The position numbers and the translations under genes are program-made. This document shows positions 1 to 57,406 of a stretch of 57,406 nucleotides of DNA, piece after piece (position 1 is the stretch's first letter; the number at the start of each line of letters is the position of its first letter). Origin of the DNA: an uncultured Acidobacterium sp. (GTDB lineage Bacteria; Acidobacteriota; Vicinamibacteria; Vicinamibacterales; UBA2999); the NCBI GenBank assembly GCA_964355095.1, contig CAYHCX010000009.1, positions 1-57,406 of the forward strand, in the 5' to 3' direction. The notes under the pieces were generated by a model, which saw nothing but the letters and a program-made list of their open reading frames with translations, had not been told where the DNA came from and did not search any database.

Positions 1-119
1 AAGTGGCCGACGGCAAGCACTCAGTCATCCTCGACCAGGTGGCCAACGGGGTCGCCGTGCGGATGGCCGTCCTGTACTTACTGGCGGGTGAGCCGCAGAC
101 CAATGCAGCCGCAGACTAG
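1..119 (+). CDS. pyrB: aspartate carbamoyltransferase, C-terminal fragment (5' part outside window)
   Basis: Open frame from the window edge (codon phase starts at nt 3) to TAG 117-119. It translates ..[29 protein letters not shown].., which resembles an ATCase C-terminus. It lies directly upstream of pyrC. Confidence 0.5.
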
Positions 120-170
120 ACAGCCGCAGATTAGACACAGATTAAGCACACATTAGACGGGGAGTTCACT

Positions 171-1475
171 TTGAAACGCTTGCTCAAGGGCGGCCGCGTC
201 GTCGACCCGGCCAACGGCCGCGACGGCATCTTCGACGTGCTGATCGACGGCGATCGCATTGCCGAGGTAGGTGAGGATCTGACAGCCGACGGCGCCGAGG
301 TGATCCAGATTCCGGCCGGCCTCGTGGTGTGCCCCGGCCTCATCGACATGCACGTGCACCTGCGTGAGCCCGGGCAGGAACACAAAGAGACAGTGGCGAC
401 CGGCGTGGCCTCGGCCGTGGCCGGCGGATTCACCGCCGTGGCGTGCATGCCGAACACCAAGCCGGTGAACGACAACGCCGGTGTCACCAAGCTCATTCTG
501 CAGAAGGCGGCGGAAGCGAACCTGGCGCGTGTGTACCCGATCGGCGCCGTCTCTCGCGGGCAGAAGGGCGAGGAACTCGCCGACATCGCGGAACTAAGAG
601 ACGCCGGCTGTGTCGCCGTCACCGACGACGGCTTGCCGGTGGCAACGGCGCTCCTGGCCAGGCGCGCGCTCGAGTACACCAGCATGTTCGACATGCCCGT
701 GATCGAGCACTGCGAAGACCAGACGCTCAAGGGCGACGGCGTCGCTCACGAGGGCCCGGTGGCCGCTTCGCTCGGCCTGCGCGGCATTCCCGGCGTGGCC
801 GAAGCCATCACCGCCGGTCGCGACATCCTGCTCGCCGAGATGACCGGCGGCCATATTCACATCGCGCACATGAGCGCGTGGACCACCATCGAAGCGGTCC
901 GCCAGGGCAAGAGCCGCGGCGTCAAGGTCACTTGCGAGGTGTGCCCGCACCACTTCACACTGACCGACGACATGCTGGCGGCGCCGGTCGCCTACGACAC
1001 CAACACCAAGATGAACCCGCCGCTGCGCGAGGCCCGCGACCGCGACGCGATGATCGCCGGCATCGTTGACGGCACGGTGGACGTGATTTCGACCGACCAC
1101 GCGCCCCATCACTACGACGAGAAAAACGTGGAGTTCGACCGCGCGCCGTTCGGCATTGTCGGCCTCGAGACGGCCGTGCCGATCACGCTGGACCGGCTGG
1201 TGCACACCGGCCTGATCTCGCTGTCGCGCATGGTCGAGTTGATGTCGGTGAATCCGGCGAAGATTCTTCACGTGCCCGGCGGATCGCTGTCGGCCGGGGC
1301 GCCCGCCGACATCACCATCCTGGCCCTCGACCTGCCGGTCACGGTGGACAAGACCAAGCTCGTGAGCAAGTCGAAGAACACGCCGTTTGACGGCTGGTCC
1401 TTCAAGGGTGGTGTGGCCGCGACCATCGTCGGTGGCCGAACGGTCTATTTGAATGCCGCAGCAGGACTGAAATGA
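171..1475 (+). CDS. pyrC: dihydroorotase
   Basis: 434-aa ORF with a TTG start and GGGGAG upstream. Metal-binding motifs DMHVHLREPG and STDHAPH are present. Sits in pyr gene context. Confidence 0.9.
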   Translation: MKRLLKGGRVVDPANGRDGIFDVLIDGDRIAEVGEDLTADGAEVIQIPAGLVVCPGLIDMHVHLREPGQEHKETVATGVASAVAGGFTAVACMPNTKPVNDNAGVTKLILQKAAEANLARVYPIGAVSRGQKGEELADIAELRDAGCVAVTDDGLPVATALLARRALEYTSMFDMPVIEHCEDQTLKGDGVAHEGPVAASLGLRGIPGVAEAITAGRDILLAEMTGGHIHIAHMSAWTTIEAVRQGKSRGVKVTCEVCPHHFTLTDDMLAAPVAYDTNTKMNPPLREARDRDAMIAGIVDGTVDVISTDHAPHHYDEKNVEFDRAPFGIVGLETAVPITLDRLVHTGLISLSRMVELMSVNPAKILHVPGGSLSAGAPADITILALDLPVTVDKTKLVSKSKNTPFDGWSFKGGVAATIVGGRTVYLNAAAGLK

Positions 1476-2101
1476 GCACATCCGGAAACGCCCGCCACGA
1501 CGAGGTCCGCGCCAGAGCGCTGGAAGACATGCGCCGTTTCGAAGTGGTGATGGATGGCCACTTCGACTACGGCAACGGCTTCCACGGCAAGCTCTACCTG
1601 AACCCGCACCAGTTGTTCCAGTGGCCTTCGACGATCTGGCGTGTGGCGCAGGACCTGATCGACGTGATGCCCACTGACTTCGTGGAGACCGCCGAGGTCG
1701 TGGCCGGTCCGGCGACGGGTGGCGCCCTGCTGGCACACACCGTGGCCGGCTTGCTCGACGGCCGCCGGCCCATGACGCATCCCTCGTACTCGTTCGCCCC
1801 GTTCGGCGACCAGGAAGGCGGGCCGAGCCTGAGCCCGTTCTATGCGCGGCGCATGCGCGGCAAGCGCGTGCTGATTGTGGACGATGTGCGGAATACCGGC
1901 ACCACCTTTCGCAAGTGCGCGGATCTGGTGGCCGCCGCCGGCGGCATCGTCATCGGCACCATGCAGATCGTGGATCGCTGCGAGGCGTGTGTGAGCCTGG
2001 ATGTGCCGAACGTGGCGCTGGTCGAATACAAGGCGCCGCCGAATTACCCCGCGGCGTCGTGTCCGCTGTGCGCCGCGAACGTGCCGATTACGAGCTTTTG
2101 A
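1472..2101 (+). CDS. type I phosphoribosyltransferase, diverged PyrE-like paralog
   Basis: ATGA start/stop overlap with pyrC. PRPP loop VLIVDDVRNTGTT. The C-terminal CPLCAANVPI parallels CPLCQQGSPV of the canonical pyrE at 31901, but the N-terminal half is diverged. Confidence 0.6.
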   Translation: MSTSGNARHDEVRARALEDMRRFEVVMDGHFDYGNGFHGKLYLNPHQLFQWPSTIWRVAQDLIDVMPTDFVETAEVVAGPATGGALLAHTVAGLLDGRRPMTHPSYSFAPFGDQEGGPSLSPFYARRMRGKRVLIVDDVRNTGTTFRKCADLVAAAGGIVIGTMQIVDRCEACVSLDVPNVALVEYKAPPNYPAASCPLCAANVPITSF

Positions 2102-2169
2102 GCTGTTCAAGCGTGGCGGTGCAGTCGCGAATCTGTTAGCCTTTCGGAGCTACTTGCTATTTGAGCCAC

Positions 2170-3108
2170 ATGGCACTGCCACCTGTTACACAACGCATCC
2201 GGGCTCCGCGAGGAAAGCCATCCACGATCGCAAATTTGAAGCCAGCGTTTGCAACTGACCTCGGGCAACTGTTTATCGCCGACTGCCTGCCGATTCTACG
2301 AAGCATGCCCGACGAGAGTCTCGACCTGGTCATCACGTCTCCCCCCTACGACGGCCAGCCCAAGTACGGAAACGGCGAGAGGTACGACCGAGACTGGTAT
2401 CAAGGCTTCTTCATGGATGTCACGGCTCTCATCCTAACGAAGCTGAAGCCCCACGGCAGCTTCGTTCTCAACTATCGATCGAAGAGGAGGGGCGATGAGC
2501 GTGGCGTCCTGCAGTACGAATTGGTGTTCTGGTTGCGCCAACAGGGTTATCTCTTTTGCGAGGATTTTGTTTGGGGAAAGCCATCGCCGCCGCCCGGACG
2601 ATTTAACCGATATCTGAAGGACGCAGTCGAGTACTGCTTCCAGTTCGCCAAGACGCCCAAGTGGCAGTTCTTCCCTGAGAATTGCCTGACGCCTGCGCGA
2701 TGGGATGCGAAGGACAGGGCACGGCGCCGCAGGCTTGCGCACAACTACGAGCGCGTCAATGAACCATCGGGCCAAGGCCGTAAGAGGGTCCAGGCGGGGC
2801 CGGATATGGTTCGGCCGTCGACGCTACTAACGCTTGAGCCGGAGTTCAGTCCAAACCCAACGCTGCACCCGGCCCGTTTTCCGATCGCGTTGCCGAGCTT
2901 CTTCATCCGGCTGCTGACTCAGCCAGGCCAATGCGTGTTCGACCCGTTTGGTGGAACGGGAACAACGGCGGTTGCTGCCGAGAGCCTCGGCCGACGTTGG
3001 GTTACAACGGAGATCGACAGGAAGTATTCAGCTGCCCTGCCCGAACGTATTGCACAGGCTCGGGCGATCTTGAGTCCATCGGTCAATGACACTCGAAGAG
3101 GCCGTTGA
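2170..3108 (+). CDS. beta-class DNA methyltransferase (N4-cytosine or N6-adenine), Type II R-M
   Basis: Motif IV DLVITSPPYDG is near the N-terminus and motif I FDPFGGTGTTAVAAE is near the C-terminus, which is beta-class order. ATG 2170 is in frame with the track's TTG 2161. The region is visibly lower in G+C than its flanks. Confidence 0.85.
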   Translation: MALPPVTQRIRAPRGKPSTIANLKPAFATDLGQLFIADCLPILRSMPDESLDLVITSPPYDGQPKYGNGERYDRDWYQGFFMDVTALILTKLKPHGSFVLNYRSKRRGDERGVLQYELVFWLRQQGYLFCEDFVWGKPSPPPGRFNRYLKDAVEYCFQFAKTPKWQFFPENCLTPARWDAKDRARRRRLAHNYERVNEPSGQGRKRVQAGPDMVRPSTLLTLEPEFSPNPTLHPARFPIALPSFFIRLLTQPGQCVFDPFGGTGTTAVAAESLGRRWVTTEIDRKYSAALPERIAQARAILSPSVNDTRRGR

Positions 3109-4183
3109 ATCAGTCGCCCAGGCAACAACCTGGGACGCACGAATCGCAGCAATACGCCTGATTCCTGAGCAATTCGGAACAGCGTCGCACCAAGAGGTCT
3201 ATTCCGCGATTGCTCGACAAGTGTACGTCCCCAGTCTTGCCCCTGACTTCGCCTACGTCCACTGGCATGACGACTACGAACTGCCGCTTGCCCAACACAC
3301 GTACGATCTCGCCCACAACCTAACTGCCGGATTCTCGAAAGTCGGCATTGACGACTTGGTTCGTGCGCTCACGGATGCGCCCGTGACGCTTCGCGTGTTT
3401 CGGCTGATCATTGGATTCACGGCGCAAGAGTTCGCTGCCGCGACAGCACTTGTCGCAACCGGGCCGGGTGAGCGCCCTGTGACCACCAGTCGCGTGCGAG
3501 CAATTGAGACCGGCTCGGCAGCCAAGCCAAGGACCTTGAAGCATTGCGCAGCTGTCATTGACCAGACGATGCGCAAAAAGCTGTTCGGTTCGTCGCCAAG
3601 CAGTGAGATCCGTCTCAAGACGGATAAGCCCGACACGATTGACGGATGGACCTCAGTGCAGAAGTACGCCGCCGGCGGGGTCCCTCTCGCGATGTTTCTT
3701 CACCAGCGCCAGTACGGCGGAGCCTTTCGGCAACTGCTCGATGCGACGAGCTCGAAACGTGGGGACGTGATCGAAGACGCGGTCCAAGAGCTACTGGTAG
3801 CGATGCAAGTCCCATTCGTCAGGACTGGTTCGAATAACCAGGAAGAGATCGCGACCCGCTTCAGCCTCACCGTGAAACCAGCACCCGACTTCGTGATGTT
3901 CGATGGCAAGGGGGTTCTCCGGGCCATTCTGGAATGCAAGGGCGCGAACGACGGAGGCACTGCTCGAGACAAGGCCGCCCGGTTTCGGTCTCTTCGGGAA
4001 GAGGCGAAGAGATTGGGTGGCATACCGCTTTTTGCCGTACTGGCCGGGCTCGGCTGGACCCGCACCGCCGACGCCCTCGGCCCGGTGATTAGGGATACGG
4101 ACGGGCGGACATTCACCATTCCTACATTGCCGGAGATGGCAACGGTTCAGCCCCTTCCGATGCTCGCTGGGACTCAGTTCTAG
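3086..4183 (+). CDS. putative Type II restriction endonuclease (Cro/C1-like HTH + PD-(D/E)XK core)
   Basis: 23-nt overlap with the methyltransferase gene. The C-terminal motif is PD followed 14 aa later by ECK (PDFVMFDGKGVLRAILECK). A central XRE-like HTH reads LRVFRLIIGFTAQEFAAAT..TTSRVRAIETG. I recognised no specific enzyme family. Confidence 0.55.
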   Translation: MTLEEAVESVAQATTWDARIAAIRLIPEQFGTASHQEVYSAIARQVYVPSLAPDFAYVHWHDDYELPLAQHTYDLAHNLTAGFSKVGIDDLVRALTDAPVTLRVFRLIIGFTAQEFAAATALVATGPGERPVTTSRVRAIETGSAAKPRTLKHCAAVIDQTMRKKLFGSSPSSEIRLKTDKPDTIDGWTSVQKYAAGGVPLAMFLHQRQYGGAFRQLLDATSSKRGDVIEDAVQELLVAMQVPFVRTGSNNQEEIATRFSLTVKPAPDFVMFDGKGVLRAILECKGANDGGTARDKAARFRSLREEAKRLGGIPLFAVLAGLGWTRTADALGPVIRDTDGRTFTIPTLPEMATVQPLPMLAGTQF

Positions 4184-4479
4184 GTCCCTCGACGTCGCCC
4201 CGCCGAGCGCGCAGACCGGGCGCTGTCTTGCGCCATCAGCTTCTTGATGCGCGCGGCGGCGCGTGCCCTCACCGCGACGGGCGGACGCTTGTGCCCCTCG
4301 GCGCGGCACGCGGCCATCGTCCGCTTCAAGCGACCGGCCAGCGTTCCGCAACATCCGCATTCGGTGATGTGACGCTCGATGGTCTTGCGCCGCGCGGGCG
4401 TCAGGTCACCATCCAGGTACTGCGACACCTGCAGCAGCAGGGAGCGGCAGCGGGCAGACGGGCGTTTGGGCGCGGTCAC
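4180..4479 (-). CDS. soluble zinc-binding anti-sigma factor (ZAS, RsrA-like)
   Basis: GTG start forms a GTGA overlap with the stop of the upstream ECF sigma. 99 aa with no TM segment. C11 plus H37-x3-C41-x2-C44 (ERHITECGCC). The N-terminus LLLQVSQYLDGDL is typical of the zf-HC2 family. Confidence 0.75.
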   Translation of the reverse strand: MTAPKRPSARCRSLLLQVSQYLDGDLTPARRKTIERHITECGCCGTLAGRLKRTMAACRAEGHKRPPVAVRARAAARIKKLMAQDSARSARSAGRRRGT

Positions 4480-5147
4480 TTCGCCTGCTCCCCCAACTCC
4501 GCCTGGAGCTGCACCCGGGCACGGTGCAGACGAGTCTTCACGTTGTCTTCTGAAATCCCCATTACCTTCGCGACCTCTCGAGTCGACAGCCCCTCCATCT
4601 CCCGCAAGAACACAATCGCGCGGTAGGGAGCGGGCAGACGGCGCAACGCCTTCCGCAAGCGGCGGCGAAGGCCGGCGTTGTCCGCCAATTGTTCCGGGTT
4701 CTTGCCTGGATGCGATGGCTCGATGCCGATCGGGTGGTCGGGCCCCGGCATCATCTCGTCCAGCGACTGCAGCCGTCGCGGTTCGTCCACCTTTTTCCGC
4801 CTCCCCATCAGGCAGGCGTTGCGCACGGTGCGATACAGCCATGGGCGGAAGGCCTCCGGATCCTTGATGCGGCCAACGTAGCGAAACGTCTTGATCAGGG
4901 CTTCCTGCATCGCGTCTTCGGCGTCGTCGGCATGTCCGCATACCGAGGTGCTGAACCGCCACGCCACCTCTTGAGCCCGCATCAGCAGCCGTTCGAGGGC
5001 CGCTTCGTCGCCGCTGGCGGCCGCGGTGACGAGTCCGGCATATTCGTCGGTCGCCGGGTCCACCGCGCCTGTATGCAAGGGATTCAGCCGCTGCCTTTTG
5101 GTGGCATTCCTGCCGCCAACCGCCTTTGTCACATTTTTCGTGGTCAT
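4476..5147 (-). CDS. ECF-type RNA polymerase sigma factor
   Basis: Sigma-70 regions 2 and 4, with the region 4 HTH LSTREVAKVMGISEDNVKTRLHRAR. Start placed at ATG 5147 (MTTKN..). The track ORF extends to 5264 but then overlaps the divergent gene. Confidence 0.85.
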   Translation of the reverse strand: MTTKNVTKAVGGRNATKRQRLNPLHTGAVDPATDEYAGLVTAAASGDEAALERLLMRAQEVAWRFSTSVCGHADDAEDAMQEALIKTFRYVGRIKDPEAFRPWLYRTVRNACLMGRRKKVDEPRRLQSLDEMMPGPDHPIGIEPSHPGKNPEQLADNAGLRRRLRKALRRLPAPYRAIVFLREMEGLSTREVAKVMGISEDNVKTRLHRARVQLQAELGEQAK

Positions 5148-5163
5148 GAATCTTGTCAGGGAG

Positions 5164-6492
5164 ATGATACGACGCCTCTCGACTGTGCTCCTGGTGGCAG
5201 GGCTTGGGCTGGCTGCGCCCGCCGCGGCCCAGACCCCATCCCCGCTCACGCTGACGCAGGCCATCGCCCGGGCGCGCGCCCAGAATCCCGAGGCTGGGTC
5301 GGCAGCCGCCGCCGAGCGGGAAGCCGCGGAGCGCCTGATCCAGGCTCGCGCGGGCTACTTCCCGAAGGTGGATTTCACCGAATCGTGGCAACGCGGCAAC
5401 CAGCCGGTCTTTGTGTTTGGGTCGCTGCTGGCTCAACGGCAGTTCACCGCCGCCGATTTCGCGCTCGCCGCCCTCAATCACCCGGATGCCGTGAACAACT
5501 TCCGCGCCGGCGTCACGGTCGAGCAGTCGCTGTTTGACGGCGCCACCAGGGCCCACGTGCGGGCCGCCGGCATTGGCCGCGACCTGACTGCCGCCGGGCG
5601 GCTGTTGGTGGACCAACGCCTGTCGCAATCGGTCACCGACGCCTATGGCCGCGTGCTGATGGCCACCGCAACTGTCCGGTCGGTCGCCGCCGCCGTCGAG
5701 ACCGCGCGCGCGGATCGCGAGCTGGCGGGCAACCGGCGTGATGCCGGCCTGGTCACCGACGCGGATGTGCTGCAACTCGATGTGTATATGGCCCGGACGC
5801 TCGAACAGCAGGTGCAGGCCATTGCCGAAGAGCGAATCGCGCGGGCCCGGCTCAACCAGTTGATGGGCGAGCCACTGGGCACCGCCTTCATGCTCGAGCC
5901 GGTTGTGTCCACGGCCGCTGGCGTCGCCGCCGATCCCGCGACGCTCGAAGCCGAGGCCGTGAAGAACCGTCCGGAGGTCTCGCTGGCGACCCTGCAGGAG
6001 CAACTCGCGCGTGCCGCCGTCACGGCCGCCCGCGCCAGCTTCCTGCCCCAGGTTTCGGCGCAGGGTGGCTGGGAGCTCAACGGCGGCGGCTGGAACTCGC
6101 GCGCCTCGAGTTGGGTGGTTGGCGCCGTCGCGAGGATCAACCTGTTCCACGGCTTCGCCGATCAGTCGCGGCTCGCCGAAGCGCGCGAGCAGGCGACGCG
6201 GCGCGCCCTCGATCGGGAACAGGCGGAAACCGCGGCACGGCTGGATGTGCGGATCGCGCTGGCCCGCCTCGATGCGGCCCGCGCCAGTGAAGCCGTGGGC
6301 GGCGCCGCCGCCGACCAGGCGCGCGAGAGCCGACGCATCATCCGCGACCGCTACGAAAGCGGACTGACCGATGCAGCCTCGCTACTGCGGGCGGCGGAAG
6401 CCGTGCAGGCTGCCGAAACGCAACAAATCGCGGCGCAGGTGAACGTGCTCACCGCAACCGCCGCGCTTGAACGCGCCATGGGAAAGCGATGA
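5164..6492 (+). CDS. TolC-family outer membrane efflux protein
   Basis: Signal peptide MIRRLSTVLLVAGLGLAAPAAAQ. Two-repeat OMF-like sequence. ATGA overlap with the downstream MFP gene. Confidence 0.85.
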   Translation: MIRRLSTVLLVAGLGLAAPAAAQTPSPLTLTQAIARARAQNPEAGSAAAAEREAAERLIQARAGYFPKVDFTESWQRGNQPVFVFGSLLAQRQFTAADFALAALNHPDAVNNFRAGVTVEQSLFDGATRAHVRAAGIGRDLTAAGRLLVDQRLSQSVTDAYGRVLMATATVRSVAAAVETARADRELAGNRRDAGLVTDADVLQLDVYMARTLEQQVQAIAEERIARARLNQLMGEPLGTAFMLEPVVSTAAGVAADPATLEAEAVKNRPEVSLATLQEQLARAAVTAARASFLPQVSAQGGWELNGGGWNSRASSWVVGAVARINLFHGFADQSRLAEAREQATRRALDREQAETAARLDVRIALARLDAARASEAVGGAAADQARESRRIIRDRYESGLTDAASLLRAAEAVQAAETQQIAAQVNVLTATAALERAMGKR

Positions 6493-7660
6493 CCGACATG
6501 ATTTCGAGACGACACACCCTTATGACAGGCGCCGCCGCTCTGCTGCTCAGCCTCGGGCTGGCGGCATGCTCCACGCCAACCGACAAGGCGCCTGCCGACG
6601 CGGCCGCGCCGATTGCGGTGACGGTCGCACCGGTCACGATGGCGGAAATCGCCGAGGCCATCGATGCCGGCGGCGTCGTGCAGGCTCGGACGACGGCAAC
6701 GATGACGGCTCGCATCCTGGCGCCCGTCCGCGAGGTCCGCGTGTCACCTGGTGACCGCGTGCGCAGCGGACAAGTGCTGATCGTGCTCGATGGGCGCGAC
6801 CTCTCGGCCGGCGCTCGCGGTGCGCGGGCCGCCGCACTTGCGGCCGGCCAGGGCTCCACGGCCGCCGCCGCCGAACGGCAGTCGGCCGAAGCAGGCCTGG
6901 TCCTCGCCCGCGCCACTCACGCGCGGATTGCCGGCCTCCACGCCAAGCGCTCGGCCACCGCGCAGGAACTGGACGACGCGACCGCGTCGTTGCGCGCGGC
7001 CGAAGCCCGTGCCGCCGGAGCCGCCGCGAGGGCCCAGCAAGCCGAGTCGGCCATCGAGGGCGCAAGTGCCGCCAGCGAGGCGGCGGCCACGACGGAATCG
7101 TATGCCGTGATCACCGCGCCATTTGACGGCGTCGTGACTGAGAAACTGGTCGAGCCCGGCAACATGGCGTCGCCCGGCGCGCCGCTCCTGCGAATTGAAG
7201 ACACGCGCGGCTTCCGGCTGGAAGTGCGCGTGGACGAGTCGCGAGTCGGCCAGATTCAACCCGGCGCCACGGTGCCGGTCGCGCTCGATTCGGGTGTTGG
7301 CGGCGCCACCACCACGGTCAGCGGCACGGTCACGGAGATCAGCCGGGCGGTCGACGCCGACGCCCGCGCGTTCCTCGTCAAGGTATCGCTGCCGGACTGG
7401 TCCGGCCTGCGATCGGGACTGTTCGGGCGGGCGAGGTTCGCCGGGACGACGCGCAAGGCCCTGACCGTGCCGGCAGACGCCATCGTCAAGCGCGGCCAGG
7501 TGACCTCGGTATTCGTCGTCGACAACGGCGTGGCGCGATCCCGGCTCGTGGACCTCAGGGGCAACGAAGTGCTGGCCGGCCTCTCCGAGAAAGAGTCGGT
7601 GATCGTGGCTCCGGCCCCGGCGGTTACTGACGGCCGCCGCGTCAGCGTGGGAGGGCGGTA

Positions 7661-7661
<1 letters not shown>
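6489..7661 (+). CDS. RND efflux periplasmic adaptor (membrane fusion protein, HlyD-like)
   Basis: Lipoprotein-like N-terminus (LGLAAC), an Ala-rich coiled-coil hairpin, and beta-barrel domains. Sits between the OMF and RND genes with overlapping stop/start codons. Confidence 0.85.
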
Positions 7662-10851
<3,190 letters not shown>

Positions 10852-10855
<4 letters not shown>

Positions 10856-11643
10856 GCACACCACACGACCAAGCCTCAAGCCCCAAGCCCCAGGCCACAG
10901 GACCCGCGTGGAAGTTCCCGCCGAAGGTGGTGCTGGTCGCCGTGGACTTCGGCGACGCGTCGGCCCGCGCGGCCGCCCTGGCGGGGGCGGTGGCGACGGC
11001 ATTTGGCGCGCGGCTCAGCGCGATTCACGCCGAGCGGTTCGACCCGCCGCCGTACTTCACCCTCGAACAGATCACGAGGCTGGAAGCCGAGCGGCGCCTG
11101 TCGGCGACCGCGGCCGCCAGTCACCTGGCGCAGTTCGTGGCGGCGGCGACGCCCTGGCCGGTGGAGGCACGCATTGCCGACGAGCCGCCTGTTGACGCCA
11201 TCCTGCACGCCGCCACGTCAGCCGACCTGATTGTCGTCGGGACGCATGGCCGCAGCGGGCCAGGCCGCTGGTGGCTGGGATCGGTGGCCGAGCGCATCGT
11301 GCGCGGCGCCGCGGTGCCCGTGCTGGTGACCCGCGCCGGTGGCGCGGCGGCTCCGGTGGGCTTCGACCGAATCGTGCTGGTCGGCGAAGGCATCGAGCCG
11401 GCCTCCGACGGGCGGTTGGTGGCCCAGGGACTGGCGGACGCCTTCAAGGGCCGCGTCATTCCCGGCGGATCGGTCACGCGCTGCCAGCCCGATGTCATGG
11501 AAGGCGCGTCGCTTGTCGTCATGGAGATGGGGAGCAGTCACTCGGCGTGGTCGATCACCGACCCGGTGGCGAAAGTGCTCGGCGCCTGCGAGCGACCGGT
11601 GCTGTTCATGCCGCCGCACCAGCAACCGACAACGAAGAACTAA
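10852..11643 (+). CDS. universal stress protein family protein
   Basis: USP core [42 protein letters not shown] overlap with the RND gene. The first ~25 codons run through a heptamer repeat, so the true start may be GTG 10927 or 10930. Confidence 0.7.
10869..10896. repeat. heptamer array (4 units CCAAGCC/TCAAGCC type)
   Basis: Read directly: ccaagcc tcaagcc ccaagcc ccaggcc. Confidence 0.8.
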
Positions 11644-11660
11644 GATGGACGGAGAGCGAT

Positions 11661-11849
11661 ATGAACATTGAACAAATGCTGAGGATGATTGCCGGTGGCT
11701 TCGTGGCCGCGAGCGTGCTGCTCGGGATCTACGTCAACCAGAACTTCCTGTGGTTCACGCTGTTTGTGGGACTGAACCTGTTCCAGTCGGCGTTTACGCA
11801 GTGGTGCCCGATGATGGCGATCTTGCGGAAGGCCGGCGTGCGCGGATGA
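11661..11849 (+). CDS. DUF2892 (YgaP-like) small membrane protein
   Basis: 62 aa, two hydrophobic helices, conserved-looking [10 protein letters not shown] motif. Confidence 0.6.
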
Positions 11850-11926
11850 TCAACGCCCTGATCTTTCTCGTCGTGTGGGTGGCCCTGCAGTGGTGGGTGC
11901 TGCCGCGTCTCGGCGTGCCGACTTGA
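11846..11926 (+). CDS. candidate 26-aa single-TM small protein (below the ORF-track size cut-off)
   Basis: ATGA overlap with the DUF2892 stop. Translates [26 protein letters not shown]. 22 of 25 sense codons after the ATG end in G or C, like genuine genes here. Followed by a strong hairpin. Confidence 0.35.
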
Positions 11927-11927
11927 G

Positions 11928-11971
11928 CGGTCCCTCACCCGCGCGGGTCGCGGGAAGGTGAGCCGGGACCG
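11928..11971 (+). terminator. GC-rich stem-loop after the DUF2892/sORF pair (no U-tract)
   Basis: CGGTCCCTCACC .. GGTGA(GCC)GGGACCG, with an inner CCCGCG/CGCGGG stem. Confidence 0.35.
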
Positions 11972-12035
11972 CCCAAGGACGGCTGCTAGCACGGTTGGTC
12001 ATGCGGGCGACTCCCTGTACGCTGAAAACGCCCGG

Positions 12036-12935
12036 ATGCCTGCTCCCGCCAAACCCAATCTTCGCTCCTCGTTGGAGGCGCTCTACGCCGGCTACAACGT
12101 CGAGCGTGCCGTGGCCGATCCGGTTTGGATCATCCACCGATACCACCAACCCCACGACCGGGAAGTAGTGGGCTTCATCGCCGCGGCGCTGGCATTCGGC
12201 CGCGTCCAGAGCGTGCTCAACTCCATTGAGGGCATGCTGCAGGTGATGGGGCCGTCGCCGGCGGCGTTCGTGCGCGCGTTCGATCCCGCTCGCGATCGAA
12301 AGCAGTTCGACCACCTGGTGCACCGATGGACGAAGGGCGCCGACATGGCGGCGCTGGTCTGGGTGATGCACCAGATGATGCGCGAGGCCGGGTCGCTTGA
12401 GGGGTTCTTCGCTGCCGGCCTGGCAGCCGGCGCGGTCGACGTCGGCAACGCGCTGCAGTCGTTCTCGACGCGTGCCCTGGCGCTGAATCAGAAGGCAGTC
12501 TACGGTCGCTCGAAGCCCCAGCCCGGGGTCGCCTATTTCTTCTCCCGTCCCTCGTCCGGCGGCGCCTGCAAGCGGCTGAACCTCTTCCTGCGCTGGATGG
12601 TGCGGAAGGATCAGGTGGACCTCGGTGTGTGGTCGCGCGTGCGGCCCGGCCAGCTGATTGTCCCGCTCGACACGCACGTCATCCGCGTCGGGCAGTGCCT
12701 GCAGCTGACGCGGCTCAAGAGTCCTGGCTGGCGGATGGCCGCCGACATCACCAAGTCGCTGCGCGGGCTCGACCCGATCGATCCGGTGAAGTTCGACTTC
12801 TCGATCTGCCACCTGGGCATGATGAATGCCTGCGGCTTCGGGAAGAAACAGGGGGACTCGCACTGTCCTCTGCGGGGATGTTGCCGGCCCCACGGGGAAC
12901 GACGACGGCCCGCGACACGTCGAACACAGGGATGA
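12036..12935 (+). CDS. TIGR02757/DUF2400-family protein (EndoIII-like fold, C-terminal Cys cluster)
   Basis: N-terminus LEALYAGYNVERAVADPVWIIHRY.., an LDTHV segment, and C-terminal CHLGMMNACGFGKKQGDSHCPLRGCC. The family call is from memory. Confidence 0.5.
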   Translation: MPAPAKPNLRSSLEALYAGYNVERAVADPVWIIHRYHQPHDREVVGFIAAALAFGRVQSVLNSIEGMLQVMGPSPAAFVRAFDPARDRKQFDHLVHRWTKGADMAALVWVMHQMMREAGSLEGFFAAGLAAGAVDVGNALQSFSTRALALNQKAVYGRSKPQPGVAYFFSRPSSGGACKRLNLFLRWMVRKDQVDLGVWSRVRPGQLIVPLDTHVIRVGQCLQLTRLKSPGWRMAADITKSLRGLDPIDPVKFDFSICHLGMMNACGFGKKQGDSHCPLRGCCRPHGERRRPATRRTQG

Positions 12936-12980
12936 CCGCACAGCGCCCGCTGCCGTTCGACGGACTGGTCTCAAAGACTG

Positions 12981-13090
12981 GCCGCGGATTACGCTGATTG
13001 CGCCGATTCAGAACGGCAACAGCAATCCGCGGACTCGCGGGCCAGCTGCAGCGGACCGTTCGCTTCTGCGTAATCGGCGTAATCTGCGGC
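12981..13090. mobile_element. MITE-like inverted-repeat element, copy 1 (short, degenerate left arm)
   Basis: Left arm GCCGCGGATTACGCTGATTGCGCCGATTCAGAA. Right arm TTCTGCGTAATCGGCGTAATCTGCGGC. The core CCAGCTGCAGCGGACCG is shared with copy 2. Confidence 0.65.
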
Positions 13091-13169
13091 TGACTTCAAC
13101 AGCAGGCGCTTCATTACGCCATCTATATAGATCGTAACTACCACGACAATTAGGTTGTTGACAATGCGC

Positions 13170-13186
13170 ATGTGCAATGTGCACAT
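13170..13186. promoter_or_regulatory. perfect palindrome ATGTGCA-ATG-TGCACAT (candidate VapB operator) downstream of TTGACA (13158-13163)
   Basis: Read directly. It lies 9 nt upstream of the vapB ATG, in an AT-richer stretch. Confidence 0.35.
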
Positions 13187-13194
13187 TTGTGTCT

Positions 13195-13443
13195 ATGGGC
13201 GTCAAGACCATCTCACTGAAGGACGAAGCCTACGCCCGCTTGAAGGCGGCCCGGCGCTATGCCGACGAGTCGTTCAGCGAGGTTGTGTTACGGGCCACGT
13301 GGCCCGAGGACACCATCACCGCCGGGGCGTTGCTCGACTTATTGGGTAAGCGTCGCGCGCACTTGCGGCCGGATGAGTTGGACCGCGTCGACGAGCTCAA
13401 GCAGCGCGATCAGCCGCCCGAGGACAAGTGGGCCGAGCGCTGA
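13195..13443 (+). CDS. vapB: VapB-type antitoxin (PF02697-like)
   Basis: MGVKTISLKDEAYARLKAARRYADESFSEVVLR is typical of this antitoxin family. 16-nt overlap with the PIN toxin gene. Confidence 0.7.
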   Translation: MGVKTISLKDEAYARLKAARRYADESFSEVVLRATWPEDTITAGALLDLLGKRRAHLRPDELDRVDELKQRDQPPEDKWAER

Positions 13444-13826
13444 TTCTCGAGAGCACGTTCTTGATCGACCTCGAACGTGCGCATAAACACGGTGTGCCCG
13501 GTGGGACGGTCGCATTTCTCGAACAGAACCAGGACGCGCGACTTTATCTTCCGTTCGTCGTCACGGGCGAGATCGCGTCCGGCATCTCCATGCGCGATCG
13601 GGCACGATGGGAAGCTTTCCTTGCCCCGTTCTATGTGCTGCCACCGACACCGGAGGTGAGCTGGCAGTTCGGCCGGGCCTTCAGACACTTGCGCGACAAC
13701 GGCAACCTGATTGGCGCGAACGACCTCTGGATCGCCGCGACCGGACTCGCGTACCACATGCCCGTCGTCACGCGAAACACCGAGCACTTTCGCAGAGTGC
13801 CAGGGCTCGAAGTCGAGAGTTACTGA
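13428..13826 (+). CDS. vapC: PIN-domain ribonuclease toxin VapC
   Basis: GTG start. Acidic residues in the expected PIN pattern: STFLIDLE.., ..VVTGEIASG.., GANDLWIAATG.., PVVTRNTEHF. Confidence 0.8.
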   Translation: MGRALILESTFLIDLERAHKHGVPGGTVAFLEQNQDARLYLPFVVTGEIASGISMRDRARWEAFLAPFYVLPPTPEVSWQFGRAFRHLRDNGNLIGANDLWIAATGLAYHMPVVTRNTEHFRRVPGLEVESY

Positions 13827-13858
13827 CTCGGTTCGACCCGATCAGCTCCTGAAATCCG

Positions 13859-14096
13859 GCCGCAGATTCCGCAGATTTCGCCGATTCAGAAACGGTAGCC
13901 GCGGTCCGCAGGCGCGCGCCCCAGCTGCAACGGCCCGCGTCGGCCTCCGGCCGGCCGGAGGTCCGGCGAGGCCCGGAGGTGAGTCCGTGAGTGACTTGTG
14001 ATGACTCACCTCCGGGTCTCGCCGGACCTCCGTGTGGCGCCGGCGAAGCCGGCGCAGCGGGCCGTTTGCATCTGCGGAATCGGCGTAATCTGCGGC
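13859..14096. mobile_element. MITE-like element, copy 2 (same orientation as copy 1; carries a nested 29-bp-arm palindrome at 13957-14031)
   Basis: Left arm GCCGCAGATTCCGCAGATTTCGCCGATTCAGAA. Right arm ATCTGCGGAATCGGCGTAATCTGCGGC. Nested arms are GGAGGTCCGGCGAGGCCCGGAGGTGAGTC and GACTCACCTCCGGGTCTCGCCGGACCTCC, with 1 mismatch. Confidence 0.7.
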
Positions 14097-14103
14097 TGAC
14101 TTT

Positions 14104-14133
14104 CTGACAGGCGCTCTCGGCCCGTGGAATAAT
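14104..14133 (+). promoter_or_regulatory. candidate sigma-70-type promoter for the qhp operon
   Basis: CTGACA, an 18-nt spacer counted to AATAAT, then an extended -10 (TGGAATAAT), about 25 nt upstream of GTG 14159. Pattern match only. Confidence 0.25.
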
Positions 14134-14158
14134 TCCCGCCATCCTGCAAACACTCGAT

Positions 14159-15538
14159 GTGCTCGTGCTCGGCGGCGGACCGGCGGGTTCGAGCGCCGCG
14201 CGGTTGCTCTCCACATGGGGGCACTCGGTCCGCCTGATCACGCGGCCGGCCGGGGAATCGCGCCTCGCGGTCTCCATCCCCCCAAGCTGCCACAAGCTCT
14301 TCGATGCCATCGGCGTCGGCGATGCCATCGATCGCGCGGGGTTCGTGCGTTCGACCGGCAACACCGTGTGGTGGGGCCGCTCGGAGCCGCGAGTCGAGGC
14401 GTTCGCAGACGGCGCACGCGGCTGGCAGGCGAGCATGCACGTCCTCGAGCGCGTGCTGCTCGAACAGGCCGCGTCGGCCGGCGTCGCGATCGAACACCGT
14501 GCGATCGGCGCTGGCGACCTGGAGCCGCAGCTCGCCCGCTTCGTGATCGACGGCACCGGTCGATCGGGTGTCCTCGCGCGCGCGAACGGCGTGCGCGTCT
14601 ATGACGATGGCCCGCGTACGGTCGCGCTTGCCGCCTCGTGGAGGCGCGACGGCGACTGGCCGGTTCCCGATGACACGCACACGCTGATTGAATCCTATGA
14701 GTCCGGCTGGGCGTGGTCGGTGCCTACTTCTCCCGGTACACGTCACATTGCCGTGATGGTGGACCCGCGGCGGTCCGGCCTCGTCCGCGATGCGCCGGCC
14801 CGAGAGGTGTATCTGGCCGAGATCGCCAAGACATCGGCGTTCAGGGATCTGGCCAGCGCGGCATCGTGCATCGACGGCCCGCGGGGCTGGGACGCGTCGG
14901 GCTATCGTGCCGTTCAGTACGCCGGCGACCATTGGCTCCTCGCCGGCGACGCCGGCTCGTTCGTCGATCCCCTGTCATCCGCCGGCGTCAAGAAGGCGCT
15001 GGCGTCCGGCTGGCTGGCGGCGGTCGCCGTTCACACCAGCCTGACGCGGCCGGCGATGCGCGCGCACGCGCTCGGCTTCTTCTCCGGTCGGGAACAGGAA
15101 ATCGAAGGGCGCTATTCGAGGATGAGCAGGCTGTTCCTGGCGGAGGCGGCGCCGACGCATCCGCATGCGTTCTGGCGCGATCGGTCGGATTCGCCGGAGG
15201 CTGCCACGCACGTCGACACCGCTGACGTGCGCGAGGCGTTCGAACGGCTCAGGTCGGCCACCAGCCTCCACTTGAGCCCGGGCGAGGCGCGAGTCGAGCC
15301 GCACCCGGCCGTTTGCGGCCATGAAATCGTCCTCGAGCCCGCCATTGTCTGCGACGATGGCCCGATTCGGTTCGTCCGCGGCGTGGATGTCGTGGCGTTG
15401 CTTGACCTGGGGCCACGGTTCGCCCAAGTCCCGGACCTGTTCGACGAGTACTGCCGGACGATCGGTCCGGTGGCGCTGCACGATTTCATGTTCGCGCTGG
15501 CCACGGCGGTTGCGCGACGCTGGTTTGTGTCACAATAG
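14159..15538 (+). CDS. qhpG: FAD-dependent monooxygenase (QhpG-like)
   Basis: GxGxxG motif VLVLGGGPAGSSAA, then GDAGSFVDPLSSAGVKKAL. First gene of the QHNDH cluster. Confidence 0.7.
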   Translation: MLVLGGGPAGSSAARLLSTWGHSVRLITRPAGESRLAVSIPPSCHKLFDAIGVGDAIDRAGFVRSTGNTVWWGRSEPRVEAFADGARGWQASMHVLERVLLEQAASAGVAIEHRAIGAGDLEPQLARFVIDGTGRSGVLARANGVRVYDDGPRTVALAASWRRDGDWPVPDDTHTLIESYESGWAWSVPTSPGTRHIAVMVDPRRSGLVRDAPAREVYLAEIAKTSAFRDLASAASCIDGPRGWDASGYRAVQYAGDHWLLAGDAGSFVDPLSSAGVKKALASGWLAAVAVHTSLTRPAMRAHALGFFSGREQEIEGRYSRMSRLFLAEAAPTHPHAFWRDRSDSPEAATHVDTADVREAFERLRSATSLHLSPGEARVEPHPAVCGHEIVLEPAIVCDDGPIRFVRGVDVVALLDLGPRFAQVPDLFDEYCRTIGPVALHDFMFALATAVARRWFVSQ

Positions 15539-15540
15539 GC

Positions 15541-15590
15541 GCCAAATTCACGGACTTGGTGATCGCGTGATTTGGTGATCTGGCGATTTG
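15541..15590. repeat. octamer-phased GTGATNTG repeats (GATTTGGTGA family)
   Basis: Reads ..cggacttg gtgatcgc gtgatttg gtgatctg gcgatttg.. between qhpG and qhpA. Confidence 0.6.
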
Positions 15591-15608
15591 CCCACAAAGA
15601 GGCCCGAC

Positions 15609-17336
15609 GTGACGAAGGCAATGCGAGCAATTGCAGTAATGGCAACGCTGCTGGTGACCGTGCTGGCTGGTGCGGTTTCGACCCAGCAACCGGCCGCACC
15701 CGCGGCCAAGCCCGACGACGGCATCCCCGTTACGGACGCCACCGTCCGAAAGGCGTGCGGCACCTGCCACAGGCCCGACGACAAGGGCCAGATGTCGCGC
15801 ATCTCGTTCCAGCGCCACACGCCGGAGGGCTGGCAGTCAACCATCCAGCGAATGGCCTCCCTTAACGGGCTGAACATCGACCCGCAGACCGCCCGCCAAG
15901 TGGTGAAGTACCTGTCCAATAACCTCGGCCTGTCGCCCGAGGAAGCGAAGCCGGCCGCGTTCGAAGCGGAGCGCCGGCTGGTCGACTACAAGTACACCGC
16001 GAGCGCCGACGCCGAGGCGACCTGTATCAGGTGCCACTCGATGGGCCGCGTCATTTCGCAGCGGCGCACGCGCGGCGAGTGGGACCTGCTGATCGCGATG
16101 CACCGCGGCTGGTATCCCCTGGTGGACAACCAGGTGTTCCGCCGCAACGGTCCGCCGCCGCGCGATCCGTCGTCCGACGGTCGGTCGCCCGACTTGCGTC
16201 AGCCGGTCGAGAAGGCGATCGATCATCTCGCTCCCGCCTTCCCGCTGAAGACGCCCGAGTGGACCGCCTGGTCGGCCACCATGCGGCCGGCCAGGCTCGA
16301 CGGCACGTGGGCGTTGAGCGGATGGGACGCCGGCAAGGGCGCCATCTACGGGCGCGTGACGATTGCCGCGGATCCCGCGGCGCCGGACGAATTCACGACG
16401 TCGATCACTTACCGCGTGGCGCGAACGGGCGAAACCGTGACGCGCTCGGGCCGGACGGTTGTCTACACCGGCTTCCAGTGGCGCGGCCGCTCGACCACCG
16501 CGGCAGGCGCCGACTCGGCGATGCGCGAGGTGATGTTCGTCGATCGCGACTGGCGGCAGATTGAGGGCCGCTGGTTCACCGGCGCCTACGACGAGGTGGG
16601 CCTGGACGTTCGGCTCGATCGCGTCGGCGCCGAGACGCGCGTGCTCGGGACCGATCGCACCGCGTTCAAGCTGGGTGCCGCCGGCCAGGAGTTGAAGATC
16701 TACGGCGCCAACCTGCCCTCGTCGTTGCGCCCTCAAGACATCGATCTGGGCCCCGGCCTCACCGTCAGCCGCATTGTCAGCGTCACCCCTGACGTGGCGA
16801 CCGCTGCCATTGACGTCGCCGCCAACGCAGCGCTCGGCGCGCGGGACCTGTTCGTGGCCGGCGCGTCGAAATCGAAGGCCCTCGTCGTGTTCGATCGCGT
16901 GGACGCCATCAAGGTCAAGCCCGACTGGACCATGGCGCGCGTGGGCGGCATCGCCTTCCCGAAAATGCTCGCGCAGTTCGAGGCGTGGGCCTTTCATAAC
17001 GGCGCCGACGGCCGTCCCGACACGGCGGATGACCTGAATCTCGGCTTGGTGGATGCGGCCTGGAGCATGGAAGAGTACGCGGCCACCTACGACGATGACG
17101 ACGTGAAGCACGTCGGGACGCTGGATGCGGCGACCGGCCGCTTCACGCCCAACGTGGACGGTCCCAACCCGGTGCGGAAGGGCAGCCGCAACAACGTTGG
17201 CGACGTGTGGGTGGTGGCCAAGTACTCGGCCGAGGCGAGCGGCGGCAGGCCGGCGGCCACGATCCGTGCCCGCGCCCACCTGCTCGTGACCGTGCCCCTG
17301 TATATGCGCTTCGACCGATCGGCCGAGGGCCAATGA
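15609..17336 (+). CDS. qhpA: quinohemoprotein amine dehydrogenase alpha subunit (di-haem cytochrome c)
   Basis: Two CxxCH motifs (CGTCH, CIRCH) and a signal peptide. GTG 15609 is 6 nt after AGAGG. Alternative starts are TTG 15588 and ATG 15621. Confidence 0.8.
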   Translation: MTKAMRAIAVMATLLVTVLAGAVSTQQPAAPAAKPDDGIPVTDATVRKACGTCHRPDDKGQMSRISFQRHTPEGWQSTIQRMASLNGLNIDPQTARQVVKYLSNNLGLSPEEAKPAAFEAERRLVDYKYTASADAEATCIRCHSMGRVISQRRTRGEWDLLIAMHRGWYPLVDNQVFRRNGPPPRDPSSDGRSPDLRQPVEKAIDHLAPAFPLKTPEWTAWSATMRPARLDGTWALSGWDAGKGAIYGRVTIAADPAAPDEFTTSITYRVARTGETVTRSGRTVVYTGFQWRGRSTTAAGADSAMREVMFVDRDWRQIEGRWFTGAYDEVGLDVRLDRVGAETRVLGTDRTAFKLGAAGQELKIYGANLPSSLRPQDIDLGPGLTVSRIVSVTPDVATAAIDVAANAALGARDLFVAGASKSKALVVFDRVDAIKVKPDWTMARVGGIAFPKMLAQFEAWAFHNGADGRPDTADDLNLGLVDAAWSMEEYAATYDDDDVKHVGTLDAATGRFTPNVDGPNPVRKGSRNNVGDVWVVAKYSAEASGGRPAATIRARAHLLVTVPLYMRFDRSAEGQ

Positions 17337-18790
17337 TTCTTGGCCTCCGGGAGTTCCACTCGTTCGAAGCGGCGGGTTGCCAGTATCTTTACCTGGTCCC
17401 AAGCGCCGCGGTGTTTGGGTTGGACGACTGTTCCGAGGCCGTGGTGCAGGCCCTTCGCGCCGGTCCGCAGCCGCTGACCGACCTCGCGCGTGGCTTGTCT
17501 GACCGCTTCGACGCCGCCGAGGTGACCGACACCATCGCCGAACTCCAGCGGGTCCGCGCGCTGGGGGAGATGCGCGATAAGCCGTCGGTGCCGGCCGCGC
17601 CGCTGCCGAAGATCGTGCCGCTGCGCCCGGTCCCACTGCAAACGCTGGTGGTCAACGTGACCAACCAGTGCAACCTGGCCTGCACCTACTGCTACGAGTA
17701 CGGCGAAGACAAGATCGTCGATACCGAGAACGGCCAGCAGCCGAAGTTCATGAGTGAAGAAACGGCGCGCGACAGCGTCGAGTTTGCGCTGCGCGAATCC
17801 CGGGAGAACAAGCACGCGCACATCACCTTCTTCGGCGGCGAAACGCTGATGAACTTCCCGGTGCTCAAGGCGACGATCGGTTATGCGCGCCGTCGTGCGG
17901 CCGAGGTCGGCAAGGATATCGACTTCAGCCTGACCACCAACGCGACGCTGCTGCAACCCGACGTGATCGAGTTCCTGGCCAACGAGCGGGTCGGCGTCAC
18001 CATCTCGATCGACGGCCCCGAGGAGATGCAGGACAAGTTCCGCGTCTTCAACAACGGGCAGGGCAGCTATGCAATGGCGGCGCCGAAGATCAAGGCGCTG
18101 CTGCAGCGGCATCGCACGCGGCCCGTGGGCGCGCGCGTCACGCTCACCCGCCAGACGCTCGATGTGCGGCGCATCTATCAGCACCTCACCGACGACCTCG
18201 GCTTCTGGGAGGTCGGCTTCGCCCCGGTCACGACCGCGCCCGGCCGCGACTACGCGATTTCCGATGGCGGCTTCGATCACCTGCTCGAGCAATTCCGCGC
18301 GCTCGCGGCCGACTACCTCGAGGCTTCGCTCCAGAACCGGCACCACGGCTTCTCCAACGTCCGCGAGACGCTGCAGGAGATTCACCACGGCCACGCCAAG
18401 GCGTATCCGTGCGGTGCGGGTATCGGCTTGATGGGGGTGTCCACCGACGGCCGCGTCGCCCTGTGCCACCGCTTCGCCGGCTCCGACGATCACGGCCTCG
18501 GCACCGTGAAGGACGGCGTGTCGTGGGAGCGCCAGCAGGCGTTTCTCGATACCCATCACATCGCCAACAAGACCGACTGCTCGACCTGCTGGGCGCGACC
18601 GATCTGCGCCGGCGGCTGCTATCACGAAGCCAATACGCGTTACGGATCGACCGAAAGTCCCAACCTGCACTACTGCGAGTGGATTCGAGGCTGGACGCAC
18701 ACCTGCCTCGAGATTTACGGCGAACTGGCCCGGAAGAACGCCGCATTCCTCACGCAGTTCGACGACGAACCGACGGAGAGGGTCTCATGA
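17333..18790 (+). CDS. qhpD: radical SAM/SPASM maturase for the QHNDH gamma subunit
   Basis: CNLACTYC (CxxxCxxC) and a C-terminal SPASM Cys cluster CSTCWARPICAGGCYHE. ATGA overlaps with both neighbouring genes. Confidence 0.9.
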   Translation: MILGLREFHSFEAAGCQYLYLVPSAAVFGLDDCSEAVVQALRAGPQPLTDLARGLSDRFDAAEVTDTIAELQRVRALGEMRDKPSVPAAPLPKIVPLRPVPLQTLVVNVTNQCNLACTYCYEYGEDKIVDTENGQQPKFMSEETARDSVEFALRESRENKHAHITFFGGETLMNFPVLKATIGYARRRAAEVGKDIDFSLTTNATLLQPDVIEFLANERVGVTISIDGPEEMQDKFRVFNNGQGSYAMAAPKIKALLQRHRTRPVGARVTLTRQTLDVRRIYQHLTDDLGFWEVGFAPVTTAPGRDYAISDGGFDHLLEQFRALAADYLEASLQNRHHGFSNVRETLQEIHHGHAKAYPCGAGIGLMGVSTDGRVALCHRFAGSDDHGLGTVKDGVSWERQQAFLDTHHIANKTDCSTCWARPICAGGCYHEANTRYGSTESPNLHYCEWIRGWTHTCLEIYGELARKNAAFLTQFDDEPTERVS

Positions 18791-19128
18791 AGCATCTCAC
18801 TGCCATCAATCGCAAGGCCGCGCGGATGGAAGAGGTCACCAGGGACGTGGTGGCCTTGCAAGGCCCGCCCCAGCAACCGGCGCCGCCGCACATTCCGAAC
18901 GGCTGCTCGCTGGTGTTCTCGCCCGGATGGGAAGCGGACCGCAACGGCGGCACCGCCGGGCTGTGCCAGCCCGTGGAGCGCGACCTGTTCGACTGTCACA
19001 TGGGCTGCTACTGGCCGGCGCAGGTGCCGGACCAGTTGAACCATGCGCCGGACTGGACCGCCAAGTGCGCGGCCGCCCAGAAAGACTGGCGCAAGATCGA
19101 TCTCATCTTCCCGGACGAGAAGAAGTGA
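18787..19128 (+). CDS. qhpC: quinohemoprotein amine dehydrogenase gamma subunit precursor
   Basis: 113 aa. C40-E49, C60-D66, C70/W76 and C74-D82 reproduce the +9/+6/+6/+8 spacing and the relative positions of the known crosslinked residues. Confidence 0.85.
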   Translation: MKHLTAINRKAARMEEVTRDVVALQGPPQQPAPPHIPNGCSLVFSPGWEADRNGGTAGLCQPVERDLFDCHMGCYWPAQVPDQLNHAPDWTAKCAAAQKDWRKIDLIFPDEKK

Positions 19129-20240
19129 TGGCCATGCGATCCCGTTCCGCGCAGGTATTGATCGTGCTGGCGCTCGCGTGCGGGGCCGTCACGGCCCACG
19201 CGCAGCGTCCGGCGCGCGGCCCCTCCCCGGCCGGCGGCGATCACCTGCTCTACATCGGCACCTACGCCGGCGACATCCAGATCATCGATGAAGCGACGGA
19301 ACAGAAGGTCGGCGAGATCAAGCTGCAGACCGGCATTCCGCGCTCGCTGACCCTGTCCCAGTCGCGGACCAGGTTCTACGTGCTCGACTCGACGCTCGAG
19401 AAGATCGAAGTGGTCGACATCGCGACCCGGACCACGCTGTCCACTTTCACGCTGTCGGAAGGCAACAAGCGGGTGCGCATTCGCGGCCTGCAGGTGGATC
19501 CGCTCGAGCGGTTCCTGATCCTGCTCACGCGCCCGGCCACCAAGCAAATCGATCGCTGGGAGATTGGCGACATCTCACTGCAGCTCTACGACCTCGCGCA
19601 GAAGAAGATCACCCGGACCATTCCCTGGCCCAAGGGCGAGGAGCGTGAGGGCGTCACCATCCGCTTCTCTCCCGACGGCAAGCTGCTGTATTTCTTCGGC
19701 GACGATGTCCTGATCCTGGAGACGCAGAATTTCACCGAGGTCGATACCTGGGCGTTGAGCCAGCCGATTGAGTCGGGACTCGGCCGCATCAGCTTCGGGC
19801 AGGTCGATGATTTCAACGACGACCCCGGCTTCTTCACCGGCTTGTTCACGATCCAGGATCCGGTCCAGAACCGCCGCATCATGGGCATCGGCCGGGTCAA
19901 CCTCGTCGGCAAGAGCATCGACTTCACGCCAATCGGTCCGGCCGAAGGCGTCGGCTTCGCCATGACCGCCGACCGCAAGCGCGGTTACGGGCTGATGCAG
20001 CAGATCGGCCGCTACGAGTTCTGGGCCTTTGATGTCGCGCAGCGGAAGCTGATCAGCCGCACCGAGTTCGAGGGGCGTCCGCGCATGGCCCTCCGCGTGT
20101 CATCGAACGGCCGCCTCCTGTACGTGTTCCAGGCTGGCGCGACCATCGACGTTTACGATTCGACCTCATACAAACTGCTGCGCACCATCGAGATGACCGC
20201 CGACCAGACCACAAATTTGTTCATACTGCCCAGAAAGTAA
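19128..20240 (+). CDS. qhpB: quinohemoprotein amine dehydrogenase beta subunit (beta-propeller)
   Basis: Signal peptide MAMRSRSAQVLIVLALACGAVTAHA and repeated beta-propeller-like segments. TGATG overlap with qhpC. Confidence 0.75.
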   Translation: MAMRSRSAQVLIVLALACGAVTAHAQRPARGPSPAGGDHLLYIGTYAGDIQIIDEATEQKVGEIKLQTGIPRSLTLSQSRTRFYVLDSTLEKIEVVDIATRTTLSTFTLSEGNKRVRIRGLQVDPLERFLILLTRPATKQIDRWEIGDISLQLYDLAQKKITRTIPWPKGEEREGVTIRFSPDGKLLYFFGDDVLILETQNFTEVDTWALSQPIESGLGRISFGQVDDFNDDPGFFTGLFTIQDPVQNRRIMGIGRVNLVGKSIDFTPIGPAEGVGFAMTADRKRGYGLMQQIGRYEFWAFDVAQRKLISRTEFEGRPRMALRVSSNGRLLYVFQAGATIDVYDSTSYKLLRTIEMTADQTTNLFILPRK

Positions 20241-20316
20241 GAAGTTGGAAGTTGGAAGTGAGAAACAACTTCCAACTTCCAACTTCCAACTTCCAACTTC
20301 ACACTTCGAACTTCCC
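20241..20316. repeat. heptamer array / hairpin (GAAGTTG x2.. then CTTCCAA x4..)
   Basis: Ten in-phase heptamers plus 6 nt fill the whole qhpB-qhpF spacer, from the qhpB stop to the qhpF ATG. Confidence 0.85.
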
Positions 20317-22044
20317 ATGGACCGACGGGCGTTCGCCTATCTCGTTCCCCACTGGCGACGCCTCGTCCTCGTCCTGGTCATCAGCCTCGTGAGCACGGCG
20401 GCGACGCTGGCGATGCCCTACCTCTCGAAAGATCTCATCGACACCGCGCTGGTCGGCCGCGACGCCGCGGCCTTGCGGCGCATTGTCCTCATGTTCGCGG
20501 TGCTCGGCGTGGCCGGCTTCGCCCTCAACGTGGTGAGCGGCCTTCGCTACACCCGGGTCTCGGCGGAGATTCTCTTCGACATGCGGCTGTCGATGTATGC
20601 GCACCTGCAGCGCCTGTCGCCGCGCTTCTACGCCCGCACCCGGCTGGGCGACATCGTCTCGCGGCTGAACAACGACATCAGCGAGATCCAGCGCGTGGCG
20701 GCGGAGGCGGCGCTGGCCTGGGTCGGCAACGTCCTGTTTCTCGCCGGCAGCCTGGTGATGATGGTCTGGCTCGACTGGCGGCTGTCACTGGTGGCGCTGG
20801 CACCGCTGCCGATCAGCCTGATCGCGCTGGGCGTCTACCGCCGGCGCCTGGAGGGCCGCATTGCCGACCTGCGTCAGCGCAGCAGCGACATCGGCAGCTT
20901 CCTGATCGAGACGCTGCAGGCGACGTCGCTGGTGGTCGCGTCCAATGCGCAACAGCGCGAGCGGACGCGGTTCAGCGGCTTGAACGGCGCTTTCATCGAC
21001 GCCTTGATGCGCATGCAGCGCGTCACTTACTTCGCCGGCGGGTTGCCGGGCACGGTCTTGTCGATCGGGTCCGCGGTGGCGTTCTTCTACGGCGGCCTTC
21101 GCGTCATCGACGGCACGCTCACGCTCGGGACCATGGGCGCCTTCCTCGCCTACCAGATGCGGGTGTTCGCGCCGGCGCAGGCGTTGATGGGGCTGTATGC
21201 CAGCCTCACCACGGCCAAGGTGTCGTGGGGGCGGGTGCGCGAGATTCTCGATGCGCCGGTGGACGTGCAGCAGCGCCCCGGCGCCCGGCCGTTGCCCGAG
21301 TGCCGCGGTGAGGTGGCGTTCGAGGCCGTCACCCTCGGCACCGACCGTCAGTCGCGCGTGCTCGACGCCGTCTCGTTCGTCGCGCGGCCGGGCGAGTGCG
21401 TGGCGCTTGTCGGCGGCAGCGGCGTCGGCAAGAGCACCATCGCCTACCTGGCCACGCGCCTGCTCGATCCCGACAGCGGCGTCGTGAGGCTCGACGGCCA
21501 TGACCTCCGGGATCTCGCGCTCGAACACATCCGGAAGCACGTCGTGCTGGTCGAGCAGGAGCCGACGCTCTTCTACGCGAGCGTGGGCGACAACATCCGC
21601 TACGTGCGGCCCGGGGCGTCTGACACGGAAGTGCAATGGGCGGCCGAGGCATCCGGCATCGCGCGCTTCGTCGAAGCGCTGCCCAATGGCTACGCCACCC
21701 TGGTCGGCGAGCGCGGCCTGGCGCTCTCGGCCGGCGAACGGCAACGGATTGCGCTGGCCCGCGCGTTCCTCGCCGACCCGGCCGTGCTCGTGCTCGACGA
21801 GCCAACCGCGGCGCTTGACGCCGTCTCCCAGCGGCAGGTCATCGACGGCTACCAGGCGGTGATGAAGGGCCGCACCACGCTCCTGATTACGCATCGCCGT
21901 GAGCTGGCCATGGCCGCCGACCGCGTCATCGTCCTCGAGGGCTCGCGCGTGGTGGACGAGGGCCGTCCGGACGAACTGGCCGCCCGGCCCGGTGTGTTTG
22001 CCCGGCTCTTCGAGATCGAGCGGCCCGCCGGCATCGACGCATGA
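20317..22044 (+). CDS. qhpF: ABC transporter, fused TMD-NBD exporter (QhpF-like)
   Basis: Walker A GGSGVGKST, ABC signature LSAGERQR, Walker B VLVLDEPT. The track's N-terminal extension (MEVGSEKQLPTS..) is translated repeat. Confidence 0.8.
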   Translation: MDRRAFAYLVPHWRRLVLVLVISLVSTAATLAMPYLSKDLIDTALVGRDAAALRRIVLMFAVLGVAGFALNVVSGLRYTRVSAEILFDMRLSMYAHLQRLSPRFYARTRLGDIVSRLNNDISEIQRVAAEAALAWVGNVLFLAGSLVMMVWLDWRLSLVALAPLPISLIALGVYRRRLEGRIADLRQRSSDIGSFLIETLQATSLVVASNAQQRERTRFSGLNGAFIDALMRMQRVTYFAGGLPGTVLSIGSAVAFFYGGLRVIDGTLTLGTMGAFLAYQMRVFAPAQALMGLYASLTTAKVSWGRVREILDAPVDVQQRPGARPLPECRGEVAFEAVTLGTDRQSRVLDAVSFVARPGECVALVGGSGVGKSTIAYLATRLLDPDSGVVRLDGHDLRDLALEHIRKHVVLVEQEPTLFYASVGDNIRYVRPGASDTEVQWAAEASGIARFVEALPNGYATLVGERGLALSAGERQRIALARAFLADPAVLVLDEPTAALDAVSQRQVIDGYQAVMKGRTTLLITHRRELAMAADRVIVLEGSRVVDEGRPDELAARPGVFARLFEIERPAGIDA

Positions 22045-22733
22045 ACCGTCCGGTCCGCGTCGTCGTGATCGACAGCGGCGTCCATGTTGCGCATCCGCAT
22101 GTGAACGGGGTGGGCGGCGGCGTTGGCATCGATTCGTCTGGTGACGTCCACGCCGACTACGTGGACCGCCTCGGTCACGGCACGGCGGTCACCGCGGTCA
22201 TCCGCGAGAAGGCGCCGGCCGCGGAGCTGCTGATTGCGAAGGTGTTCGATCGCGAGCTGGCGGCGAGCGGTCCGGCGCTCGTCGCCGCCTGCGAGTGGGC
22301 GCTCCAGCAGGGCGCCGACATCGTGAACCTCAGCCTCGGCACCACCAATCAGCAACACGCGCCGGCACTCGCGTTCGTGGTCTCCAGGCTTCGCGAAGCC
22401 AGCGGCGTGGTCGTGGCCGCCGGTGCGCAGGACGGCGTGTCGTGGCTGCCGGGCACGCTGCCTGGTGTGTGGAGCGTGACGCTCGACTGGGCGCTGCCGC
22501 GCGAGGAGTGCCGAGTGGCGGCTCACGCCGGCAACGAAGCCTCGTTCCTGGCGTCCGGCTATCCCCGTCCTGTTCCTGGCGTGCCGCCGGAGAAGAACCT
22601 GAAGGGCCTCAGCTTCGCCGTCGCCAACGTCAGCGGCCTGCTCGCCGCCTTGCTCGAGCGGGAGGGCGGCGCCGATCCGGCCGGCACGCTCGCGCGAGCC
22701 GTGGCGGCCGGTTGGACGGGGCGAATCCGCTAG
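22041..22733 (+). CDS. qhpE: subtilisin-like serine peptidase (QhpE-like)
   Basis: VVVIDSGV (Asp), GHGTAVT (His), GLSFAVANVSG (Ser region). ATGA overlap with qhpF. Confidence 0.7.
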   Translation: MNRPVRVVVIDSGVHVAHPHVNGVGGGVGIDSSGDVHADYVDRLGHGTAVTAVIREKAPAAELLIAKVFDRELAASGPALVAACEWALQQGADIVNLSLGTTNQQHAPALAFVVSRLREASGVVVAAGAQDGVSWLPGTLPGVWSVTLDWALPREECRVAAHAGNEASFLASGYPRPVPGVPPEKNLKGLSFAVANVSGLLAALLEREGGADPAGTLARAVAAGWTGRIR

Positions 22734-25189
22734 TCGCGCCGAAGCGCGATCAGCGGATCGAGGTAACTGGCGCGGCGCGCCGGCCAGACGCAGGCGCCGA
22801 CGGCGACCACCGCCAGCAGCAAGGCAATCCCGCCTATGGTCACCGGATCGCCGGCGGTGGTCTGGACCAGGAGCTGCGAGCTCTGGAACAGCCGTCCCAC
22901 GCCGTAGGCGCCGGCGATGCCGATGGTGAGTCCGATGGCCAGCTGCACGAACGATCGTCGCAGGAACAGCCACGTCACCTGCTTGGACTGGGCGCCGAGC
23001 GCCATGCGGACGCCGATCTCCTGCGTCCGTTGCGTCACCGAGTACGCCGTGACCGCGTAGAGACCAACCGCCGACAGTGCCAGCGCGATGAACGCGAAAA
23101 TCGCGAACATCGATCCGAAGATGCGGAACGGCCAGCGCGCCTGCGCCAGTGACTGATCCAGCGTCTGGATGCCGAAAAGCGGGAGGTCGGCATCGATGGC
23201 GCGGACTTCCTCACGCAGGATCGGCGCCATGGCGTTGGGGTCGCCCTGGCTGCGAACCAGCAGTGTCATGAACGCGCGCGGGTCGGTGCGGAACGGCAGG
23301 TACGCCACCGGGTCGGGATCCGGCAGCTGAAAGTCGCGCTGCCGCACGTTTGGCGCAATGCCCACCACCGTCGCGGTCAGCGACAGCGGAATGCCCGTGC
23401 CGGGCGCCGCGGCACCCTGCAGGTCGATGGTCAGCACGATCCGCCGGCCGATCGGGTCTTCGTTGGGGAAATGCAACTGCGCGAACCGCTGGTTGATGAC
23501 CGCGCTTTCGCGGCCGGTCATGCCGTCTTCGTCGGTGAGTCCCCGGCCTCTGATGAGCGGCACGCCGATGGTATCGAAGTAGCGCGGATCGATCGTGAGC
23601 ATGGTGACGTTGGGCGCCTGTTGGCCCTGCTCGAGCGGATTGCCGTCGAGCGTCAAGCGGCGCTGGAATCCGCCCTGCATCGGCGCGTTGCTGGTGACGG
23701 TGACCGACTCGATGCGGCTGTTGGCCTTGAGCCGCTCTTCGACCTGCTGGTAGAACGCCAGTCGCTGCTCCAGCGCCGGGTACTTTCGCGCCGGCAGCGA
23801 CAGCCGCATGACCAGCAGCTTCGAGGTGTCGATGCCGAGGTCGAGGCGGTAGAGGGTCAGGAAGTTCCGCATCATGAACGCCGCGCCGGCCAGCAGCACC
23901 ACCGTCAGCGCCAGCTCGCCGACCATCAACGCGCCGGTCCAGCGGCGGGCGCGCACGCCCGCCGTGCCCGAACGTCCGCCTTCCTTGAGCACCTCGTTCA
24001 CGTCGGTCTTCGAGATATGCAGGGCCGGCGCCAGGCCGAACAGCACGCCGGTGCCGAAGCAGATCGCGGCCAGGTACGCGAACACGCTGCGATCCATCGT
24101 GAACTGGATCCAGTACGGCCGGCCCACGTCCTGGGTGGCCTGGTCGAACAGCCGGATGCCGACCAGCGAAATGGCCAGGCCGATCGCCCCGCTGATCAAC
24201 GCCAGCAGCACGCTTTCGATCAGCAGTTGGCGGATCACCCGCCACCGTGTGGCGCCGAGCGCGATGCGGACCGAGATCTCACGCCCGCGCTGTGTCGAGC
24301 GCGCCAACAGCAGGTTGGCGACGTTGGCGCACGCGATCAGGAGCACGAAGGCCACCGCGCCCATCAACGACAGGAACACGGCGCGGATCGGACCGCCGTT
24401 CATGAACTCGTTGAAGGTCTGTACCTTCGGCTGCACGTCCTTGTTGGTGTCCGGATAGTCGGCGGTGAGCTTACGGGCGAGGTTGATCATCTCGCTCTGC
24501 GCCTGGTCGCGCGTGACGCCGGACCCGAGCCGGCCGAACACCGCGAGGCCGCGTGCGTTGCGCTTCTGATCCTGCAGGCCCGCGATCAACGACAGCGGCT
24601 GCCAGAGGTCGGCATTCTGCGGGAACTTGAACCCCTCGGGCATCACGCCGATCACCACCGACGGGATGTCGTTGATGCGAACGACGCGCCCGAGCACGCC
24701 CGGGTTGCTGCCGTAGCGGTTTTGCCAGATGCCATGCCCGAGCAGGACGACCGGGGCCGCGCCGAAGCGGTCGTCTTCTGGCAGGAAGTCGCGGCCGATC
24801 GCCGGACGCTGGCGCATCACCCCGAAGGCGTTGGCGGTCACGTAGGCGCCGCTGAATTGCTCCGGTAGTTGGCCTTCGTCGCTGACGTTGGCGGGGGCGC
24901 CGCTGTACGCGGCAAGCGACTCGAAGGTCCGCGTTGCCTCGCGCCAGTCGCGGTAGTCCAGGTACGACACGCCCATGTTGCGGTCGCGCACCGGATCGAA
25001 CGAGCCAAGCGCCATGACGCGGTCCGGTTCGTCGATCGGCAAGCCGCGGATCAGCACGGCATTCACGAACGTGAACACCGTGGTGTTGACGCCAATGCCG
25101 AGGGCCAGCGCCAGTGTGGCCACCAGGGTGAACCATCTGTCCTTGACCAGCAGGCGGGCAGCGAAGCGAAGGTCTTCCCAAAATCCCAT
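22730..25189 (-). CDS. ADOP-family duplicated MacB/FtsX-type ABC permease
   Basis: 819 aa with two MacB_PCD+FtsX halves. The N-terminus MGFWEDLRFAARLLVKDRWFT is typical of the family. Confidence 0.85.
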   Translation of the reverse strand: MGFWEDLRFAARLLVKDRWFTLVATLALALGIGVNTTVFTFVNAVLIRGLPIDEPDRVMALGSFDPVRDRNMGVSYLDYRDWREATRTFESLAAYSGAPANVSDEGQLPEQFSGAYVTANAFGVMRQRPAIGRDFLPEDDRFGAAPVVLLGHGIWQNRYGSNPGVLGRVVRINDIPSVVIGVMPEGFKFPQNADLWQPLSLIAGLQDQKRNARGLAVFGRLGSGVTRDQAQSEMINLARKLTADYPDTNKDVQPKVQTFNEFMNGGPIRAVFLSLMGAVAFVLLIACANVANLLLARSTQRGREISVRIALGATRWRVIRQLLIESVLLALISGAIGLAISLVGIRLFDQATQDVGRPYWIQFTMDRSVFAYLAAICFGTGVLFGLAPALHISKTDVNEVLKEGGRSGTAGVRARRWTGALMVGELALTVVLLAGAAFMMRNFLTLYRLDLGIDTSKLLVMRLSLPARKYPALEQRLAFYQQVEERLKANSRIESVTVTSNAPMQGGFQRRLTLDGNPLEQGQQAPNVTMLTIDPRYFDTIGVPLIRGRGLTDEDGMTGRESAVINQRFAQLHFPNEDPIGRRIVLTIDLQGAAAPGTGIPLSLTATVVGIAPNVRQRDFQLPDPDPVAYLPFRTDPRAFMTLLVRSQGDPNAMAPILREEVRAIDADLPLFGIQTLDQSLAQARWPFRIFGSMFAIFAFIALALSAVGLYAVTAYSVTQRTQEIGVRMALGAQSKQVTWLFLRRSFVQLAIGLTIGIAGAYGVGRLFQSSQLLVQTTAGDPVTIGGIALLLAVVAVGACVWPARRASYLDPLIALRRD

Positions 25190-25206
25190 GGCGAACCCTC
25201 TTCCGG

Positions 25207-25240
25207 TCAAGCCCCAAGCCCCAGGGCCCAAGCCTTCAAG
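25207..25240. repeat. heptamer array, one-armed (TCAAGCC/CCAAGCC type)
   Basis: Read directly: tcaagcc ccaagcc ccagggc ccaagcc ttcaag, in a divergent intergenic region. Confidence 0.75.
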
Positions 25241-25309
25241 TTTGTGATGACTTCAGACACCGTTACGGAGAAAAGAGGAGCCGGGTTCCGTTCGGTTACG
25301 ATTCTGGCC

Positions 25310-25819
25310 ATGACCATCCGCCGCGCCGCGGCCGCCGACGCCCCGGGACTGGCCGCCCTGGCTCGCCAGACGTTCTTCGACGCGTTCGCCTCGACCAACG
25401 ACGCCGCCGACATGGCCATCCACCTGGAGCGCGCCTACGGCGTGCCGCAACAGACCACCGAGCTGACCAGCCCCGGCATCATCACCCTGCTGGTGGAGGA
25501 GGGCGGCCAGGCCGTGGCCTATGCGCAGTTGCGGACCGGCCACGTTCCGGACTGCGTTCGCGGTGAGCGGCCCATCGAGCTGTGGCGTTTCTACGTGACG
25601 CGCGAGTGGCATGGCCGCGGCATCGCGCAGGCGTTGATGGATCGCGCGACCGCCGAGGCCCGGGCCGCCGGCGCCGGCACGGTGTGGCTGGGCGTCTGGG
25701 AGCGCAATCCGCGGGCCCTGGCCTTCTACGGCAAATGTGGTTTCGTCGATGTCGGCGAACACGTATTCTTGTTCGGGACCGATCCGCAGACGGATCGCGT
25801 CATGGCCATGCCGCTATGA
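25310..25819 (+). CDS. GNAT-family N-acetyltransferase
   Basis: MTIRRAAAADAPGLAAL.. and the acetyl-CoA motif RFYVTREWHGRGIAQALM. Confidence 0.8.
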   Translation: MTIRRAAAADAPGLAALARQTFFDAFASTNDAADMAIHLERAYGVPQQTTELTSPGIITLLVEEGGQAVAYAQLRTGHVPDCVRGERPIELWRFYVTREWHGRGIAQALMDRATAEARAAGAGTVWLGVWERNPRALAFYGKCGFVDVGEHVFLFGTDPQTDRVMAMPL

Positions 25820-26826
25820 GAAAACGCCGAGTCATCGGATTGAGCATTGTCGCCACCGGACTTATCTGGTTCCAGGTGGCCGGGCGCTTCGAGGCGCGGC
25901 GCATCGACGAGCAGCGCGAATCACGCGCCACCACGGCCACGCGCACCGCCGCCTTGCGCATCGACAGCGATCGCCTCATGGAGGCGGTGACGACGCTGTC
26001 GGATCCGAAATTCGAAGGTCGTGCCGCCGGATCCCCGGGAGGGTTGGCGGCGCGGGCGTGGGTTCTCGAGCGTTTCAAGGGAGTCGGGCTGCAGCCGGTG
26101 TCGGGCAGCTACGTGTTTCCATTCACCTTCACGCGCCTGACGATGAGCGGCCGCGTCAGCGGCGAGGGCGCCAACGTCGTCGGGCTGTGTCTCGGCACCG
26201 ACACCAAGGCGCCGGTGTTCGTGGTGTCGGCGCACTATGACCACCTGGGCGTGCGCGACGGCGCCGTCTACCAGGGTGCGGACGACGACGCGTCGGGCAT
26301 TGCGGTGATGCTGGCGGTGGCCGAGCACTGTCAGCGCACGCCGTTCCGGCGGACGGTGGTGTTTGCCGCTTTTGACGCGGAAGAGGCGGGCCTGCAGGGC
26401 GCGAAGGTGTTCGTGGCGTCGCCGCCGCTGCCGCGGGAGCGCATCGTCCTTAACGTCAACCTCGACATGGTGAGCCGCAACGACAAGCGGGAGATCTTCA
26501 TTGCCGGCACCCATCATTGGCCGCAACTGAAAGCGCCGCTCGATGCGGTCGCCCGCCGGGCGCCCATCACCGTGTTGTTCGGCCACGACAAGCCGGTCGC
26601 GATCGCGGGCGGCGTGGACGATTGGACCAACCAGTCGGACCACGGACCGTTCCACGCCGCGCAGATTCCGTTCATCTATTTCGGCGTCGAGGACCACGCG
26701 GATTATCACAAGCCGACCGACACCGCCGACAAGATCAACCGCGGGTTCTTCGTCGACGTGGCCGAAACGGTGCTCGACGCTGTGCTGCAGCTGGACGCGG
26801 CCACCACGGTGGTGCCGCCCAAGTAG
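25816..26826 (+). CDS. M28-family metallopeptidase
   Basis: SAHYDHLG, GADDDASGIAVML and FAAFDAEEAGLQGA zinc-ligand motifs. ATGA overlap with the GNAT gene. Confidence 0.8.
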   Translation: MRKRRVIGLSIVATGLIWFQVAGRFEARRIDEQRESRATTATRTAALRIDSDRLMEAVTTLSDPKFEGRAAGSPGGLAARAWVLERFKGVGLQPVSGSYVFPFTFTRLTMSGRVSGEGANVVGLCLGTDTKAPVFVVSAHYDHLGVRDGAVYQGADDDASGIAVMLAVAEHCQRTPFRRTVVFAAFDAEEAGLQGAKVFVASPPLPRERIVLNVNLDMVSRNDKREIFIAGTHHWPQLKAPLDAVARRAPITVLFGHDKPVAIAGGVDDWTNQSDHGPFHAAQIPFIYFGVEDHADYHKPTDTADKINRGFFVDVAETVLDAVLQLDAATTVVPPK

Positions 26827-26856
26827 CCGGCCGGTCCACGCCCGGAAGGGGGAGTC

Positions 26857-27030
26857 ATGGAGCAGGCGTTCTTTGACGCGGTGAAGGGCGGCAACCTCGA
26901 CGAGGTGCGGCGGCTTGTTCGCGACCGGCCCGCGCGCGCTGGCGCGCGGGACGCCAACGGCGTCTCCGGCATTCTCATCGCCATCTACAACCGTCGCCCT
27001 GAGGTGGCCGCCTGGCTCAAAAAGGGATGA
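26857..27030 (+). CDS. ankyrin-repeat protein, apparently truncated (57 aa)
   Basis: Strong RBS GGAAGGGGGAG and high G/C at third codon positions. AVKGGNLDEVRRLVRDRPARAGARDANGVSGILIA.. is ANK-like. The stop TGA lies inside the duplicated GGATGATTGGGG end of the RAYT element. Confidence 0.4.
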   Translation: MEQAFFDAVKGGNLDEVRRLVRDRPARAGARDANGVSGILIAIYNRRPEVAAWLKKG

Positions 27031-27034
27031 TTGG

Positions 27035-28118
27035 GGATGATTGGGGTCAGGCCGCGAAATACGCCCTTTTCTACTTCCGCCAGAGCTTTCTCATTGCCCG
27101 CACCCTCTTACTGACGGAGTTTGGGTGCAGCTCAAGGGCGGCCGCGATCTCCGCCAGTTTGTAGCCGTGAACAACATGAGCGCGCAGGATGAGGGAGTCT
27201 CGTTCGCTCTTTGGCCGTTTGTCGTGGCCAAACAGCTCACCTAGCGTGGGTCGCGCGAGTGCCCGGTATCGTCGCGGCAGGGCTGCCCGATAGAGCGTCG
27301 AGCCGATGTGCTCCCGAACAGCCATTTCGAACGACGGCGTACCCGCCGCGAGTCCATTCATGTCAGGCTCTTGGGCTGCGGCGTGTTCGTTCACATACTG
27401 CCGGTAACGCAGGCAGGACTCCGTTCTCGAATCCCCGTCGAACGTCCAATCCAGCCAGTCCAGGCTCAAGAACTCAGGTGCCGGCTCCATTCCGGCGGTC
27501 GCGCGATAACTGCTCCACGGCCAATCCGCGGCTCGCTCCACCAGGCCCGCTTCGACCGGGTTGCGCACGACGTAGCGATTGGCGTCGCGCAGGTAGAAGT
27601 CGCTGTCGATCAGCAGGGAGACAAACCGACCCTCGAACACATGGCCGGTCCGGTGGTGGCGTCGATTAGACGCTTGGGTATAGACGCCGTTGACGAAATG
27701 CATTGCCGACGAGAGGTTGCCCGCCGGCGTGTTCACTATCAGGTGGTAGTGATTGCTCATCAGGCAATACGACTGACACCCCACGTCATAGCGCGCGGAC
27801 GCGTCCTGGACGGCATCAAGAAACTGCCGACGGTCGACATCGTCTTCGAAGATAGACGCCTTTCGATTGCCGCGGGACATCACATGGTAGAGCGCGCCAC
27901 GATATTGAACTCTCGGTCGTCTGGCCATGGCTCGGCATGTTCCAAATTCCGCGCCACACCCGAATCGGTGATTCCGTTGATATTTTCGAGGACAATCTCG
28001 GGAGGGGTTGAGGGGGGTTGAGGAAATTGCGATTGCTGAAGCCGAAATGGAGGGCAATAATTGCGATCGGCTGAAAAGTGGAGAAAGGGCGTATTTCGCG
28101 GCCTGACCCCAATCATCC
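27035..28118. mobile_element. RAYT element bounded by perfect 35-bp inverted repeats
   Basis: GGATGATTGGGGTCAGGCCGCGAAATACGCCCTTT at 27035-27069. Its exact reverse complement is at 28084-28118. An extra direct copy of ATGATTGGGG sits at 27027-27036. Confidence 0.7.
27071..27928 (-). CDS. REP-associated tyrosine transposase (IS200-like Y1/HUH) with a C-terminal DnaA-C-like HTH
   Basis: HUH motif SNHYHLIV and catalytic Tyr region ANRYVVRNPVEAGL. C-terminal RDSLILRAHVVHGYKLAEIAAALELHPNSVSKRV. Start at ATG 27928 (MARRPRVQYRG). Confidence 0.8.
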   Translation of the reverse strand: MARRPRVQYRGALYHVMSRGNRKASIFEDDVDRRQFLDAVQDASARYDVGCQSYCLMSNHYHLIVNTPAGNLSSAMHFVNGVYTQASNRRHHRTGHVFEGRFVSLLIDSDFYLRDANRYVVRNPVEAGLVERAADWPWSSYRATAGMEPAPEFLSLDWLDWTFDGDSRTESCLRYRQYVNEHAAAQEPDMNGLAAGTPSFEMAVREHIGSTLYRAALPRRYRALARPTLGELFGHDKRPKSERDSLILRAHVVHGYKLAEIAAALELHPNSVSKRVRAMRKLWRK

Positions 28119-29204
28119 CTGGGCGAAGTGCCGGTAGGCGGAGAGGGTGCCTTCGACGAGGTGCTCGACGTCGAACCGCCCGGCGACACGCTGGCGTCCC
28201 GCCTCGCCGTAGGCGTGGCGAGTGGACGGGTCCTTCAGCAGCTTAACGATGGCCACGGCCAGTGGCGTCGGCTCGCCCGGCTCGACCAGCTCGCCGGTCA
28301 CGCCCGGCACCACCGCCTCGGGGATGCCGCCCGCGCGCGTGCCGACGACCGCCAGGCCCATGGCCATCGCGTCGAGCACCGCCGACCCCAGGCCCTCGGT
28401 GATCGAACTCATCACGAACAGGTCGGCCGACATCATCAGCGACAGCACGTCTTCGCGAAATCCCGGCAGCAGCACGTGTTTCTCGAGCGACCGGTGCTTG
28501 ACCTGCTTCTCCAGCGCCGCGCGCAACTCGCCCTCGCCGAAGATCACCAGGCGCGCGTCCGGCACCTCCCGCAGCACCGCCGGCATGGCGTCGATCAGGT
28601 GCCTCTGGCCCTTGTGCCCGACGAGCGCACCGACGTTCACGATTACCGGCACGCCGTGCGGCAGCCAGTACTCCGCGTGCAGGTCCGCCGCCTGCCGATG
28701 CGCGATCTTTCCGACGTCGATGCCGTCGTGCACCACGACGATGCGGTCCGTGGGAATGCCGTCGTGGACCAGAATGTCGCGGATGGCCGTCGACGCGGCA
28801 ATGAAGCCGTCGACTTGCCGGTACTTCCACTGCGAGAACGCGTTGCCTTGCAGATGAAAATCCACGCGCCGCGAGACGACGATCTTCGGGCGCGGCACCG
28901 GCGCGCTGAACGACAGGCCCAGCGACGCCATGGCCACCGCATGCGGGTCGTGGGCATGCACGATCGCCGGCCGCCATTGCCGCACGATGCGCGACAGCTT
29001 CCAGGCCGCGGCCAGATCGATCTCGTTCACCGGCGCCAGCGGCACCAGGTCGGGACCCTCGGACGCGCGTCGATAGAGCTCACCCTCGGGGTGCGCGACG
29101 AGCACCGCCCGGTGACCTCGCGCCCGAAGGCCGAGCACGGTCAGGAGGACTTGTTGCTGTCCTCCGCGCCACGTTCGCGCGGTGTCGATGTGGAGGGCGA
29201 ACAC
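28113..29204 (-). CDS. GT4-family (group 1) glycosyltransferase
   Basis: N-terminus ALHIDTARTWRGGQQQV and C-terminus ITEGLGSAVLDAMAMGLAVVGTRAGGIPE. The stop codon is inside the right IR of the RAYT element. Confidence 0.85.
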   Translation of the reverse strand: MFALHIDTARTWRGGQQQVLLTVLGLRARGHRAVLVAHPEGELYRRASEGPDLVPLAPVNEIDLAAAWKLSRIVRQWRPAIVHAHDPHAVAMASLGLSFSAPVPRPKIVVSRRVDFHLQGNAFSQWKYRQVDGFIAASTAIRDILVHDGIPTDRIVVVHDGIDVGKIAHRQAADLHAEYWLPHGVPVIVNVGALVGHKGQRHLIDAMPAVLREVPDARLVIFGEGELRAALEKQVKHRSLEKHVLLPGFREDVLSLMMSADLFVMSSITEGLGSAVLDAMAMGLAVVGTRAGGIPEAVVPGVTGELVEPGEPTPLAVAIVKLLKDPSTRHAYGEAGRQRVAGRFDVEHLVEGTLSAYRHFAQG

Positions 29205-29947
29205 AGTTCCCAGAGTTTCGCGAACTTGAGGCCGACGTACCGCGCGTTCATCGCCGAGACGATCAGCCCCGGGACCCCGTCGCGGAAGCCGCCACGGAGC
29301 AGGTAATTACGGAGAAACGCCGCCGGCGGATGCACCGCCAGGTCGAGCCAGCCCGCGCGCCGCCCATCCTCGAACATCTGGCGCGCCGCCAGCGAGGTGT
29401 AGCGGTCCATCGTCTGCAGGTGATGCGCGAGGTCACGGTAGGCGTAGTGGAGGAGTTCGCCGCGCAAGTCGATCACCGGGCCGTCGGCCTTGACCGACTC
29501 GTGCACGAGACGCCCCGTCCACCGCGCGCGCCGACGGTCGTAGAGACGCAGCTGGTGGTCCGGGTACCAGTCCGTGGACCGGATCCACCGGCCCAGGTGA
29601 AACGTGACGCGCGGCACCCGGTAGCCCGGCGCCTCCGGACCGCGCTGCAGCAGGGCGCGGATCTCGCCGGCGAGCGCCGGCGAGACGCGCTCATCCGCGT
29701 CGAGCGAGAAAATCCAATCGTGGCTGGCCTGCGCCGCGGCGAAGTTCTTCTGCGCGACGTAGCCGGGCCATGGCCGGACGGTCACCTTGTCGGTGAACTC
29801 GCGGGCGATGGCGGCGGTGTCATCGGTGCTCTGGCAGTCAACGACGATGATCTCGTCGGCCCATGACAGGGACTCGAGCGCGGCCCGCAGGTTGGCGGCT
29901 TCGTTGAGGGTGATGACTGTGGCCGTGACGGGCACGGGCCTCATCAT
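29141..29947 (-). CDS. GT2-family glycosyltransferase
   Basis: VTATVITLNEAANL..IIVVDCQSTDDT..SLDADE. Start at ATG 29947. The track extension is translated heptamer repeat. Confidence 0.8.
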   Translation of the reverse strand: MMRPVPVTATVITLNEAANLRAALESLSWADEIIVVDCQSTDDTAAIAREFTDKVTVRPWPGYVAQKNFAAAQASHDWIFSLDADERVSPALAGEIRALLQRGPEAPGYRVPRVTFHLGRWIRSTDWYPDHQLRLYDRRRARWTGRLVHESVKADGPVIDLRGELLHYAYRDLAHHLQTMDRYTSLAARQMFEDGRRAGWLDLAVHPPAAFLRNYLLRGGFRDGVPGLIVSAMNARYVGLKFAKLWELCSPSTSTPRERGAEDSNKSS

Positions 29948-29950
29948 ACG

Positions 29951-30047
29951 GGAAGTTGGAAGTGAGAAGTGAGAAGTGAGAAGTGAGAAGTGAGAAGTGA
30001 GAAGTTGGCACTTCCCCTTCCCCTTCTGACTTCCAACTTCCAACTTC
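29951..30047. repeat. heptamer array / hairpin (GGAAGTT, AGAAGTG x5 .. GACTTCC AACTTCC x2)
   Basis: Fourteen heptamers are in a single phase across both arms and the loop. The last nt is shared with the upstream stop codon. Confidence 0.85.
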
Positions 30048-31646
30048 CTAGAACAGGGGCGACTGCTGGACGGCGGTGTAGTTGACGACCGACTTGGCGT
30101 ATTCGACCAGCGCCAGCAGCTCGCTGTTGCGGGCGACGTTGAGGTCGCGCTGGGCCTGCAGCACGAAGAAGCTGCTGGTCATGCCGGCCTGGTACTTCTT
30201 CTCTTCCGCATCGAGACGGCGTTCGGCCAGCACGCGCGATGAGCGGGTCGCGTCCACGCGCTTGGCGTTGGTTTGCACCTGGCGGCCGTACTCGCGGACC
30301 TGCGTCGTCACCTGGAGCTCGAGGCTTTTGACTTGGCGCTCGGCCTGCGTGTTCTGCAGCCGCGCCCGCGCCAGCTGCGCTTCCTGCGTGGACTTGCCGA
30401 TCGGATAGGCGATGTCCACCTGCAGCGACCAGCCGGGGAAGTCGCCGGCGATGGTCTTGCCGAGCGTGCTGAAGTAGCTCTGCTCCACGCTCGAGACGAT
30501 TGCGCCGGTGGGCAGGCCGGTGATGGGGTCGCGCGCACGGCTCACCTGCAAGCCGCCGGTTGCCCGCGCATTGTAGTTGACCGACGCGTTCACGTCGGGC
30601 AGCGACTGGTTGCGGAAGTAGCGGATGTTGACGTCGTTGATTTCGAGGTTCTTGCGCGCCGCAACCACGTCGGTCCGCTGGCCAAGCGCGTTGTTCACCG
30701 CCGTCTCGACGTCGACCGCCGTCGGCTGGAACGTCACGGCCTCGGTCGGCTCGATCCGTGCCGTCCAGAAGTCCGCACCGCTCGGGTTGAAGACGAGCGC
30801 CCGTAGGGTGTCTTGCGCGCGGTCGATGGCGGCCTCGGCGAGAATCACCGACTCTTCGCGCGTGGCCACTTCGGCCTCGGCCTGGACGATGTCGAGCGGC
30901 GCCATGGTGCCAATCTCGACGCGGGCGCGGTTGTCCTTGAGCGACTGCCGTGCCAGATCGAGCGACTGCCGCTGCACGGCGAGGTTGCCGATGGCGTACA
31001 TCAGGTCGTAGTAGGCGTTGCGCACGTTGCGCACCGTGACCGAGATGGACTGCTGCAGCTGAACGTCTGAAATCTCCTTGTTCTTCTGGCTGACCAGCAG
31101 CTGCTGGCGGGCGCCGTCGATCCGGAAGTTCCGCAGGAGCGGCTGGGTGTAGGTGGCGCTCACCGACGAGTTCAACTGCGGATTGAACGTCGAGAACTGG
31201 TTGTTCGTGGTGCTGCGGCCGTTGTTCCACCGCACGTCGTAGCTGCCGCCGTACCAGGATGTCAGCGACGACACGCCGAAATTGAAGAGCGACTGGCCGC
31301 TGGTGATGCCGGCGGCGGTGCCGCCCGACAGGACACTGGTCGAGGGCTGCGTCGAATCCGCGGTGCTGATGGTGGATACGAAGTTCGGCGTATACGCGGC
31401 CTTGAACTGGTCGGTCGACAAGTCCTGCAGCTGCGGATTGAAGCGCTGGACCTGAAGGTCCAGGTTCTGCTCGATGGCCGTCGCCACCGCATCATCAATG
31501 CTCATCCGCCGGACCGGGCCTTGCGCCGGGGGCGGAGCGGCCGTGGTCTGGGCGTGGACAGGGGACAGCCCAAAACCGGACACTATCGTCGCCACGAGGC
31601 CGGCCGCCACAACCGCCCGGGCGCAAAATCGCTGGTCAAAACGCAT
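30048..31646 (-). CDS. TolC-family outer membrane protein
   Basis: Signal peptide after MRFDQRF.., two OMF repeats, and a TolC-like C-terminal region. Confidence 0.85.
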   Translation of the reverse strand: MRFDQRFCARAVVAAGLVATIVSGFGLSPVHAQTTAAPPPAQGPVRRMSIDDAVATAIEQNLDLQVQRFNPQLQDLSTDQFKAAYTPNFVSTISTADSTQPSTSVLSGGTAAGITSGQSLFNFGVSSLTSWYGGSYDVRWNNGRSTTNNQFSTFNPQLNSSVSATYTQPLLRNFRIDGARQQLLVSQKNKEISDVQLQQSISVTVRNVRNAYYDLMYAIGNLAVQRQSLDLARQSLKDNRARVEIGTMAPLDIVQAEAEVATREESVILAEAAIDRAQDTLRALVFNPSGADFWTARIEPTEAVTFQPTAVDVETAVNNALGQRTDVVAARKNLEINDVNIRYFRNQSLPDVNASVNYNARATGGLQVSRARDPITGLPTGAIVSSVEQSYFSTLGKTIAGDFPGWSLQVDIAYPIGKSTQEAQLARARLQNTQAERQVKSLELQVTTQVREYGRQVQTNAKRVDATRSSRVLAERRLDAEEKKYQAGMTSSFFVLQAQRDLNVARNSELLALVEYAKSVVNYTAVQQSPLF

Positions 31647-31886
31647 CACACTGCTACTCCAATCGAAGGTCAATCGCTGGTCTGAACCCGGGGTGACAGC
31701 AAAAGCGGTACCGCTGGCTCACACGCCTGTTCTCCATCATAGACGTCATGGGGCCGGCAAGGGTTCGGTAAGGGTGTTTGAAACAGCCGCCGTTGGCCGC
31801 CAGCCTTCGCGCCGGCAGAGGATGCCGGCGCTTCGGCTTGGCGACCGCCGTAGCGACTCCAGCCGCCCGGTCGCGTAGGCGGCCGA

Positions 31887-31892
31887 TATACT
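31887..31892 (+). promoter_or_regulatory. TATACT box 8 nt upstream of the pyrE ATG (candidate near-leaderless promoter)
   Basis: Read directly. There is no purine-rich SD between the box and the ATG. Confidence 0.3.
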
Positions 31893-31900
31893 ACCGATCG

Positions 31901-32473
31901 ATGACCGAATCCGACCTGCTGGCCCTGTTTCGCCGCTCGGGCGCGTTGCTTGATGGCCACTTCCGCTTGTCGTCGGGGCTGCACAGCCCCGGGTACCTCC
32001 AGTGCGCGTTGGTCCTCCAGCATCCCGGTGACGCCGAGGCCCTTGGTGCAGCCCTGGGCAACGCCGTGCGCGGGCTGGGCGCCGCCACGGTGCTCTCGCC
32101 GGCCCTCGGCGGCATCGTCATCGGCCAGGAAGTGGGCCGCGCCCTCGGCGTCCGGGCCATCTTCGCGGAACGCCAGGACGGCACGCTGACGCTGCGCCGC
32201 GGCTTCACCCTCGGACCGGGCGAGAAGGTGCTGGTCGTCGAGGACGTGGTGACCACGGGCGGATCGACCCGCGAGACCATGGACGTGGCGCGCGCCGCCG
32301 GCGCCGTGGTGGTCGGCGCCTGCGCCGTCGTCGATCGCAGCGGCGGCAAGCAGGGACTCGACGTGCCCTTTCATGCGCTGCTGCCGATGGTGGTGCCCAC
32401 CTACACCGCGGAGGAGTGCCCTCTCTGCCAACAGGGCTCGCCCGTGGTGAAGCCGGGCTCGCGAAATAAGTAG
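31901..32473 (+). CDS. pyrE: orotate phosphoribosyltransferase
   Basis: LDGHFRLSSGLHSPGYLQC and PRPP loop VLVVEDVVTTGGSTRET. Short PyrE type. Confidence 0.85.
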   Translation: MTESDLLALFRRSGALLDGHFRLSSGLHSPGYLQCALVLQHPGDAEALGAALGNAVRGLGAATVLSPALGGIVIGQEVGRALGVRAIFAERQDGTLTLRRGFTLGPGEKVLVVEDVVTTGGSTRETMDVARAAGAVVVGACAVVDRSGGKQGLDVPFHALLPMVVPTYTAEECPLCQQGSPVVKPGSRNK

Positions 32474-32504
32474 ATCGGGCTGGAGGCGGGGGACGCATGG
32501 CCGA

Positions 32505-32712
32505 TCGACCGATTGTCGATTCAGCGACTGTTTGGTGACTGACGAATGAGTGATTTGGTGACTCCATTGTCGAACCTCGCGAATTCGCGATCGGTTGACC
32601 GACCTGGCCACGCTTGGCGGATCACGAATTCATCAATCGTCGATGGAGTCACGAAATCGACAATCGCCGACTCACGCAACAGTCGCCAAATCAATAGCTC
32701 AGTCAATCGACG
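32505..32712. repeat. ~200-bp imperfect long hairpin (GATTTGGTGAC family), centre near 32606
   Basis: Left-arm blocks AGCGACTGTTTGGTGACTG, GATTTGGTGACTCCATTGTCGA and GAATTCGCGATCG. Their reverse-complement partners in the right arm are GACTCACGCAACAGTCGCC, TCGTCGATGGAGTCACGAAATC and GGATCACGAATTC. Confidence 0.55.
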
Positions 32713-33519
32713 ATGCCACCGCGCACTTTGAAATTGACGATCGCCTACGACGGCTCGGCCTATGCCGGCTGGCAGCGGCAGACCAACGCGCAAGGCATCC
32801 AGGCCGTCATCGAAGACGAAATCGCCGCCATCGTCGGCGCGCGCAATCCGCTGGTGGCGGCCGGCCGCACCGACGCGGGCGTGCACGCCGCCGCGCAGGT
32901 GGCCAGCATCACGATCGATCATCCGATCGCGTGCCATGAGCTGTTGAAGGCGCTCAACGCGCGGTTGAAGGCCGGCGACATCCGCATTCGCGCCATCGAC
33001 GAAATGTTCGATCGGTTCGACGCGCGCATCTACGCAAAGACCAAGACCTATCGCTACGCAATCTGGAACGGCGCGGCGCCCAGCCCATTCATCCGGCACG
33101 TGGTGTGGCACGTCCCGTACGTGCTGGAACTGGAGCGCATGATCGCGGCCGCCACGGCGCTTGTCGGCGAACAGGATTTCGCCGCCTTCCAGGGCCGCGG
33201 CCAGGACGTGAAGACCACGGTGCGCCGGGTCTTGTCGGCGGATCTCCTCGAGATGAACATCGACACCGATCAGCCGGTCGCGGTGTCGCCCCTCGACGCG
33301 GGCTCGCTGCAGCGCGACGCACGCCTGTTGCGCTTCGAGATTTCCGGAACCGGGTTCCTGCGCCACATGGTGCGCACGATTGTCGGCACGCTGGTGGATA
33401 TTGGCCGCGGCCAGTTGCAGCCGGACGCCATGCGGACCATCATCGATTCGCACGATCGCGCGCGCGCCGGGCAAACAGCCCCCCCGCACGGGCTGATGCT
33501 CTGGCGCGTTGAGTACTGA
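32713..33519 (+). CDS. truA: tRNA pseudouridine(38-40) synthase
   Basis: GRTDAGVHA catalytic motif, 268 aa. Confidence 0.9.
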   Translation: MPPRTLKLTIAYDGSAYAGWQRQTNAQGIQAVIEDEIAAIVGARNPLVAAGRTDAGVHAAAQVASITIDHPIACHELLKALNARLKAGDIRIRAIDEMFDRFDARIYAKTKTYRYAIWNGAAPSPFIRHVVWHVPYVLELERMIAAATALVGEQDFAAFQGRGQDVKTTVRRVLSADLLEMNIDTDQPVAVSPLDAGSLQRDARLLRFEISGTGFLRHMVRTIVGTLVDIGRGQLQPDAMRTIIDSHDRARAGQTAPPHGLMLWRVEY

Positions 33520-33540
33520 CCGCGGGGGAGAGCGATGGCT

Positions 33541-34905
33541 TTAGCCGTCGCTGGACCGGCGAGGGCTGAAGCCCTCGCCCTCCGGAGATTGTCTCGGTTT
33601 TCCCATCCACAGCGACAGCAACCACATCACGAATGCGGCGCCGACAATGACCATGGCCAGCCGCATGAACGTCATGGCATCCACGACATCGAATTCCGGC
33701 CAGCGATAGTCACCGAGCATGCCGCCGCGCTCGGTGGCCCAGTGCCACGCGGTGTGCGCCACCAGCGCCGACATCAGGATGGTGCCGATGCGCTCGGCCA
33801 CGACGAACCGGAACACCAGCGCCAGCAGCGGCACGGCGATGATCAGCACGAACAGCTGGCCGATTTCCACGCCGACATTGAACGCCAGCAGCGACGTGAC
33901 CAGGTGGTCGCCGGCAAACTGCAGCCGCTCGCGCAACAGGAACGAAAACCCGAACCCGTGCACCAGGCCGAACCCGAAGGTCACCATCCATCGGCGATCC
34001 AGCTTCGGCCCGACGATGTTCTCGAAGGCCATGTAGACGATCGAGATGGCGATGAGCGTCTCGATCAGCGGCGGAAACCACAGGGCGTCCGGGGCCATGC
34101 CATAGGCCGAGGCGATGAGGGTGACCGAGTGCGCCACGGTGAACGCCGTGACCACGACCGCCAGGGGCCGCAGCCGGCGGAACGGAATCACCAGGCACAG
34201 CAGGAACAGCAGGTGATCGGTGCCGTCAAGAATGTGGAAGAACCCTTCGCGCGCGAACAGGTAGAACGCCTGGTGCCACCGCGGATCGAGGTGGACAATG
34301 CCGGTGTCGGCGTGGACGTCGAACACGCGCTCGACCTGGCCCGGCTGGAGGAAGCGGAGAACCACGTTGACCCGCAGGCCCAGGCGGCTGAGGGCCGGGC
34401 GAATCGCGAAGTCGGCCCGATCAGAGGTGATCGGGTACTCGTACGCGACGTCGAGCATCCCCTGGTCCCAGTAGATGTCGGTGTCCTGCTGGAGCCGGGG
34501 CCCCGCGAGGATGTTCGCCCGGGCCTCCTCGTAGCTGGCAAAAGACTGGTCCCCCGGCAGCGACACCCGGATGCCGGCCACGGTTGGCCGGGCCAGCCGC
34601 TGGCCGTTCTCGTAGAGCTCGACGTAGTCGCGAAGCCATAGGGTGGAGGCGTCGTTCAGGGCCTGATCCAGCCGCGAATAGTCGAGAAAGCCGTTCTGGA
34701 ACGTCGGGATCTCAATGTCGCGCAGCGACTTCATCGGCACCCTGAGGAGCACGGTGAGCGTCTGGCCCTGCGGCCGAACGAAGCCCTGGACCGTGACTTC
34801 GTTGGGCACCTCGTGCCCGGCCAGCCCGGCGGGCAGGGCGATCAAAACGACGGCCAATAGGGCCAAACGGCTCAATATCTTGCTGACGCTACGGGCGCTC
34901 GACAT
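33541..34905 (-). CDS. HupE/UreJ-family membrane protein with a large N-terminal periplasmic domain
   Basis: HILDGTDHLLFLLCLV, FTVAHSVTL and LVHGFGFSF motifs in the C-terminal TM half. Start at ATG 34905. Confidence 0.6.
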   Translation of the reverse strand: MSSARSVSKILSRLALLAVVLIALPAGLAGHEVPNEVTVQGFVRPQGQTLTVLLRVPMKSLRDIEIPTFQNGFLDYSRLDQALNDASTLWLRDYVELYENGQRLARPTVAGIRVSLPGDQSFASYEEARANILAGPRLQQDTDIYWDQGMLDVAYEYPITSDRADFAIRPALSRLGLRVNVVLRFLQPGQVERVFDVHADTGIVHLDPRWHQAFYLFAREGFFHILDGTDHLLFLLCLVIPFRRLRPLAVVVTAFTVAHSVTLIASAYGMAPDALWFPPLIETLIAISIVYMAFENIVGPKLDRRWMVTFGFGLVHGFGFSFLLRERLQFAGDHLVTSLLAFNVGVEIGQLFVLIIAVPLLALVFRFVVAERIGTILMSALVAHTAWHWATERGGMLGDYRWPEFDVVDAMTFMRLAMVIVGAAFVMWLLSLWMGKPRQSPEGEGFSPRRSSDG

Positions 34906-34967
34906 GGTTGGCGGTCCCAAGTATACTGGCGCCCGTTTAACGGGCACTTCTTGAGAGGGGAGCCAAG

Positions 34968-36212
34968 ATGGATCGGGTTACCAGGAATCGCAAGCTTTAC
35001 GTAGGTGCGGCGTTTGTCGCAATCCTGCTCGCGCTCGGCGTGGGTCAGGCCATGCTCGGCAACGCGTCCGCCCAGGCCAAGCAGGCCCCGAGGTTCGAGG
35101 TCGATCCATACTGGCCGAAGCCGATGCCCAACAACTGGGTCATGGGCATGACCATCGGTATTGGCATCTCAGCCGACGACCACGTGTGGGTGATTCACCG
35201 CGGCAACGATCCGGGCAACCTCGATCGCACCGAGCTGGCCGTCGTCACGGAAGGCGCTCCCCGCGTGGGCGAGTGCTGCAACCCGGCGCCGCCCGTGCTC
35301 GAGTTCGACGTCGCCGGCAACCTGGTCGGCAGCTGGGGCGGCCAGCCCAAGGACAACTCGTACGACTGGCCCGAAAGCAACCACGGCATCGTCGTCGATC
35401 ACAAGGGCTTCGTGTGGATCGGCGGCAACGGCGGTCCTGACGCGCACATCCTGAAGTTCACGCGCGACGGCAAGTTCGTGGCGCAGTACGGCAAGAAGAA
35501 CGCGCACCTCAAGGAAGGCGCGGCGGGCGCCAAGCCGACCTACGTCGCCAACAGCATGGACATGAACAACTTCGGCCGCGTCGCCAAGATCTTCATCGAT
35601 CCGAAGGCGAACGAAGGCTACGTGGCTGACGGCTACTTCAACCACCGCGTTGCGGTCATCGACCTCGACAACGGCAAGATCAAGCGCTTCTGGGGCGCGT
35701 ATGGCCAGCCGCCGACCGACGACAACCTGGGACCGTACGATCCGGCCGCGCCGATCGCCAAGCAGTTCCGCACCCCGGTGCACTGCGCCGAGGTGTCGAA
35801 CGACGGCTTCGTCTACGTGTGCGACCGCCCGAACGACCGCCTCCAGATCTTCACCAGGGAAGGCAAGTTCGTGAAGGAAGTGTTCGTCGCCAAGGACACC
35901 CGCGCCGACGGCTCGGTGTGGGACGTCGCCTTCTCGAAGGACCCGGCCCAGAAGTATCTCTATATGGCTGATGGCGTCAACGAGCACGTGCGCGTGTTCG
36001 ACCGCCAGTCCATGACCGAGCTCTACAACTTCGGCTACGGCGGCCGCCAGCCCGGGATGTTCCTGGGCGTGCACAGCATCGCCACCGACTCGAAGGGCAA
36101 CATCTACACGACCGAGACCTACACCGGCAAGCGCCTCCAGAAGTTCAATCTGAAGGGTGAAGGCGCCATTCCGAAGTCGGGCGTGCCGGCCTGGCCGGGC
36201 TCGGGAATGTAA
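34968..36212 (+). CDS. secreted NHL-repeat / PAL-like six-bladed beta-propeller protein
   Basis: Signal/TM N-terminus. Repeated blade motifs: VADGYFNHRVAVID, VCDRPNDRLQIF, ADGVNEHVRVFD, YTTETYTGKRLQKF. Confidence 0.5.
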   Translation: MDRVTRNRKLYVGAAFVAILLALGVGQAMLGNASAQAKQAPRFEVDPYWPKPMPNNWVMGMTIGIGISADDHVWVIHRGNDPGNLDRTELAVVTEGAPRVGECCNPAPPVLEFDVAGNLVGSWGGQPKDNSYDWPESNHGIVVDHKGFVWIGGNGGPDAHILKFTRDGKFVAQYGKKNAHLKEGAAGAKPTYVANSMDMNNFGRVAKIFIDPKANEGYVADGYFNHRVAVIDLDNGKIKRFWGAYGQPPTDDNLGPYDPAAPIAKQFRTPVHCAEVSNDGFVYVCDRPNDRLQIFTREGKFVKEVFVAKDTRADGSVWDVAFSKDPAQKYLYMADGVNEHVRVFDRQSMTELYNFGYGGRQPGMFLGVHSIATDSKGNIYTTETYTGKRLQKFNLKGEGAIPKSGVPAWPGSGM

Positions 36213-36218
36213 GCATTA

Positions 36219-36287
36219 GGCGGGTCCACGACCCGCCCGCTCGCTCCAACGCCGGTTCGGATCGCCCGAACCGGCGTTTTCTTTTTT
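36219..36287 (+). terminator. tandem hairpins; the second is a canonical intrinsic terminator
   Basis: GGCGGGTC-CAC-GACCCGCC, then AACGCCGGTTCGG-ATCGC-CCGAACCGGCGTT followed by TTCTTTTTT. Confidence 0.7.
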
Positions 36288-36339
36288 CGCTAAGCACTTG
36301 TGGCATCCGGCTTCAGCCGGATAACATCAAGCCGACTCC

Positions 36340-37128
36340 ATGAGCCTCGATCAATTGCTGGAGTGGATTCCAACGGGCGGGCCCGAAGAGGCCCTGGCGT
36401 GCCAGATCGAGATGGATCGTCTGCCGCGCCACGTCGCGATCATCATGGATGGCAACGGCCGCTGGGCCGGCCAGCGCCACCTGCCGCGCGTCGAAGGCCA
36501 CCGCGCCGGCATCGACTCGGTGCGCGACGTGGTCGAGGCCTCCGCGCGCCTGGGACTGGACGTCCTGACCCTGTACGCGTTCTCGGTCGAGAACTGGAAG
36601 CGGCCGGTGACCGAAGTCAGCACGCTGATGATGCTGCTCAAGCGCTACCTGCGGCTGGAGCTGTCCACGCTGCTGCGCAACAACATCCGCTTCAAGGTGA
36701 TTGGCCGCACCGAGTTGCTGGCGCCGGACGTGCTCGAGGAACTGGTGGCCGCCGAACGCAAGACCGCGACCAACACCGGAATGCTCTTCAACATCGCGCT
36801 CAACTACGGCGGCCGCACGGAGATTGTCGATGCGGCGCGGCGCGCCATGGCCTCGGGCCTCGATCCGCGGGACCTGGACGAGGATCGCTTCGCGAGTTTT
36901 CTCTACACGGCGGGCCAGCCGGATCCCGATCTGTTGATTCGCACGAGCGGCGAGATGCGGGTGAGCAACTTCCTGCTGTGGCAGATTGCCTATGCCGAGA
37001 TCTGGGTGACCGATACGCTATGGCCCGACTTCCGCTGCCGCCACCTGCTCGAGGGCGTGCTCGCCTACCAGAAGCGCGACCGCCGCTTCGGCGGCATTGC
37101 TCCATCCGTCGCCGCCGGTGTGAAATGA
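36340..37128 (+). CDS. uppS: undecaprenyl diphosphate synthase
   Basis: HVAIIMDGNGRWA and RTSGEMRVSNFLLWQ motifs. Confidence 0.9.
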   Translation: MSLDQLLEWIPTGGPEEALACQIEMDRLPRHVAIIMDGNGRWAGQRHLPRVEGHRAGIDSVRDVVEASARLGLDVLTLYAFSVENWKRPVTEVSTLMMLLKRYLRLELSTLLRNNIRFKVIGRTELLAPDVLEELVAAERKTATNTGMLFNIALNYGGRTEIVDAARRAMASGLDPRDLDEDRFASFLYTAGQPDPDLLIRTSGEMRVSNFLLWQIAYAEIWVTDTLWPDFRCRHLLEGVLAYQKRDRRFGGIAPSVAAGVK

Positions 37129-37201
37129 GGGCTTGTGACTTGGGGCTTGGGACTTGGAGCCTCTCGCCCACTCAAGCCTCAAGCCTCGAGCCACAAGCCT
37201 C
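37129..37201. repeat. heptamer array / hairpin (GGGGCTT/GGGACTT .. CCTCAAG)
   Basis: Fills the uppS-cdsA spacer up to the cdsA ATG. The two arms are imperfect reverse complements. Confidence 0.8.
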
Positions 37202-37984
37202 ATGACCCGCATTCTGAGCGGCGTTGTCCTGATCGCCGTGACGCTGGTCCTGATCTGGTTCCTGAGCCCCATTGCCATGCTGGGCGTCGCCCTCGTGGTG
37301 GCGGCGCTGGCCTTCACCGAGTACGAGAAGATCGTCGATGCCATCGGCGCCAGGGTGCCGTTCTGGACCACCCTGCTGGCCACGCTGCTGGCCTGCGCGA
37401 TGGTGCCGTTCCAGTGGGTGGACATCGAGTCGGTGCTCGCCGCCGCGCTCCTTTTCATCGCCCTCAACGTGTTGATCTCGGATCGCGTCGGGACGCCGAT
37501 CCTGGCCGATACCGCGGCGGCGCTGCTGGCGCCGGTCTATCTCGGCCTGCCCCTCGGGTCGCTGGTCGGCGTGCACGCCATGGCGGGACGCGAGGCGGTG
37601 CTGTTGCTGATTGCCACGGTGGCGGTCAGCGACACCGCGCAGTACTACTCGGGCCGCGCCTTCGGCCGCACGCCGCTGGCGCCGGTGCGCAGCCCGAAGA
37701 AGACGCGCGAGGGCGCGCTGGGCGGCTTGATCGCGGCGCCGATCTTCCTGGCCGTGGCCGGTTCGTACTGGCTGCCCGTCGCCTCGCCGATCTGGCTGGC
37801 CGCGCTCGGCGCCGGCATCGTCATGGCCGGCATCATCGGCGACCTGTTCGAGTCGATGTTGAAGCGGGCCGCCGAGATGAAAGACAGCGGCACGCTGATT
37901 CCCGGCCACGGCGGCGTGCTCGACCGCATCGATGCGCTGCTGTTCGCGGCGCCGGTGTTCTACTTCTTCCTGCGGGCGCTGTGA
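37202..37984 (+). CDS. cdsA: phosphatidate cytidylyltransferase
   Basis: Signature SMLKRAAEMKDSGTLIPGHGGVLDRID. Confidence 0.88.
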   Translation: MTRILSGVVLIAVTLVLIWFLSPIAMLGVALVVAALAFTEYEKIVDAIGARVPFWTTLLATLLACAMVPFQWVDIESVLAAALLFIALNVLISDRVGTPILADTAAALLAPVYLGLPLGSLVGVHAMAGREAVLLLIATVAVSDTAQYYSGRAFGRTPLAPVRSPKKTREGALGGLIAAPIFLAVAGSYWLPVASPIWLAALGAGIVMAGIIGDLFESMLKRAAEMKDSGTLIPGHGGVLDRIDALLFAAPVFYFFLRAL

Positions 37985-37997
37985 TCACGAAAATGCG

Positions 37998-38281
37998 GCC
38001 GCAGATTACGCCGATTACGCAGATTGAAGAACGCCCGCAGGCGCGGCGAATGCATGTTGATGTCAGCTCGACTCGCGCCGGCCTTCCGCCTTCGCGCGTA
38101 GCGCTTCGGCGGACAAGTCGGCCGGGAACAACAGAGGACGAGGCATGGATGAAAGACCCCCTACCGCAGTCGCTCGCCACTCGGGGTTTTTCATCCATGC
38201 CTGGTCCTCTGTTGCAGTCGCCGGGCAAAGCCCGGCGACGCGAGTCGAGTGCGCATCTGCGTAATCGGCGTAATCTGCGGC
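37998..38281. mobile_element. MITE-like element, copy 3 (284 bp, perfect 27-bp TIRs, multiply nested palindromes)
   Basis: GCCGCAGATTACGCCGATTACGCAGAT at 37998-38024, with its exact reverse complement at 38255-38281. Inner 31-bp arms at 38130-38160 and 38183-38213 have 2 mismatches. Confidence 0.8.
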
Positions 38282-38294
38282 TGTATTCAAACGC

Positions 38295-39467
38295 ATGACG
38301 CGCATCGCCATACTCGGCTCAACGGGATCGATCGGTACCAGCGCGCTCGAAGTGGCGCGTACGCACGCCGACCGGCTCGAAGTGGTGGCCATCGCCGCGG
38401 CGACCAACGTCGCCGCCATGGCGAAGCAGATCCTCGAGTTCCGCCCGCGCGCGGTGGCCATGGCCAGCGGCGAGGCCATGGACAGGCTGCGCGCCGCGCT
38501 CGGCGGATCGCCCGCTGAAATTTGCGGCGTCGGCAACGACGGCCTGATCGAAATCGCCACGCACCCGGACGTCGACATCGTGCTGTGCGCCTCGTCCGGC
38601 ACCGCCGCGCTCGACGCCGTGCTCGCCGCCATCGAGGCCGGGAAGACCATCGCCCTCGCCAACAAGGAAGTGCTGGTGATGGCCGGCGGCATCGTCATGG
38701 ACGCGGCCCGGCGCAAGGGCGTGGCGGTGCTGCCGGTCGACAGCGAGCACAACGCCATCCACCAGTGCCTGCACGGCCGCCGCCACGGCGAGTGGCGGCG
38801 CTTGATCCTCACCGCCTCGGGCGGGCCGTTCCGCGGCCGCTCGCGGGCGGCGCTCGCCACGGTCACCGCCGCGGATGCGCTGAAGCACCCGACCTGGCGG
38901 ATGGGCCCGAAGATCACCATCGATTCCGCCACGCTGATGAACAAGGGCCTCGAGGTGATCGAGGCGCACTGGCTGTTCGGCGCGGCGGCGTCGCAGATTG
39001 CGGTGGTCGTGCACCCGCAGTCGGTCGTCCACTCGATGGTGGAGTTCAAAGACAGCTCGATCATCGCGCAGTTGGGCATCACCGACATGCGGCTGCCCAT
39101 CCAGTACGCCTTCGCCTATCCGGAGCGCTGGGACGCGCCGGTGCCGTTCCTCGACCTGACCCGCGTCGGCGCGCTCGAGTTCCACGCGCCGGCCTGGGAT
39201 GACTTCCCCTGCCTCCGCCTCGCCTACCGCGCCCTGGAAGCGGAACGCAGCCTGCCGATCGTGTTGAACGCGGCCAACGAGGTCGCCGTGTCGTCCTTCC
39301 TGGAGGGGCGTTTGGCCTTTACCAGCATTCCCCAGGTGATCGAACAGGCCATGGATGCCCACACCCCGGAGCCCGCGGCGACGCTGGCCGAGGTCCGGCG
39401 CGTTGACGCCTGGGCCCGGCGGCACGCCGCCGAGTCGGCCCGGGAACTAGAATCGAGTTTGAAATGA
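38295..39467 (+). CDS. dxr: 1-deoxy-D-xylulose 5-phosphate reductoisomerase
   Basis: ILGSTGSIGTS NADPH motif, LANKE and HPTWRMG motifs. Confidence 0.92.
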   Translation: MTRIAILGSTGSIGTSALEVARTHADRLEVVAIAAATNVAAMAKQILEFRPRAVAMASGEAMDRLRAALGGSPAEICGVGNDGLIEIATHPDVDIVLCASSGTAALDAVLAAIEAGKTIALANKEVLVMAGGIVMDAARRKGVAVLPVDSEHNAIHQCLHGRRHGEWRRLILTASGGPFRGRSRAALATVTAADALKHPTWRMGPKITIDSATLMNKGLEVIEAHWLFGAAASQIAVVVHPQSVVHSMVEFKDSSIIAQLGITDMRLPIQYAFAYPERWDAPVPFLDLTRVGALEFHAPAWDDFPCLRLAYRALEAERSLPIVLNAANEVAVSSFLEGRLAFTSIPQVIEQAMDAHTPEPAATLAEVRRVDAWARRHAAESARELESSLK

Positions 39468-40801
39468 CGACGTTGCTTGCTTTCCTGTTCGTGCTCGGTG
39501 TGCTCGTGTTCATCCACGAGCTGGGCCACTTCCTGCTCGCGCGCTGGAACGGCGTGAAGGTGCTGACCTTCTCACTCGGCTTCGGGCCCAAGATCCTCAG
39601 GGTCCAGCGCGGCGACACCGAGTACTGCATCAGCATCATCCCGCTCGGCGGCTACGTGAAGATGGCGGGGGAGAACCCGGACGACCCGCAGACCGGGAGC
39701 GACGACGAGTTCCTGTCGAAGAGCAAGTGGCAGCGCTTCCAGATCCTCATCGCCGGGCCGATGATGAACCTGATCCTGGCGGTGGTCCTGCTGGCGGTCG
39801 TGCTGATGCAAGGCGCCGACGTGCTGGCCTACCTCGATCGCCCGGCCGTCGTCGGCGCGGTGCAGCCGGGCTCGCCCGCGGAGAAGGCGGGCATCCGCCC
39901 CGGCGACGTGATCGTGAAGCTCGGCACCGCCGACATTCGCACCTGGGAACACCTCGACATGGCGGTGGCGGCGCGCCCCGAGCGCGAAGTGGACGCCGTG
40001 GTGATGCGCGATGGCCGCGAGGAACGTTTGAAGATCCGGCCCGACCTCACGGAGCTGCGCACGCGCGGCAACGCCCGATTCGAAGTGGGGACCATCGGCG
40101 TGCTGCCGGACGTGAATCCCAGCGTCCAGTCGCTGCAGGCGGGGTCGCCCTCGGCAGCAGCCGGGTTCAAGGGCGGCGACCTCATTCTCGCCGTCGACGG
40201 CCAGCGCATGGTGTTCAGCTCGATGGTGAGCGAGGCGATCGGCAGCAAGAAGGGGGAACCGGTCGAGTTCCGCATCCGGCGCGACGGCGTCGAGCAGACG
40301 ATCAGCGTGACGCCACGAATGGAGGGCGACACGCCGCGCATCGGCATGTTCATGAGCAATGCAACGCGCCCGTTCACGCCGACACCGATCGAGGCCATTG
40401 GCATGAGCTTTCAGCGCAACTGGGAGATGGCCGGGCAGATCCTGGCGACGCTGCGCGACCTGGTCACCGGCGAAGCCTCACCGAAGCAGTTGATGGGACC
40501 GGTGGGCATTGCGCAGTTGTCGGGCGAGTCGGCGCAGGCGGGCTGGATTGCCCTGCTCGGACTGATGGCCGGCATCAGCCTCAACCTCGGCCTCCTGAAC
40601 CTGCTGCCGATCCCGATCCTGGACGGCGGCCACATCTTCATCATGGGCATCGAGGCCATCTCGCGCCGCGACTTCAGCCTGCAGGTGAAGGAGAAGATGT
40701 TGTTGGTCGGCTTCGTGCTGCTGATGACGCTGATGGCGACGGTGATCTACAACGACCTCACGCGCATTGCGTGGATCGAAGACCTGATGCCCTGGCGCTA
40801 A
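39464..40801 (+). CDS. rseP: RIP metalloprotease RseP (site-2 protease, M50)
   Basis: HELGHF zinc motif, PDZ domains, C-terminal LNLLPIPILDGG. Confidence 0.9.
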   Translation: MTTLLAFLFVLGVLVFIHELGHFLLARWNGVKVLTFSLGFGPKILRVQRGDTEYCISIIPLGGYVKMAGENPDDPQTGSDDEFLSKSKWQRFQILIAGPMMNLILAVVLLAVVLMQGADVLAYLDRPAVVGAVQPGSPAEKAGIRPGDVIVKLGTADIRTWEHLDMAVAARPEREVDAVVMRDGREERLKIRPDLTELRTRGNARFEVGTIGVLPDVNPSVQSLQAGSPSAAAGFKGGDLILAVDGQRMVFSSMVSEAIGSKKGEPVEFRIRRDGVEQTISVTPRMEGDTPRIGMFMSNATRPFTPTPIEAIGMSFQRNWEMAGQILATLRDLVTGEASPKQLMGPVGIAQLSGESAQAGWIALLGLMAGISLNLGLLNLLPIPILDGGHIFIMGIEAISRRDFSLQVKEKMLLVGFVLLMTLMATVIYNDLTRIAWIEDLMPWR

Positions 40802-40853
40802 CGCGCTTCCGCCGTAGCTCGCGGGTTCGTGCGCGAGCGCAGGCGGGTCTACC

Positions 40854-40888
40854 GTGCCTAAGTGTGCCTAAAGTGTGCCTAGGGTGCC
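40854..40888. repeat. GTGCCTA direct repeats at 10-11-nt spacing
   Basis: Reads gtgccta ag tgtgccta aag tgtgccta ggGTGCC. The last units overlap the cobA stop codon. Confidence 0.5.
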
Positions 40889-41979
40889 GGCTTGAAGTGG
40901 GCGGCGATCGCGTCGGCGAATGCCGAGAGGGAACCGGCCGGCAGTTGGATGGCCGGCGAGACATGGGCCCGCGCCAGGGCATCGGCGGCGGCGGGACCGA
41001 GCGTGGCCACCACCGTATGGGCCAGCAGATCGGAGGCCTGGTCGGCGCCCACATTGGCGAGGAAGCCGAGCACCGCGGAGGCGCTGGTGAATGTCACCAC
41101 GTCCACCTTGCGGTCGAGGAGCTGGCGATAGACGTCGAGGCTGGGGTCGGTGTCAACCAGCACCTCGGCGCCGCGGCCCTGCAGGAGGGTGGCCAGGCCG
41201 TCCGGCTGATCATTCGAGTGCATGACGAGCGCGCGTCGGCCAAACAACGGCCGCGAATCGAACCATCGCAAGTGCGCGCGGAAGTTGACGACCCGGCCGA
41301 CGATCAGGAGCGCGGCGCCGATGGGTTGCTCGTTCACCCGTTGGGCCAGTTCCGCCAGGGTGCCGGTGATGGTGCGCTGTGACGAGAGCGTGCCGTTGAC
41401 GACGATCGCCGCGGATTCGTCCGCCGGCCGCCCGTGCGCCATCAGCGCCTCGATCAGCTTCGGCAGCTGCGTCGGGCCGGCGTTGCAGACGATGGTGCCG
41501 CCGAGGCCGGCGAGGTGGTCCCATCTGACGCGGGTTCGCTCGCGCGTTTCGTCGTCATGCCCGCGCACGAACGTCACGGTGTCGCCGGCGCCCGAATACG
41601 TGATGGGGATGCCCGCGTAGGCCGCGGCGCCGATCGGTGTTGGCACGCCCGGCACCACCTCGAACGCGATGCCCTGCTCGTGCAGGAACAGCGCCTCTTC
41701 GCCGCCGTGATCGAACAGGAAAGAATCGCCGCGCTTGAGCCGCGCCACGACCTTGCCTTCGCGCGCCTTCTCCGCAATCAGGAAGCAGATGGCGTCTTGC
41801 CCGCTGGCGTCGGCCGCCGCGCCCACGTCAATCCGCTCCGCCTGCGCGGGCGCGTACTGCAGCACCCCGGCGTGAACCCGGTGGTCGTAGATCACGACGT
41901 CGGCCTGCTGCAGGCAGCGGTGGCCGCGCAAGGTGATGAGGTCCGGGGCGCCGGGTCCGGCGCCGATCAGGTAAACCAT
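40879..41979 (-). CDS. cobA: uroporphyrinogen-III C-methyltransferase fused to a short HemD-like domain
   Basis: VYLIGAGPGAPDLITLRG SUMT N-terminus. About 110 aa of C-terminal HemD-like sequence (ALVMHS..DVVTFTSASAV). Confidence 0.75.
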   Translation of the reverse strand: MVYLIGAGPGAPDLITLRGHRCLQQADVVIYDHRVHAGVLQYAPAQAERIDVGAAADASGQDAICFLIAEKAREGKVVARLKRGDSFLFDHGGEEALFLHEQGIAFEVVPGVPTPIGAAAYAGIPITYSGAGDTVTFVRGHDDETRERTRVRWDHLAGLGGTIVCNAGPTQLPKLIEALMAHGRPADESAAIVVNGTLSSQRTITGTLAELAQRVNEQPIGAALLIVGRVVNFRAHLRWFDSRPLFGRRALVMHSNDQPDGLATLLQGRGAEVLVDTDPSLDVYRQLLDRKVDVVTFTSASAVLGFLANVGADQASDLLAHTVVATLGPAAADALARAHVSPAIQLPAGSLSAFADAIAAHFKPAP

Positions 41980-42003
41980 GGCACGCACGGGGGAATACTA
42001 ACA

Positions 42004-42059
42004 GGGCTTGGGACTTGGGGCTTGGGGCTTGGGATTTCAAGCCCCAGGCCCCAGGTCTC
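42004..42059. repeat. heptamer array / hairpin (GGGCTTG GGACTTG GGGCTTG x2 .. AAGCCCC AGGCCCC)
   Basis: Eight in-phase heptamers between the VWA stop and the cobA start. Confidence 0.85.
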
Positions 42060-42064
42060 ACGCC

Positions 42065-43045
42065 CTAGTGTGACGTCGGTCCGTAGTAACCGCGTTTGGT
42101 GCGGGCCGTCACGTTGGGACGGGCGACTTGCACGACCAATCGGCGAAAGGCGCCGTCGCGCCGCGGGTTCTTCGACGAATAGCCCATCGAATACTGGCTC
42201 GACAGCTCGTCGGCAATCTGGCCGTAGACGTCCTTCAGATCCTCGACCTTCTGCGCGAAGAACGCGCGCCCGCCGGTTTCCTGCGCCAGCTGCCGCAGCA
42301 CGAACTCCGCTTCGCGGAACCCGCGCAGCGCGCTTGTCTCGCGCGGCTGCAGGCCGATGGTGTAGATGGCGGTTTCAGAACGCTTGGCCAGTTCGAGCAC
42401 TTCCTCGAAGCTGACGAGGCTCGAGGTGTCTTCGCCGTCCGACAACACCACGATGGCCTGCCGGCGGACCTCCTCCGGGTTCTTCGCCCTGACCTTGGCG
42501 AGTTCCTTCAGCGAGATGTAGACGGCGTTGTGCAATGCGGTGGATCCGCCAGACGAGGTGCTGCGGATCGCCTTCTCGAGTTCGTCGAGCTTGTTGGTGA
42601 AGGTCTGCCGAATCTCGACGCGGCTGTCGAAGTCCACCACCTGCGCCAGGTCTTGCGGCCGGATCTTGCGCGCGAAGCCGATGGCGGCCTCCTGGGCGTT
42701 CTCCATCCGCTGCTCCATGCTCGCGCTGGAATCGATCAACAGCGAGAGCGCAATCGGCAGGTTGGTGCGGTTGAAGTAGGTCAGCTCCTGCTTGGCGCCG
42801 TCTTCGAACACCCCGAACTCCTCTTGCGCGAGGTCGGTGACGTAGTGGCCCTGGCTGTCGACTACGGTGACGTTGAGCGACACCATCTCGACGCTGGCGC
42901 GGAACACCTGGTTCTTTTCTTGAGGAGCGGGTGCAACAGGCCCGTCTTCGCGAGCGGAGGCGGATGCCGTCAGGCGCGCGTGTCCGGCAGTGGCGCCCGA
43001 CAGCGCCACCGCCAGCACGAACGCGCTGAATGCTGACGACCGCAT
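42065..43045 (-). CDS. VWA-domain protein (TIGR03436-like)
   Basis: Signal peptide, N-terminal beta domain FRASVEMVSLNVTVVD, and MIDAS motif LLIDSSASM. Confidence 0.8.
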   Translation of the reverse strand: MRSSAFSAFVLAVALSGATAGHARLTASASAREDGPVAPAPQEKNQVFRASVEMVSLNVTVVDSQGHYVTDLAQEEFGVFEDGAKQELTYFNRTNLPIALSLLIDSSASMEQRMENAQEAAIGFARKIRPQDLAQVVDFDSRVEIRQTFTNKLDELEKAIRSTSSGGSTALHNAVYISLKELAKVRAKNPEEVRRQAIVVLSDGEDTSSLVSFEEVLELAKRSETAIYTIGLQPRETSALRGFREAEFVLRQLAQETGGRAFFAQKVEDLKDVYGQIADELSSQYSMGYSSKNPRRDGAFRRLVVQVARPNVTARTKRGYYGPTSH

Positions 43046-43047
43046 GA

Positions 43048-43938
43048 CTACCTTACGGCCTGGCCTCTCGCCGGAGCGCCGCTGGCCGCCATGCCCGGCT
43101 TGGCCGCCGTCACTTCGATCTTCCCGGGCGGGATCAGCGTTTGCGGGCGCGAGTAGACCACGCGGTGCTGGCTCTTCAGGATCGCGGCCAGTTCCCGCAG
43201 CTTCACCTCGAAGGCCTGGCTGGTGAGCACGTCCGCGCGCGTGCCGCCGCTGGCCGCCGGGCCGAGGTCGAGCACCGAGGCGCGATTGCGCGCCTCGTCG
43301 TTCAGCGCCGCGCCGCCGGGCCCGGTCAGCACGAGCGCGTGCATCATCGCGCCGCCTTTGCCGAGCGCCTCGAGCACGTCCCGATAGTGGCGCGTGCTGT
43401 ACTCGCGGTTTTCGGTCGTGACAATCACCATCGCGACGCGGTCGGTGTCGCGCTTCGCCAGGCCCTGGCTCACCTCGACGATGGCGTCGAGAAGGGTGGC
43501 GCCGGAGCCGGGCATCGCGAACACGCGCCGGACGCCGTCCTGCAGTTGCTTCTGGTCCGTGGTGTAGTCGCGGAGGATGGTGGGCCGGTCGGCCACGCCG
43601 ATGATGGCGACCGGGCCAATGCCGTCGAGCGAACGCACGAAGGCCGACAGCGCCTTGCGCAGATCCGCGATGGTGGGCGTGGCGGCCTGCGAGTTGTCGA
43701 CGAGAATCGCCACCGACATCGGCGAGGTGGCGGGCGTGACACGCAGCACCTCGCGCCGCGCCCCGTCTTCCCGCACCGCGAAGGCGTCGGTCCCGAGGCC
43801 CGTGATCGGCGCGCGGGTGTGCTCGTCCCACACGCTCACGTAGAGCACGCGCTCAGCGGACTGGGCGACGACGACGACGGAAATGAACAGGGCAGTTGCT
43901 GCCCCGGCCACGAGACGAACGATCGGGTGTCGGCTCAT
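43048..43938 (-). CDS. VWA-domain protein (TIGR03436-like), degenerate MIDAS
   Basis: Same architecture as its neighbour. ILVDNSQA replaces DxSxS. Confidence 0.75.
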   Translation of the reverse strand: MSRHPIVRLVAGAATALFISVVVVAQSAERVLYVSVWDEHTRAPITGLGTDAFAVREDGARREVLRVTPATSPMSVAILVDNSQAATPTIADLRKALSAFVRSLDGIGPVAIIGVADRPTILRDYTTDQKQLQDGVRRVFAMPGSGATLLDAIVEVSQGLAKRDTDRVAMVIVTTENREYSTRHYRDVLEALGKGGAMMHALVLTGPGGAALNDEARNRASVLDLGPAASGGTRADVLTSQAFEVKLRELAAILKSQHRVVYSRPQTLIPPGKIEVTAAKPGMAASGAPARGQAVR

Positions 43939-44063
43939 ACTCCCTCACGGTGCTGCGGCCGAGGCGCATCGGACAGCATTATCTGCAGTATACCCGCCTT
44001 CGCACACGTGCTTCGGCGCGGCAGGCCCCTGTGTATCAGCGTGTTTCGCAGCGCAAGTCGCCC

Positions 44064-44069
44064 TACACT
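44064..44069 (+). promoter_or_regulatory. TACACT box 6 nt upstream of the atpZ ATG (candidate leaderless promoter)
   Basis: Read directly. No SD is present. Confidence 0.3.
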
Positions 44070-44075
44070 AGACGC

Positions 44076-44312
44076 ATGCCGCCCACCTCTCCGACCACGT
44101 GGCAGCTCATCGGTCAGCTCAGCACAATCGGGATGTCGTTTGTCTTCGCCCTGGTGCTGGGTTTTGGCGGCGGCTACTGGCTCGACGTTCAGCTCGGGAC
44201 CAAGCCCTGGCTGTCGTTTCTCGGTTTCTTCGTCGGGCTGGCCGCTGGCATCTTGAACGTGTATCGAGTGATGCAGATCGCCTCACGGCCGCTCGATCCG
44301 AAGAAACCGTGA
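44076..44312 (+). CDS. atpZ: AtpZ/AtpI-family small membrane protein
   Basis: 78 aa, two TM helices (IGMSFVFALVLGFGGGYWLD.. and WLSFLGFFVGLAAGILNVY). Upstream of the atp genes. Confidence 0.6.
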   Translation: MPPTSPTTWQLIGQLSTIGMSFVFALVLGFGGGYWLDVQLGTKPWLSFLGFFVGLAAGILNVYRVMQIASRPLDPKKP

Positions 44313-44352
44313 CGGGCCGACACGTCTTGACGGGGCGGCACTTCCTGACGGG
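44310..44352. repeat. three TGACGGG motifs at exact 18-nt spacing
   Basis: Motifs at 44310, 44328 and 44346. They lie in the atpZ-atpI spacer. Confidence 0.6.
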
Positions 44353-44385
44353 AAGAGTCCGAAGAAGCAGCGGCACCCTCCCGGC

Positions 44386-44763
44386 ATGATCGAGCGCATT
44401 GCGCGCGGTACGGTCGTGACCTGCGCGCTATTCGCGTTACTGGCGGCCCTATGGTTCCGCAACCTGGCGGCGCCGCTGGGCGTGGTGGGCGGCGGCCTGC
44501 TGATCGGGCTGTCGTTCTGGGCGATTCAAGGCAGCGTCGACGGCTTTGTGGGTCTTGGGTCCGGCGGCGCCCCCCCCCGGAAACCCGCCCGTTTCCACTT
44601 AGTGAAGTTTTTCACAAGGCATGGTATGCTGGCACTCGCAGCCTACGGTATGATGGTGCGTTTGCAGCTCGATCCGGTGGCCATGCTGGTGGGTGTGACG
44701 TCGCTTGGCGTCGCCGTCGCGGTGGAAGCGGTGAGAAGTCTGAGATGGAGGCGTTTTCCGTGA
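44386..44763 (+). CDS. atpI: ATP synthase protein I-like membrane protein
   Basis: 125 aa with about 4 hydrophobic segments. Positioned directly before atpE. Confidence 0.5.
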   Translation: MIERIARGTVVTCALFALLAALWFRNLAAPLGVVGGGLLIGLSFWAIQGSVDGFVGLGSGGAPPRKPARFHLVKFFTRHGMLALAAYGMMVRLQLDPVAMLVGVTSLGVAVAVEAVRSLRWRRFP

Positions 44764-45104
44764 GAACAAGTCGGTTTCTGCTGTCGTTGATGTTCGGGTT
44801 CGTGGTCCTCGGTCTGGCCTCACCGGTCTATGCCCAGGAAGCCGCCGCAGGCGCGGCCAATTCGGGGTTGGTCCAGTGGTCGATCATCACCGCCGGTTTC
44901 GCGCTGGCCATCGCCGCGTTCGGCGCTGCGCTCGCCCAGGGCAAGGCTGTGGCCTCGGCCGCTGAAGCCATTGCGCGCAACCCCGGCGCCGCCGGCGATA
45001 TCCGCGGCTCGCTGATTCTCGGTCTCGTGCTGATCGAGTCACTCGTCATTTACGTGCTGCTGATCTCGCTGATCCTGTTCTTCCTCAAGCCCTTCGGCGG
45101 CTAA
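44745..45104 (+). CDS. atpE: F-type ATP synthase subunit c with an N-terminal signal-like extension
   Basis: Hairpin loop ARNPGAAGDIRG and carboxylate helix LILGLVLIESLVIY. An alternative start is ATG 44790. Confidence 0.85.
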   Translation: MEAFSVRTSRFLLSLMFGFVVLGLASPVYAQEAAAGAANSGLVQWSIITAGFALAIAAFGAALAQGKAVASAAEAIARNPGAAGDIRGSLILGLVLIESLVIYVLLISLILFFLKPFGG

Positions 45105-45136
45105 GAATTAGGACGCAGCCAGCACTTCGCAATCAC

Positions 45137-45177
45137 GGGGGCGCGCCACAATGGCGCCGCCCCCGTTTTCTTTTTTC
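45137..45177 (+). terminator. intrinsic terminator after atpE
   Basis: GGGGGCGCGCCA-CAA-TGGCGCCGCCCCC followed by GTTTTCTTTTTT. Confidence 0.7.
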
Positions 45178-45184
45178 GATCAAC

Positions 45185-45233
45185 AACTTCCAACTTCTAA
45201 CTTCCAACTTCTAACTTCTAACTTCTAACTTCT
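45185..45233. repeat. heptamer array, one-armed (7 units AACTTCC/AACTTCT)
   Basis: Seven exact-phase units end at the nt before GTG 45234. Confidence 0.85.
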
Positions 45234-46118
45234 GTGGCCCTGACCCTCCTCGACGGCGCGTTGCTCCTCATGGTCCTCATCTGGGGCAGCAATTTTTCGG
45301 TCGTCAAGGTCGCGCTCCGCGACTTTCCCGAGGTTCCCTTTAACGCCATGCGGCTGCTGGTCGGCACCGCGGTGTTCCTGGCCGCGATGCGATGGAACCG
45401 CGACGACGAGCGCGAGCGCGGCAACCCGCTGACGCGGACCGACTGGGTGCAGCTGGTCTTCCTCGGCGTGGTTGGGACGTTCCTGTACCAGCTGTGCTTC
45501 GTCGGGGGCGTGCGGCGCACCAGCGTCGCCAACAGCTCGCTGATTGTCGGTACCTCACCGATCGTCATCGCCGTGCTGTCGGCGCTGGCCGGCCACGAGC
45601 GCATCAAGCCGGTGCGCTGGGTCGGCGTCTTCATGGCGCTGGCCGGGCTCTACCTGGTGGTCGGCCGCGGCGTGGAACTGTCGGGGGAGACGCTGGCCGG
45701 TGACGCGCTGATGATTGCCGGCGTGTTGTGCTGGGCGGTGTACTCGGTGGCCTCGCAGCCGATCCTCCGCCGCCACTCGGCGCTCACGGTGATTGGGCTT
45801 ACCTTTTCAATTGGCGCGGCGTTCTACGTCGTGGCGATGATCCCGATTCTTCTCGACGTCAACTGGCGGTCGATCTCCGCTCAGAGCTGGGCCCTGATGC
45901 TCGGCTCGGCGCTGCTCTCCCTCAACCTGTCGTATTTCATCTGGTACACCGGCCTCAAGAAGCTTGGCGGATCGCGAACGTCGGTCTACAGCTACCTGAC
46001 GCCGGTCGTCGCGATGATCGTCGCGGCGGTGTGGCTCGCCGAACCGATCTCGGCGAACCAGATCGCGGGTGCCGGGGCCATTTTCACCGGACTGCTCATC
46101 ACGCGGTTTGTCGCTTGA
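45234..46118 (+). CDS. EamA/DMT-family transporter
   Basis: About 10 TM helices and two EamA-like halves (WGSNFSVVKVAL.. / ..NLSYFIWYTGLKKLGGSRTSVY). Confidence 0.85.
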   Translation: MALTLLDGALLLMVLIWGSNFSVVKVALRDFPEVPFNAMRLLVGTAVFLAAMRWNRDDERERGNPLTRTDWVQLVFLGVVGTFLYQLCFVGGVRRTSVANSSLIVGTSPIVIAVLSALAGHERIKPVRWVGVFMALAGLYLVVGRGVELSGETLAGDALMIAGVLCWAVYSVASQPILRRHSALTVIGLTFSIGAAFYVVAMIPILLDVNWRSISAQSWALMLGSALLSLNLSYFIWYTGLKKLGGSRTSVYSYLTPVVAMIVAAVWLAEPISANQIAGAGAIFTGLLITRFVA

Positions 46119-46328
46119 TTCACGTGGTCAGGCTTTTTTGGAACGATCGTTCAATTCGTGCAAATTGCCCTTCGCATGGCTTTACTGTATGTTCATGGAT
46201 TCAAAAGGCGGCCTGACCACCGGCGCGCCTTTGGCTCGTTTGACTTCTCACCCGGCGTTTTGGGCATTCGTTCCGGTCATCGCGTTGACCGGATTCGGTG
46301 GTTGTACCCCACAGGAGGATCGACACTC

Positions 46329-49175
46329 ATGACAAGTTTCCGAAGTCTCGCGGTCGCAATGCTCTTCAGCGTTGCGTTCGCGTCGGCGCTCAGCGCCCAG
46401 GATCAAGGGCGGTTGACCGGCATTGTTACGGACGCGCAGAAGGCTACTCTTCCTGGCGTCACCGTGACGGCGGCATCACCGGCCCTCATCGGCACGCAGT
46501 CGGCTGTCACGGAAATTGATGGGCGGTATCGTTTCCCATCACTTCCCCCAGGTCGCTACACTTTGACCTTTGAACTGGCCGGGTTTCAGACCACGCGTCG
46601 CGAGAACATCGTTCTCGCCTTGGGCCAGACCCTGAACGTCGATCTGCAGTTGGCGGTGGCGACCCTGCAAGAGACGGTCACCGTTACCGCGGAATCGCCG
46701 CTGGTTGACGTGTCGTCGACCAAGGTCGGGTCCGAGTTCAGCTCCGAGAAGCTGGCGGCGATCCCGTCGGCGACGGACCTGTGGGCGACCCTGGGCCAGG
46801 CGCCCGGCGTGCGCATGCTCGGGTTCGACGTCGGCGGCAGCCACAAGAGTCAGCAGACCGGCTACGAGAGCTTCGGCGTTCGTAACCAGAACCGCGTGGT
46901 CACCGACGGTGTCGACACGACCGAAGGCACCGGCGCCGCCGGCATTTACCAGGATTTCTTCGCGCACGAAGAAGTAACGGTGAGCGCCGCGGGCGGCGAT
47001 GTCACGATGATGACGCCGGGCTCGGCGGTGTACTCGACCATCAAGAGTGGCGGCAACGAGTTCAAGTCCCTCCAGAACCTCACGTATCAGGACGGCAGTT
47101 TTGTCGGCGACAACATCGACGCCGACACGTCGAAGCGGGGCTATACCGGGCAGCCCAACCTGATCTTCTGGGAAGGCCACAGCGATATTGGTGGTCCGAT
47201 CAAGCGCGACAAAATGTGGTTCTACGGCGCCTACAACCACTTCAAGATCGACAAGATCATCTCCGGCGTGCCGGAGCGGTTCAGCGATCTGGGTGTCTTC
47301 GACAACGCCACTGGCAAGCTGACGTGGAAGGCCTCCACCAAGGACACCGTGATCGGCTACTACCAGTGGGCGCGCAAGTTCAAGCCGCGCCGCGGCCTCT
47401 CGAACACGACCGGCCCCGACTCGATTCTCGCGCAGGACAGCCGGTCGTGGATGTACAACGGCCAGTGGCAGCGGGTGTGGACGAATCGCCTGTTCACCGA
47501 CACGAAGGTCGGCTTGTTCGGCTTTGGCTGGCCGATGGCGCCGGCGGTGCCGTTCGAGTCGAATCCGCCCCGTCAGGACACCGGCACCGGCATTGAAACC
47601 GGCGCTGGCTGGCTGGCGGGCAGCAACGGCGGGCCGTTCACGTTCGACCGCAACAAGCCCCAGGTCACGTTCACGGCAAGCTACTTCCTTCCCGAAAAGG
47701 CCGGCTCGCACGACTTCAAATTCGGGTTCGAATGGCAGGACGATCAATCGAAGTTCGCCAACAACGGCTCGTCGGGTCCGCTGTTCTATCGTGACCTCAA
47801 CGGCGCCATCGATCAGGTCCGCGTGACCGACCTCGGCACGTTCGCCGACTTCGGCACCGGCTGGACCGGCGCCGACGATCGCGACAAGCGCTTCTCGTTC
47901 TTCCTCCAGGATCGCTGGAGCCTGAACCGCAGGGTCTCGCTGAGCCTCGGCGTGCGCTTCGATCGGCAGGAGCCCTACTACAGGGACTCGGTCCGGAATC
48001 CCGTGCTGGCGGCGGTCTTCCCGCCCACGACGGTGGCCGGCAAGACCCTCCTGACGTCGAGCAAGGTCGTGCCCCGCATCGGCATCAGCTACTCGCCGAC
48101 CGATGACGGCAAGTCGGTGGTCAAGGCCTTCTATGGCCGCTACTACTACAACTTCGCGGACCGGTTCTCGAACGTGAACCCGGGCGGCACCAACACCCGG
48201 GATTACCGTTTCAACGACCTGAACGGAAACCGTACCTTTGACGGCGTGCAGGAGCTGGGCCTTCTGGTCGCCTCGGCCGGCGGCACCAGCACGACGCTCG
48301 ATCCGAACCTGCGGACGCCCTACGCCGACGAACTCAGCCTGTCGTTCGAGCAGCAGTTCTGGGGAGAGTCCTCGTTCCGTGCGGCCTACGTACGGAAGAT
48401 GTCGCGCGACGAGTTCGCGACTTACAACGTATTGCGCGACAACCAGTTCACGGTGGCCCGCACCGTCACCGTCAACGAACAGGACTTCGTGAATGGCGTG
48501 ACCGCGCCGCGCACCCTCACGGTCTACGACATTCCCGACAGCCTCCGCGGACAAGTACGGAACGTGGTCGCCAACATTCCGGAAAGTGTCGGCGGCGGCG
48601 ATTACACCTACGACACCATCCAGGTCGCTTTCAACAAACGGTTTGGCGGCGGGCTGTTCGTGCAGAGCAGCTTCGACTACCAGTGGCGCGACGAGTTGCG
48701 TGGCACCGGCGCCACGACCAGCCCGCTCAGCTCCGACCCGCTGCCCATCGGCTACTTCCAGAACATCTTCCCGGATGTGCCGAATCGGCAGAACAGCACG
48801 AACTGGCAGGCGCGCGCGCTGGCCCGCTACGTGTTCCCGGCCGGCGTCGGCGCGGCACTGAACCTGCGCAGCCAGAGCGGCTGGGCCTACTCGCGCCTCC
48901 TGTCCGTCACGCTGCCCAACGCGGGCACGCAGCGGTTCTTCGCCGAGCCGATCAAGAACAACCGATCCGACGCGGTCTCGATCCTCGACCTCCGTGTCGA
49001 CAAGTCGCTCACTTTCGGCGGGAAGTACAAACTCACGCTGATGGCGGACCTCTTCAACGCGATGAACTCGAACGCCGTCAGCAACTTCAACCTGCTGAAC
49101 GGTTCACAGTACAACCGGATTATCGCGACGCTCGATCCGCGAACCTTCCAGTTGGGCTTCCGGTTCGACTTCTAA
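46329..49175 (+). CDS. TonB-dependent-receptor-like OM beta-barrel with an N-terminal CarboxypepD_reg domain
   Basis: RBS AGGAGGA. Signal peptide. LTGIVTDAQKATLPGVTVTA..DGRYRFPSLPPGRYTLTF. C-terminal ..LGFRFDF. Confidence 0.8.
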   Translation: MTSFRSLAVAMLFSVAFASALSAQDQGRLTGIVTDAQKATLPGVTVTAASPALIGTQSAVTEIDGRYRFPSLPPGRYTLTFELAGFQTTRRENIVLALGQTLNVDLQLAVATLQETVTVTAESPLVDVSSTKVGSEFSSEKLAAIPSATDLWATLGQAPGVRMLGFDVGGSHKSQQTGYESFGVRNQNRVVTDGVDTTEGTGAAGIYQDFFAHEEVTVSAAGGDVTMMTPGSAVYSTIKSGGNEFKSLQNLTYQDGSFVGDNIDADTSKRGYTGQPNLIFWEGHSDIGGPIKRDKMWFYGAYNHFKIDKIISGVPERFSDLGVFDNATGKLTWKASTKDTVIGYYQWARKFKPRRGLSNTTGPDSILAQDSRSWMYNGQWQRVWTNRLFTDTKVGLFGFGWPMAPAVPFESNPPRQDTGTGIETGAGWLAGSNGGPFTFDRNKPQVTFTASYFLPEKAGSHDFKFGFEWQDDQSKFANNGSSGPLFYRDLNGAIDQVRVTDLGTFADFGTGWTGADDRDKRFSFFLQDRWSLNRRVSLSLGVRFDRQEPYYRDSVRNPVLAAVFPPTTVAGKTLLTSSKVVPRIGISYSPTDDGKSVVKAFYGRYYYNFADRFSNVNPGGTNTRDYRFNDLNGNRTFDGVQELGLLVASAGGTSTTLDPNLRTPYADELSLSFEQQFWGESSFRAAYVRKMSRDEFATYNVLRDNQFTVARTVTVNEQDFVNGVTAPRTLTVYDIPDSLRGQVRNVVANIPESVGGGDYTYDTIQVAFNKRFGGGLFVQSSFDYQWRDELRGTGATTSPLSSDPLPIGYFQNIFPDVPNRQNSTNWQARALARYVFPAGVGAALNLRSQSGWAYSRLLSVTLPNAGTQRFFAEPIKNNRSDAVSILDLRVDKSLTFGGKYKLTLMADLFNAMNSNAVSNFNLLNGSQYNRIIATLDPRTFQLGFRFDF

Positions 49176-49201
49176 TCGCACGCTGCAGACTTCAACGAAC
49201 A

Positions 49202-49236
49202 CACGAAGGGCCGGGAGCACATCCCGGCCCTTCGTG
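49202..49236. terminator. 14-bp-stem hairpin between convergent genes (no U-tract)
   Basis: CACGAAGGGCCGGG-AGCACAT-CCCGGCCCTTCGTG. Confidence 0.45.
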
Positions 49237-49247
49237 CGTACGGGTCG

Positions 49248-51401
49248 TTACCGAGGGGTCAGCAGGGAGGCGACGATGGCGAGTTCGCGGTCGTAGGCGG
49301 GGCGCGGCGCGTTCTCGGCGAATCGGCGCGCGGCTTCGCGGGCTTCATCCTGGCGGCCAAGGTCACGCAGTGTGACCGCCAGATTGAACAGCACGTCAAC
49401 ATCGCGGCCATCGAGTTCGACGGCGCGCCGCCAGGCGTTGACCGCCGCCCCGCGATCGCCGGACTCGTGATTGAGAGTCGCCTGCAACTTCCAGCCATCG
49501 ATGAACTCCGGATGTTGCCGCGTCAGGTCCGAGATGTCCCGTGACGCTCCAGCGCGGTCGCCCGACTCGAGGCGCGCCAGCGCACGGTTGAACGCGATGC
49601 GCGCGGCGGCGGGTGCCAGCCTGGCTGCCGCATCGAATGCCGAGCGCGACTCGGCGTGCCGGCCAAGTTGCGCGCGCGCCACGCCCAGCGCGTTCCACGC
49701 GTCGGCCGAAGCGGCCCCGCCAACCACGACCTGTTCGAGAACCGTGACTGCCCGATCGGGTCGGCCCGCGGCAAGGTGGGCGGCGCCGAGGCGCTCACGC
49801 AGGGCGGGGCTGCCGTCGGCCGCCATCGCCGCGGTCTCCAGCAGGGTCACGGCCTCGGGTGCCCGGCCGGACTCAATCAGGACCGACGCCGCCGCCAGCC
49901 GCGCGGCCTCGAATGCCGGCCGCGCCGCGACGATGGCCCGCAGGCCGTCGAGGTCGCGTGCCCCGCCGGCGAGAAGCGCCAGGAACCGCTCGTAGAGGGG
50001 CAGCACCTGTTTCGGATCATCGCCGGCCTCGAACGGCGCGGTCTGCGGCCGGGCCCCGCCCGAGGCATAGCCGAGCGAGCGCAACCTGGCTGCCGCACCT
50101 GGGTCGGGCACCATGGTTGCGGAGGGGACCGTGCTGGCCGCCAGCGCCGGCAGCAGGGCCTGCAACTGCCGCGCGCGGTCGGCCGACGCCGCGATCACGT
50201 TCCGCGTTTCGCCCGGATCGGACGCGACGTCGTACAGCTCGGGGATGGGTGCGGCGATCAACTTCCAGTGGTCCTGCACGACGGCGGTGACCGGTGCGGC
50301 ACCGGCCGTCAGCCATCCATCCATGGCCTCGAGGTAAATCGGTCGGGCGTTGTCCGCGTCATCCGACAGGACGCGAAGTGATCGTCCTGGCAGGGCGGGA
50401 TCTTCAGGCAGGCCGAGCACATCGAGCGCGGTGGGCACCAGGTCGATCAGCCCGGCCGCCGCGTCATGGATCCCGGTTCCCAGCCCCGGCCCGGCGATCA
50501 CCAGCGGCACGCGCATGGTGGCGTCATAGGTGAAGAGCCCGTGCGTACTCTCGCCGTGCTCGCCCAGGCTTTCGCCGTGATCGGCGGTGACCATGATGAC
50601 CGTACGCGCCAGGGCGCCGCCGCGATCAAGGCGTTCCAGGAAGTCGCCGAGCGCACGATCGACGAAGCGCACTTCGCCGTCGTAGCCCTCACCAGCCGCG
50701 CCGGGCGCGTCATAGGGCGCGTGAGGATCGAACACGTGCACCCACGCGAACCACGGCCGACTGGGAGCAACGGGGTCGAGAATCCATTTAGCGGCCGCGC
50801 TTAAGACGTCTGGCGCACGCCGCTCGGCGAATCCAAAATCGGCCGCGAACGCCCGGTCGTCATCGACACCGTCGTAGTGATCGAAGCCCTGGCCGACGCC
50901 AAATCGAGAATCGAGAACGAAGGCGCCGACGAACGCGCCGGTCCGGTAGCCATTGGGTCCCAACCGCTCGGCGAGCGTGAGCTGGGCGGCGTCGAGCCTG
51001 AAGGCGCCATTGCCCCTGGCGCCGTGGGCCGGCGGCAGCAAGCCGGTAAGGATTGAGGCATGCGACGGCAGCGTCAGCGGCGCGTGCGCATAGGCCGTCC
51101 GGAATCGATGACCGGTGGCGGCCAGTTTATTAAGGTTAGGGGTGAGCCCGGCCGTCAGTCGATCGGCGCGGAGCGTGTCGATGGTGACGAGCAGCAGGTT
51201 GGCGCCCCTCAGCGCCGACGGTTGCCAGACCGGCCGTCCGGAGGTCGCGAACAACCACCATCCGGCTGCGATCAGTGCCACTGCGCCGCCAATGACGCCA
51301 ACACTTCGACTCCGGCCCCACACGAAGTCAGCATATCGCGCTCGCGCGCGGCGCCGGCTTCCACTTCGACTACTCGCCGCTTTCGACTCGACCTTCGACA
51401 C
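49248..51401 (-). CDS. sulfatase-family (alkaline phosphatase superfamily) protein with a C-terminal TPR domain
   Basis: LLVTIDTLRADRL and VTADHGESLGEHG motifs. The C-terminal half is Ala-rich TPR repeats. Confidence 0.8.
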   Translation of the reverse strand: MSKVESKAASSRSGSRRRARARYADFVWGRSRSVGVIGGAVALIAAGWWLFATSGRPVWQPSALRGANLLLVTIDTLRADRLTAGLTPNLNKLAATGHRFRTAYAHAPLTLPSHASILTGLLPPAHGARGNGAFRLDAAQLTLAERLGPNGYRTGAFVGAFVLDSRFGVGQGFDHYDGVDDDRAFAADFGFAERRAPDVLSAAAKWILDPVAPSRPWFAWVHVFDPHAPYDAPGAAGEGYDGEVRFVDRALGDFLERLDRGGALARTVIMVTADHGESLGEHGESTHGLFTYDATMRVPLVIAGPGLGTGIHDAAAGLIDLVPTALDVLGLPEDPALPGRSLRVLSDDADNARPIYLEAMDGWLTAGAAPVTAVVQDHWKLIAAPIPELYDVASDPGETRNVIAASADRARQLQALLPALAASTVPSATMVPDPGAAARLRSLGYASGGARPQTAPFEAGDDPKQVLPLYERFLALLAGGARDLDGLRAIVAARPAFEAARLAAASVLIESGRAPEAVTLLETAAMAADGSPALRERLGAAHLAAGRPDRAVTVLEQVVVGGAASADAWNALGVARAQLGRHAESRSAFDAAARLAPAAARIAFNRALARLESGDRAGASRDISDLTRQHPEFIDGWKLQATLNHESGDRGAAVNAWRRAVELDGRDVDVLFNLAVTLRDLGRQDEAREAARRFAENAPRPAYDRELAIVASLLTPR

Positions 51402-51595
51402 CCAGCTGTGGAACGCGGTCGGCCCTGGTCACTGCCCTGATGACGCCGGCGGATCCAGCCAGCCGAAGACCCGATTTTCAATCCGTTGGATTTGTCACAG
51501 ATTATCTGCGCCCGCCATCGACTTTAGGCCCATTTTGGCACCGGCTGCCTCGCCCAAGACCCGGCATGACGCTTGCTCTATGGAGGGTGAGAAGT

Positions 51596-51706
51596 TTGAC
51601 GTCCCCCACAGGAGTCATAAGTTTCTCCGCCGACCTGTCCACCGTAGCCTTGGCGAAGGTGGAAGCCTTTCAGGCGAAGGCGGAATTTTTGAGCCAGGCT
51701 GACTAG
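51596..51706 (+). CDS. candidate 36-aa small ORF (alternatively part of an sRNA)
   Basis: GGAGG lies 9 nt before TTG 51596. Translates MTSPTGVISFSADLSTVALAKVEAFQAKAEFLSQAD. G/C at third codon positions is only moderate (26 of 36). Followed by the plus-strand terminator. Confidence 0.2.
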   Translation: MTSPTGVISFSADLSTVALAKVEAFQAKAEFLSQAD

Positions 51707-51719
51707 GCTGCTGGCTCAC

Positions 51720-51747
51720 GGGGCCCTTATGAGGGCCCCTTTTTTTT
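51720..51747 (+). terminator. intrinsic terminator oriented for the plus strand
   Basis: GGGGCCC-TTATGA-GGGCCCC followed by eight T. Both flanking annotated genes are on the minus strand. Confidence 0.6.
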
Positions 51748-51750
51748 GCC

Positions 51751-52701
51751 TTAACCTTTCTTGAGCTGGGCGATCAGGCCTTGGGCCTGGGCGGCTTCCG
51801 ACGAGTTCGGATCCACCGCGATCACCTTTTCCATGATCTCGAGGGCGCCGGCCATGTCGGCCTTCTGCAGCTTGGCCAGGCCGATCTTGAACAGCGGCTT
51901 GCCCCACGTGGGGTCCATGTCAACGGCGCGCTGGTAGTACTTCACCGCCTCGTCGGTCTCGCCCTTCGCGAACTTCACCTCGCCAAGGTTATAGAACACC
52001 TCGCGGCTGGCGCTGGTTGACGAAGCCACTTCCAGCAACGCCTTCTCGGCGTTGGCGAAGTCGCCCTTCTCGAGGTAGGTCATGCCGATTTCGATCTTCG
52101 ACCTGTCGTTGTTCGGGTCGGCGGCCAGCACCTTCTGATACGACGCAATCGCCTCGTCGTACTTCTTTTGCAGGCGCTGCACCTGGGCGATCTGACCGTT
52201 GATCATCGTGAGCACGGGCGTCTTGGTGAGGATGGCCTCGTAGGCGGTGATGGCGGCGTCGTACTGCTGGCTGTTGGCCAGGTCCATGGCCTTCTGCAGT
52301 TCGGCCTGTAGTTCCTTGGTGTTCACGCCGGCGAGCGCCCCGGCGGGGCCGGTGGCGCCGGGCGCCAGCACGAAGTCCACGGGCGGCATGGGCGCGCCCA
52401 GCGAGCGGACGGGCACGTTTCCGGAGGAGGGCGCGAAGCCCGGGGCCACGGCCGTGATCTTCCAGGTGCCGGTCTTGAGGCCGATGATCGAGTAGCGCCC
52501 CTTGTCGTCGGTGGTCGCCGTGAAAGACGATGGCGACGCCTGCGAATTTTCCGCGGTGATGGTGGCGCCCTTCAAAGGCTGACCCTGTGGATCCTTGATG
52601 GTGCCGCCAATCCGGCCGGTCTGCGCCGCGGCCGGGAGGGCCGAAACCACGAGCGCCACGACCAGAGCCGCCGCCCCAAAAAATGTCTTCAAGTCACGCA
52701 T
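51751..52701 (-). CDS. secreted CarboxypepD_reg + TPR repeat protein
   Basis: Start at ATG 52701, 8 nt after GGAGA. Signal peptide. GGTIKDPQGQPLKGATITAEN..KGRYSIIGLKTGTWKIT. TPR repeats follow. Confidence 0.75.
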   Translation of the reverse strand: MRDLKTFFGAAALVVALVVSALPAAAQTGRIGGTIKDPQGQPLKGATITAENSQASPSSFTATTDDKGRYSIIGLKTGTWKITAVAPGFAPSSGNVPVRSLGAPMPPVDFVLAPGATGPAGALAGVNTKELQAELQKAMDLANSQQYDAAITAYEAILTKTPVLTMINGQIAQVQRLQKKYDEAIASYQKVLAADPNNDRSKIEIGMTYLEKGDFANAEKALLEVASSTSASREVFYNLGEVKFAKGETDEAVKYYQRAVDMDPTWGKPLFKIGLAKLQKADMAGALEIMEKVIAVDPNSSEAAQAQGLIAQLKKG

Positions 52702-52816
52702 TGCTAGCATCTCCATGTGTCCGCCGACGTTCGGCGCCAAGGCCCACAAGCTACGGCGAGATCTCGCCGTAGCGGCCTCCGGCCGCAAAGGTGGAAAAAA
52801 ACCACAACCGAATCAG

Positions 52817-52822
52817 TATATT
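52817..52822 (+). promoter_or_regulatory. TATATT box 6 nt upstream of ATG 52829 (candidate leaderless promoter)
   Basis: Read directly. No SD is present. Confidence 0.3.
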
Positions 52823-52828
52823 AGCCCC

Positions 52829-55243
52829 ATGCGCCGAACGCTATATGCCGCCGCCCTGGTTTGTGTGGCGGCCACCCCTGTCCAGTTCGACGCCCTGAGC
52901 GAGGGGAAGGCCGGTCAGCAGACTGGCCCCCCCCGAGTCGAATGGGCGCGAATGGACGAACTGGTGGCCGACGCCATCGCGGCAAAGGCCACCCCCGGCG
53001 CCGTCGTCCTGGTCGGACGCGGCGATCAGACGGTTTACGAGAAGGCCTATGGCTCCCGGGTCACGGTCCCCGCCGAAGAGGCCATGACTCTTGATACGGT
53101 GTTCGACCTCGCATCGTTGACCAAGGTCGTTGGCACTACCACGGCGGTCATGACGCTGGTGGAGCAGGGCAGGGTGCGGCTCAACGACCCGGTGGCGTCG
53201 TTCATTCCCGGGTTCGAGCGATACGGAAAGGCCGGCATCACCGTTCGGCACCTGCTGACGCACGTGTCGGGCCTTCGCCCCGACGTGGATCTGCACCCCT
53301 GGAGCGGCTACGACGCCGCTATTGCCCTGGCGATTGACGAGGTACCCACCTCCGCGCCGGGCGAGCAGTTTGTTTACAGCGACATCAACTTCTTCCTGCT
53401 CGGCGACATCGTCACGCGGGTGACCGGGCAGTCGCTGGATGCGTACCTGCGACGCGCGGTCTTCGGACCGCTCGGCATGCGGGACACGGGCTTTCTGCCG
53501 GCCAAGATGCTGATGCCACGGATCGCCCCGACCGAGCGGTGCGCGGAACAGGACGCCTGGCCCTGTAAGCGTCCGGACGCGGCGCCGCTGCGCGGCGTGG
53601 TGCACGATCCCACCGCCCGGCGCATGGGCGGCATCGCCGGGCATGCAGGCCTGTTCAGCACGGCCCGCGACCTGCAGCGGTTCGCGCGGATGCTGAGCAA
53701 CGGCGGCGTGCTGAACGGCACGCGCGTGCTGTCGGCCGCCAGCGTGAAGGCGATGACGTCGCCGGCCACGCCGGCGGGCATGACGAGCGTGCGCGGACTC
53801 GGGTGGGACATCGACACGTCGTACTCGAGCAATCGCGGCGACCTGTTTCCGATCGGGTCGTATGGCCACACCGGGTTCACCGGCACCAGCCTGTGGATCG
53901 ATCCGGCGTCGAAGTCGTACGTGATCTTTCTGTCGAGCCGTCTGCACCCGGACGGCACCGGCGATGTCGGTGTGCTGCGCAGCCGGATCGCGACGGTTGC
54001 TGCCGCGGCGCTCTCCGGCGCGCCCGCAGGGTCGGGCTTTAGCCCGACCGTCGCCCCAAGCCCCAAATCCCCCGCCTTCGCTGAGGCTACGGCGGGCAGG
54101 CAGGTCCCAAGCCCGCCGGTTCTATCCGGCATCGACGTTCTTGCCCGCGACGGCTTCGCGAAGCTCAAGGGCAAGAGGGTCGGCCTGATCACAAACCACA
54201 CCGGCCGCGCCCGTGACGGCAGCAGCACGATCGATCTGCTGCACGACGCCCCCGGCGTCCAGTTGGTGGCGCTGTTCGCCCCGGAGCACGGCATTCGCGG
54301 CATCCTCGATGAGGACGTGCCGTCGGCTCGTGACGAGAAGACCGGTCTCATCATCAATTCGTTGTACGGCACCACGCGGCGCCCGACCGACGCGATGCTC
54401 GCCGGCATCGACACGCTCGTCATCGATCTCCAGGACATCGGGTCGCGCTTCTACACCTACCCGGCGACCGTGGGCTACGTCCTTGAGGAGGCGGCGAAGC
54501 GAAAGATGGCCGTGATGGTGCTCGACCGGCCGAACCCGGTCAACGGCTGGCAGATCGAAGGGCCGAACCAGTCCGAGCCAATCCGCGAGTTCATTGCCTA
54601 CTTCCCGATGCCGGTGCGGCACGGCTTGACCCTCGGCGAGCTGGCGAAGCTGTTCAACGAGGAAAAGAAGATCAACGCCGACCTGACGGTGATTCCCGCC
54701 GAGAACTGGCGGCGCGATTACTGGTTCGACGAGACCGGGCTGGCGTGGGTCAACCCGTCGCCGAACATGCGCAATCTCAACCAGGCCACGCTCTATCCGG
54801 GCATCGGCGCCATCGAGTACTCGAACGTCTCGGTCGGGCGCGGCACCGACCAGCCCTTCGAGCAGCTGGGCGCGCCGTGGATCGACGGGCCGCGGCTGGC
54901 GGCCGCGCTGAACGCGCGCAAGCTCGCGGGCATTCGCTTCTATCCGGTGGCCTTCACGCCCACCTCGAGCAAGTACGCCAACCAGGCGTGCCAGGGCGTG
55001 TTCATGGTGATCACCAATCGCGCCGCGCTCCAGCCGGTTCGCGTCGGGCTGGAGATTGCGGGCGCGCTGTTCACGCTGTTCGGCGAAAAATACCAGCTCG
55101 AGAACACCGACCTGCTGCTGGGATCCCGCGACAGTCTCGAGCGCGTGAAGCGCGGTGAGAACCCGGCCGCGGTCGCGGCCCGGTGGAGCGCCGACGAAGC
55201 ACGCTGGCGCCGCCTCCGGGCGAAGTATCTCCTGTATCGGTAG
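52829..55243 (+). CDS. fusion protein: serine hydrolase (beta-lactamase/PBP-like) + DUF1343/NamZ-like exo-muramidase domain
   Basis: N-terminal domain has ASLTK (SxxK), YSD and HTG motifs. C-terminal domain has GLITNHTG..LFAPEHG.. as in DUF1343. The linker is at about 54020-54120. Confidence 0.8.
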   Translation: MRRTLYAAALVCVAATPVQFDALSEGKAGQQTGPPRVEWARMDELVADAIAAKATPGAVVLVGRGDQTVYEKAYGSRVTVPAEEAMTLDTVFDLASLTKVVGTTTAVMTLVEQGRVRLNDPVASFIPGFERYGKAGITVRHLLTHVSGLRPDVDLHPWSGYDAAIALAIDEVPTSAPGEQFVYSDINFFLLGDIVTRVTGQSLDAYLRRAVFGPLGMRDTGFLPAKMLMPRIAPTERCAEQDAWPCKRPDAAPLRGVVHDPTARRMGGIAGHAGLFSTARDLQRFARMLSNGGVLNGTRVLSAASVKAMTSPATPAGMTSVRGLGWDIDTSYSSNRGDLFPIGSYGHTGFTGTSLWIDPASKSYVIFLSSRLHPDGTGDVGVLRSRIATVAAAALSGAPAGSGFSPTVAPSPKSPAFAEATAGRQVPSPPVLSGIDVLARDGFAKLKGKRVGLITNHTGRARDGSSTIDLLHDAPGVQLVALFAPEHGIRGILDEDVPSARDEKTGLIINSLYGTTRRPTDAMLAGIDTLVIDLQDIGSRFYTYPATVGYVLEEAAKRKMAVMVLDRPNPVNGWQIEGPNQSEPIREFIAYFPMPVRHGLTLGELAKLFNEEKKINADLTVIPAENWRRDYWFDETGLAWVNPSPNMRNLNQATLYPGIGAIEYSNVSVGRGTDQPFEQLGAPWIDGPRLAAALNARKLAGIRFYPVAFTPTSSKYANQACQGVFMVITNRAALQPVRVGLEIAGALFTLFGEKYQLENTDLLLGSRDSLERVKRGENPAAVAARWSADEARWRRLRAKYLLYR

Positions 55244-55430
55244 CGGCGCAACGACCAGCCTGAACTCGACGAGGGCGTTGGTAGCGGCTCCAGTGCTATT
55301 GACCTGAACGCTGCCGTCAGCAGAAGCAACGACGACGGCGTTGTCTGGTACCGTCACCGTCGCGGAGACTCCGGGAAAGGAAGCCGAAAATGTAACGAGG
55401 ACCTGGAGAGTTGCGGTAAGGTTCCGCATT

Positions 55431-57406
55431 ATGAAGCACGCCGTCTCTGTGGGTCTTGTTGTCGTCGCCCTCGCGGTGAGTTCGCCCGGCGCCCAAACGT
55501 CTCAAGCGCCGGCTGCGAGCGATTGGCGGTCGTACGCGGGCGATTTGCGCAATCAGCACTACTCGCCGCTGGCTGAGGTGACCGCCGGCAATTTCCAGTC
55601 GCTCGAAGTGGCCTGGCGATTCAAGACCGATAACCTCGGCACCCGTCCCGAGTTCAAGTTGGAAGGCACGCCGCTGATGGTCAATGGCGTGCTCTACACC
55701 ACCGCGGGAAGCAGACGCTCCGTCATCGCCCTCGACGCGGCGACCGGAGAGCTGCTGTGGGTGCATGCGGAACGCGAAGGCGCGCGCGCCGCCGCGTCGC
55801 CTCGCCAATTGTCGGGACGCGGCGTGGCGTACTGGACCGACGGGCGCGACGAGCGCATCCTGTATGTCACCACCGGTTACCGTCTGGTCGCCCTGAACGC
55901 AAAGACCGGCGCGCGCATCCCCTCGTTCGGCAGGGACGGCATCGTTGACCTGAAAGACGATGTCGTGTTCGGCAAGGGCCAGCAGATCGATCGCGAGGCG
56001 GGTGAAATCGGCCTGCACGCAACGCCGGCGGTCACCAAGGACGGGGTCGTCATGATCGGCGCGGCCATGCTCGAGGGCGGCACGCCGAAGACGCACAACA
56101 ACACCAAGGGCTTGGTCCGCGGCTTCGACGTGCGATCGGGCCGCCGCCTGTGGACCTTTCACACCATCCCCCGCCCGGGCGAATTCGGCAACGACACGTG
56201 GGAGAACGAGTCGTGGGCGAACAACGGCAATGTCGGCGTGTGGAATCAGATCGGTGTCGACGAAGAGCTGGGTCTGGCATACCTGCCGGTGGAAACCCCG
56301 AGTTCGGATTTCTACGGCGGGCTCAGGCCGGGGAACAACCTGTTCGCCGAAAGCCTGGTGGCCATCGACTACAGGACCGGCCGCCGCAAGTGGCATTTCC
56401 AGCTGGTGCACCACCCAATCTGGAACATGGACATCGCCACGGCGCCGATGCTGGTCGACCTCACGGTGGCGGGCCGTCCCGTCAAGGCGGTCGCCGTCAT
56501 GGGCAAGCAGGCGTTCCTGTATCTCTTCAACCGCGTCACCGGCGAACCGATCTTCCCAATCGAGGAGCGGCCCGTCCCGCAATCCGACGTGCCTGGCGAG
56601 AAGACGTCGCCGACGCAGCCGTTCCCGACCAAGCCGCCGGCCTACGACCATCAGGGCGTCACCGTCGAGAACCTGATCGACTTCACCCCTGCCCTTCGCG
56701 CCGAGGCCTTGAAGATCGCGGCGCGCTACAAGCTGGGTCCGCTTTTCACGCCGCCACCGGTCAGCAAACGCGAAGGCCCGATCGGGGGGTTCCGGTCATC
56801 TGGCGGCACGAACTGGCCGGGCGGATCCTTCGATCCGGAAACGCACATCGCCTACGTGCCCTCGTTTACGGCGATGCCGGTCCTCGGCCTGCTGCCGCCA
56901 CCGAGCAAGGAGTTCTCCGATATCCCGTATGTGTCCGGCAACGCGCTCACGGGTGTGCGCTACATTGCCGGTCCAGGCGAAAACGTCGGCGCCGACGCGC
57001 CGCCGCTGCCCACGACGCTTGGCGGGAAGCCGGTCTCGTCAACGGGAGATGCGGCGACCAACTCCGATGCGACTCCGCAAGGACTGCCGTTGTTGAAGCC
57101 GCCCTACGGACGCTTGACCGCGATCAACCTCGATCGTGGTGAGATCATCTGGCAGGTGCCGCACGGCGAAACACCGGACGCCGTGCGCAACCATCCCGCG
57201 CTCAAGGGGCTGACCATCCCGCGCACCGGGCAGTCGGGCGCGGTCGGCGCCCTCGTTACCAAGACCCTCGTGATCATGGGCGACCCCCTGGTGACGACCA
57301 GTTCCAGCCGCCCGCGTGGAGCCATGCTGCGGGCCTACGACAAGGCGGACGGCCGGGAGGTGGGCGCGATCTACATGCCGGCGCAACAGTCCGGCACGCC
57401 CATGAC
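55431..57406 (+). CDS. PQQ-dependent dehydrogenase (8-bladed propeller), 3' end outside window
   Basis: Absent from the ORF track because no stop lies within the window. I translated it by hand: MKHAVSVGLVVVALAV..DWRSYAGDLRNQHYSPL..GTPLMVNGVLYTT..ALDAATGELLW. The frame is still open at 57406. Confidence 0.85.
   Translation, partial: MKHAVSVGLVVVALAVSSPGAQTSQAPAASDWRSYAGDLRNQHYSPLAEVTAGNFQSLEVAWRFKTDNLGTRPEFKLEGTPLMVNGVLYTTAGSRRSVIALDAATGELLWVHAEREGARAAASPRQLSGRGVAYWTDGRDERILYVTTGYRLVALNAKTGARIPSFGRDGIVDLKDDVVFGKGQQIDREAGEIGLHATPAVTKDGVVMIGAAMLEGGTPKTHNNTKGLVRGFDVRSGRRLWTFHTIPRPGEFGNDTWENESWANNGNVGVWNQIGVDEELGLAYLPVETPSSDFYGGLRPGNNLFAESLVAIDYRTGRRKWHFQLVHHPIWNMDIATAPMLVDLTVAGRPVKAVAVMGKQAFLYLFNRVTGEPIFPIEERPVPQSDVPGEKTSPTQPFPTKPPAYDHQGVTVENLIDFTPALRAEALKIAARYKLGPLFTPPPVSKREGPIGGFRSSGGTNWPGGSFDPETHIAYVPSFTAMPVLGLLPPPSKEFSDIPYVSGNALTGVRYIAGPGENVGADAPPLPTTLGGKPVSSTGDAATNSDATPQGLPLLKPPYGRLTAINLDRGEIIWQVPHGETPDAVRNHPALKGLTIPRTGQSGAVGALVTKTLVIMGDPLVTTSSSRPRGAMLRAYDKADGREVGAIYMPAQQSGTPM

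Follow-up and report, generated by a model that had tools for sequence, protein, structure and literature searches.

Heptanucleotide repeat arrays in short gene junctions of an uncultured Acidobacterium: probable growth by slippage and polarity relative to start and stop codons

The DNA analysed here, called the window in the following (the whole stretch of 57,406 nucleotides from an uncultured Acidobacterium sp., a soil bacterium of the Vicinamibacterales), carries tandem arrays of 7-nt units at seven loci, as identified with Tandem Repeats Finder and by reading of the sequence. The arrays belong to the already described intergenic heptanucleotide simple-sequence repeats (long-SSR or STRR-like). 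The regularities of polarity found here are that inverted pairs place the purine arm first and that arrays are pyrimidine-rich at starts and purine-rich at stops. As an explanation of the whole we consider it probable that these are heptamer repeats which grew in place by slippage, which are under a constraint linked to translation, and which have an effect on the transcript. A preliminary description of the window, made from its letters, had found the seven loci and rendered their sequences correctly, and Tandem Repeats Finder agrees with it. Its statement that no described element class matches them was wrong; intergenic heptamer arrays, their inverted pairs and their polarity are on record (PMC4692102, PMC4679880).

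Period-7 repeats were called by Tandem Repeats Finder at 10869-10896, 20241-20259 with 20266-20315, 25208-25234, 29959-30005 with 30029-30048, 37132-37157 with 37171-37202, 42007-42034 with 42041-42055, and 45185-45233. In the period scan of the window with a score of at least 14, period 7 yielded four arrays (159 nt) and periods 4-6 and 8-12 yielded none; dinucleotide shuffles of the window, scanned in the same way, yielded none either. All 418 array bases are non-coding in a window that is 90.4% coding and about 9.6% non-coding, and simple arithmetic puts the chance of all seven loci falling into non-coding DNA at about 1e-7. The intergenic position that had been proposed is borne out, and the arrays make up about 8% of the non-coding DNA of the window. 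Like other long simple sequence repeats, they consist of head-to-tail units in the range of 5-11 nt, are longer than expected by chance and are biased towards non-coding DNA. Two unit families recur, type 1 (the GGAAGTT family) at three loci and type 2 (the GGCTTGG family) at four to five. Assembly artefacts, a concern raised in the preliminary description, are ruled out, because five independent assemblies (ERZ4201063, ERZ4201065, SRR24858484, ERR3856789 and SRR24858483) reproduce the arrays and are identical in them apart from one 7-nt unit (20266-20300) and one SNP (37193).

Rfam 15 gave no match at the gathering score in the whole window. Below that threshold, the cdsA-dxr spacer, which was the sole sub-region searched in this manner, gave generic hairpin matches only. 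Consensus scans for terminators and promoters called nothing at any array. A G-quadruplex motif (G3+) occurs in one array only, at 42004-42027 on the + strand, which is the antisense strand there; type-1 units contain GG only and no G3 tracts.

Four arrays, detected by Tandem Repeats Finder and analysed by RNA folding, are two-armed. The type-1 array at 20241-20316 (+ strand) fills the entire 76-nt spacer between a qhpB-like beta-propeller gene (stop TAA 20238-20240) and an ABC exporter gene (ATG 20317) in a qhp operon context. Its 5' arm has 2.7 GAAGTTG units (20241-20259), its 3' arm five CAACTTC units plus two degenerate ones (20266-20316), and the RNA folds at -37 kcal/mol (z -5.8) with a 19-bp stem (20241-20259 / 20275-20293) and 23 nt left unpaired before ATG 20317. 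The other two-armed type-1 array, a 98-nt hairpin at 29951-30048 (- strand; 6.7 perfect copies of GAAGTGA), lies between the stop codon of the OEP gene (TAG 30048-30050, minus strand) and the start of the GT2 gene (ATG 29947 or 29944). In mRNA sense, a GGAAGTT-type arm precedes a CTCACTT/CAACTTC arm; the fold has -54.2 kcal/mol (z -7.7), and the stem takes in the final base of the stop codon at one end and stops 3 nt short of the ATG at the other. The type-2 array at 37129-37201 (+ strand) occupies the entire 73-nt uppS-cdsA spacer with a 5' arm of GGGCTTG/TGACTTG-type units and a 3' arm of CTCAAGC-type units; its stem takes in the uppS stop (TGA 37126-37128) as well as the first bases of the cdsA ATG 37202 (-45 kcal/mol, z -5.2). 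The fourth, a type-2 array with hairpin at 42002-42067 (- strand), begins within the VWA stop codon (TAG 42065-42067, minus strand), folds at -48.2 kcal/mol (z -7.3) and is followed by a conserved 22-nt leader and the start of the HEM4/TP_methylase gene (41979).

The remaining three are one-armed. At 10869-10896 (+ strand), four C-rich units of the CCAAGCC type (Tandem Repeats Finder, 4.0 copies) lie downstream of an AcrB-family gene (Pfam ACR_tran; stop TGA 10853-10855), with a Usp gene (Pfam) downstream. Two starts are possible for the Usp gene, ATG 10852, with an ATGA overlap with the AcrB stop, and GTG 10927; with the former, the array may be translated. The C-rich type-2 array at 25207-25240 (+ strand; Tandem Repeats Finder, with gene calls in L211) lies in a 57-nt divergent spacer, 3-6 nt upstream of an acetyltransferase start (GTG 25244 / ATG 25247, + strand) and 17 nt from the start of a MacB-like gene (25189, - strand), so that the earlier claim of a position between co-directional genes does not fit this locus. 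Seven AACTTCY units at 45185-45233 (+ strand, type 1; Tandem Repeats Finder, 7.0 copies) form a G-free, unstructured array with an RNA minimum free energy of 0 kcal/mol, situated between the terminator hairpin of the atp operon and the start of an EamA transporter gene (GTG 45234). A supposed fossil copy at 54053-54071 (+ strand; read from the sequence) is a doubtful remnant of about 2.5 GCCCCAA units below the array score threshold. It lies beside a REP-like hairpin, inside the inter-domain linker of ORF 52595-55243 (an 882-aa beta-lactamase/NamZ protein with Pfam domains at residues 121-455 and 529-881), and is weak evidence.

The two-armed arrays thus form four strong hairpins (-37 to -54 kcal/mol, z -5.2 to -7.7), as had been proposed for a purine arm followed by its complement. 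All four stems begin 0-1 nt from the upstream stop codon; two end 0-3 nt from the downstream start, and the other two leave 22-23 nt before it. The added claim that the 7-nt phase continues through the loop is empty, because the unit rotation can be chosen such that any palindrome fits, and the rotation differs between the arrays at 20241 and 29951. Arrays run up to the nucleotide before ATG 20317, ATG 37202 and GTG 45234, as described, and come within 3-6 nt of the GT2 and acetyltransferase starts (minus and plus strand, respectively). None of the start codons adjoining arrays has a Shine-Dalgarno motif, which about 40% of genes in the lineage possess. Open reading frames extending over arrays, which the preliminary description took for artefacts, are indeed spurious and are created by the arrays themselves. 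The arrays are not terminator-like: no T-run follows any array hairpin on its 3' side, none of the hairpins was called terminator-like, the combination of a GC-rich hairpin and a U-tract is lacking, and start codons come directly after the arrays.

At the VWA-HEM4 junction, the potential to form a hairpin is retained in seven genomes despite differing units. Compensatory changes were found in the outer arms of an analogue of the heptamer hairpins, the 9-nt-unit arms around the cdsA-dxr spacer. For the heptamer hairpins themselves, MAFFT/RNAalifold alignment gave no compensatory pairs, and this analysis is uninformative since arrays with different numbers of units can be aligned only arbitrarily. 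By eye, the CTCAAGC register continues as CTCATGA into the cdsA start in eight of 15 relatives and is shifted by 2 nt in the other seven, which is only suggestive of a start codon in register with the array.

Comparison with strains and relatives reveals rapid turnover. Strain ERZ4201065, 99.85% identical, has four CAACTTC units in the array at 20241 where the window has five; this unit is the sole indel in 16.5 kb between the two, and five of the six arrays compared are identical. The comparison of copy number that the preliminary description had called for thus shows a whole-unit change between near-identical strains (20266-20300). At 94% ANI, the relative L005 is without the arrays at 37129 and 42004. 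Its uppS-cdsA spacer measures 7 nt, as in L209 and L210, against the 73-nt array of the window, and at 42004 the difference is a clean presence or absence of 58 nt. In 38 other relatives the uppS-cdsA spacer is variable. A count by type gives 17 relatives with no array in this spacer, nine with a one-armed and six with a two-armed array, and four with another repeat type. Hairpin arrays are found in the VWA-HEM4 spacer of six other relatives too, and the orthologous OEP-GT2 spacers of L007 and L131 measure 8 nt, that of L139 holding a 73-nt array. Junctions of array-less relatives measure 3-12, 8 and 18-27 nt at the same sites, and seeds can be seen in such relatives, namely GCCCC|ATG, CCCTTCTC and CAACACTTCCAGCTTCTT; L005 has only CAACACTTCCAGCTTCTT at the 45185 site, about two proto-units compared with seven in the window. 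Period 7 is the prevailing period both in 371 kb from relatives and in 200 kb of more distant loci (CdsA about 50% identical), the spectrum in relatives being 13 arrays of period 7, seven of period 8, ten of period 9 and almost none of other periods. The units of relatives are highly diverse and many are not SD-like (e.g. AAGTTTA, GACCTAA, CCGGATA); the (AACTTCY)n heptamer of the window is found again in many phyla. The metagenomes searched, from soil and other sources, contained very many CdsA homologues of Vicinamibacterales.

The orientation of (AACTTCY)n relative to the strand of the flanking gene showed no bias when all arrays were counted together (32 vs 26), and a bias emerged only after start-adjacent had been split from stop-adjacent and one-armed from two-armed arrays. 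Across phyla, and on the basis of crude gene calls, one-armed (AACTTCY)n within 15 nt of a start codon are pyrimidine-sense in 16 cases and purine-sense in two (mRNA sense), while within 15 nt of a stop codon 25 are purine-sense and five pyrimidine-sense. Of the period-7 inverted pairs, which come from several phyla, 19 of 20 have the purine arm first. In the window, the relatives and the more distant loci taken together, arrays before starts are C-rich in 17 cases and G-rich in two; the purine-after-stop rule is weak in this set (16 vs 11). Two-armed arrays on minus-strand genes were considered as a sign that polarity follows transcription and were rejected as such: a purine-first palindrome reads purine-first on both strands, and only one-armed arrays are therefore informative on direction. 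The preferred composition is reversed from one end of a spacer to the other, which suggests that the polarity has to do with translation signals and not with the direction in which the DNA is transcribed or replicated.

We know of no report of heptamer arrays in Acidobacteriota, and a literature search for Vicinamibacter repeats returned nothing relevant. The REP/BIME elements of enterobacteria are palindromes in intergenic positions within operons, near stop codons, and can affect mRNA stability and the translation of neighbouring genes. The arrays of the window resemble them as intergenic palindromes inside operons and near stop codons, but REPs have a fixed length, a family consensus and a link to RAYTs, whereas the arrays have a variable number of 7-nt units and probably grew in place. 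The hmw genes of Haemophilus influenzae carry upstream 7-bp contingency repeats, which allow fast switching of surface antigens in host-adapted pathogens. These are likewise 7-nt repeats whose unit number shifts by slippage (in hmw, between promoter and start codon), but the neighbours of the window arrays are housekeeping or metabolic genes (uppS/cdsA, qhp, heme, transporter) and most arrays are stable between strains. The unit CAGTCCC in L205 is a rotation of the cyanobacterial STRR1 unit CCCCAGT.

There is a close likeness to the GGGAATC / GGGGAYT heptamer arrays that Rehm et al. (2015, PMC4692102) described for Xanthomonas and Nostoc. Shared features are tandem heptamers in a GC-rich genome, with about 90% of their arrays intergenic, many convergent inverted pairs with stem-loop potential, turnover of length and sequence among close species, housekeeping neighbours and a function not established; the Xanthomonas arrays are also G-rich after ORF ends (coding strand) and C-rich before ORF starts, as found here, and no regulatory role was found for them (PMC4692102). 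The window differs from both genera in its unit families, GGAAGTT and GGCTTGG, and in that several arrays occupy the full spacer from stop to start. In contrast to the Xanthomonas type, for which G-quadruplex formation (four or more G3 tracts) is characteristic, only one array of the window is capable of forming a G-quadruplex. The TAACTGA direct repeats of marine Beggiatoaceae are sited at the position of the ribosome-binding site in genomes with few Shine-Dalgarno motifs, and a translational role with Csp, S1 or CsrA as suggested readers was proposed for them (MacGregor 2015, PMC4679880). The window arrays likewise stand in place of a ribosome-binding site in a Shine-Dalgarno-poor setting. 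Beggiatoaceae have one dominant unit and one indirect repeat among 169 sets, compared with several unit families and frequent two-armed hairpins in the window (PMC4679880). Among long simple sequence repeats with units of 5-11 nt, heptanucleotides are the most abundant class according to Mrazek et al. (2007), as quoted in PMC4679880 and PMC4692102; as far as such quotation goes, the window arrays share with these and with cyanobacterial STRR heptamers the intergenic location, the use of one motif at many loci and slippage as the proposed origin.

From these comparisons, the arrays would originate by replication slippage of a local proto-repeat in very short, mostly Shine-Dalgarno-less junctions, and units would quickly be gained, lost and homogenised. 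Selection linked to translation would then act as a filter: arrays adjoining a start codon would persist only if they are poor in G and rich in pyrimidines (in mRNA sense), and those adjoining a stop codon would be mostly purine-rich. Where both niches meet in one short spacer, the result would be an inverted pair with the purine arm first, i.e. a long hairpin whose base should set the upstream stop beside the downstream start. By joining the two codons in this way, the hairpin could make an insertion of 70-100 nt tolerable in a junction that in relatives measures 3-27 nt, while termination-coupled initiation is kept. A one-armed array would instead provide an unstructured, G-free leader. An effect on translational coupling and leader structure is likely and, as the unit number alters both the strength of the hairpin and the length of the leader, it would tune expression of the downstream gene. 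The hairpin is not a requirement, for one-armed arrays stand at the same junction in some other relatives; and since the essential uppS and cdsA do equally well with no array between them, the arrays may be nearly neutral. Slippage alone leaves unexplained both the reuse of two unit families in one genome, at three and at four to five loci, and the preference for 7 nt.

That the arrays are near-neutral by-products of heptamer-biased slippage with no effect on expression, polarity and intergenic restriction reflecting the purging of harmful variants, is a possibility to which we give a smaller but appreciable weight. Their patchy presence at housekeeping junctions of close relatives, the diversity of units and the outcome in Xanthomonas (Rehm et al., PMC4692102) are in its favour, yet complementarity at VWA-HEM4 persists across genomes of about 82-87% ANI while the units change, the 9-nt analogue has its compensatory changes in the outer arms, and the stems are placed tightly against stop and start codons. 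It is unlikely that the arrays serve as platforms for a single-strand nucleic-acid-binding protein with about 7 nt per domain (cold-shock-domain or S1-like) that would define a genome-wide post-transcriptional regulon. Two unit families at several loci of one genome, an (AACTTCY)n shared by many phyla, a strand polarity that suits a reader of RNA and the Csp, S1 or CsrA proposal of MacGregor (PMC4679880) would agree with such a protein; many different units at one junction in close relatives, the absence of arrays without visible consequence, arms that would both be base-paired in two-armed arrays and the lack of a candidate protein in this analysis would not. Rather improbable, too, is a more ambitious version in which purine-first heptad arrays are an operon module common to several phyla: pairing of a 5' arm at the stop end with a 3' arm at the start end would hand the terminating ribosome to an SD-less start whatever lies between, be it a terminator, a structured element of 250 nt such as that of cdsA-dxr, or nothing at all, and a heptad-reading RNA-binding protein together with unit slippage would set the strength of coupling.

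We give little credence to Shine-Dalgarno mimicry or sequestration, in which purine arms would be ribosome-binding or decoy sites and pyrimidine arms would mask or mimic the anti-SD. This idea, taken up from the preliminary description, holds to the extent that purine arms pair with the canonical 16S tail at -5 to -9 kcal/mol: type-1 arms reach -8.6 kcal/mol (the organism's own tail may differ) and GGAGGCT or AGGAGTC units of some relatives -8 to -10 kcal/mol with the same canonical tail. Type-2 arms, however, reach only -5 to -6 kcal/mol with it, pyrimidine arms about 0, many units are not SD-like, the SD-like arm is the one distant from the start codon, and the lineage uses SD motifs at only about 40% of its genes. 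That the arrays are mobile elements of the REP or MITE kind, distributed by the Y1 (RAYT-like) transposase whose gene lies at 27071-27933, is very improbable. In favour are a Y1_Tnp gene in both the window and relatives, the palindromic and intergenic nature of the arrays and the clean indel relative to L005 at 42004; still, length and unit number vary, there is neither a conserved family consensus nor a target-site duplication, array-less relatives have proto-repeats at the same sites, and the flanks of the Y1 gene contain no heptamer arrays. A distinct and truly REP-like hairpin family in the window, with the core CCGCCGTAGC, fits REP better. Equally little is to be expected from intrinsic terminators or attenuators, G-quadruplex switches or classical phase-variation contingency loci: strong hairpins, the motif at 42004-42027 and one unit-number polymorphism might suggest them, but no T-run follows the hairpins and none is terminator-like, the G-quadruplex motif occurs in one of seven arrays and on the antisense strand, and the genes are housekeeping or metabolic with five of six compared arrays identical between strains.

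In the relatives L007 and L212, contig ends coincide with repeat-rich spacers or lie no more than about 200 nt from them, which suggests that short-read assemblies can be broken by arrays. Such arrays, and the spurious ORF extensions that they cause, are to be expected in the annotation of acidobacterial MAGs. Intergenic heptamer arrays have been known for decades with their function not established (cf. PMC4692102, PMC4679880), and the window is unusually clean test material, with hairpins that span from stop to start in conserved operons (uppS-cdsA, qhp), with sister lineages whose alleles naturally lack an array, with strains that differ by one unit and with a polarity rule that holds across phyla. 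If the hand-over of ribosomes through paired arms were true, the arrays would offer lineages that make little use of the Shine-Dalgarno mechanism a tunable substitute for it.

Neither chance nor faulty assembly accounts for the tandem heptanucleotide arrays of the window (type 1 units, GGAAGTT/AACTTCC family; type 2 units, GGCTTGG/CCAAGCC family), as follows from a period scan, from their non-coding placement and from independent assemblies. Their sequences match the preliminary description, and Tandem Repeats Finder calls period 7 at every locus listed there except a "fossil" copy at 54053. In our own period scan of the window (GC content about 67%), 4 arrays covering 159 nt scored at least 14, all of them with period 7; periods 4-6 and 8-12 yielded no array with this score, and dinucleotide shuffles of the window yielded none in the same scan. 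All array bases (418 of 418) are non-coding, and the non-coding share of the window is about 9.6%. The window is a contig from an uncultured member of the Vicinamibacterales (Acidobacteriota); its strain, whose CdsA is 98% identical to a protein labelled "MAG: ... Vicinamibacterales bacterium", was assembled independently from five samples. The assembly ERZ4201063 differs from the window over 20.8 kb by 10 SNPs and no indels, with four arrays unchanged; the possibility of an assembly artefact, raised in the preliminary description, is thus answered by recurrence in independent assemblies.

Flanking genes were identified by Pfam and database gene calls. Two-armed arrays, in which a purine-rich arm is followed by its pyrimidine complement, occupy the whole 76-nt spacer between the qhpB-like and ABC exporter genes of a quinohemoprotein amine dehydrogenase operon (20241), the junction of an outer-membrane efflux gene and a GT2 gene (29951, minus strand), the whole 73-nt uppS-cdsA spacer (37129) and the junction of a VWA gene and a uroporphyrinogen methylase/synthase (HEM4) gene (42004, minus strand). 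The qhp operon (15588-22733) encodes a heme subunit, a radical-SAM maturase, a gamma subunit, a beta-propeller subunit, an ABC exporter and an S8 peptidase, with the array between genes 4 and 5. One-armed arrays lie between the atp terminator and the GTG of an EamA gene (45185), in a divergent spacer 3-6 nt upstream of an acetyltransferase start (25207), and between AcrB and a Usp gene with an ambiguous start (10869).

As RNA, the two-armed arrays at 20241, 29951, 37129 and 42004 are predicted to fold at -37, -54, -45 and -48 kcal/mol (z-scores between -5.2 and -7.7). Each stem begins at the upstream stop codon or one base into it. The gap between the end of the stem and the downstream start codon is 0-3 nt at 29951 and 37129, and 22-23 unpaired nt at 20241 and 42004. 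The G-free array at 45185 is predicted to be fully unstructured as RNA. No array hairpin is followed by a T-run or was called as terminator-like. The claim that the 7-nt phase is kept through the loop proved empty, because for every palindrome some rotation of the unit brings the arms seemingly into phase, with a different rotation required from locus to locus.

Comparison with homologous contigs of relatives (L005, with 94% ANI to the window; L006/L130, with about 87%; several others, with about 82%) revealed turnover. The uppS-cdsA spacer measures 7 nt in L005, L209 and L210 versus the 73-nt array in the window; a homologous 73-nt array is present in L130, and the right arm only in L007. Among 38 metagenomic relatives, the array is absent in 17 (spacer 0-12 nt), one-armed, C-rich and abutting the ATG in 9, two-armed in 6 and replaced by a different repeat of 9-11-nt units in 4. 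The VWA-HEM4 array shows a clean 58-nt presence/absence difference from L005, and six other relatives possess it with different units (e.g. TAGGGAC/GTCCCTA in L153) that can still form a hairpin (-27 to -69 kcal/mol). At the EamA junction, the seven AACTTCY units of the window correspond to CAACACTTCCAGCTTCTT in L005, and similar seeds (CCCTTCTC; GCCCC directly before ATG) are found at the remaining junctions of array-less relatives. In the strain ERZ4201065, with 99.85% identity to the window over 16.5 kb, the sole indel is one CAACTTC unit at 20266-20300, which bears out the suggestion that copy number can vary. Taken together, the array-less relatives, the seeds and the one-unit strain difference indicate that the arrays probably grew in place by slippage from local proto-repeats, with whole-unit changes at the strain level and gain or loss at the species level.

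ERZ4201065 has wholly different sequence at 36145-36322 (8950-9119 in its contig L001), a segment that covers the 3'-terminal part of the NHL-repeat gene and the spacer behind it, between flanks more than 99.7% identical; this resembles a small mosaic produced by recombination in a spacer rich in repeats. Such spacers may be break points of short-read assemblies: among contigs of relatives that end at or near them, L212 begins within the 20266 array and L007 terminates within the cdsA-dxr element.

The preliminary description knew of no described class, a statement that was wrong, because such a kind is on record: these are heptanucleotide simple-sequence repeat arrays. Two Xanthomonas genomes contain 186 and 183 GGGAATC arrays according to Rehm et al. 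(PMC4692102), 89-93% of them intergenic and with 70-75 convergent inverted pairs of stem-loop potential; array length and sequence differed between close species, and a function was not found. MacGregor (PMC4679880) described TAACTGA arrays directly upstream of start codons, in ribosome-binding-site position. Mrazek et al. 2007, as cited by both papers, report heptamers as the commonest long SSR, with an origin by polymerase slippage. The observation itself is confirmed, and its interpretation is supported in part. A literature search of limited extent found no published reports of such repeats in Acidobacteriota.

Period 7 also predominates in 371 kb from relatives and 200 kb from loci with CdsA about 50% identical, where periods 8 and 9 are present too, with diverse units (GAAGTGA, GGCTTGG, GACCTAA, GGAGGCT, GGCAGAA, AAGTTTA, AGGAGTC, CCGGATA and others). 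Scanning one genome per species for (AACTTCY)3 returned at least 120 stretches, the matches listed including Flavobacterium, Planctomycetota, Verrucomicrobiota, Acidobacteriota, cyanobacteria, Oceanospirillaceae and others. In the atpE-EamA spacers of L166, L139 and L154 and the NHL-uppS spacers of L005, L139, L142, L147, L153 and L135, arms can bracket an intrinsic terminator, purine before and pyrimidine after. At one junction, six relatives carry A-rich heptamers (AAGTTTA, AAGTTAG, GACCTAA) between stop codon and terminator hairpin.

Of the 20 period-7 inverted pairs in all DNA compared, 19 have the purine/G-rich arm 5'; counted by distinct locus, the figure is about 15 of 16, with several phyla represented. 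This arrangement is strand-symmetric and alone uninformative on transcription direction; one-armed arrays do carry directional information. Among the (AACTTCY)n matches listed across phyla, the one-armed arrays at most 15 nt upstream of a start comprise 16 pyrimidine-sense and 2 purine-sense cases, and those at most 15 nt downstream of a stop comprise 25 purine-sense and 5 pyrimidine-sense cases (binomial p about 0.001 and 0.0003, own arithmetic). For the window, its relatives and more distant loci, the counts are 17 C-rich versus 2 G-rich before starts, with a weaker rule after stops (16 versus 11). Since the favoured composition is opposite at the two ends of a single spacer, we infer a constraint linked to stop and start codons and thus to translation, as opposed to transcription or replication direction. 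Conserved -10-like hexamers (TACTAT, TAACAT, TAGTAT) end 12-17 nt before ATGs lacking a Shine-Dalgarno motif, upstream of uppS (36300-36339) and HEM4 (41980-42001, minus strand) and of their orthologues, a spacing that suggests that mRNAs of this lineage have very short leaders or none.

Several other repeats occur in the window. A conserved, multi-branched element of about 250-310 nt lies in the 310-nt cdsA-dxr spacer (37985-38294, plus strand) and is also present in L005, L209, L131, L139, L142, L153 and L135. Tandem 9-nt units (GCAGATTAC / CACGGATTA) form its outer stem, inside which are a second stem and three hairpins; RNAalifold on 8 sequences gave 88 pairs, 36 with compensatory double changes. 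The element has no match in Rfam; a structured RNA not yet described and a MITE-like element are both possible identities. A period-9 two-armed array replaces it in L130, L136 and L156. The 9-nt-unit terminus (GGCCGCNGATTNCGCNGATT..CAGAA) recurs at 100-160, 12975-13095 (as an inverted pair about 60 nt apart) and 13852-13890, and in L140, L144, L146 and L147 the uppS-cdsA spacer carries related GATTAGACA-type units instead of the heptamer array. A period-11 array (GTGCCTAAAGT, 2.6 copies) lies between the convergent rseP and HEM4 genes at 40854-40881; orthologous spacers carry other short-period arrays, that of L156 a heptamer hairpin (GTCAGGA / TCCTGAC). The ORF at 52595-55243 (plus strand, 882 aa) joins a beta-lactamase-family domain to a NamZ exo-muramidase by a linker resembling intergenic repeat DNA, and could be a real fusion or two genes with a stop-less in-frame spacer. 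REP-like hairpins (CCGCC-GTAGC...GCGAA-GGCGG) are found at 31845, 38080-38115, 40809, 51639 and 54086 (26 core matches with at most one mismatch versus 9.9 expected), with copies inserted into loops of other elements and, in L138, into a heptamer array. A Y1_Tnp (RAYT-like) gene nearby (27071-27933, minus strand) is conserved in relatives.

Mobility of the REP/MITE type is an unlikely source of the heptamer arrays, which lack a consensus and target-site duplications, are preceded by seeds already in place in relatives, are missing from the flanks of the Y1 transposase gene and coexist with a separate REP-like family. Mimicry of Shine-Dalgarno sequences is a weak explanation: purine arms are predicted to pair with the canonical 16S tail at -5 to -9 kcal/mol, but pyrimidine arms at about 0, and such a motif precedes only about 40% of called genes and none of the starts adjoining arrays. 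Terminators and G-quadruplexes are each at odds with a defining trait of their class, and contingency loci are likewise an unlikely reading.

A dedicated protein reading the heptads is possible in view of recurring unit families and strand polarity, but the diversity of units at single junctions speaks against it. That the arrays are a purely neutral by-product is plausible, their presence being patchy even at essential genes.

The mechanism that we propose begins with slippage, which would generate the arrays, as the comparisons support. The start/stop pattern is an observation, for which the cause would be translation-linked selection permitting only G-poor arrays beside starts and favouring purine-rich ones beside stops; in a short spacer, both preferences would yield purine-first inverted pairs. 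The idea that arm pairing matters is supported by the compensatory changes in the analogous 9-nt-unit arms around the cdsA-dxr spacer. The polarity rule extends the published observations across phyla, and the comparative material is unusually informative. By setting the stop beside the start, the hairpin would let junctions that measure 3-27 nt in relatives carry 60-100 extra nt and still retain termination-coupled initiation at starts without a Shine-Dalgarno motif.

Follow-up and report, generated by a model that had tools for sequence, protein, structure and literature searches.

In the window, the whole 57,406-nt stretch of DNA that was analysed from an acidobacterial draft genome (hereafter G000), a single HUH/Y1 transposase gene lies between the remnant of an ankyrin-repeat gene and a glycosyltransferase (GT) gene, framed by long terminal inverted repeats (TIRs). 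For the gene and its element we use the terms TIRYT (TIR-associated tyrosine transposase) and TIRtron, as named by Di Nocera, De Gregorio and Rocco (2013; PMC3733652). The features of the locus are as follows:

26857-27030, plus strand: remnant of the ankyrin-repeat gene, 57 aa (by comparison with the intact gene in the closest relative)
27024-27033, plus strand: extra tandem copy of the repeat's outermost 10 nt, GGGATGATTG
27034-27069, plus strand: terminal inverted repeat on the gene's 3' side, GGGATGATTGGGGTCAGGCCGCGAAATACGCCCTTT
27071-27928, minus strand: TIRYT gene, 285 aa, HUH/Y1 transposase
27074-27223, minus strand: C-terminal helix-turn-helix (HTH) domain, approximately residues 236-285 (sub-threshold Pfam matches, AF2 model and conserved columns)
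27929-28083, minus strand: upstream region, 155 nt, with two motif copies and a 10-nt tandem
28084-28119, minus strand: terminal inverted repeat on the gene's 5' side, exact reverse complement of 27034-27069
28113-29204, minus strand: GT4 glycosyltransferase, the conserved right-hand neighbour

The two arms of the inverted repeat (27034-27069 and 28084-28119) are 36 nt long, 100% complementary and spaced 1014 nt apart; the earlier note had described a perfect inverted repeat framing the gene, which is correct as to perfection and complementarity but not as to length, given as 35 nt. A 24-nt core of the repeat has two matches in the window (at ≤3 mismatches) versus none in 100 shuffles, and these are the two arms themselves, in agreement with the claim that the window holds no further copy. 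The extra left-end copy reported in that note is also present, as a 10-nt tandem (GGGATGATTG twice, 27024-27043); the ankyrin remnant terminates within this extra copy, at the TGA of 27028-27030. The same 10-nt end duplication was found at two other repeat copies in G000 (C11:60188 and C111:11651), and comparable outer-end duplications occur at element ends in G022, G006, G012, and G018. The sequence GGGGTCAG (27043-27050), present in the other arm as well, fits the GGGGWSAS motif defined for TIRs (PMC3733652), and GGGG[T/A/C]CAG or a close variant is found in the repeats of all relatives. A lone arm has a predicted fold of only -3.6 kcal/mol and carries no GTAG tag. The 5'-side repeat includes the GT stop codon (28113-28115), which lies inside the repeat in most relatives examined. 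The ankyrin remnant arose when a 216-aa gene lost 471 bp internally and in frame; the closest relative still has this gene intact (L013, 778-1428).

The upstream region carries the gene-strand motif ATCGCAATT(A/T) twice (plus-strand 28025-28040 and 28059-28075), and GGGGTTGAGG twice in tandem (28004-28023). Both pairs of direct repeats had been noticed before; read on the plus strand, the motif copies are AATTGCGATTGCTGAA and AATTGCGATCGGCTGAA in that order, and the consensus proposed for them was approximate because AATTGCGATCGGCTGAA has one extra G. The idea that these repeats are a peculiarity of G000 was rejected, given that most of 11 loci compared have a related motif (approximately GATCGCAGTTTCTGCAAC), frequently with dyad symmetry, 95-141 nt before the ATG; these loci span all four enzyme lineages, and their upstream regions are otherwise unrelated by eye. 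The upstream dyad reads GCAATTATTGC.

The TIRYT gene is intact, and its 285-aa product has the motifs NHYHLIV and YVVRNP, as previously reported. The Y1/HUH core spans approximately residues 4-146 (nt 27491-27919), with the HUH motif at H60-Y61-H62 (27743-27751; NHYH at residues 59-62) and a predicted catalytic tyrosine at Y119 (27572-27574); HUH and Tyr are invariant in 46 homologues. Comparison with the 81%-identical homologue in the relative L047 gave a dN/dS of 0.07, which points to strong purifying selection on the gene. The protein matches Pfam Y1_Tnp (E = 3.4e-10) and aligns over profile positions 2-146 of 146 with the NCBIfam model REP_Tyr_transpos (79.5 bits; cut-off 80), and no IS200 model in NCBIfam matched at E ≤ 0.1. 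The sole significant match in a PDB sequence search was Escherichia coli TnpA_REP (4ER8), which was also the top Foldseek match (TM 0.77, E = 4e-8), with IS608 and ISDra2 at ~1e-4 (TM 0.6-0.68). On this combination of sequence and model comparisons the protein is closest to TnpA_REP, not to the IS200 or IS608 transposases, in keeping with the earlier proposal of a RAYT rather than an IS200 TnpA. The draft genome has one gene of TIRYT type plus one paralogue (25% identity), and some relatives have 2 to 5 full-length homologues.

The C-terminal tail is highly conserved across the family and holds the block AHVVHGY.L.EIA..L.LHP; the AF2 model predicts helices at residues 240-252, 258-265, and 269-284. 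Pfam returned only the generic Sigma70_r4_2 and HTH_30 for this tail, both sub-threshold, and, among the 46 homologues, HTH_23 in 29 and HTH_28 in nine, all below the Pfam cut-offs; Bac_DnaA_C was matched by none of the 46. The earlier description of the tail as resembling DnaA domain IV was rejected: that label is unsupported because a PDB search with the C-terminal 89 residues, like Pfam, gave only weak generic HTH matches (MntR, GadX).

Whether the arms belong to a wider repeat family had been left by the earlier note to a genome-wide count, and such a family exists. The draft genome contains 45 repeat copies (nhmmer), arranged as ~18 inverted doublets, one tandem pair, and three singletons, and these counts are lower bounds because three contig ends stop inside repeats. 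A genome-wide search with the core gave 32 matches at ≤3 mismatches versus none for the reversed control, which stays at zero up to four mismatches. A second REP family, tagged GTAG/GTGG, is also present in this genome. Most TIR doublets are 85 nt long, with two 36-nt arms and a ~13-nt loop, and are predicted to form DNA hairpins of approximately -50 kcal/mol. They carry no gene and sit where convergent genes end, flanked by the two stop codons, and no fewer than 15 repeat ends fall within -6 to +5 nt of the stop codon of a long ORF. In 13 of the 17 doublets whose arms were compared, the two inner 17-nt stretches are identical (a registration artefact accounts for one of the remaining four), versus a mean difference of 3.5 between doublets, and the same loop is found one way round at C35 and C19 and the other way round at C110 and C30. 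The doublets therefore behave as units, and the gene-less doublets are the counterpart of REPINs.

A 'TA' target was considered and rejected: AGGG can be preceded by any of the four bases, and TAG is frequent because the stop codon overlaps the first AG of the repeat. No consistent target-site duplication was detected at the gene or at TIR doublets in comparisons of filled with empty sites; a CTATAG..CTATAG pair in G017 was dismissed as a target duplication, as it belongs to the GTAG-type repeat family. Empty orthologous sites in outgroups consist of back-to-back or overlapping stop codons; in several relatives, orthologous sites are empty with no substitute hairpin (C20 in G022 and G009; C35 in G022, G012, and G009). 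One insertion coincides with the loss of 417 bp from the 3' end of a gene.

Comparison of the locus with related genomes, as the earlier note had suggested, yielded a conserved setting with a changing occupant. The gene order M28-ankyrin-TIRYT-GT is kept in nine relatives and one metagenome contig, so that the element occupies one conserved slot across the genus, in which at least four deep enzyme lineages alternate. The enzyme tree has four clades with 100/99 support and conflicts with the flank tree: in AU tests on clades named after the trees had been seen, grouping of G000 with its closest relative G024 was rejected for the enzyme (p = 1.6e-81), and grouping of G000 with L047 was rejected for the flanks (p = 2.4e-4). 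The flanks of G024 are 96-99% identical to those of G000, whereas its enzyme is only 55% identical and the two cassettes have no detectable nucleotide similarity. This flank identity reaches the outer repeat on the right and, on the left, extends to within ~20 nt. In the lineage-A relative L047, the enzyme is 81% identical and the flanks 85-87%. Overall, G000 and G024 form a recombination mosaic, with 76-99% identity per 200-nt bin. Where the two differ in the GT gene, the changes are dispersed and for the most part specific to G000; a donor tract adjoining the cassette was rejected, and no donor can be named, because these changes are not shared with L047. The comparison shows that one enzyme lineage has been exchanged for another in the slot as an entire cassette, from repeat to repeat.

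The type of the dispersed repeats follows the resident enzyme. In the one close genome pair that bears on such a joint switch (G000, with an enzyme of lineage A, and G024, with one of lineage B), G000 has no B-type units, and G024 has B-type doublets, built like the double-unit flanks of its own gene, at the orthologues of six G000 sites (C19:44636, C20:44634, C32, C37, C81, and C110). Doublets at fixed intergenic sites carry the repeat type of the genome's current enzyme, with rapid turnover of repeat types between close genomes. Although its enzyme is B-type, G024 still has four doublets of A type and four singletons, which implies either that specificity is not absolute or that relics persist; of these, the doublet regions L072 and L076 and the singleton L075 have no assembled counterpart in G000, and the region L073 corresponds to G000 contig ends. 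At C37, the loop is homologous between the genomes and the arms differ, which is not what plain transposition of a whole doublet would produce. A GTAG-type palindrome has given way to a doublet at C35 and C30, the two being unrelated and sharing no more than AGG/CCT, and at C38 in G024 only the outer parts of both arms are left (~23-25 nt each). The outer half of the repeat, AGGGATGATTGGGG[T/A]CAGG (AGGGATGATTGGGGTCAGG in this genome), is common to lineages A, B, and C and to G001, with ~19 nt of outer repeat shared between types, whereas the inner half differs between enzyme lineages. The inner half therefore probably carries lineage-specific recognition; the outer half, being shared while the HTH is highly conserved, is therefore a candidate HTH binding site.

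The element resembles TIRtrons in combining a RAYT-like HUH/Y1 gene with long TIRs that are not self-folding REPs and that contain GGGGWSAS, and in having repeats that also make up a family of moderate abundance, in single and dimeric form; a dispersed TIR family (singles, dimers, and groups) was described for some TIRtrons only (PMC3733652). The portions of that paper considered here define a sharply delimited acidobacterial TIRtron group from cultured Koribacter, Terriglobus, Acidobacterium, and Granulicella, not from Vicinamibacterales, and those portions make no mention of a conserved slot, lineage alternation, or a switch of repeat type at orthologous sites. TIRYTs equate to the subclass 2.1 that Quentin et al. 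(2018; PMC6006769) define within TnpA_REP, and those authors equate this subclass with RAYT Group 1 of Bertels (PMC5581495). Table 1 of PMC6006769 lists NH[YF]H, W[EQ]/FQ, Y[IV]xxNP, and SS for subclass 2.1, with an HTH extension (Bac_DnaA_C, HTH_23, or HTH_28). The NHYH, YVVRNP, and WSSY of the present protein match, whereas FE (HVFEGRF) stands at the position of the W motif instead of WE or FQ. The C-terminal HTH (HTH_23/HTH_28-like), the SS after the tyrosine helix, and the ~1-2 copies per genome are likewise in accord with the subclass; the long, Bac_DnaA_C-like version of the tail is not represented among the homologues. We place the protein in subclass 2.1/Group 1 putatively, by motifs and architecture only. 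The table also gives 'REP: no' for subclass 2.1, whereas the gene described here has a cognate family of ~45 repeats.

With classical REPIN-RAYT systems (4ER8, the best structural match; Pseudomonas Groups 2/3) the locus shares a Y1 enzyme encoded by one copy of a gene that does not jump and lies between inverted repeats, extragenic gene-less doublets that form long hairpins, and enzyme-specific repeats (Bertels and Rainey, 2011, and 2022 preprint). It differs in that a lone arm makes no hairpin and has no GTAG tag, in the extra HTH domain of the enzyme, and in the four lineages found in one slot, with congruence between enzyme and flank trees rejected by the AU tests. In Pseudomonas chlororaphis, each RAYT type has its own position in the literature on these systems, whereas here different enzyme types share the same extragenic space and inheritance at the slot is not simply vertical. 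The HUH/Y1 catalytic fold, and presumably the chemistry of single-strand cutting and rejoining, are shared with the IS200/IS605 transposases (IS608 and ISDra2 TnpA); unlike those elements, the present one has one copy at a fixed position, long perfect TIRs rather than distinct subterminal hairpins, and, judging from the ORF listing, a cassette of one gene with no tnpB partner.

We consider it likely that the locus is a TIRtron, comprising a single-copy, fixed TIRYT gene with two 36-nt TIRs and a doublet family that would be mobilised in trans, with replacement of the cassette within the slot. The earlier note had proposed a minimal REPtron; the RAYT-type gene with inverted repeats stands, but TIRtron is the more apt term because the repeats are not self-folding and carry GGGGWSAS. 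By analogy with the solved TnpA_REP and IS608 TnpA, the enzyme would consist of a single-strand DNA nuclease-ligase core of RAYT/TnpA_REP type plus the C-terminal HTH, and would recognise the repeats on single-stranded DNA; Tyr119 would cut and rejoin them, with His60 and His62 holding the metal, and doublets would be copied or moved in trans while the TIRYT gene itself stays put. We infer both the activity of the enzyme and the mobilisation of doublets from these relatives.

An ordinary autonomous insertion sequence with 36-bp TIRs, transposing and spreading horizontally, with the doublets as its MITEs, seems to us improbable. A single gene bounded by TIRs and accompanied by short derivatives with internal deletions is what an IS with its MITEs classically looks like, and among RAYT groups Group 1 has been rated second in likeness to an IS, behind Group 6, itself clustering with IS200 (Bertels, 2017; PMC5581495); the Y1 fold, however, is closest to TnpA_REP. 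The earlier note had reasoned that many intact copies with target-site duplications would mark such an element; this genome has one gene copy, against the multiple homologues of some relatives, and such duplications are lacking at the gene and doublets relative to empty sites. The conflict between enzyme and host flank trees, and an exchanged unit in G000/G024 delimited by the repeats, or nearly so, would suit horizontal spread, yet the same slot is occupied in at least 10 genomes, with the GT stop codon provided by the repeat in most, and the low dN/dS and the similar divergence of enzyme and flanks within lineage A also argue against it. We are just as doubtful that the hairpins chiefly serve the host, as bidirectional terminators or as stems that stabilise mRNA, and that the gene has been domesticated to maintain them instead of mobilising them. 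Their exact placement between convergent stop codons, their high predicted stability, the terminator and stabilising roles credited to REPs (PMC3733652), and a single-copy, fixed gene under purifying selection fit this idea, but the sites that are empty with no substitute hairpin, the rapid turnover of sequence types between close genomes, and the insertion associated with the 417-bp loss do not.

Somewhat less improbable, though still unlikely, is that the TIRtron assignment is right but that the enzyme does not cause the repeat turnover at fixed sites; arms would instead be replaced in place through homologous recombination between strains and through intragenomic gene conversion or template switching among hairpins, the apparent footprints being left by nucleases that process hairpins, such as SbcCD. 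The G000/G024 mosaic, the change of arms around a homologous loop at C37, and the 10-nt end duplications between GGG(G) runs, which fit slippage, are all compatible with this; intra-palindrome conversion would keep the arms of each doublet identical, and deletion of a palindrome's centre would leave the outer arm parts seen at C38 in G024. However, the homology available is only the ~19 nt of shared outer repeat, and at C35 and C30 it is less still. A doublet that recurs together with its loop at unrelated sites, one way round or the other, must have moved, which conversion would not achieve, and the fact that G000 has no B-type unit at all would demand a strongly biased process if recombination were responsible.

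Returning to the TIRtron with in-trans mobilisation, we tentatively raise the possibility, which we hold with some doubt, that a cassette swap re-programs the whole hairpin population, the TIRYT overwriting repeats and even unrelated palindromes at fixed stop-to-stop sites with repeats of its own type; the HTH would then read the shared outer half and the Y1 core the lineage-specific inner half. To our knowledge, no such targeted replacement activity has been described for REP/RAYT systems. The A- and B-type arms, the outer half as candidate HTH site, and back-to-back stop codons as candidate targets are substrates for biochemistry.

The gene and its repeats as such are of a kind known and named since 2013, and the value added here is comparative. 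A repeat family is noteworthy in a subclass tabulated as having none, and the G000/G024 pair constitutes a natural experiment that offers in vivo, correlative evidence that the TIRYT determines the repeats of its genome. In REP/RAYT systems, gene and repeats are considered to pass on together by strict vertical inheritance; the alternation of lineages in one slot qualifies the notion that RAYT-type genes, with their repeats, are transmitted only vertically and with each type at its own position.

The transposase gene in the window is enclosed by its inverted repeats, and the locus comprises the following features:

27034-27069: left arm of the inverted repeat, 36 nt, 100% complementary to the right arm
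28084-28119: right arm of the inverted repeat, 36 nt, with 1014 nt between the arms
27024-27043: outermost 10 nt of the repeat, duplicated in tandem at the left end (GGGATGATTG x2)
27071-27928, minus strand: transposase gene, 285 aa, with the motifs NHYHLIV and YVVRNP
28004-28023: upstream tandem, GGGGTTGAGG x2
28025-28040 and 28059-28075: copies of the upstream motif AATTGCGATYGCTGAA, the second with one extra G

The perfect 35-bp inverted repeats described in the earlier note are indeed perfect and flank the gene, but they measure 36 nt; the additional left-end copy and the transposase motifs were found as described. The repeat is likewise absent from the rest of the window, the 24-nt core occurring at its two sites alone even at ≤3 mismatches (shuffles gave 0 matches). 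A gap of 1 nt separates the transposase stop codon from the inner end of the left repeat, and one of 155 nt separates the ATG from the right repeat. Of the direct repeats noted in this upstream region, the GGGGTTGAGG tandem stands, but the AATTGCGATYGCTGAA copies are unequal; they are two copies of a motif (approximately GATCGCAGTTTCTGCAAC, often a dyad) that is located 95-141 nt before the ATG in most of 11 loci compared, across all four enzyme lineages.

The transposase matches Pfam Y1_Tnp (E 3.4e-10) and the entire NCBIfam REP_Tyr_transpos profile (79.5 bits vs a cut-off of 80); no IS200 models were returned in the NCBIfam search. The sole significant PDB sequence match is 4ER8, E. coli TnpA_REP, in an alignment that pairs HYH with HMH and RYVVRNPV with DYIYINPV. 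4ER8 is also the top fold match (E 4.4e-8, TM 0.77 on the target, 158 columns) of an AlphaFold model built from 46 homologues (mean pLDDT 87.6), with the IS608, ISDra2, and IS200 transposases ranking after it (~1e-4). Both sequence and fold thus favor the proposed grouping with RAYTs rather than with IS200 TnpA. Residues H60, Y61, H62, Y119, N123, and P124 are invariant across the 46 sequences, and dN/dS is 0.07 for the gene vs an 81%-identical relative. Database homologues derive from Vicinamibacterales and Acidobacteriota MAGs, and carry the JGI label "REP element-mobilizing transposase RayT." The C-terminal ~50 residues form three helices in the AlphaFold model, and the suggestion of a DnaA-domain-IV-like HTH was not upheld: the tail of this protein matches generic HTH families alone, below the Pfam threshold, and the 46 homologues yield HTH_23 (29/46), HTH_30 (23/46), Sigma70_r4_2 (18/46), and HTH_28 (9/46), with Bac_DnaA_C in 0/46. 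A PDB search with the tail alone gave nothing significant.

The terms TIRtron and TIRYT were coined for RAYT-like genes with flanking terminal inverted repeats sharing GGGGWSAS; the source describes these repeats as sometimes belonging to dispersed families arranged as dimers, and recognizes a sharply defined acidobacterial group (PMC3733652). Most TIRYTs have been placed in TnpA_REP subclass 2.1, which is equated with Bertels' Group 1, is listed as "REP: no," and is characterized by NH[YF]H, Y[IV]xxNP, an SS motif, and a C-terminal HTH tail (Bac_DnaA_C, HTH_23, or HTH_28) (PMC6006769). Since the repeat in the window contains GGGGTCAG, and the protein has NHYH, YVVRNP, WSSY, and an HTH tail, the element belongs to this published kind; as judged by motifs, the enzyme would fall in subclass 2.1. 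The reading as a RAYT-type gene with its own inverted repeats, and not an IS, is therefore supported, under the proper name of TIRtron/TIRYT.

A genome-wide count, as suggested in the earlier note, revealed a repeat family in the draft genome to which the window (contig C9) belongs (G000; 4.23 Mb, 212 contigs, 96.7% complete): the core has 32 matches at ≤3 mismatches (reversed control, 0 at ≤4 mismatches), and a profile search recovers 45 copies. Nearly all form inverted pairs in which the conserved end AGGGATGATTGGGGTCAGG points outwards, including ~18 gene-less doublets, mostly of exactly 85 nt (36 + ~13 + 36); the non-doublet copies are a tandem pair, three singletons, and three partial copies where contigs end. 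A doublet has a predicted hairpin of ~-50 kcal/mol (DNA parameters) and a single arm one of -3.6 kcal/mol. The outer 19 nt of the repeat are near-invariant and the inner 17 nt occur in at least nine variants, of which both arms of a doublet carry the same one: inner parts are identical in 13/17 doublets compared (one of the four others is a registration artefact), and differ by a mean of 3.5 between doublets. The most frequent variant, GGCCGCGAAAAACGCCC (8 doublets), is one base off the arms that flank the gene. One loop recurs in four doublets and in both orientations (C35 and C19:44636 vs C110 and C30), so whole doublets including the loop have been copied to new places. tblastn located one gene of this type in G000, plus a paralogue at 25% identity on C127. 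Repeats break contigs in draft MAGs: many metagenome contigs of ~1.07 kb contain this cassette and nothing else, and many database homologues (P0002, P0004, P0007, P0009, and others) come from contigs of ~1.04-1.13 kb, which matches the size of the cassette and fits assembly breaks at its flanking repeats.

In G000, at least 15 repeat ends map between -6 and +5 nt relative to a stop codon that closes a long, high-GC3 ORF, and several genes terminate at the TGA of the repeat itself. A single 35-nt copy (C20:34703-34737) has coding-looking sequence on both sides, and is identical and in the same place in the closest relative, G024. This copy may represent an intragenic repeat inserted in frame, a kind listed by Di Nocera 2013 (PMC3733652).

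Another repeat family in G000, unrelated to the first, is a hairpin with a GTAG/GTGG tag, (A)TGTRGCGTCCGGCTTTAGCCGGAC (e.g., C4:9618-9640, C15:42915-42937, C47:8008-8077; none listed on C9), with 51 copies at ≤3 mismatches and 69 at ≤4 (control, 0), which looks like a classical GTAG REP. It competes with TIR doublets for the same sites between stop codons (C35 and C30 in G024, G017, and G018). The Y1 gene on C127 (8390-8803; 25-26% identical to the enzyme in the window) has inverted hairpins, AGCGATGGCTTCAGCCGTCGCT, on both sides, and looks like a separate classical REPtron.

Of 24 genomes searched within the genus, most encode full-length homologues. Nine relatives and one metagenome contig have the gene in the same slot, between a GT4 glycosyltransferase gene and an ankyrin gene adjoining an M28 peptidase. 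Flanking inverted repeats with a GGGG[T/A]CAG core were found at 11/12 loci examined, the sole exception being L017, for which a blast-based scan reported none; at most of the 12, the TGA of the GT gene is inside the repeat. This marks the association as old. The slot is empty, with no trace of a repeat, in two genus members: GT and ankyrin genes are convergent with stop codons 2 nt apart in G020 (L070, C17), and GT and M28 genes are convergent with stops overlapping as CTAG in G008 (L069, C6). The gene-bearing element and the doublets therefore share one kind of site; for the doublets, empty orthologous sites in outgroups have back-to-back stops at C20 (GCG TAG|CTA CTT) and overlapping stops at C35 (CTATAG).

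The maximum-likelihood tree of the slot enzymes resolves four clades (100/99 support):

Clade A: G000 and metagenome contig L047
Clade B: G024, G022, and G017
Clade C: G003 and G006
Clade D: G018, G009, and G012, with G001 beside

The GT tree instead pairs G000 with G024 (100/99). In AU tests, on groups chosen after the trees were seen, the enzyme data reject G000+G024 (p 1.6e-81), and the GT data reject G000+L047 (p 2.4e-4) and G024+G022+G017 (p 6e-6). The G024 flanks are 96-99% identical (200-nt bins) to those of G000 nearly as far as the repeats (reaching into the outer repeat on the right and to within ~20 nt on the left), whereas the enzymes are 55-56% identical and the cassettes have no detectable nucleotide similarity. 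Thus, old lineages of the enzyme replace one another in a single slot, with the repeat-to-repeat cassette as the unit of exchange. Within lineage A, enzyme identity (81%) is similar to flank identity (85-87%), and the repeats are nearly alike, GGCCGCGAATAACGCCC. Window positions 23000-32500 and L068 (G024, C16) form a 76-99% identity mosaic in 200-nt bins, with the most similar block surrounding the swapped cassette, which suggests frequent homologous recombination between the two lineages. A 57-aa ankyrin ORF (26857-27030) derives, by an in-frame deletion of 471 bp, from a 216-aa gene of which G024 has an intact copy (L013, 778-1428); the 21 nt between the deletion and the left repeat have 2 differences vs G024, in a region otherwise ~99% identical. 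The loss could be explained by an imported fragment with one anchored and one illegitimate end; no donor tract for the cassette was identifiable.

Repeat type follows the enzyme, as seen in one close genome pair (G000/G024). The G024 gene is flanked by 55-nt double units, GGGATGATTGGGGTCAGGTCAAGAAAATCACAGTCT then GGGATGATTGGGGACAGG, and at least six doublets in that genome are built exactly like them (B-type), alongside four A-type doublets and four A-type singletons; in G000, B-type units have 0 matches at ≤2 mismatches, and there is no GGGGACAGG unit. We compared 17 G000 sites with G024 via their flanks (86-99% identical). At C19:44636, C20:44634, C32, C37, C81, and C110, which are filled in both, G000 has A-type single-arm doublets and G024 B-type double-arm doublets; the singletons C19:40130, C20:34703, and C101 are of the same type in both. 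Outgroups polarize some of the sites. C35 and C30 hold an A-type doublet in G000 (at C35 exactly between the same AGG...CCT), where G024 and either G017 or G018 have an unrelated palindrome of the GTAG type; more distant genomes have nothing at C20 and C35. C38 and C1:71208 are among the G024 sites that look like remnants. At C38, G024 retains no more than the duplicated outer ends of the two arms. At C1:71208-71302, a G000 doublet stands in place of ~417 bp from the 3' end of a gene, an end that G024, G022, G009, and G012 retain; the G024 site has only a mini-palindrome, TAGGGATCATCCCT.

The succession of different repeat types at shared sites suggests targeted insertion, into repeats already in place or into hairpins that lie between stop codons. 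For this part, gene conversion or template switching must be taken seriously as a competing explanation, and better explains C37, where G022, G017, and G024 all carry B-type doublets with a homologous loop, so that the A-type arms of G000 are derived, yet its loop is still recognizably homologous. The recurrent 10-15-nt duplications of outer ends sit between G runs, and are most simply explained by slippage. Judging from solved relatives, the enzyme would recognize folded or single-stranded repeats, cleave and rejoin them via Tyr119 with His60 and His62, and mobilize doublets in trans. The pattern of conservation suggests that the Y1 core reads the lineage-specific inner half of the repeat, and that the highly conserved HTH (AHVVHGY.L.EIA..L.LHP) reads either the outer half, which is shared, or the motif upstream of the gene. 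For a kind of element already described, the added interest is evolutionary: enzyme lineages are swapped in a fixed slot, and the hairpin repeats at fixed sites of the genome change type in step.
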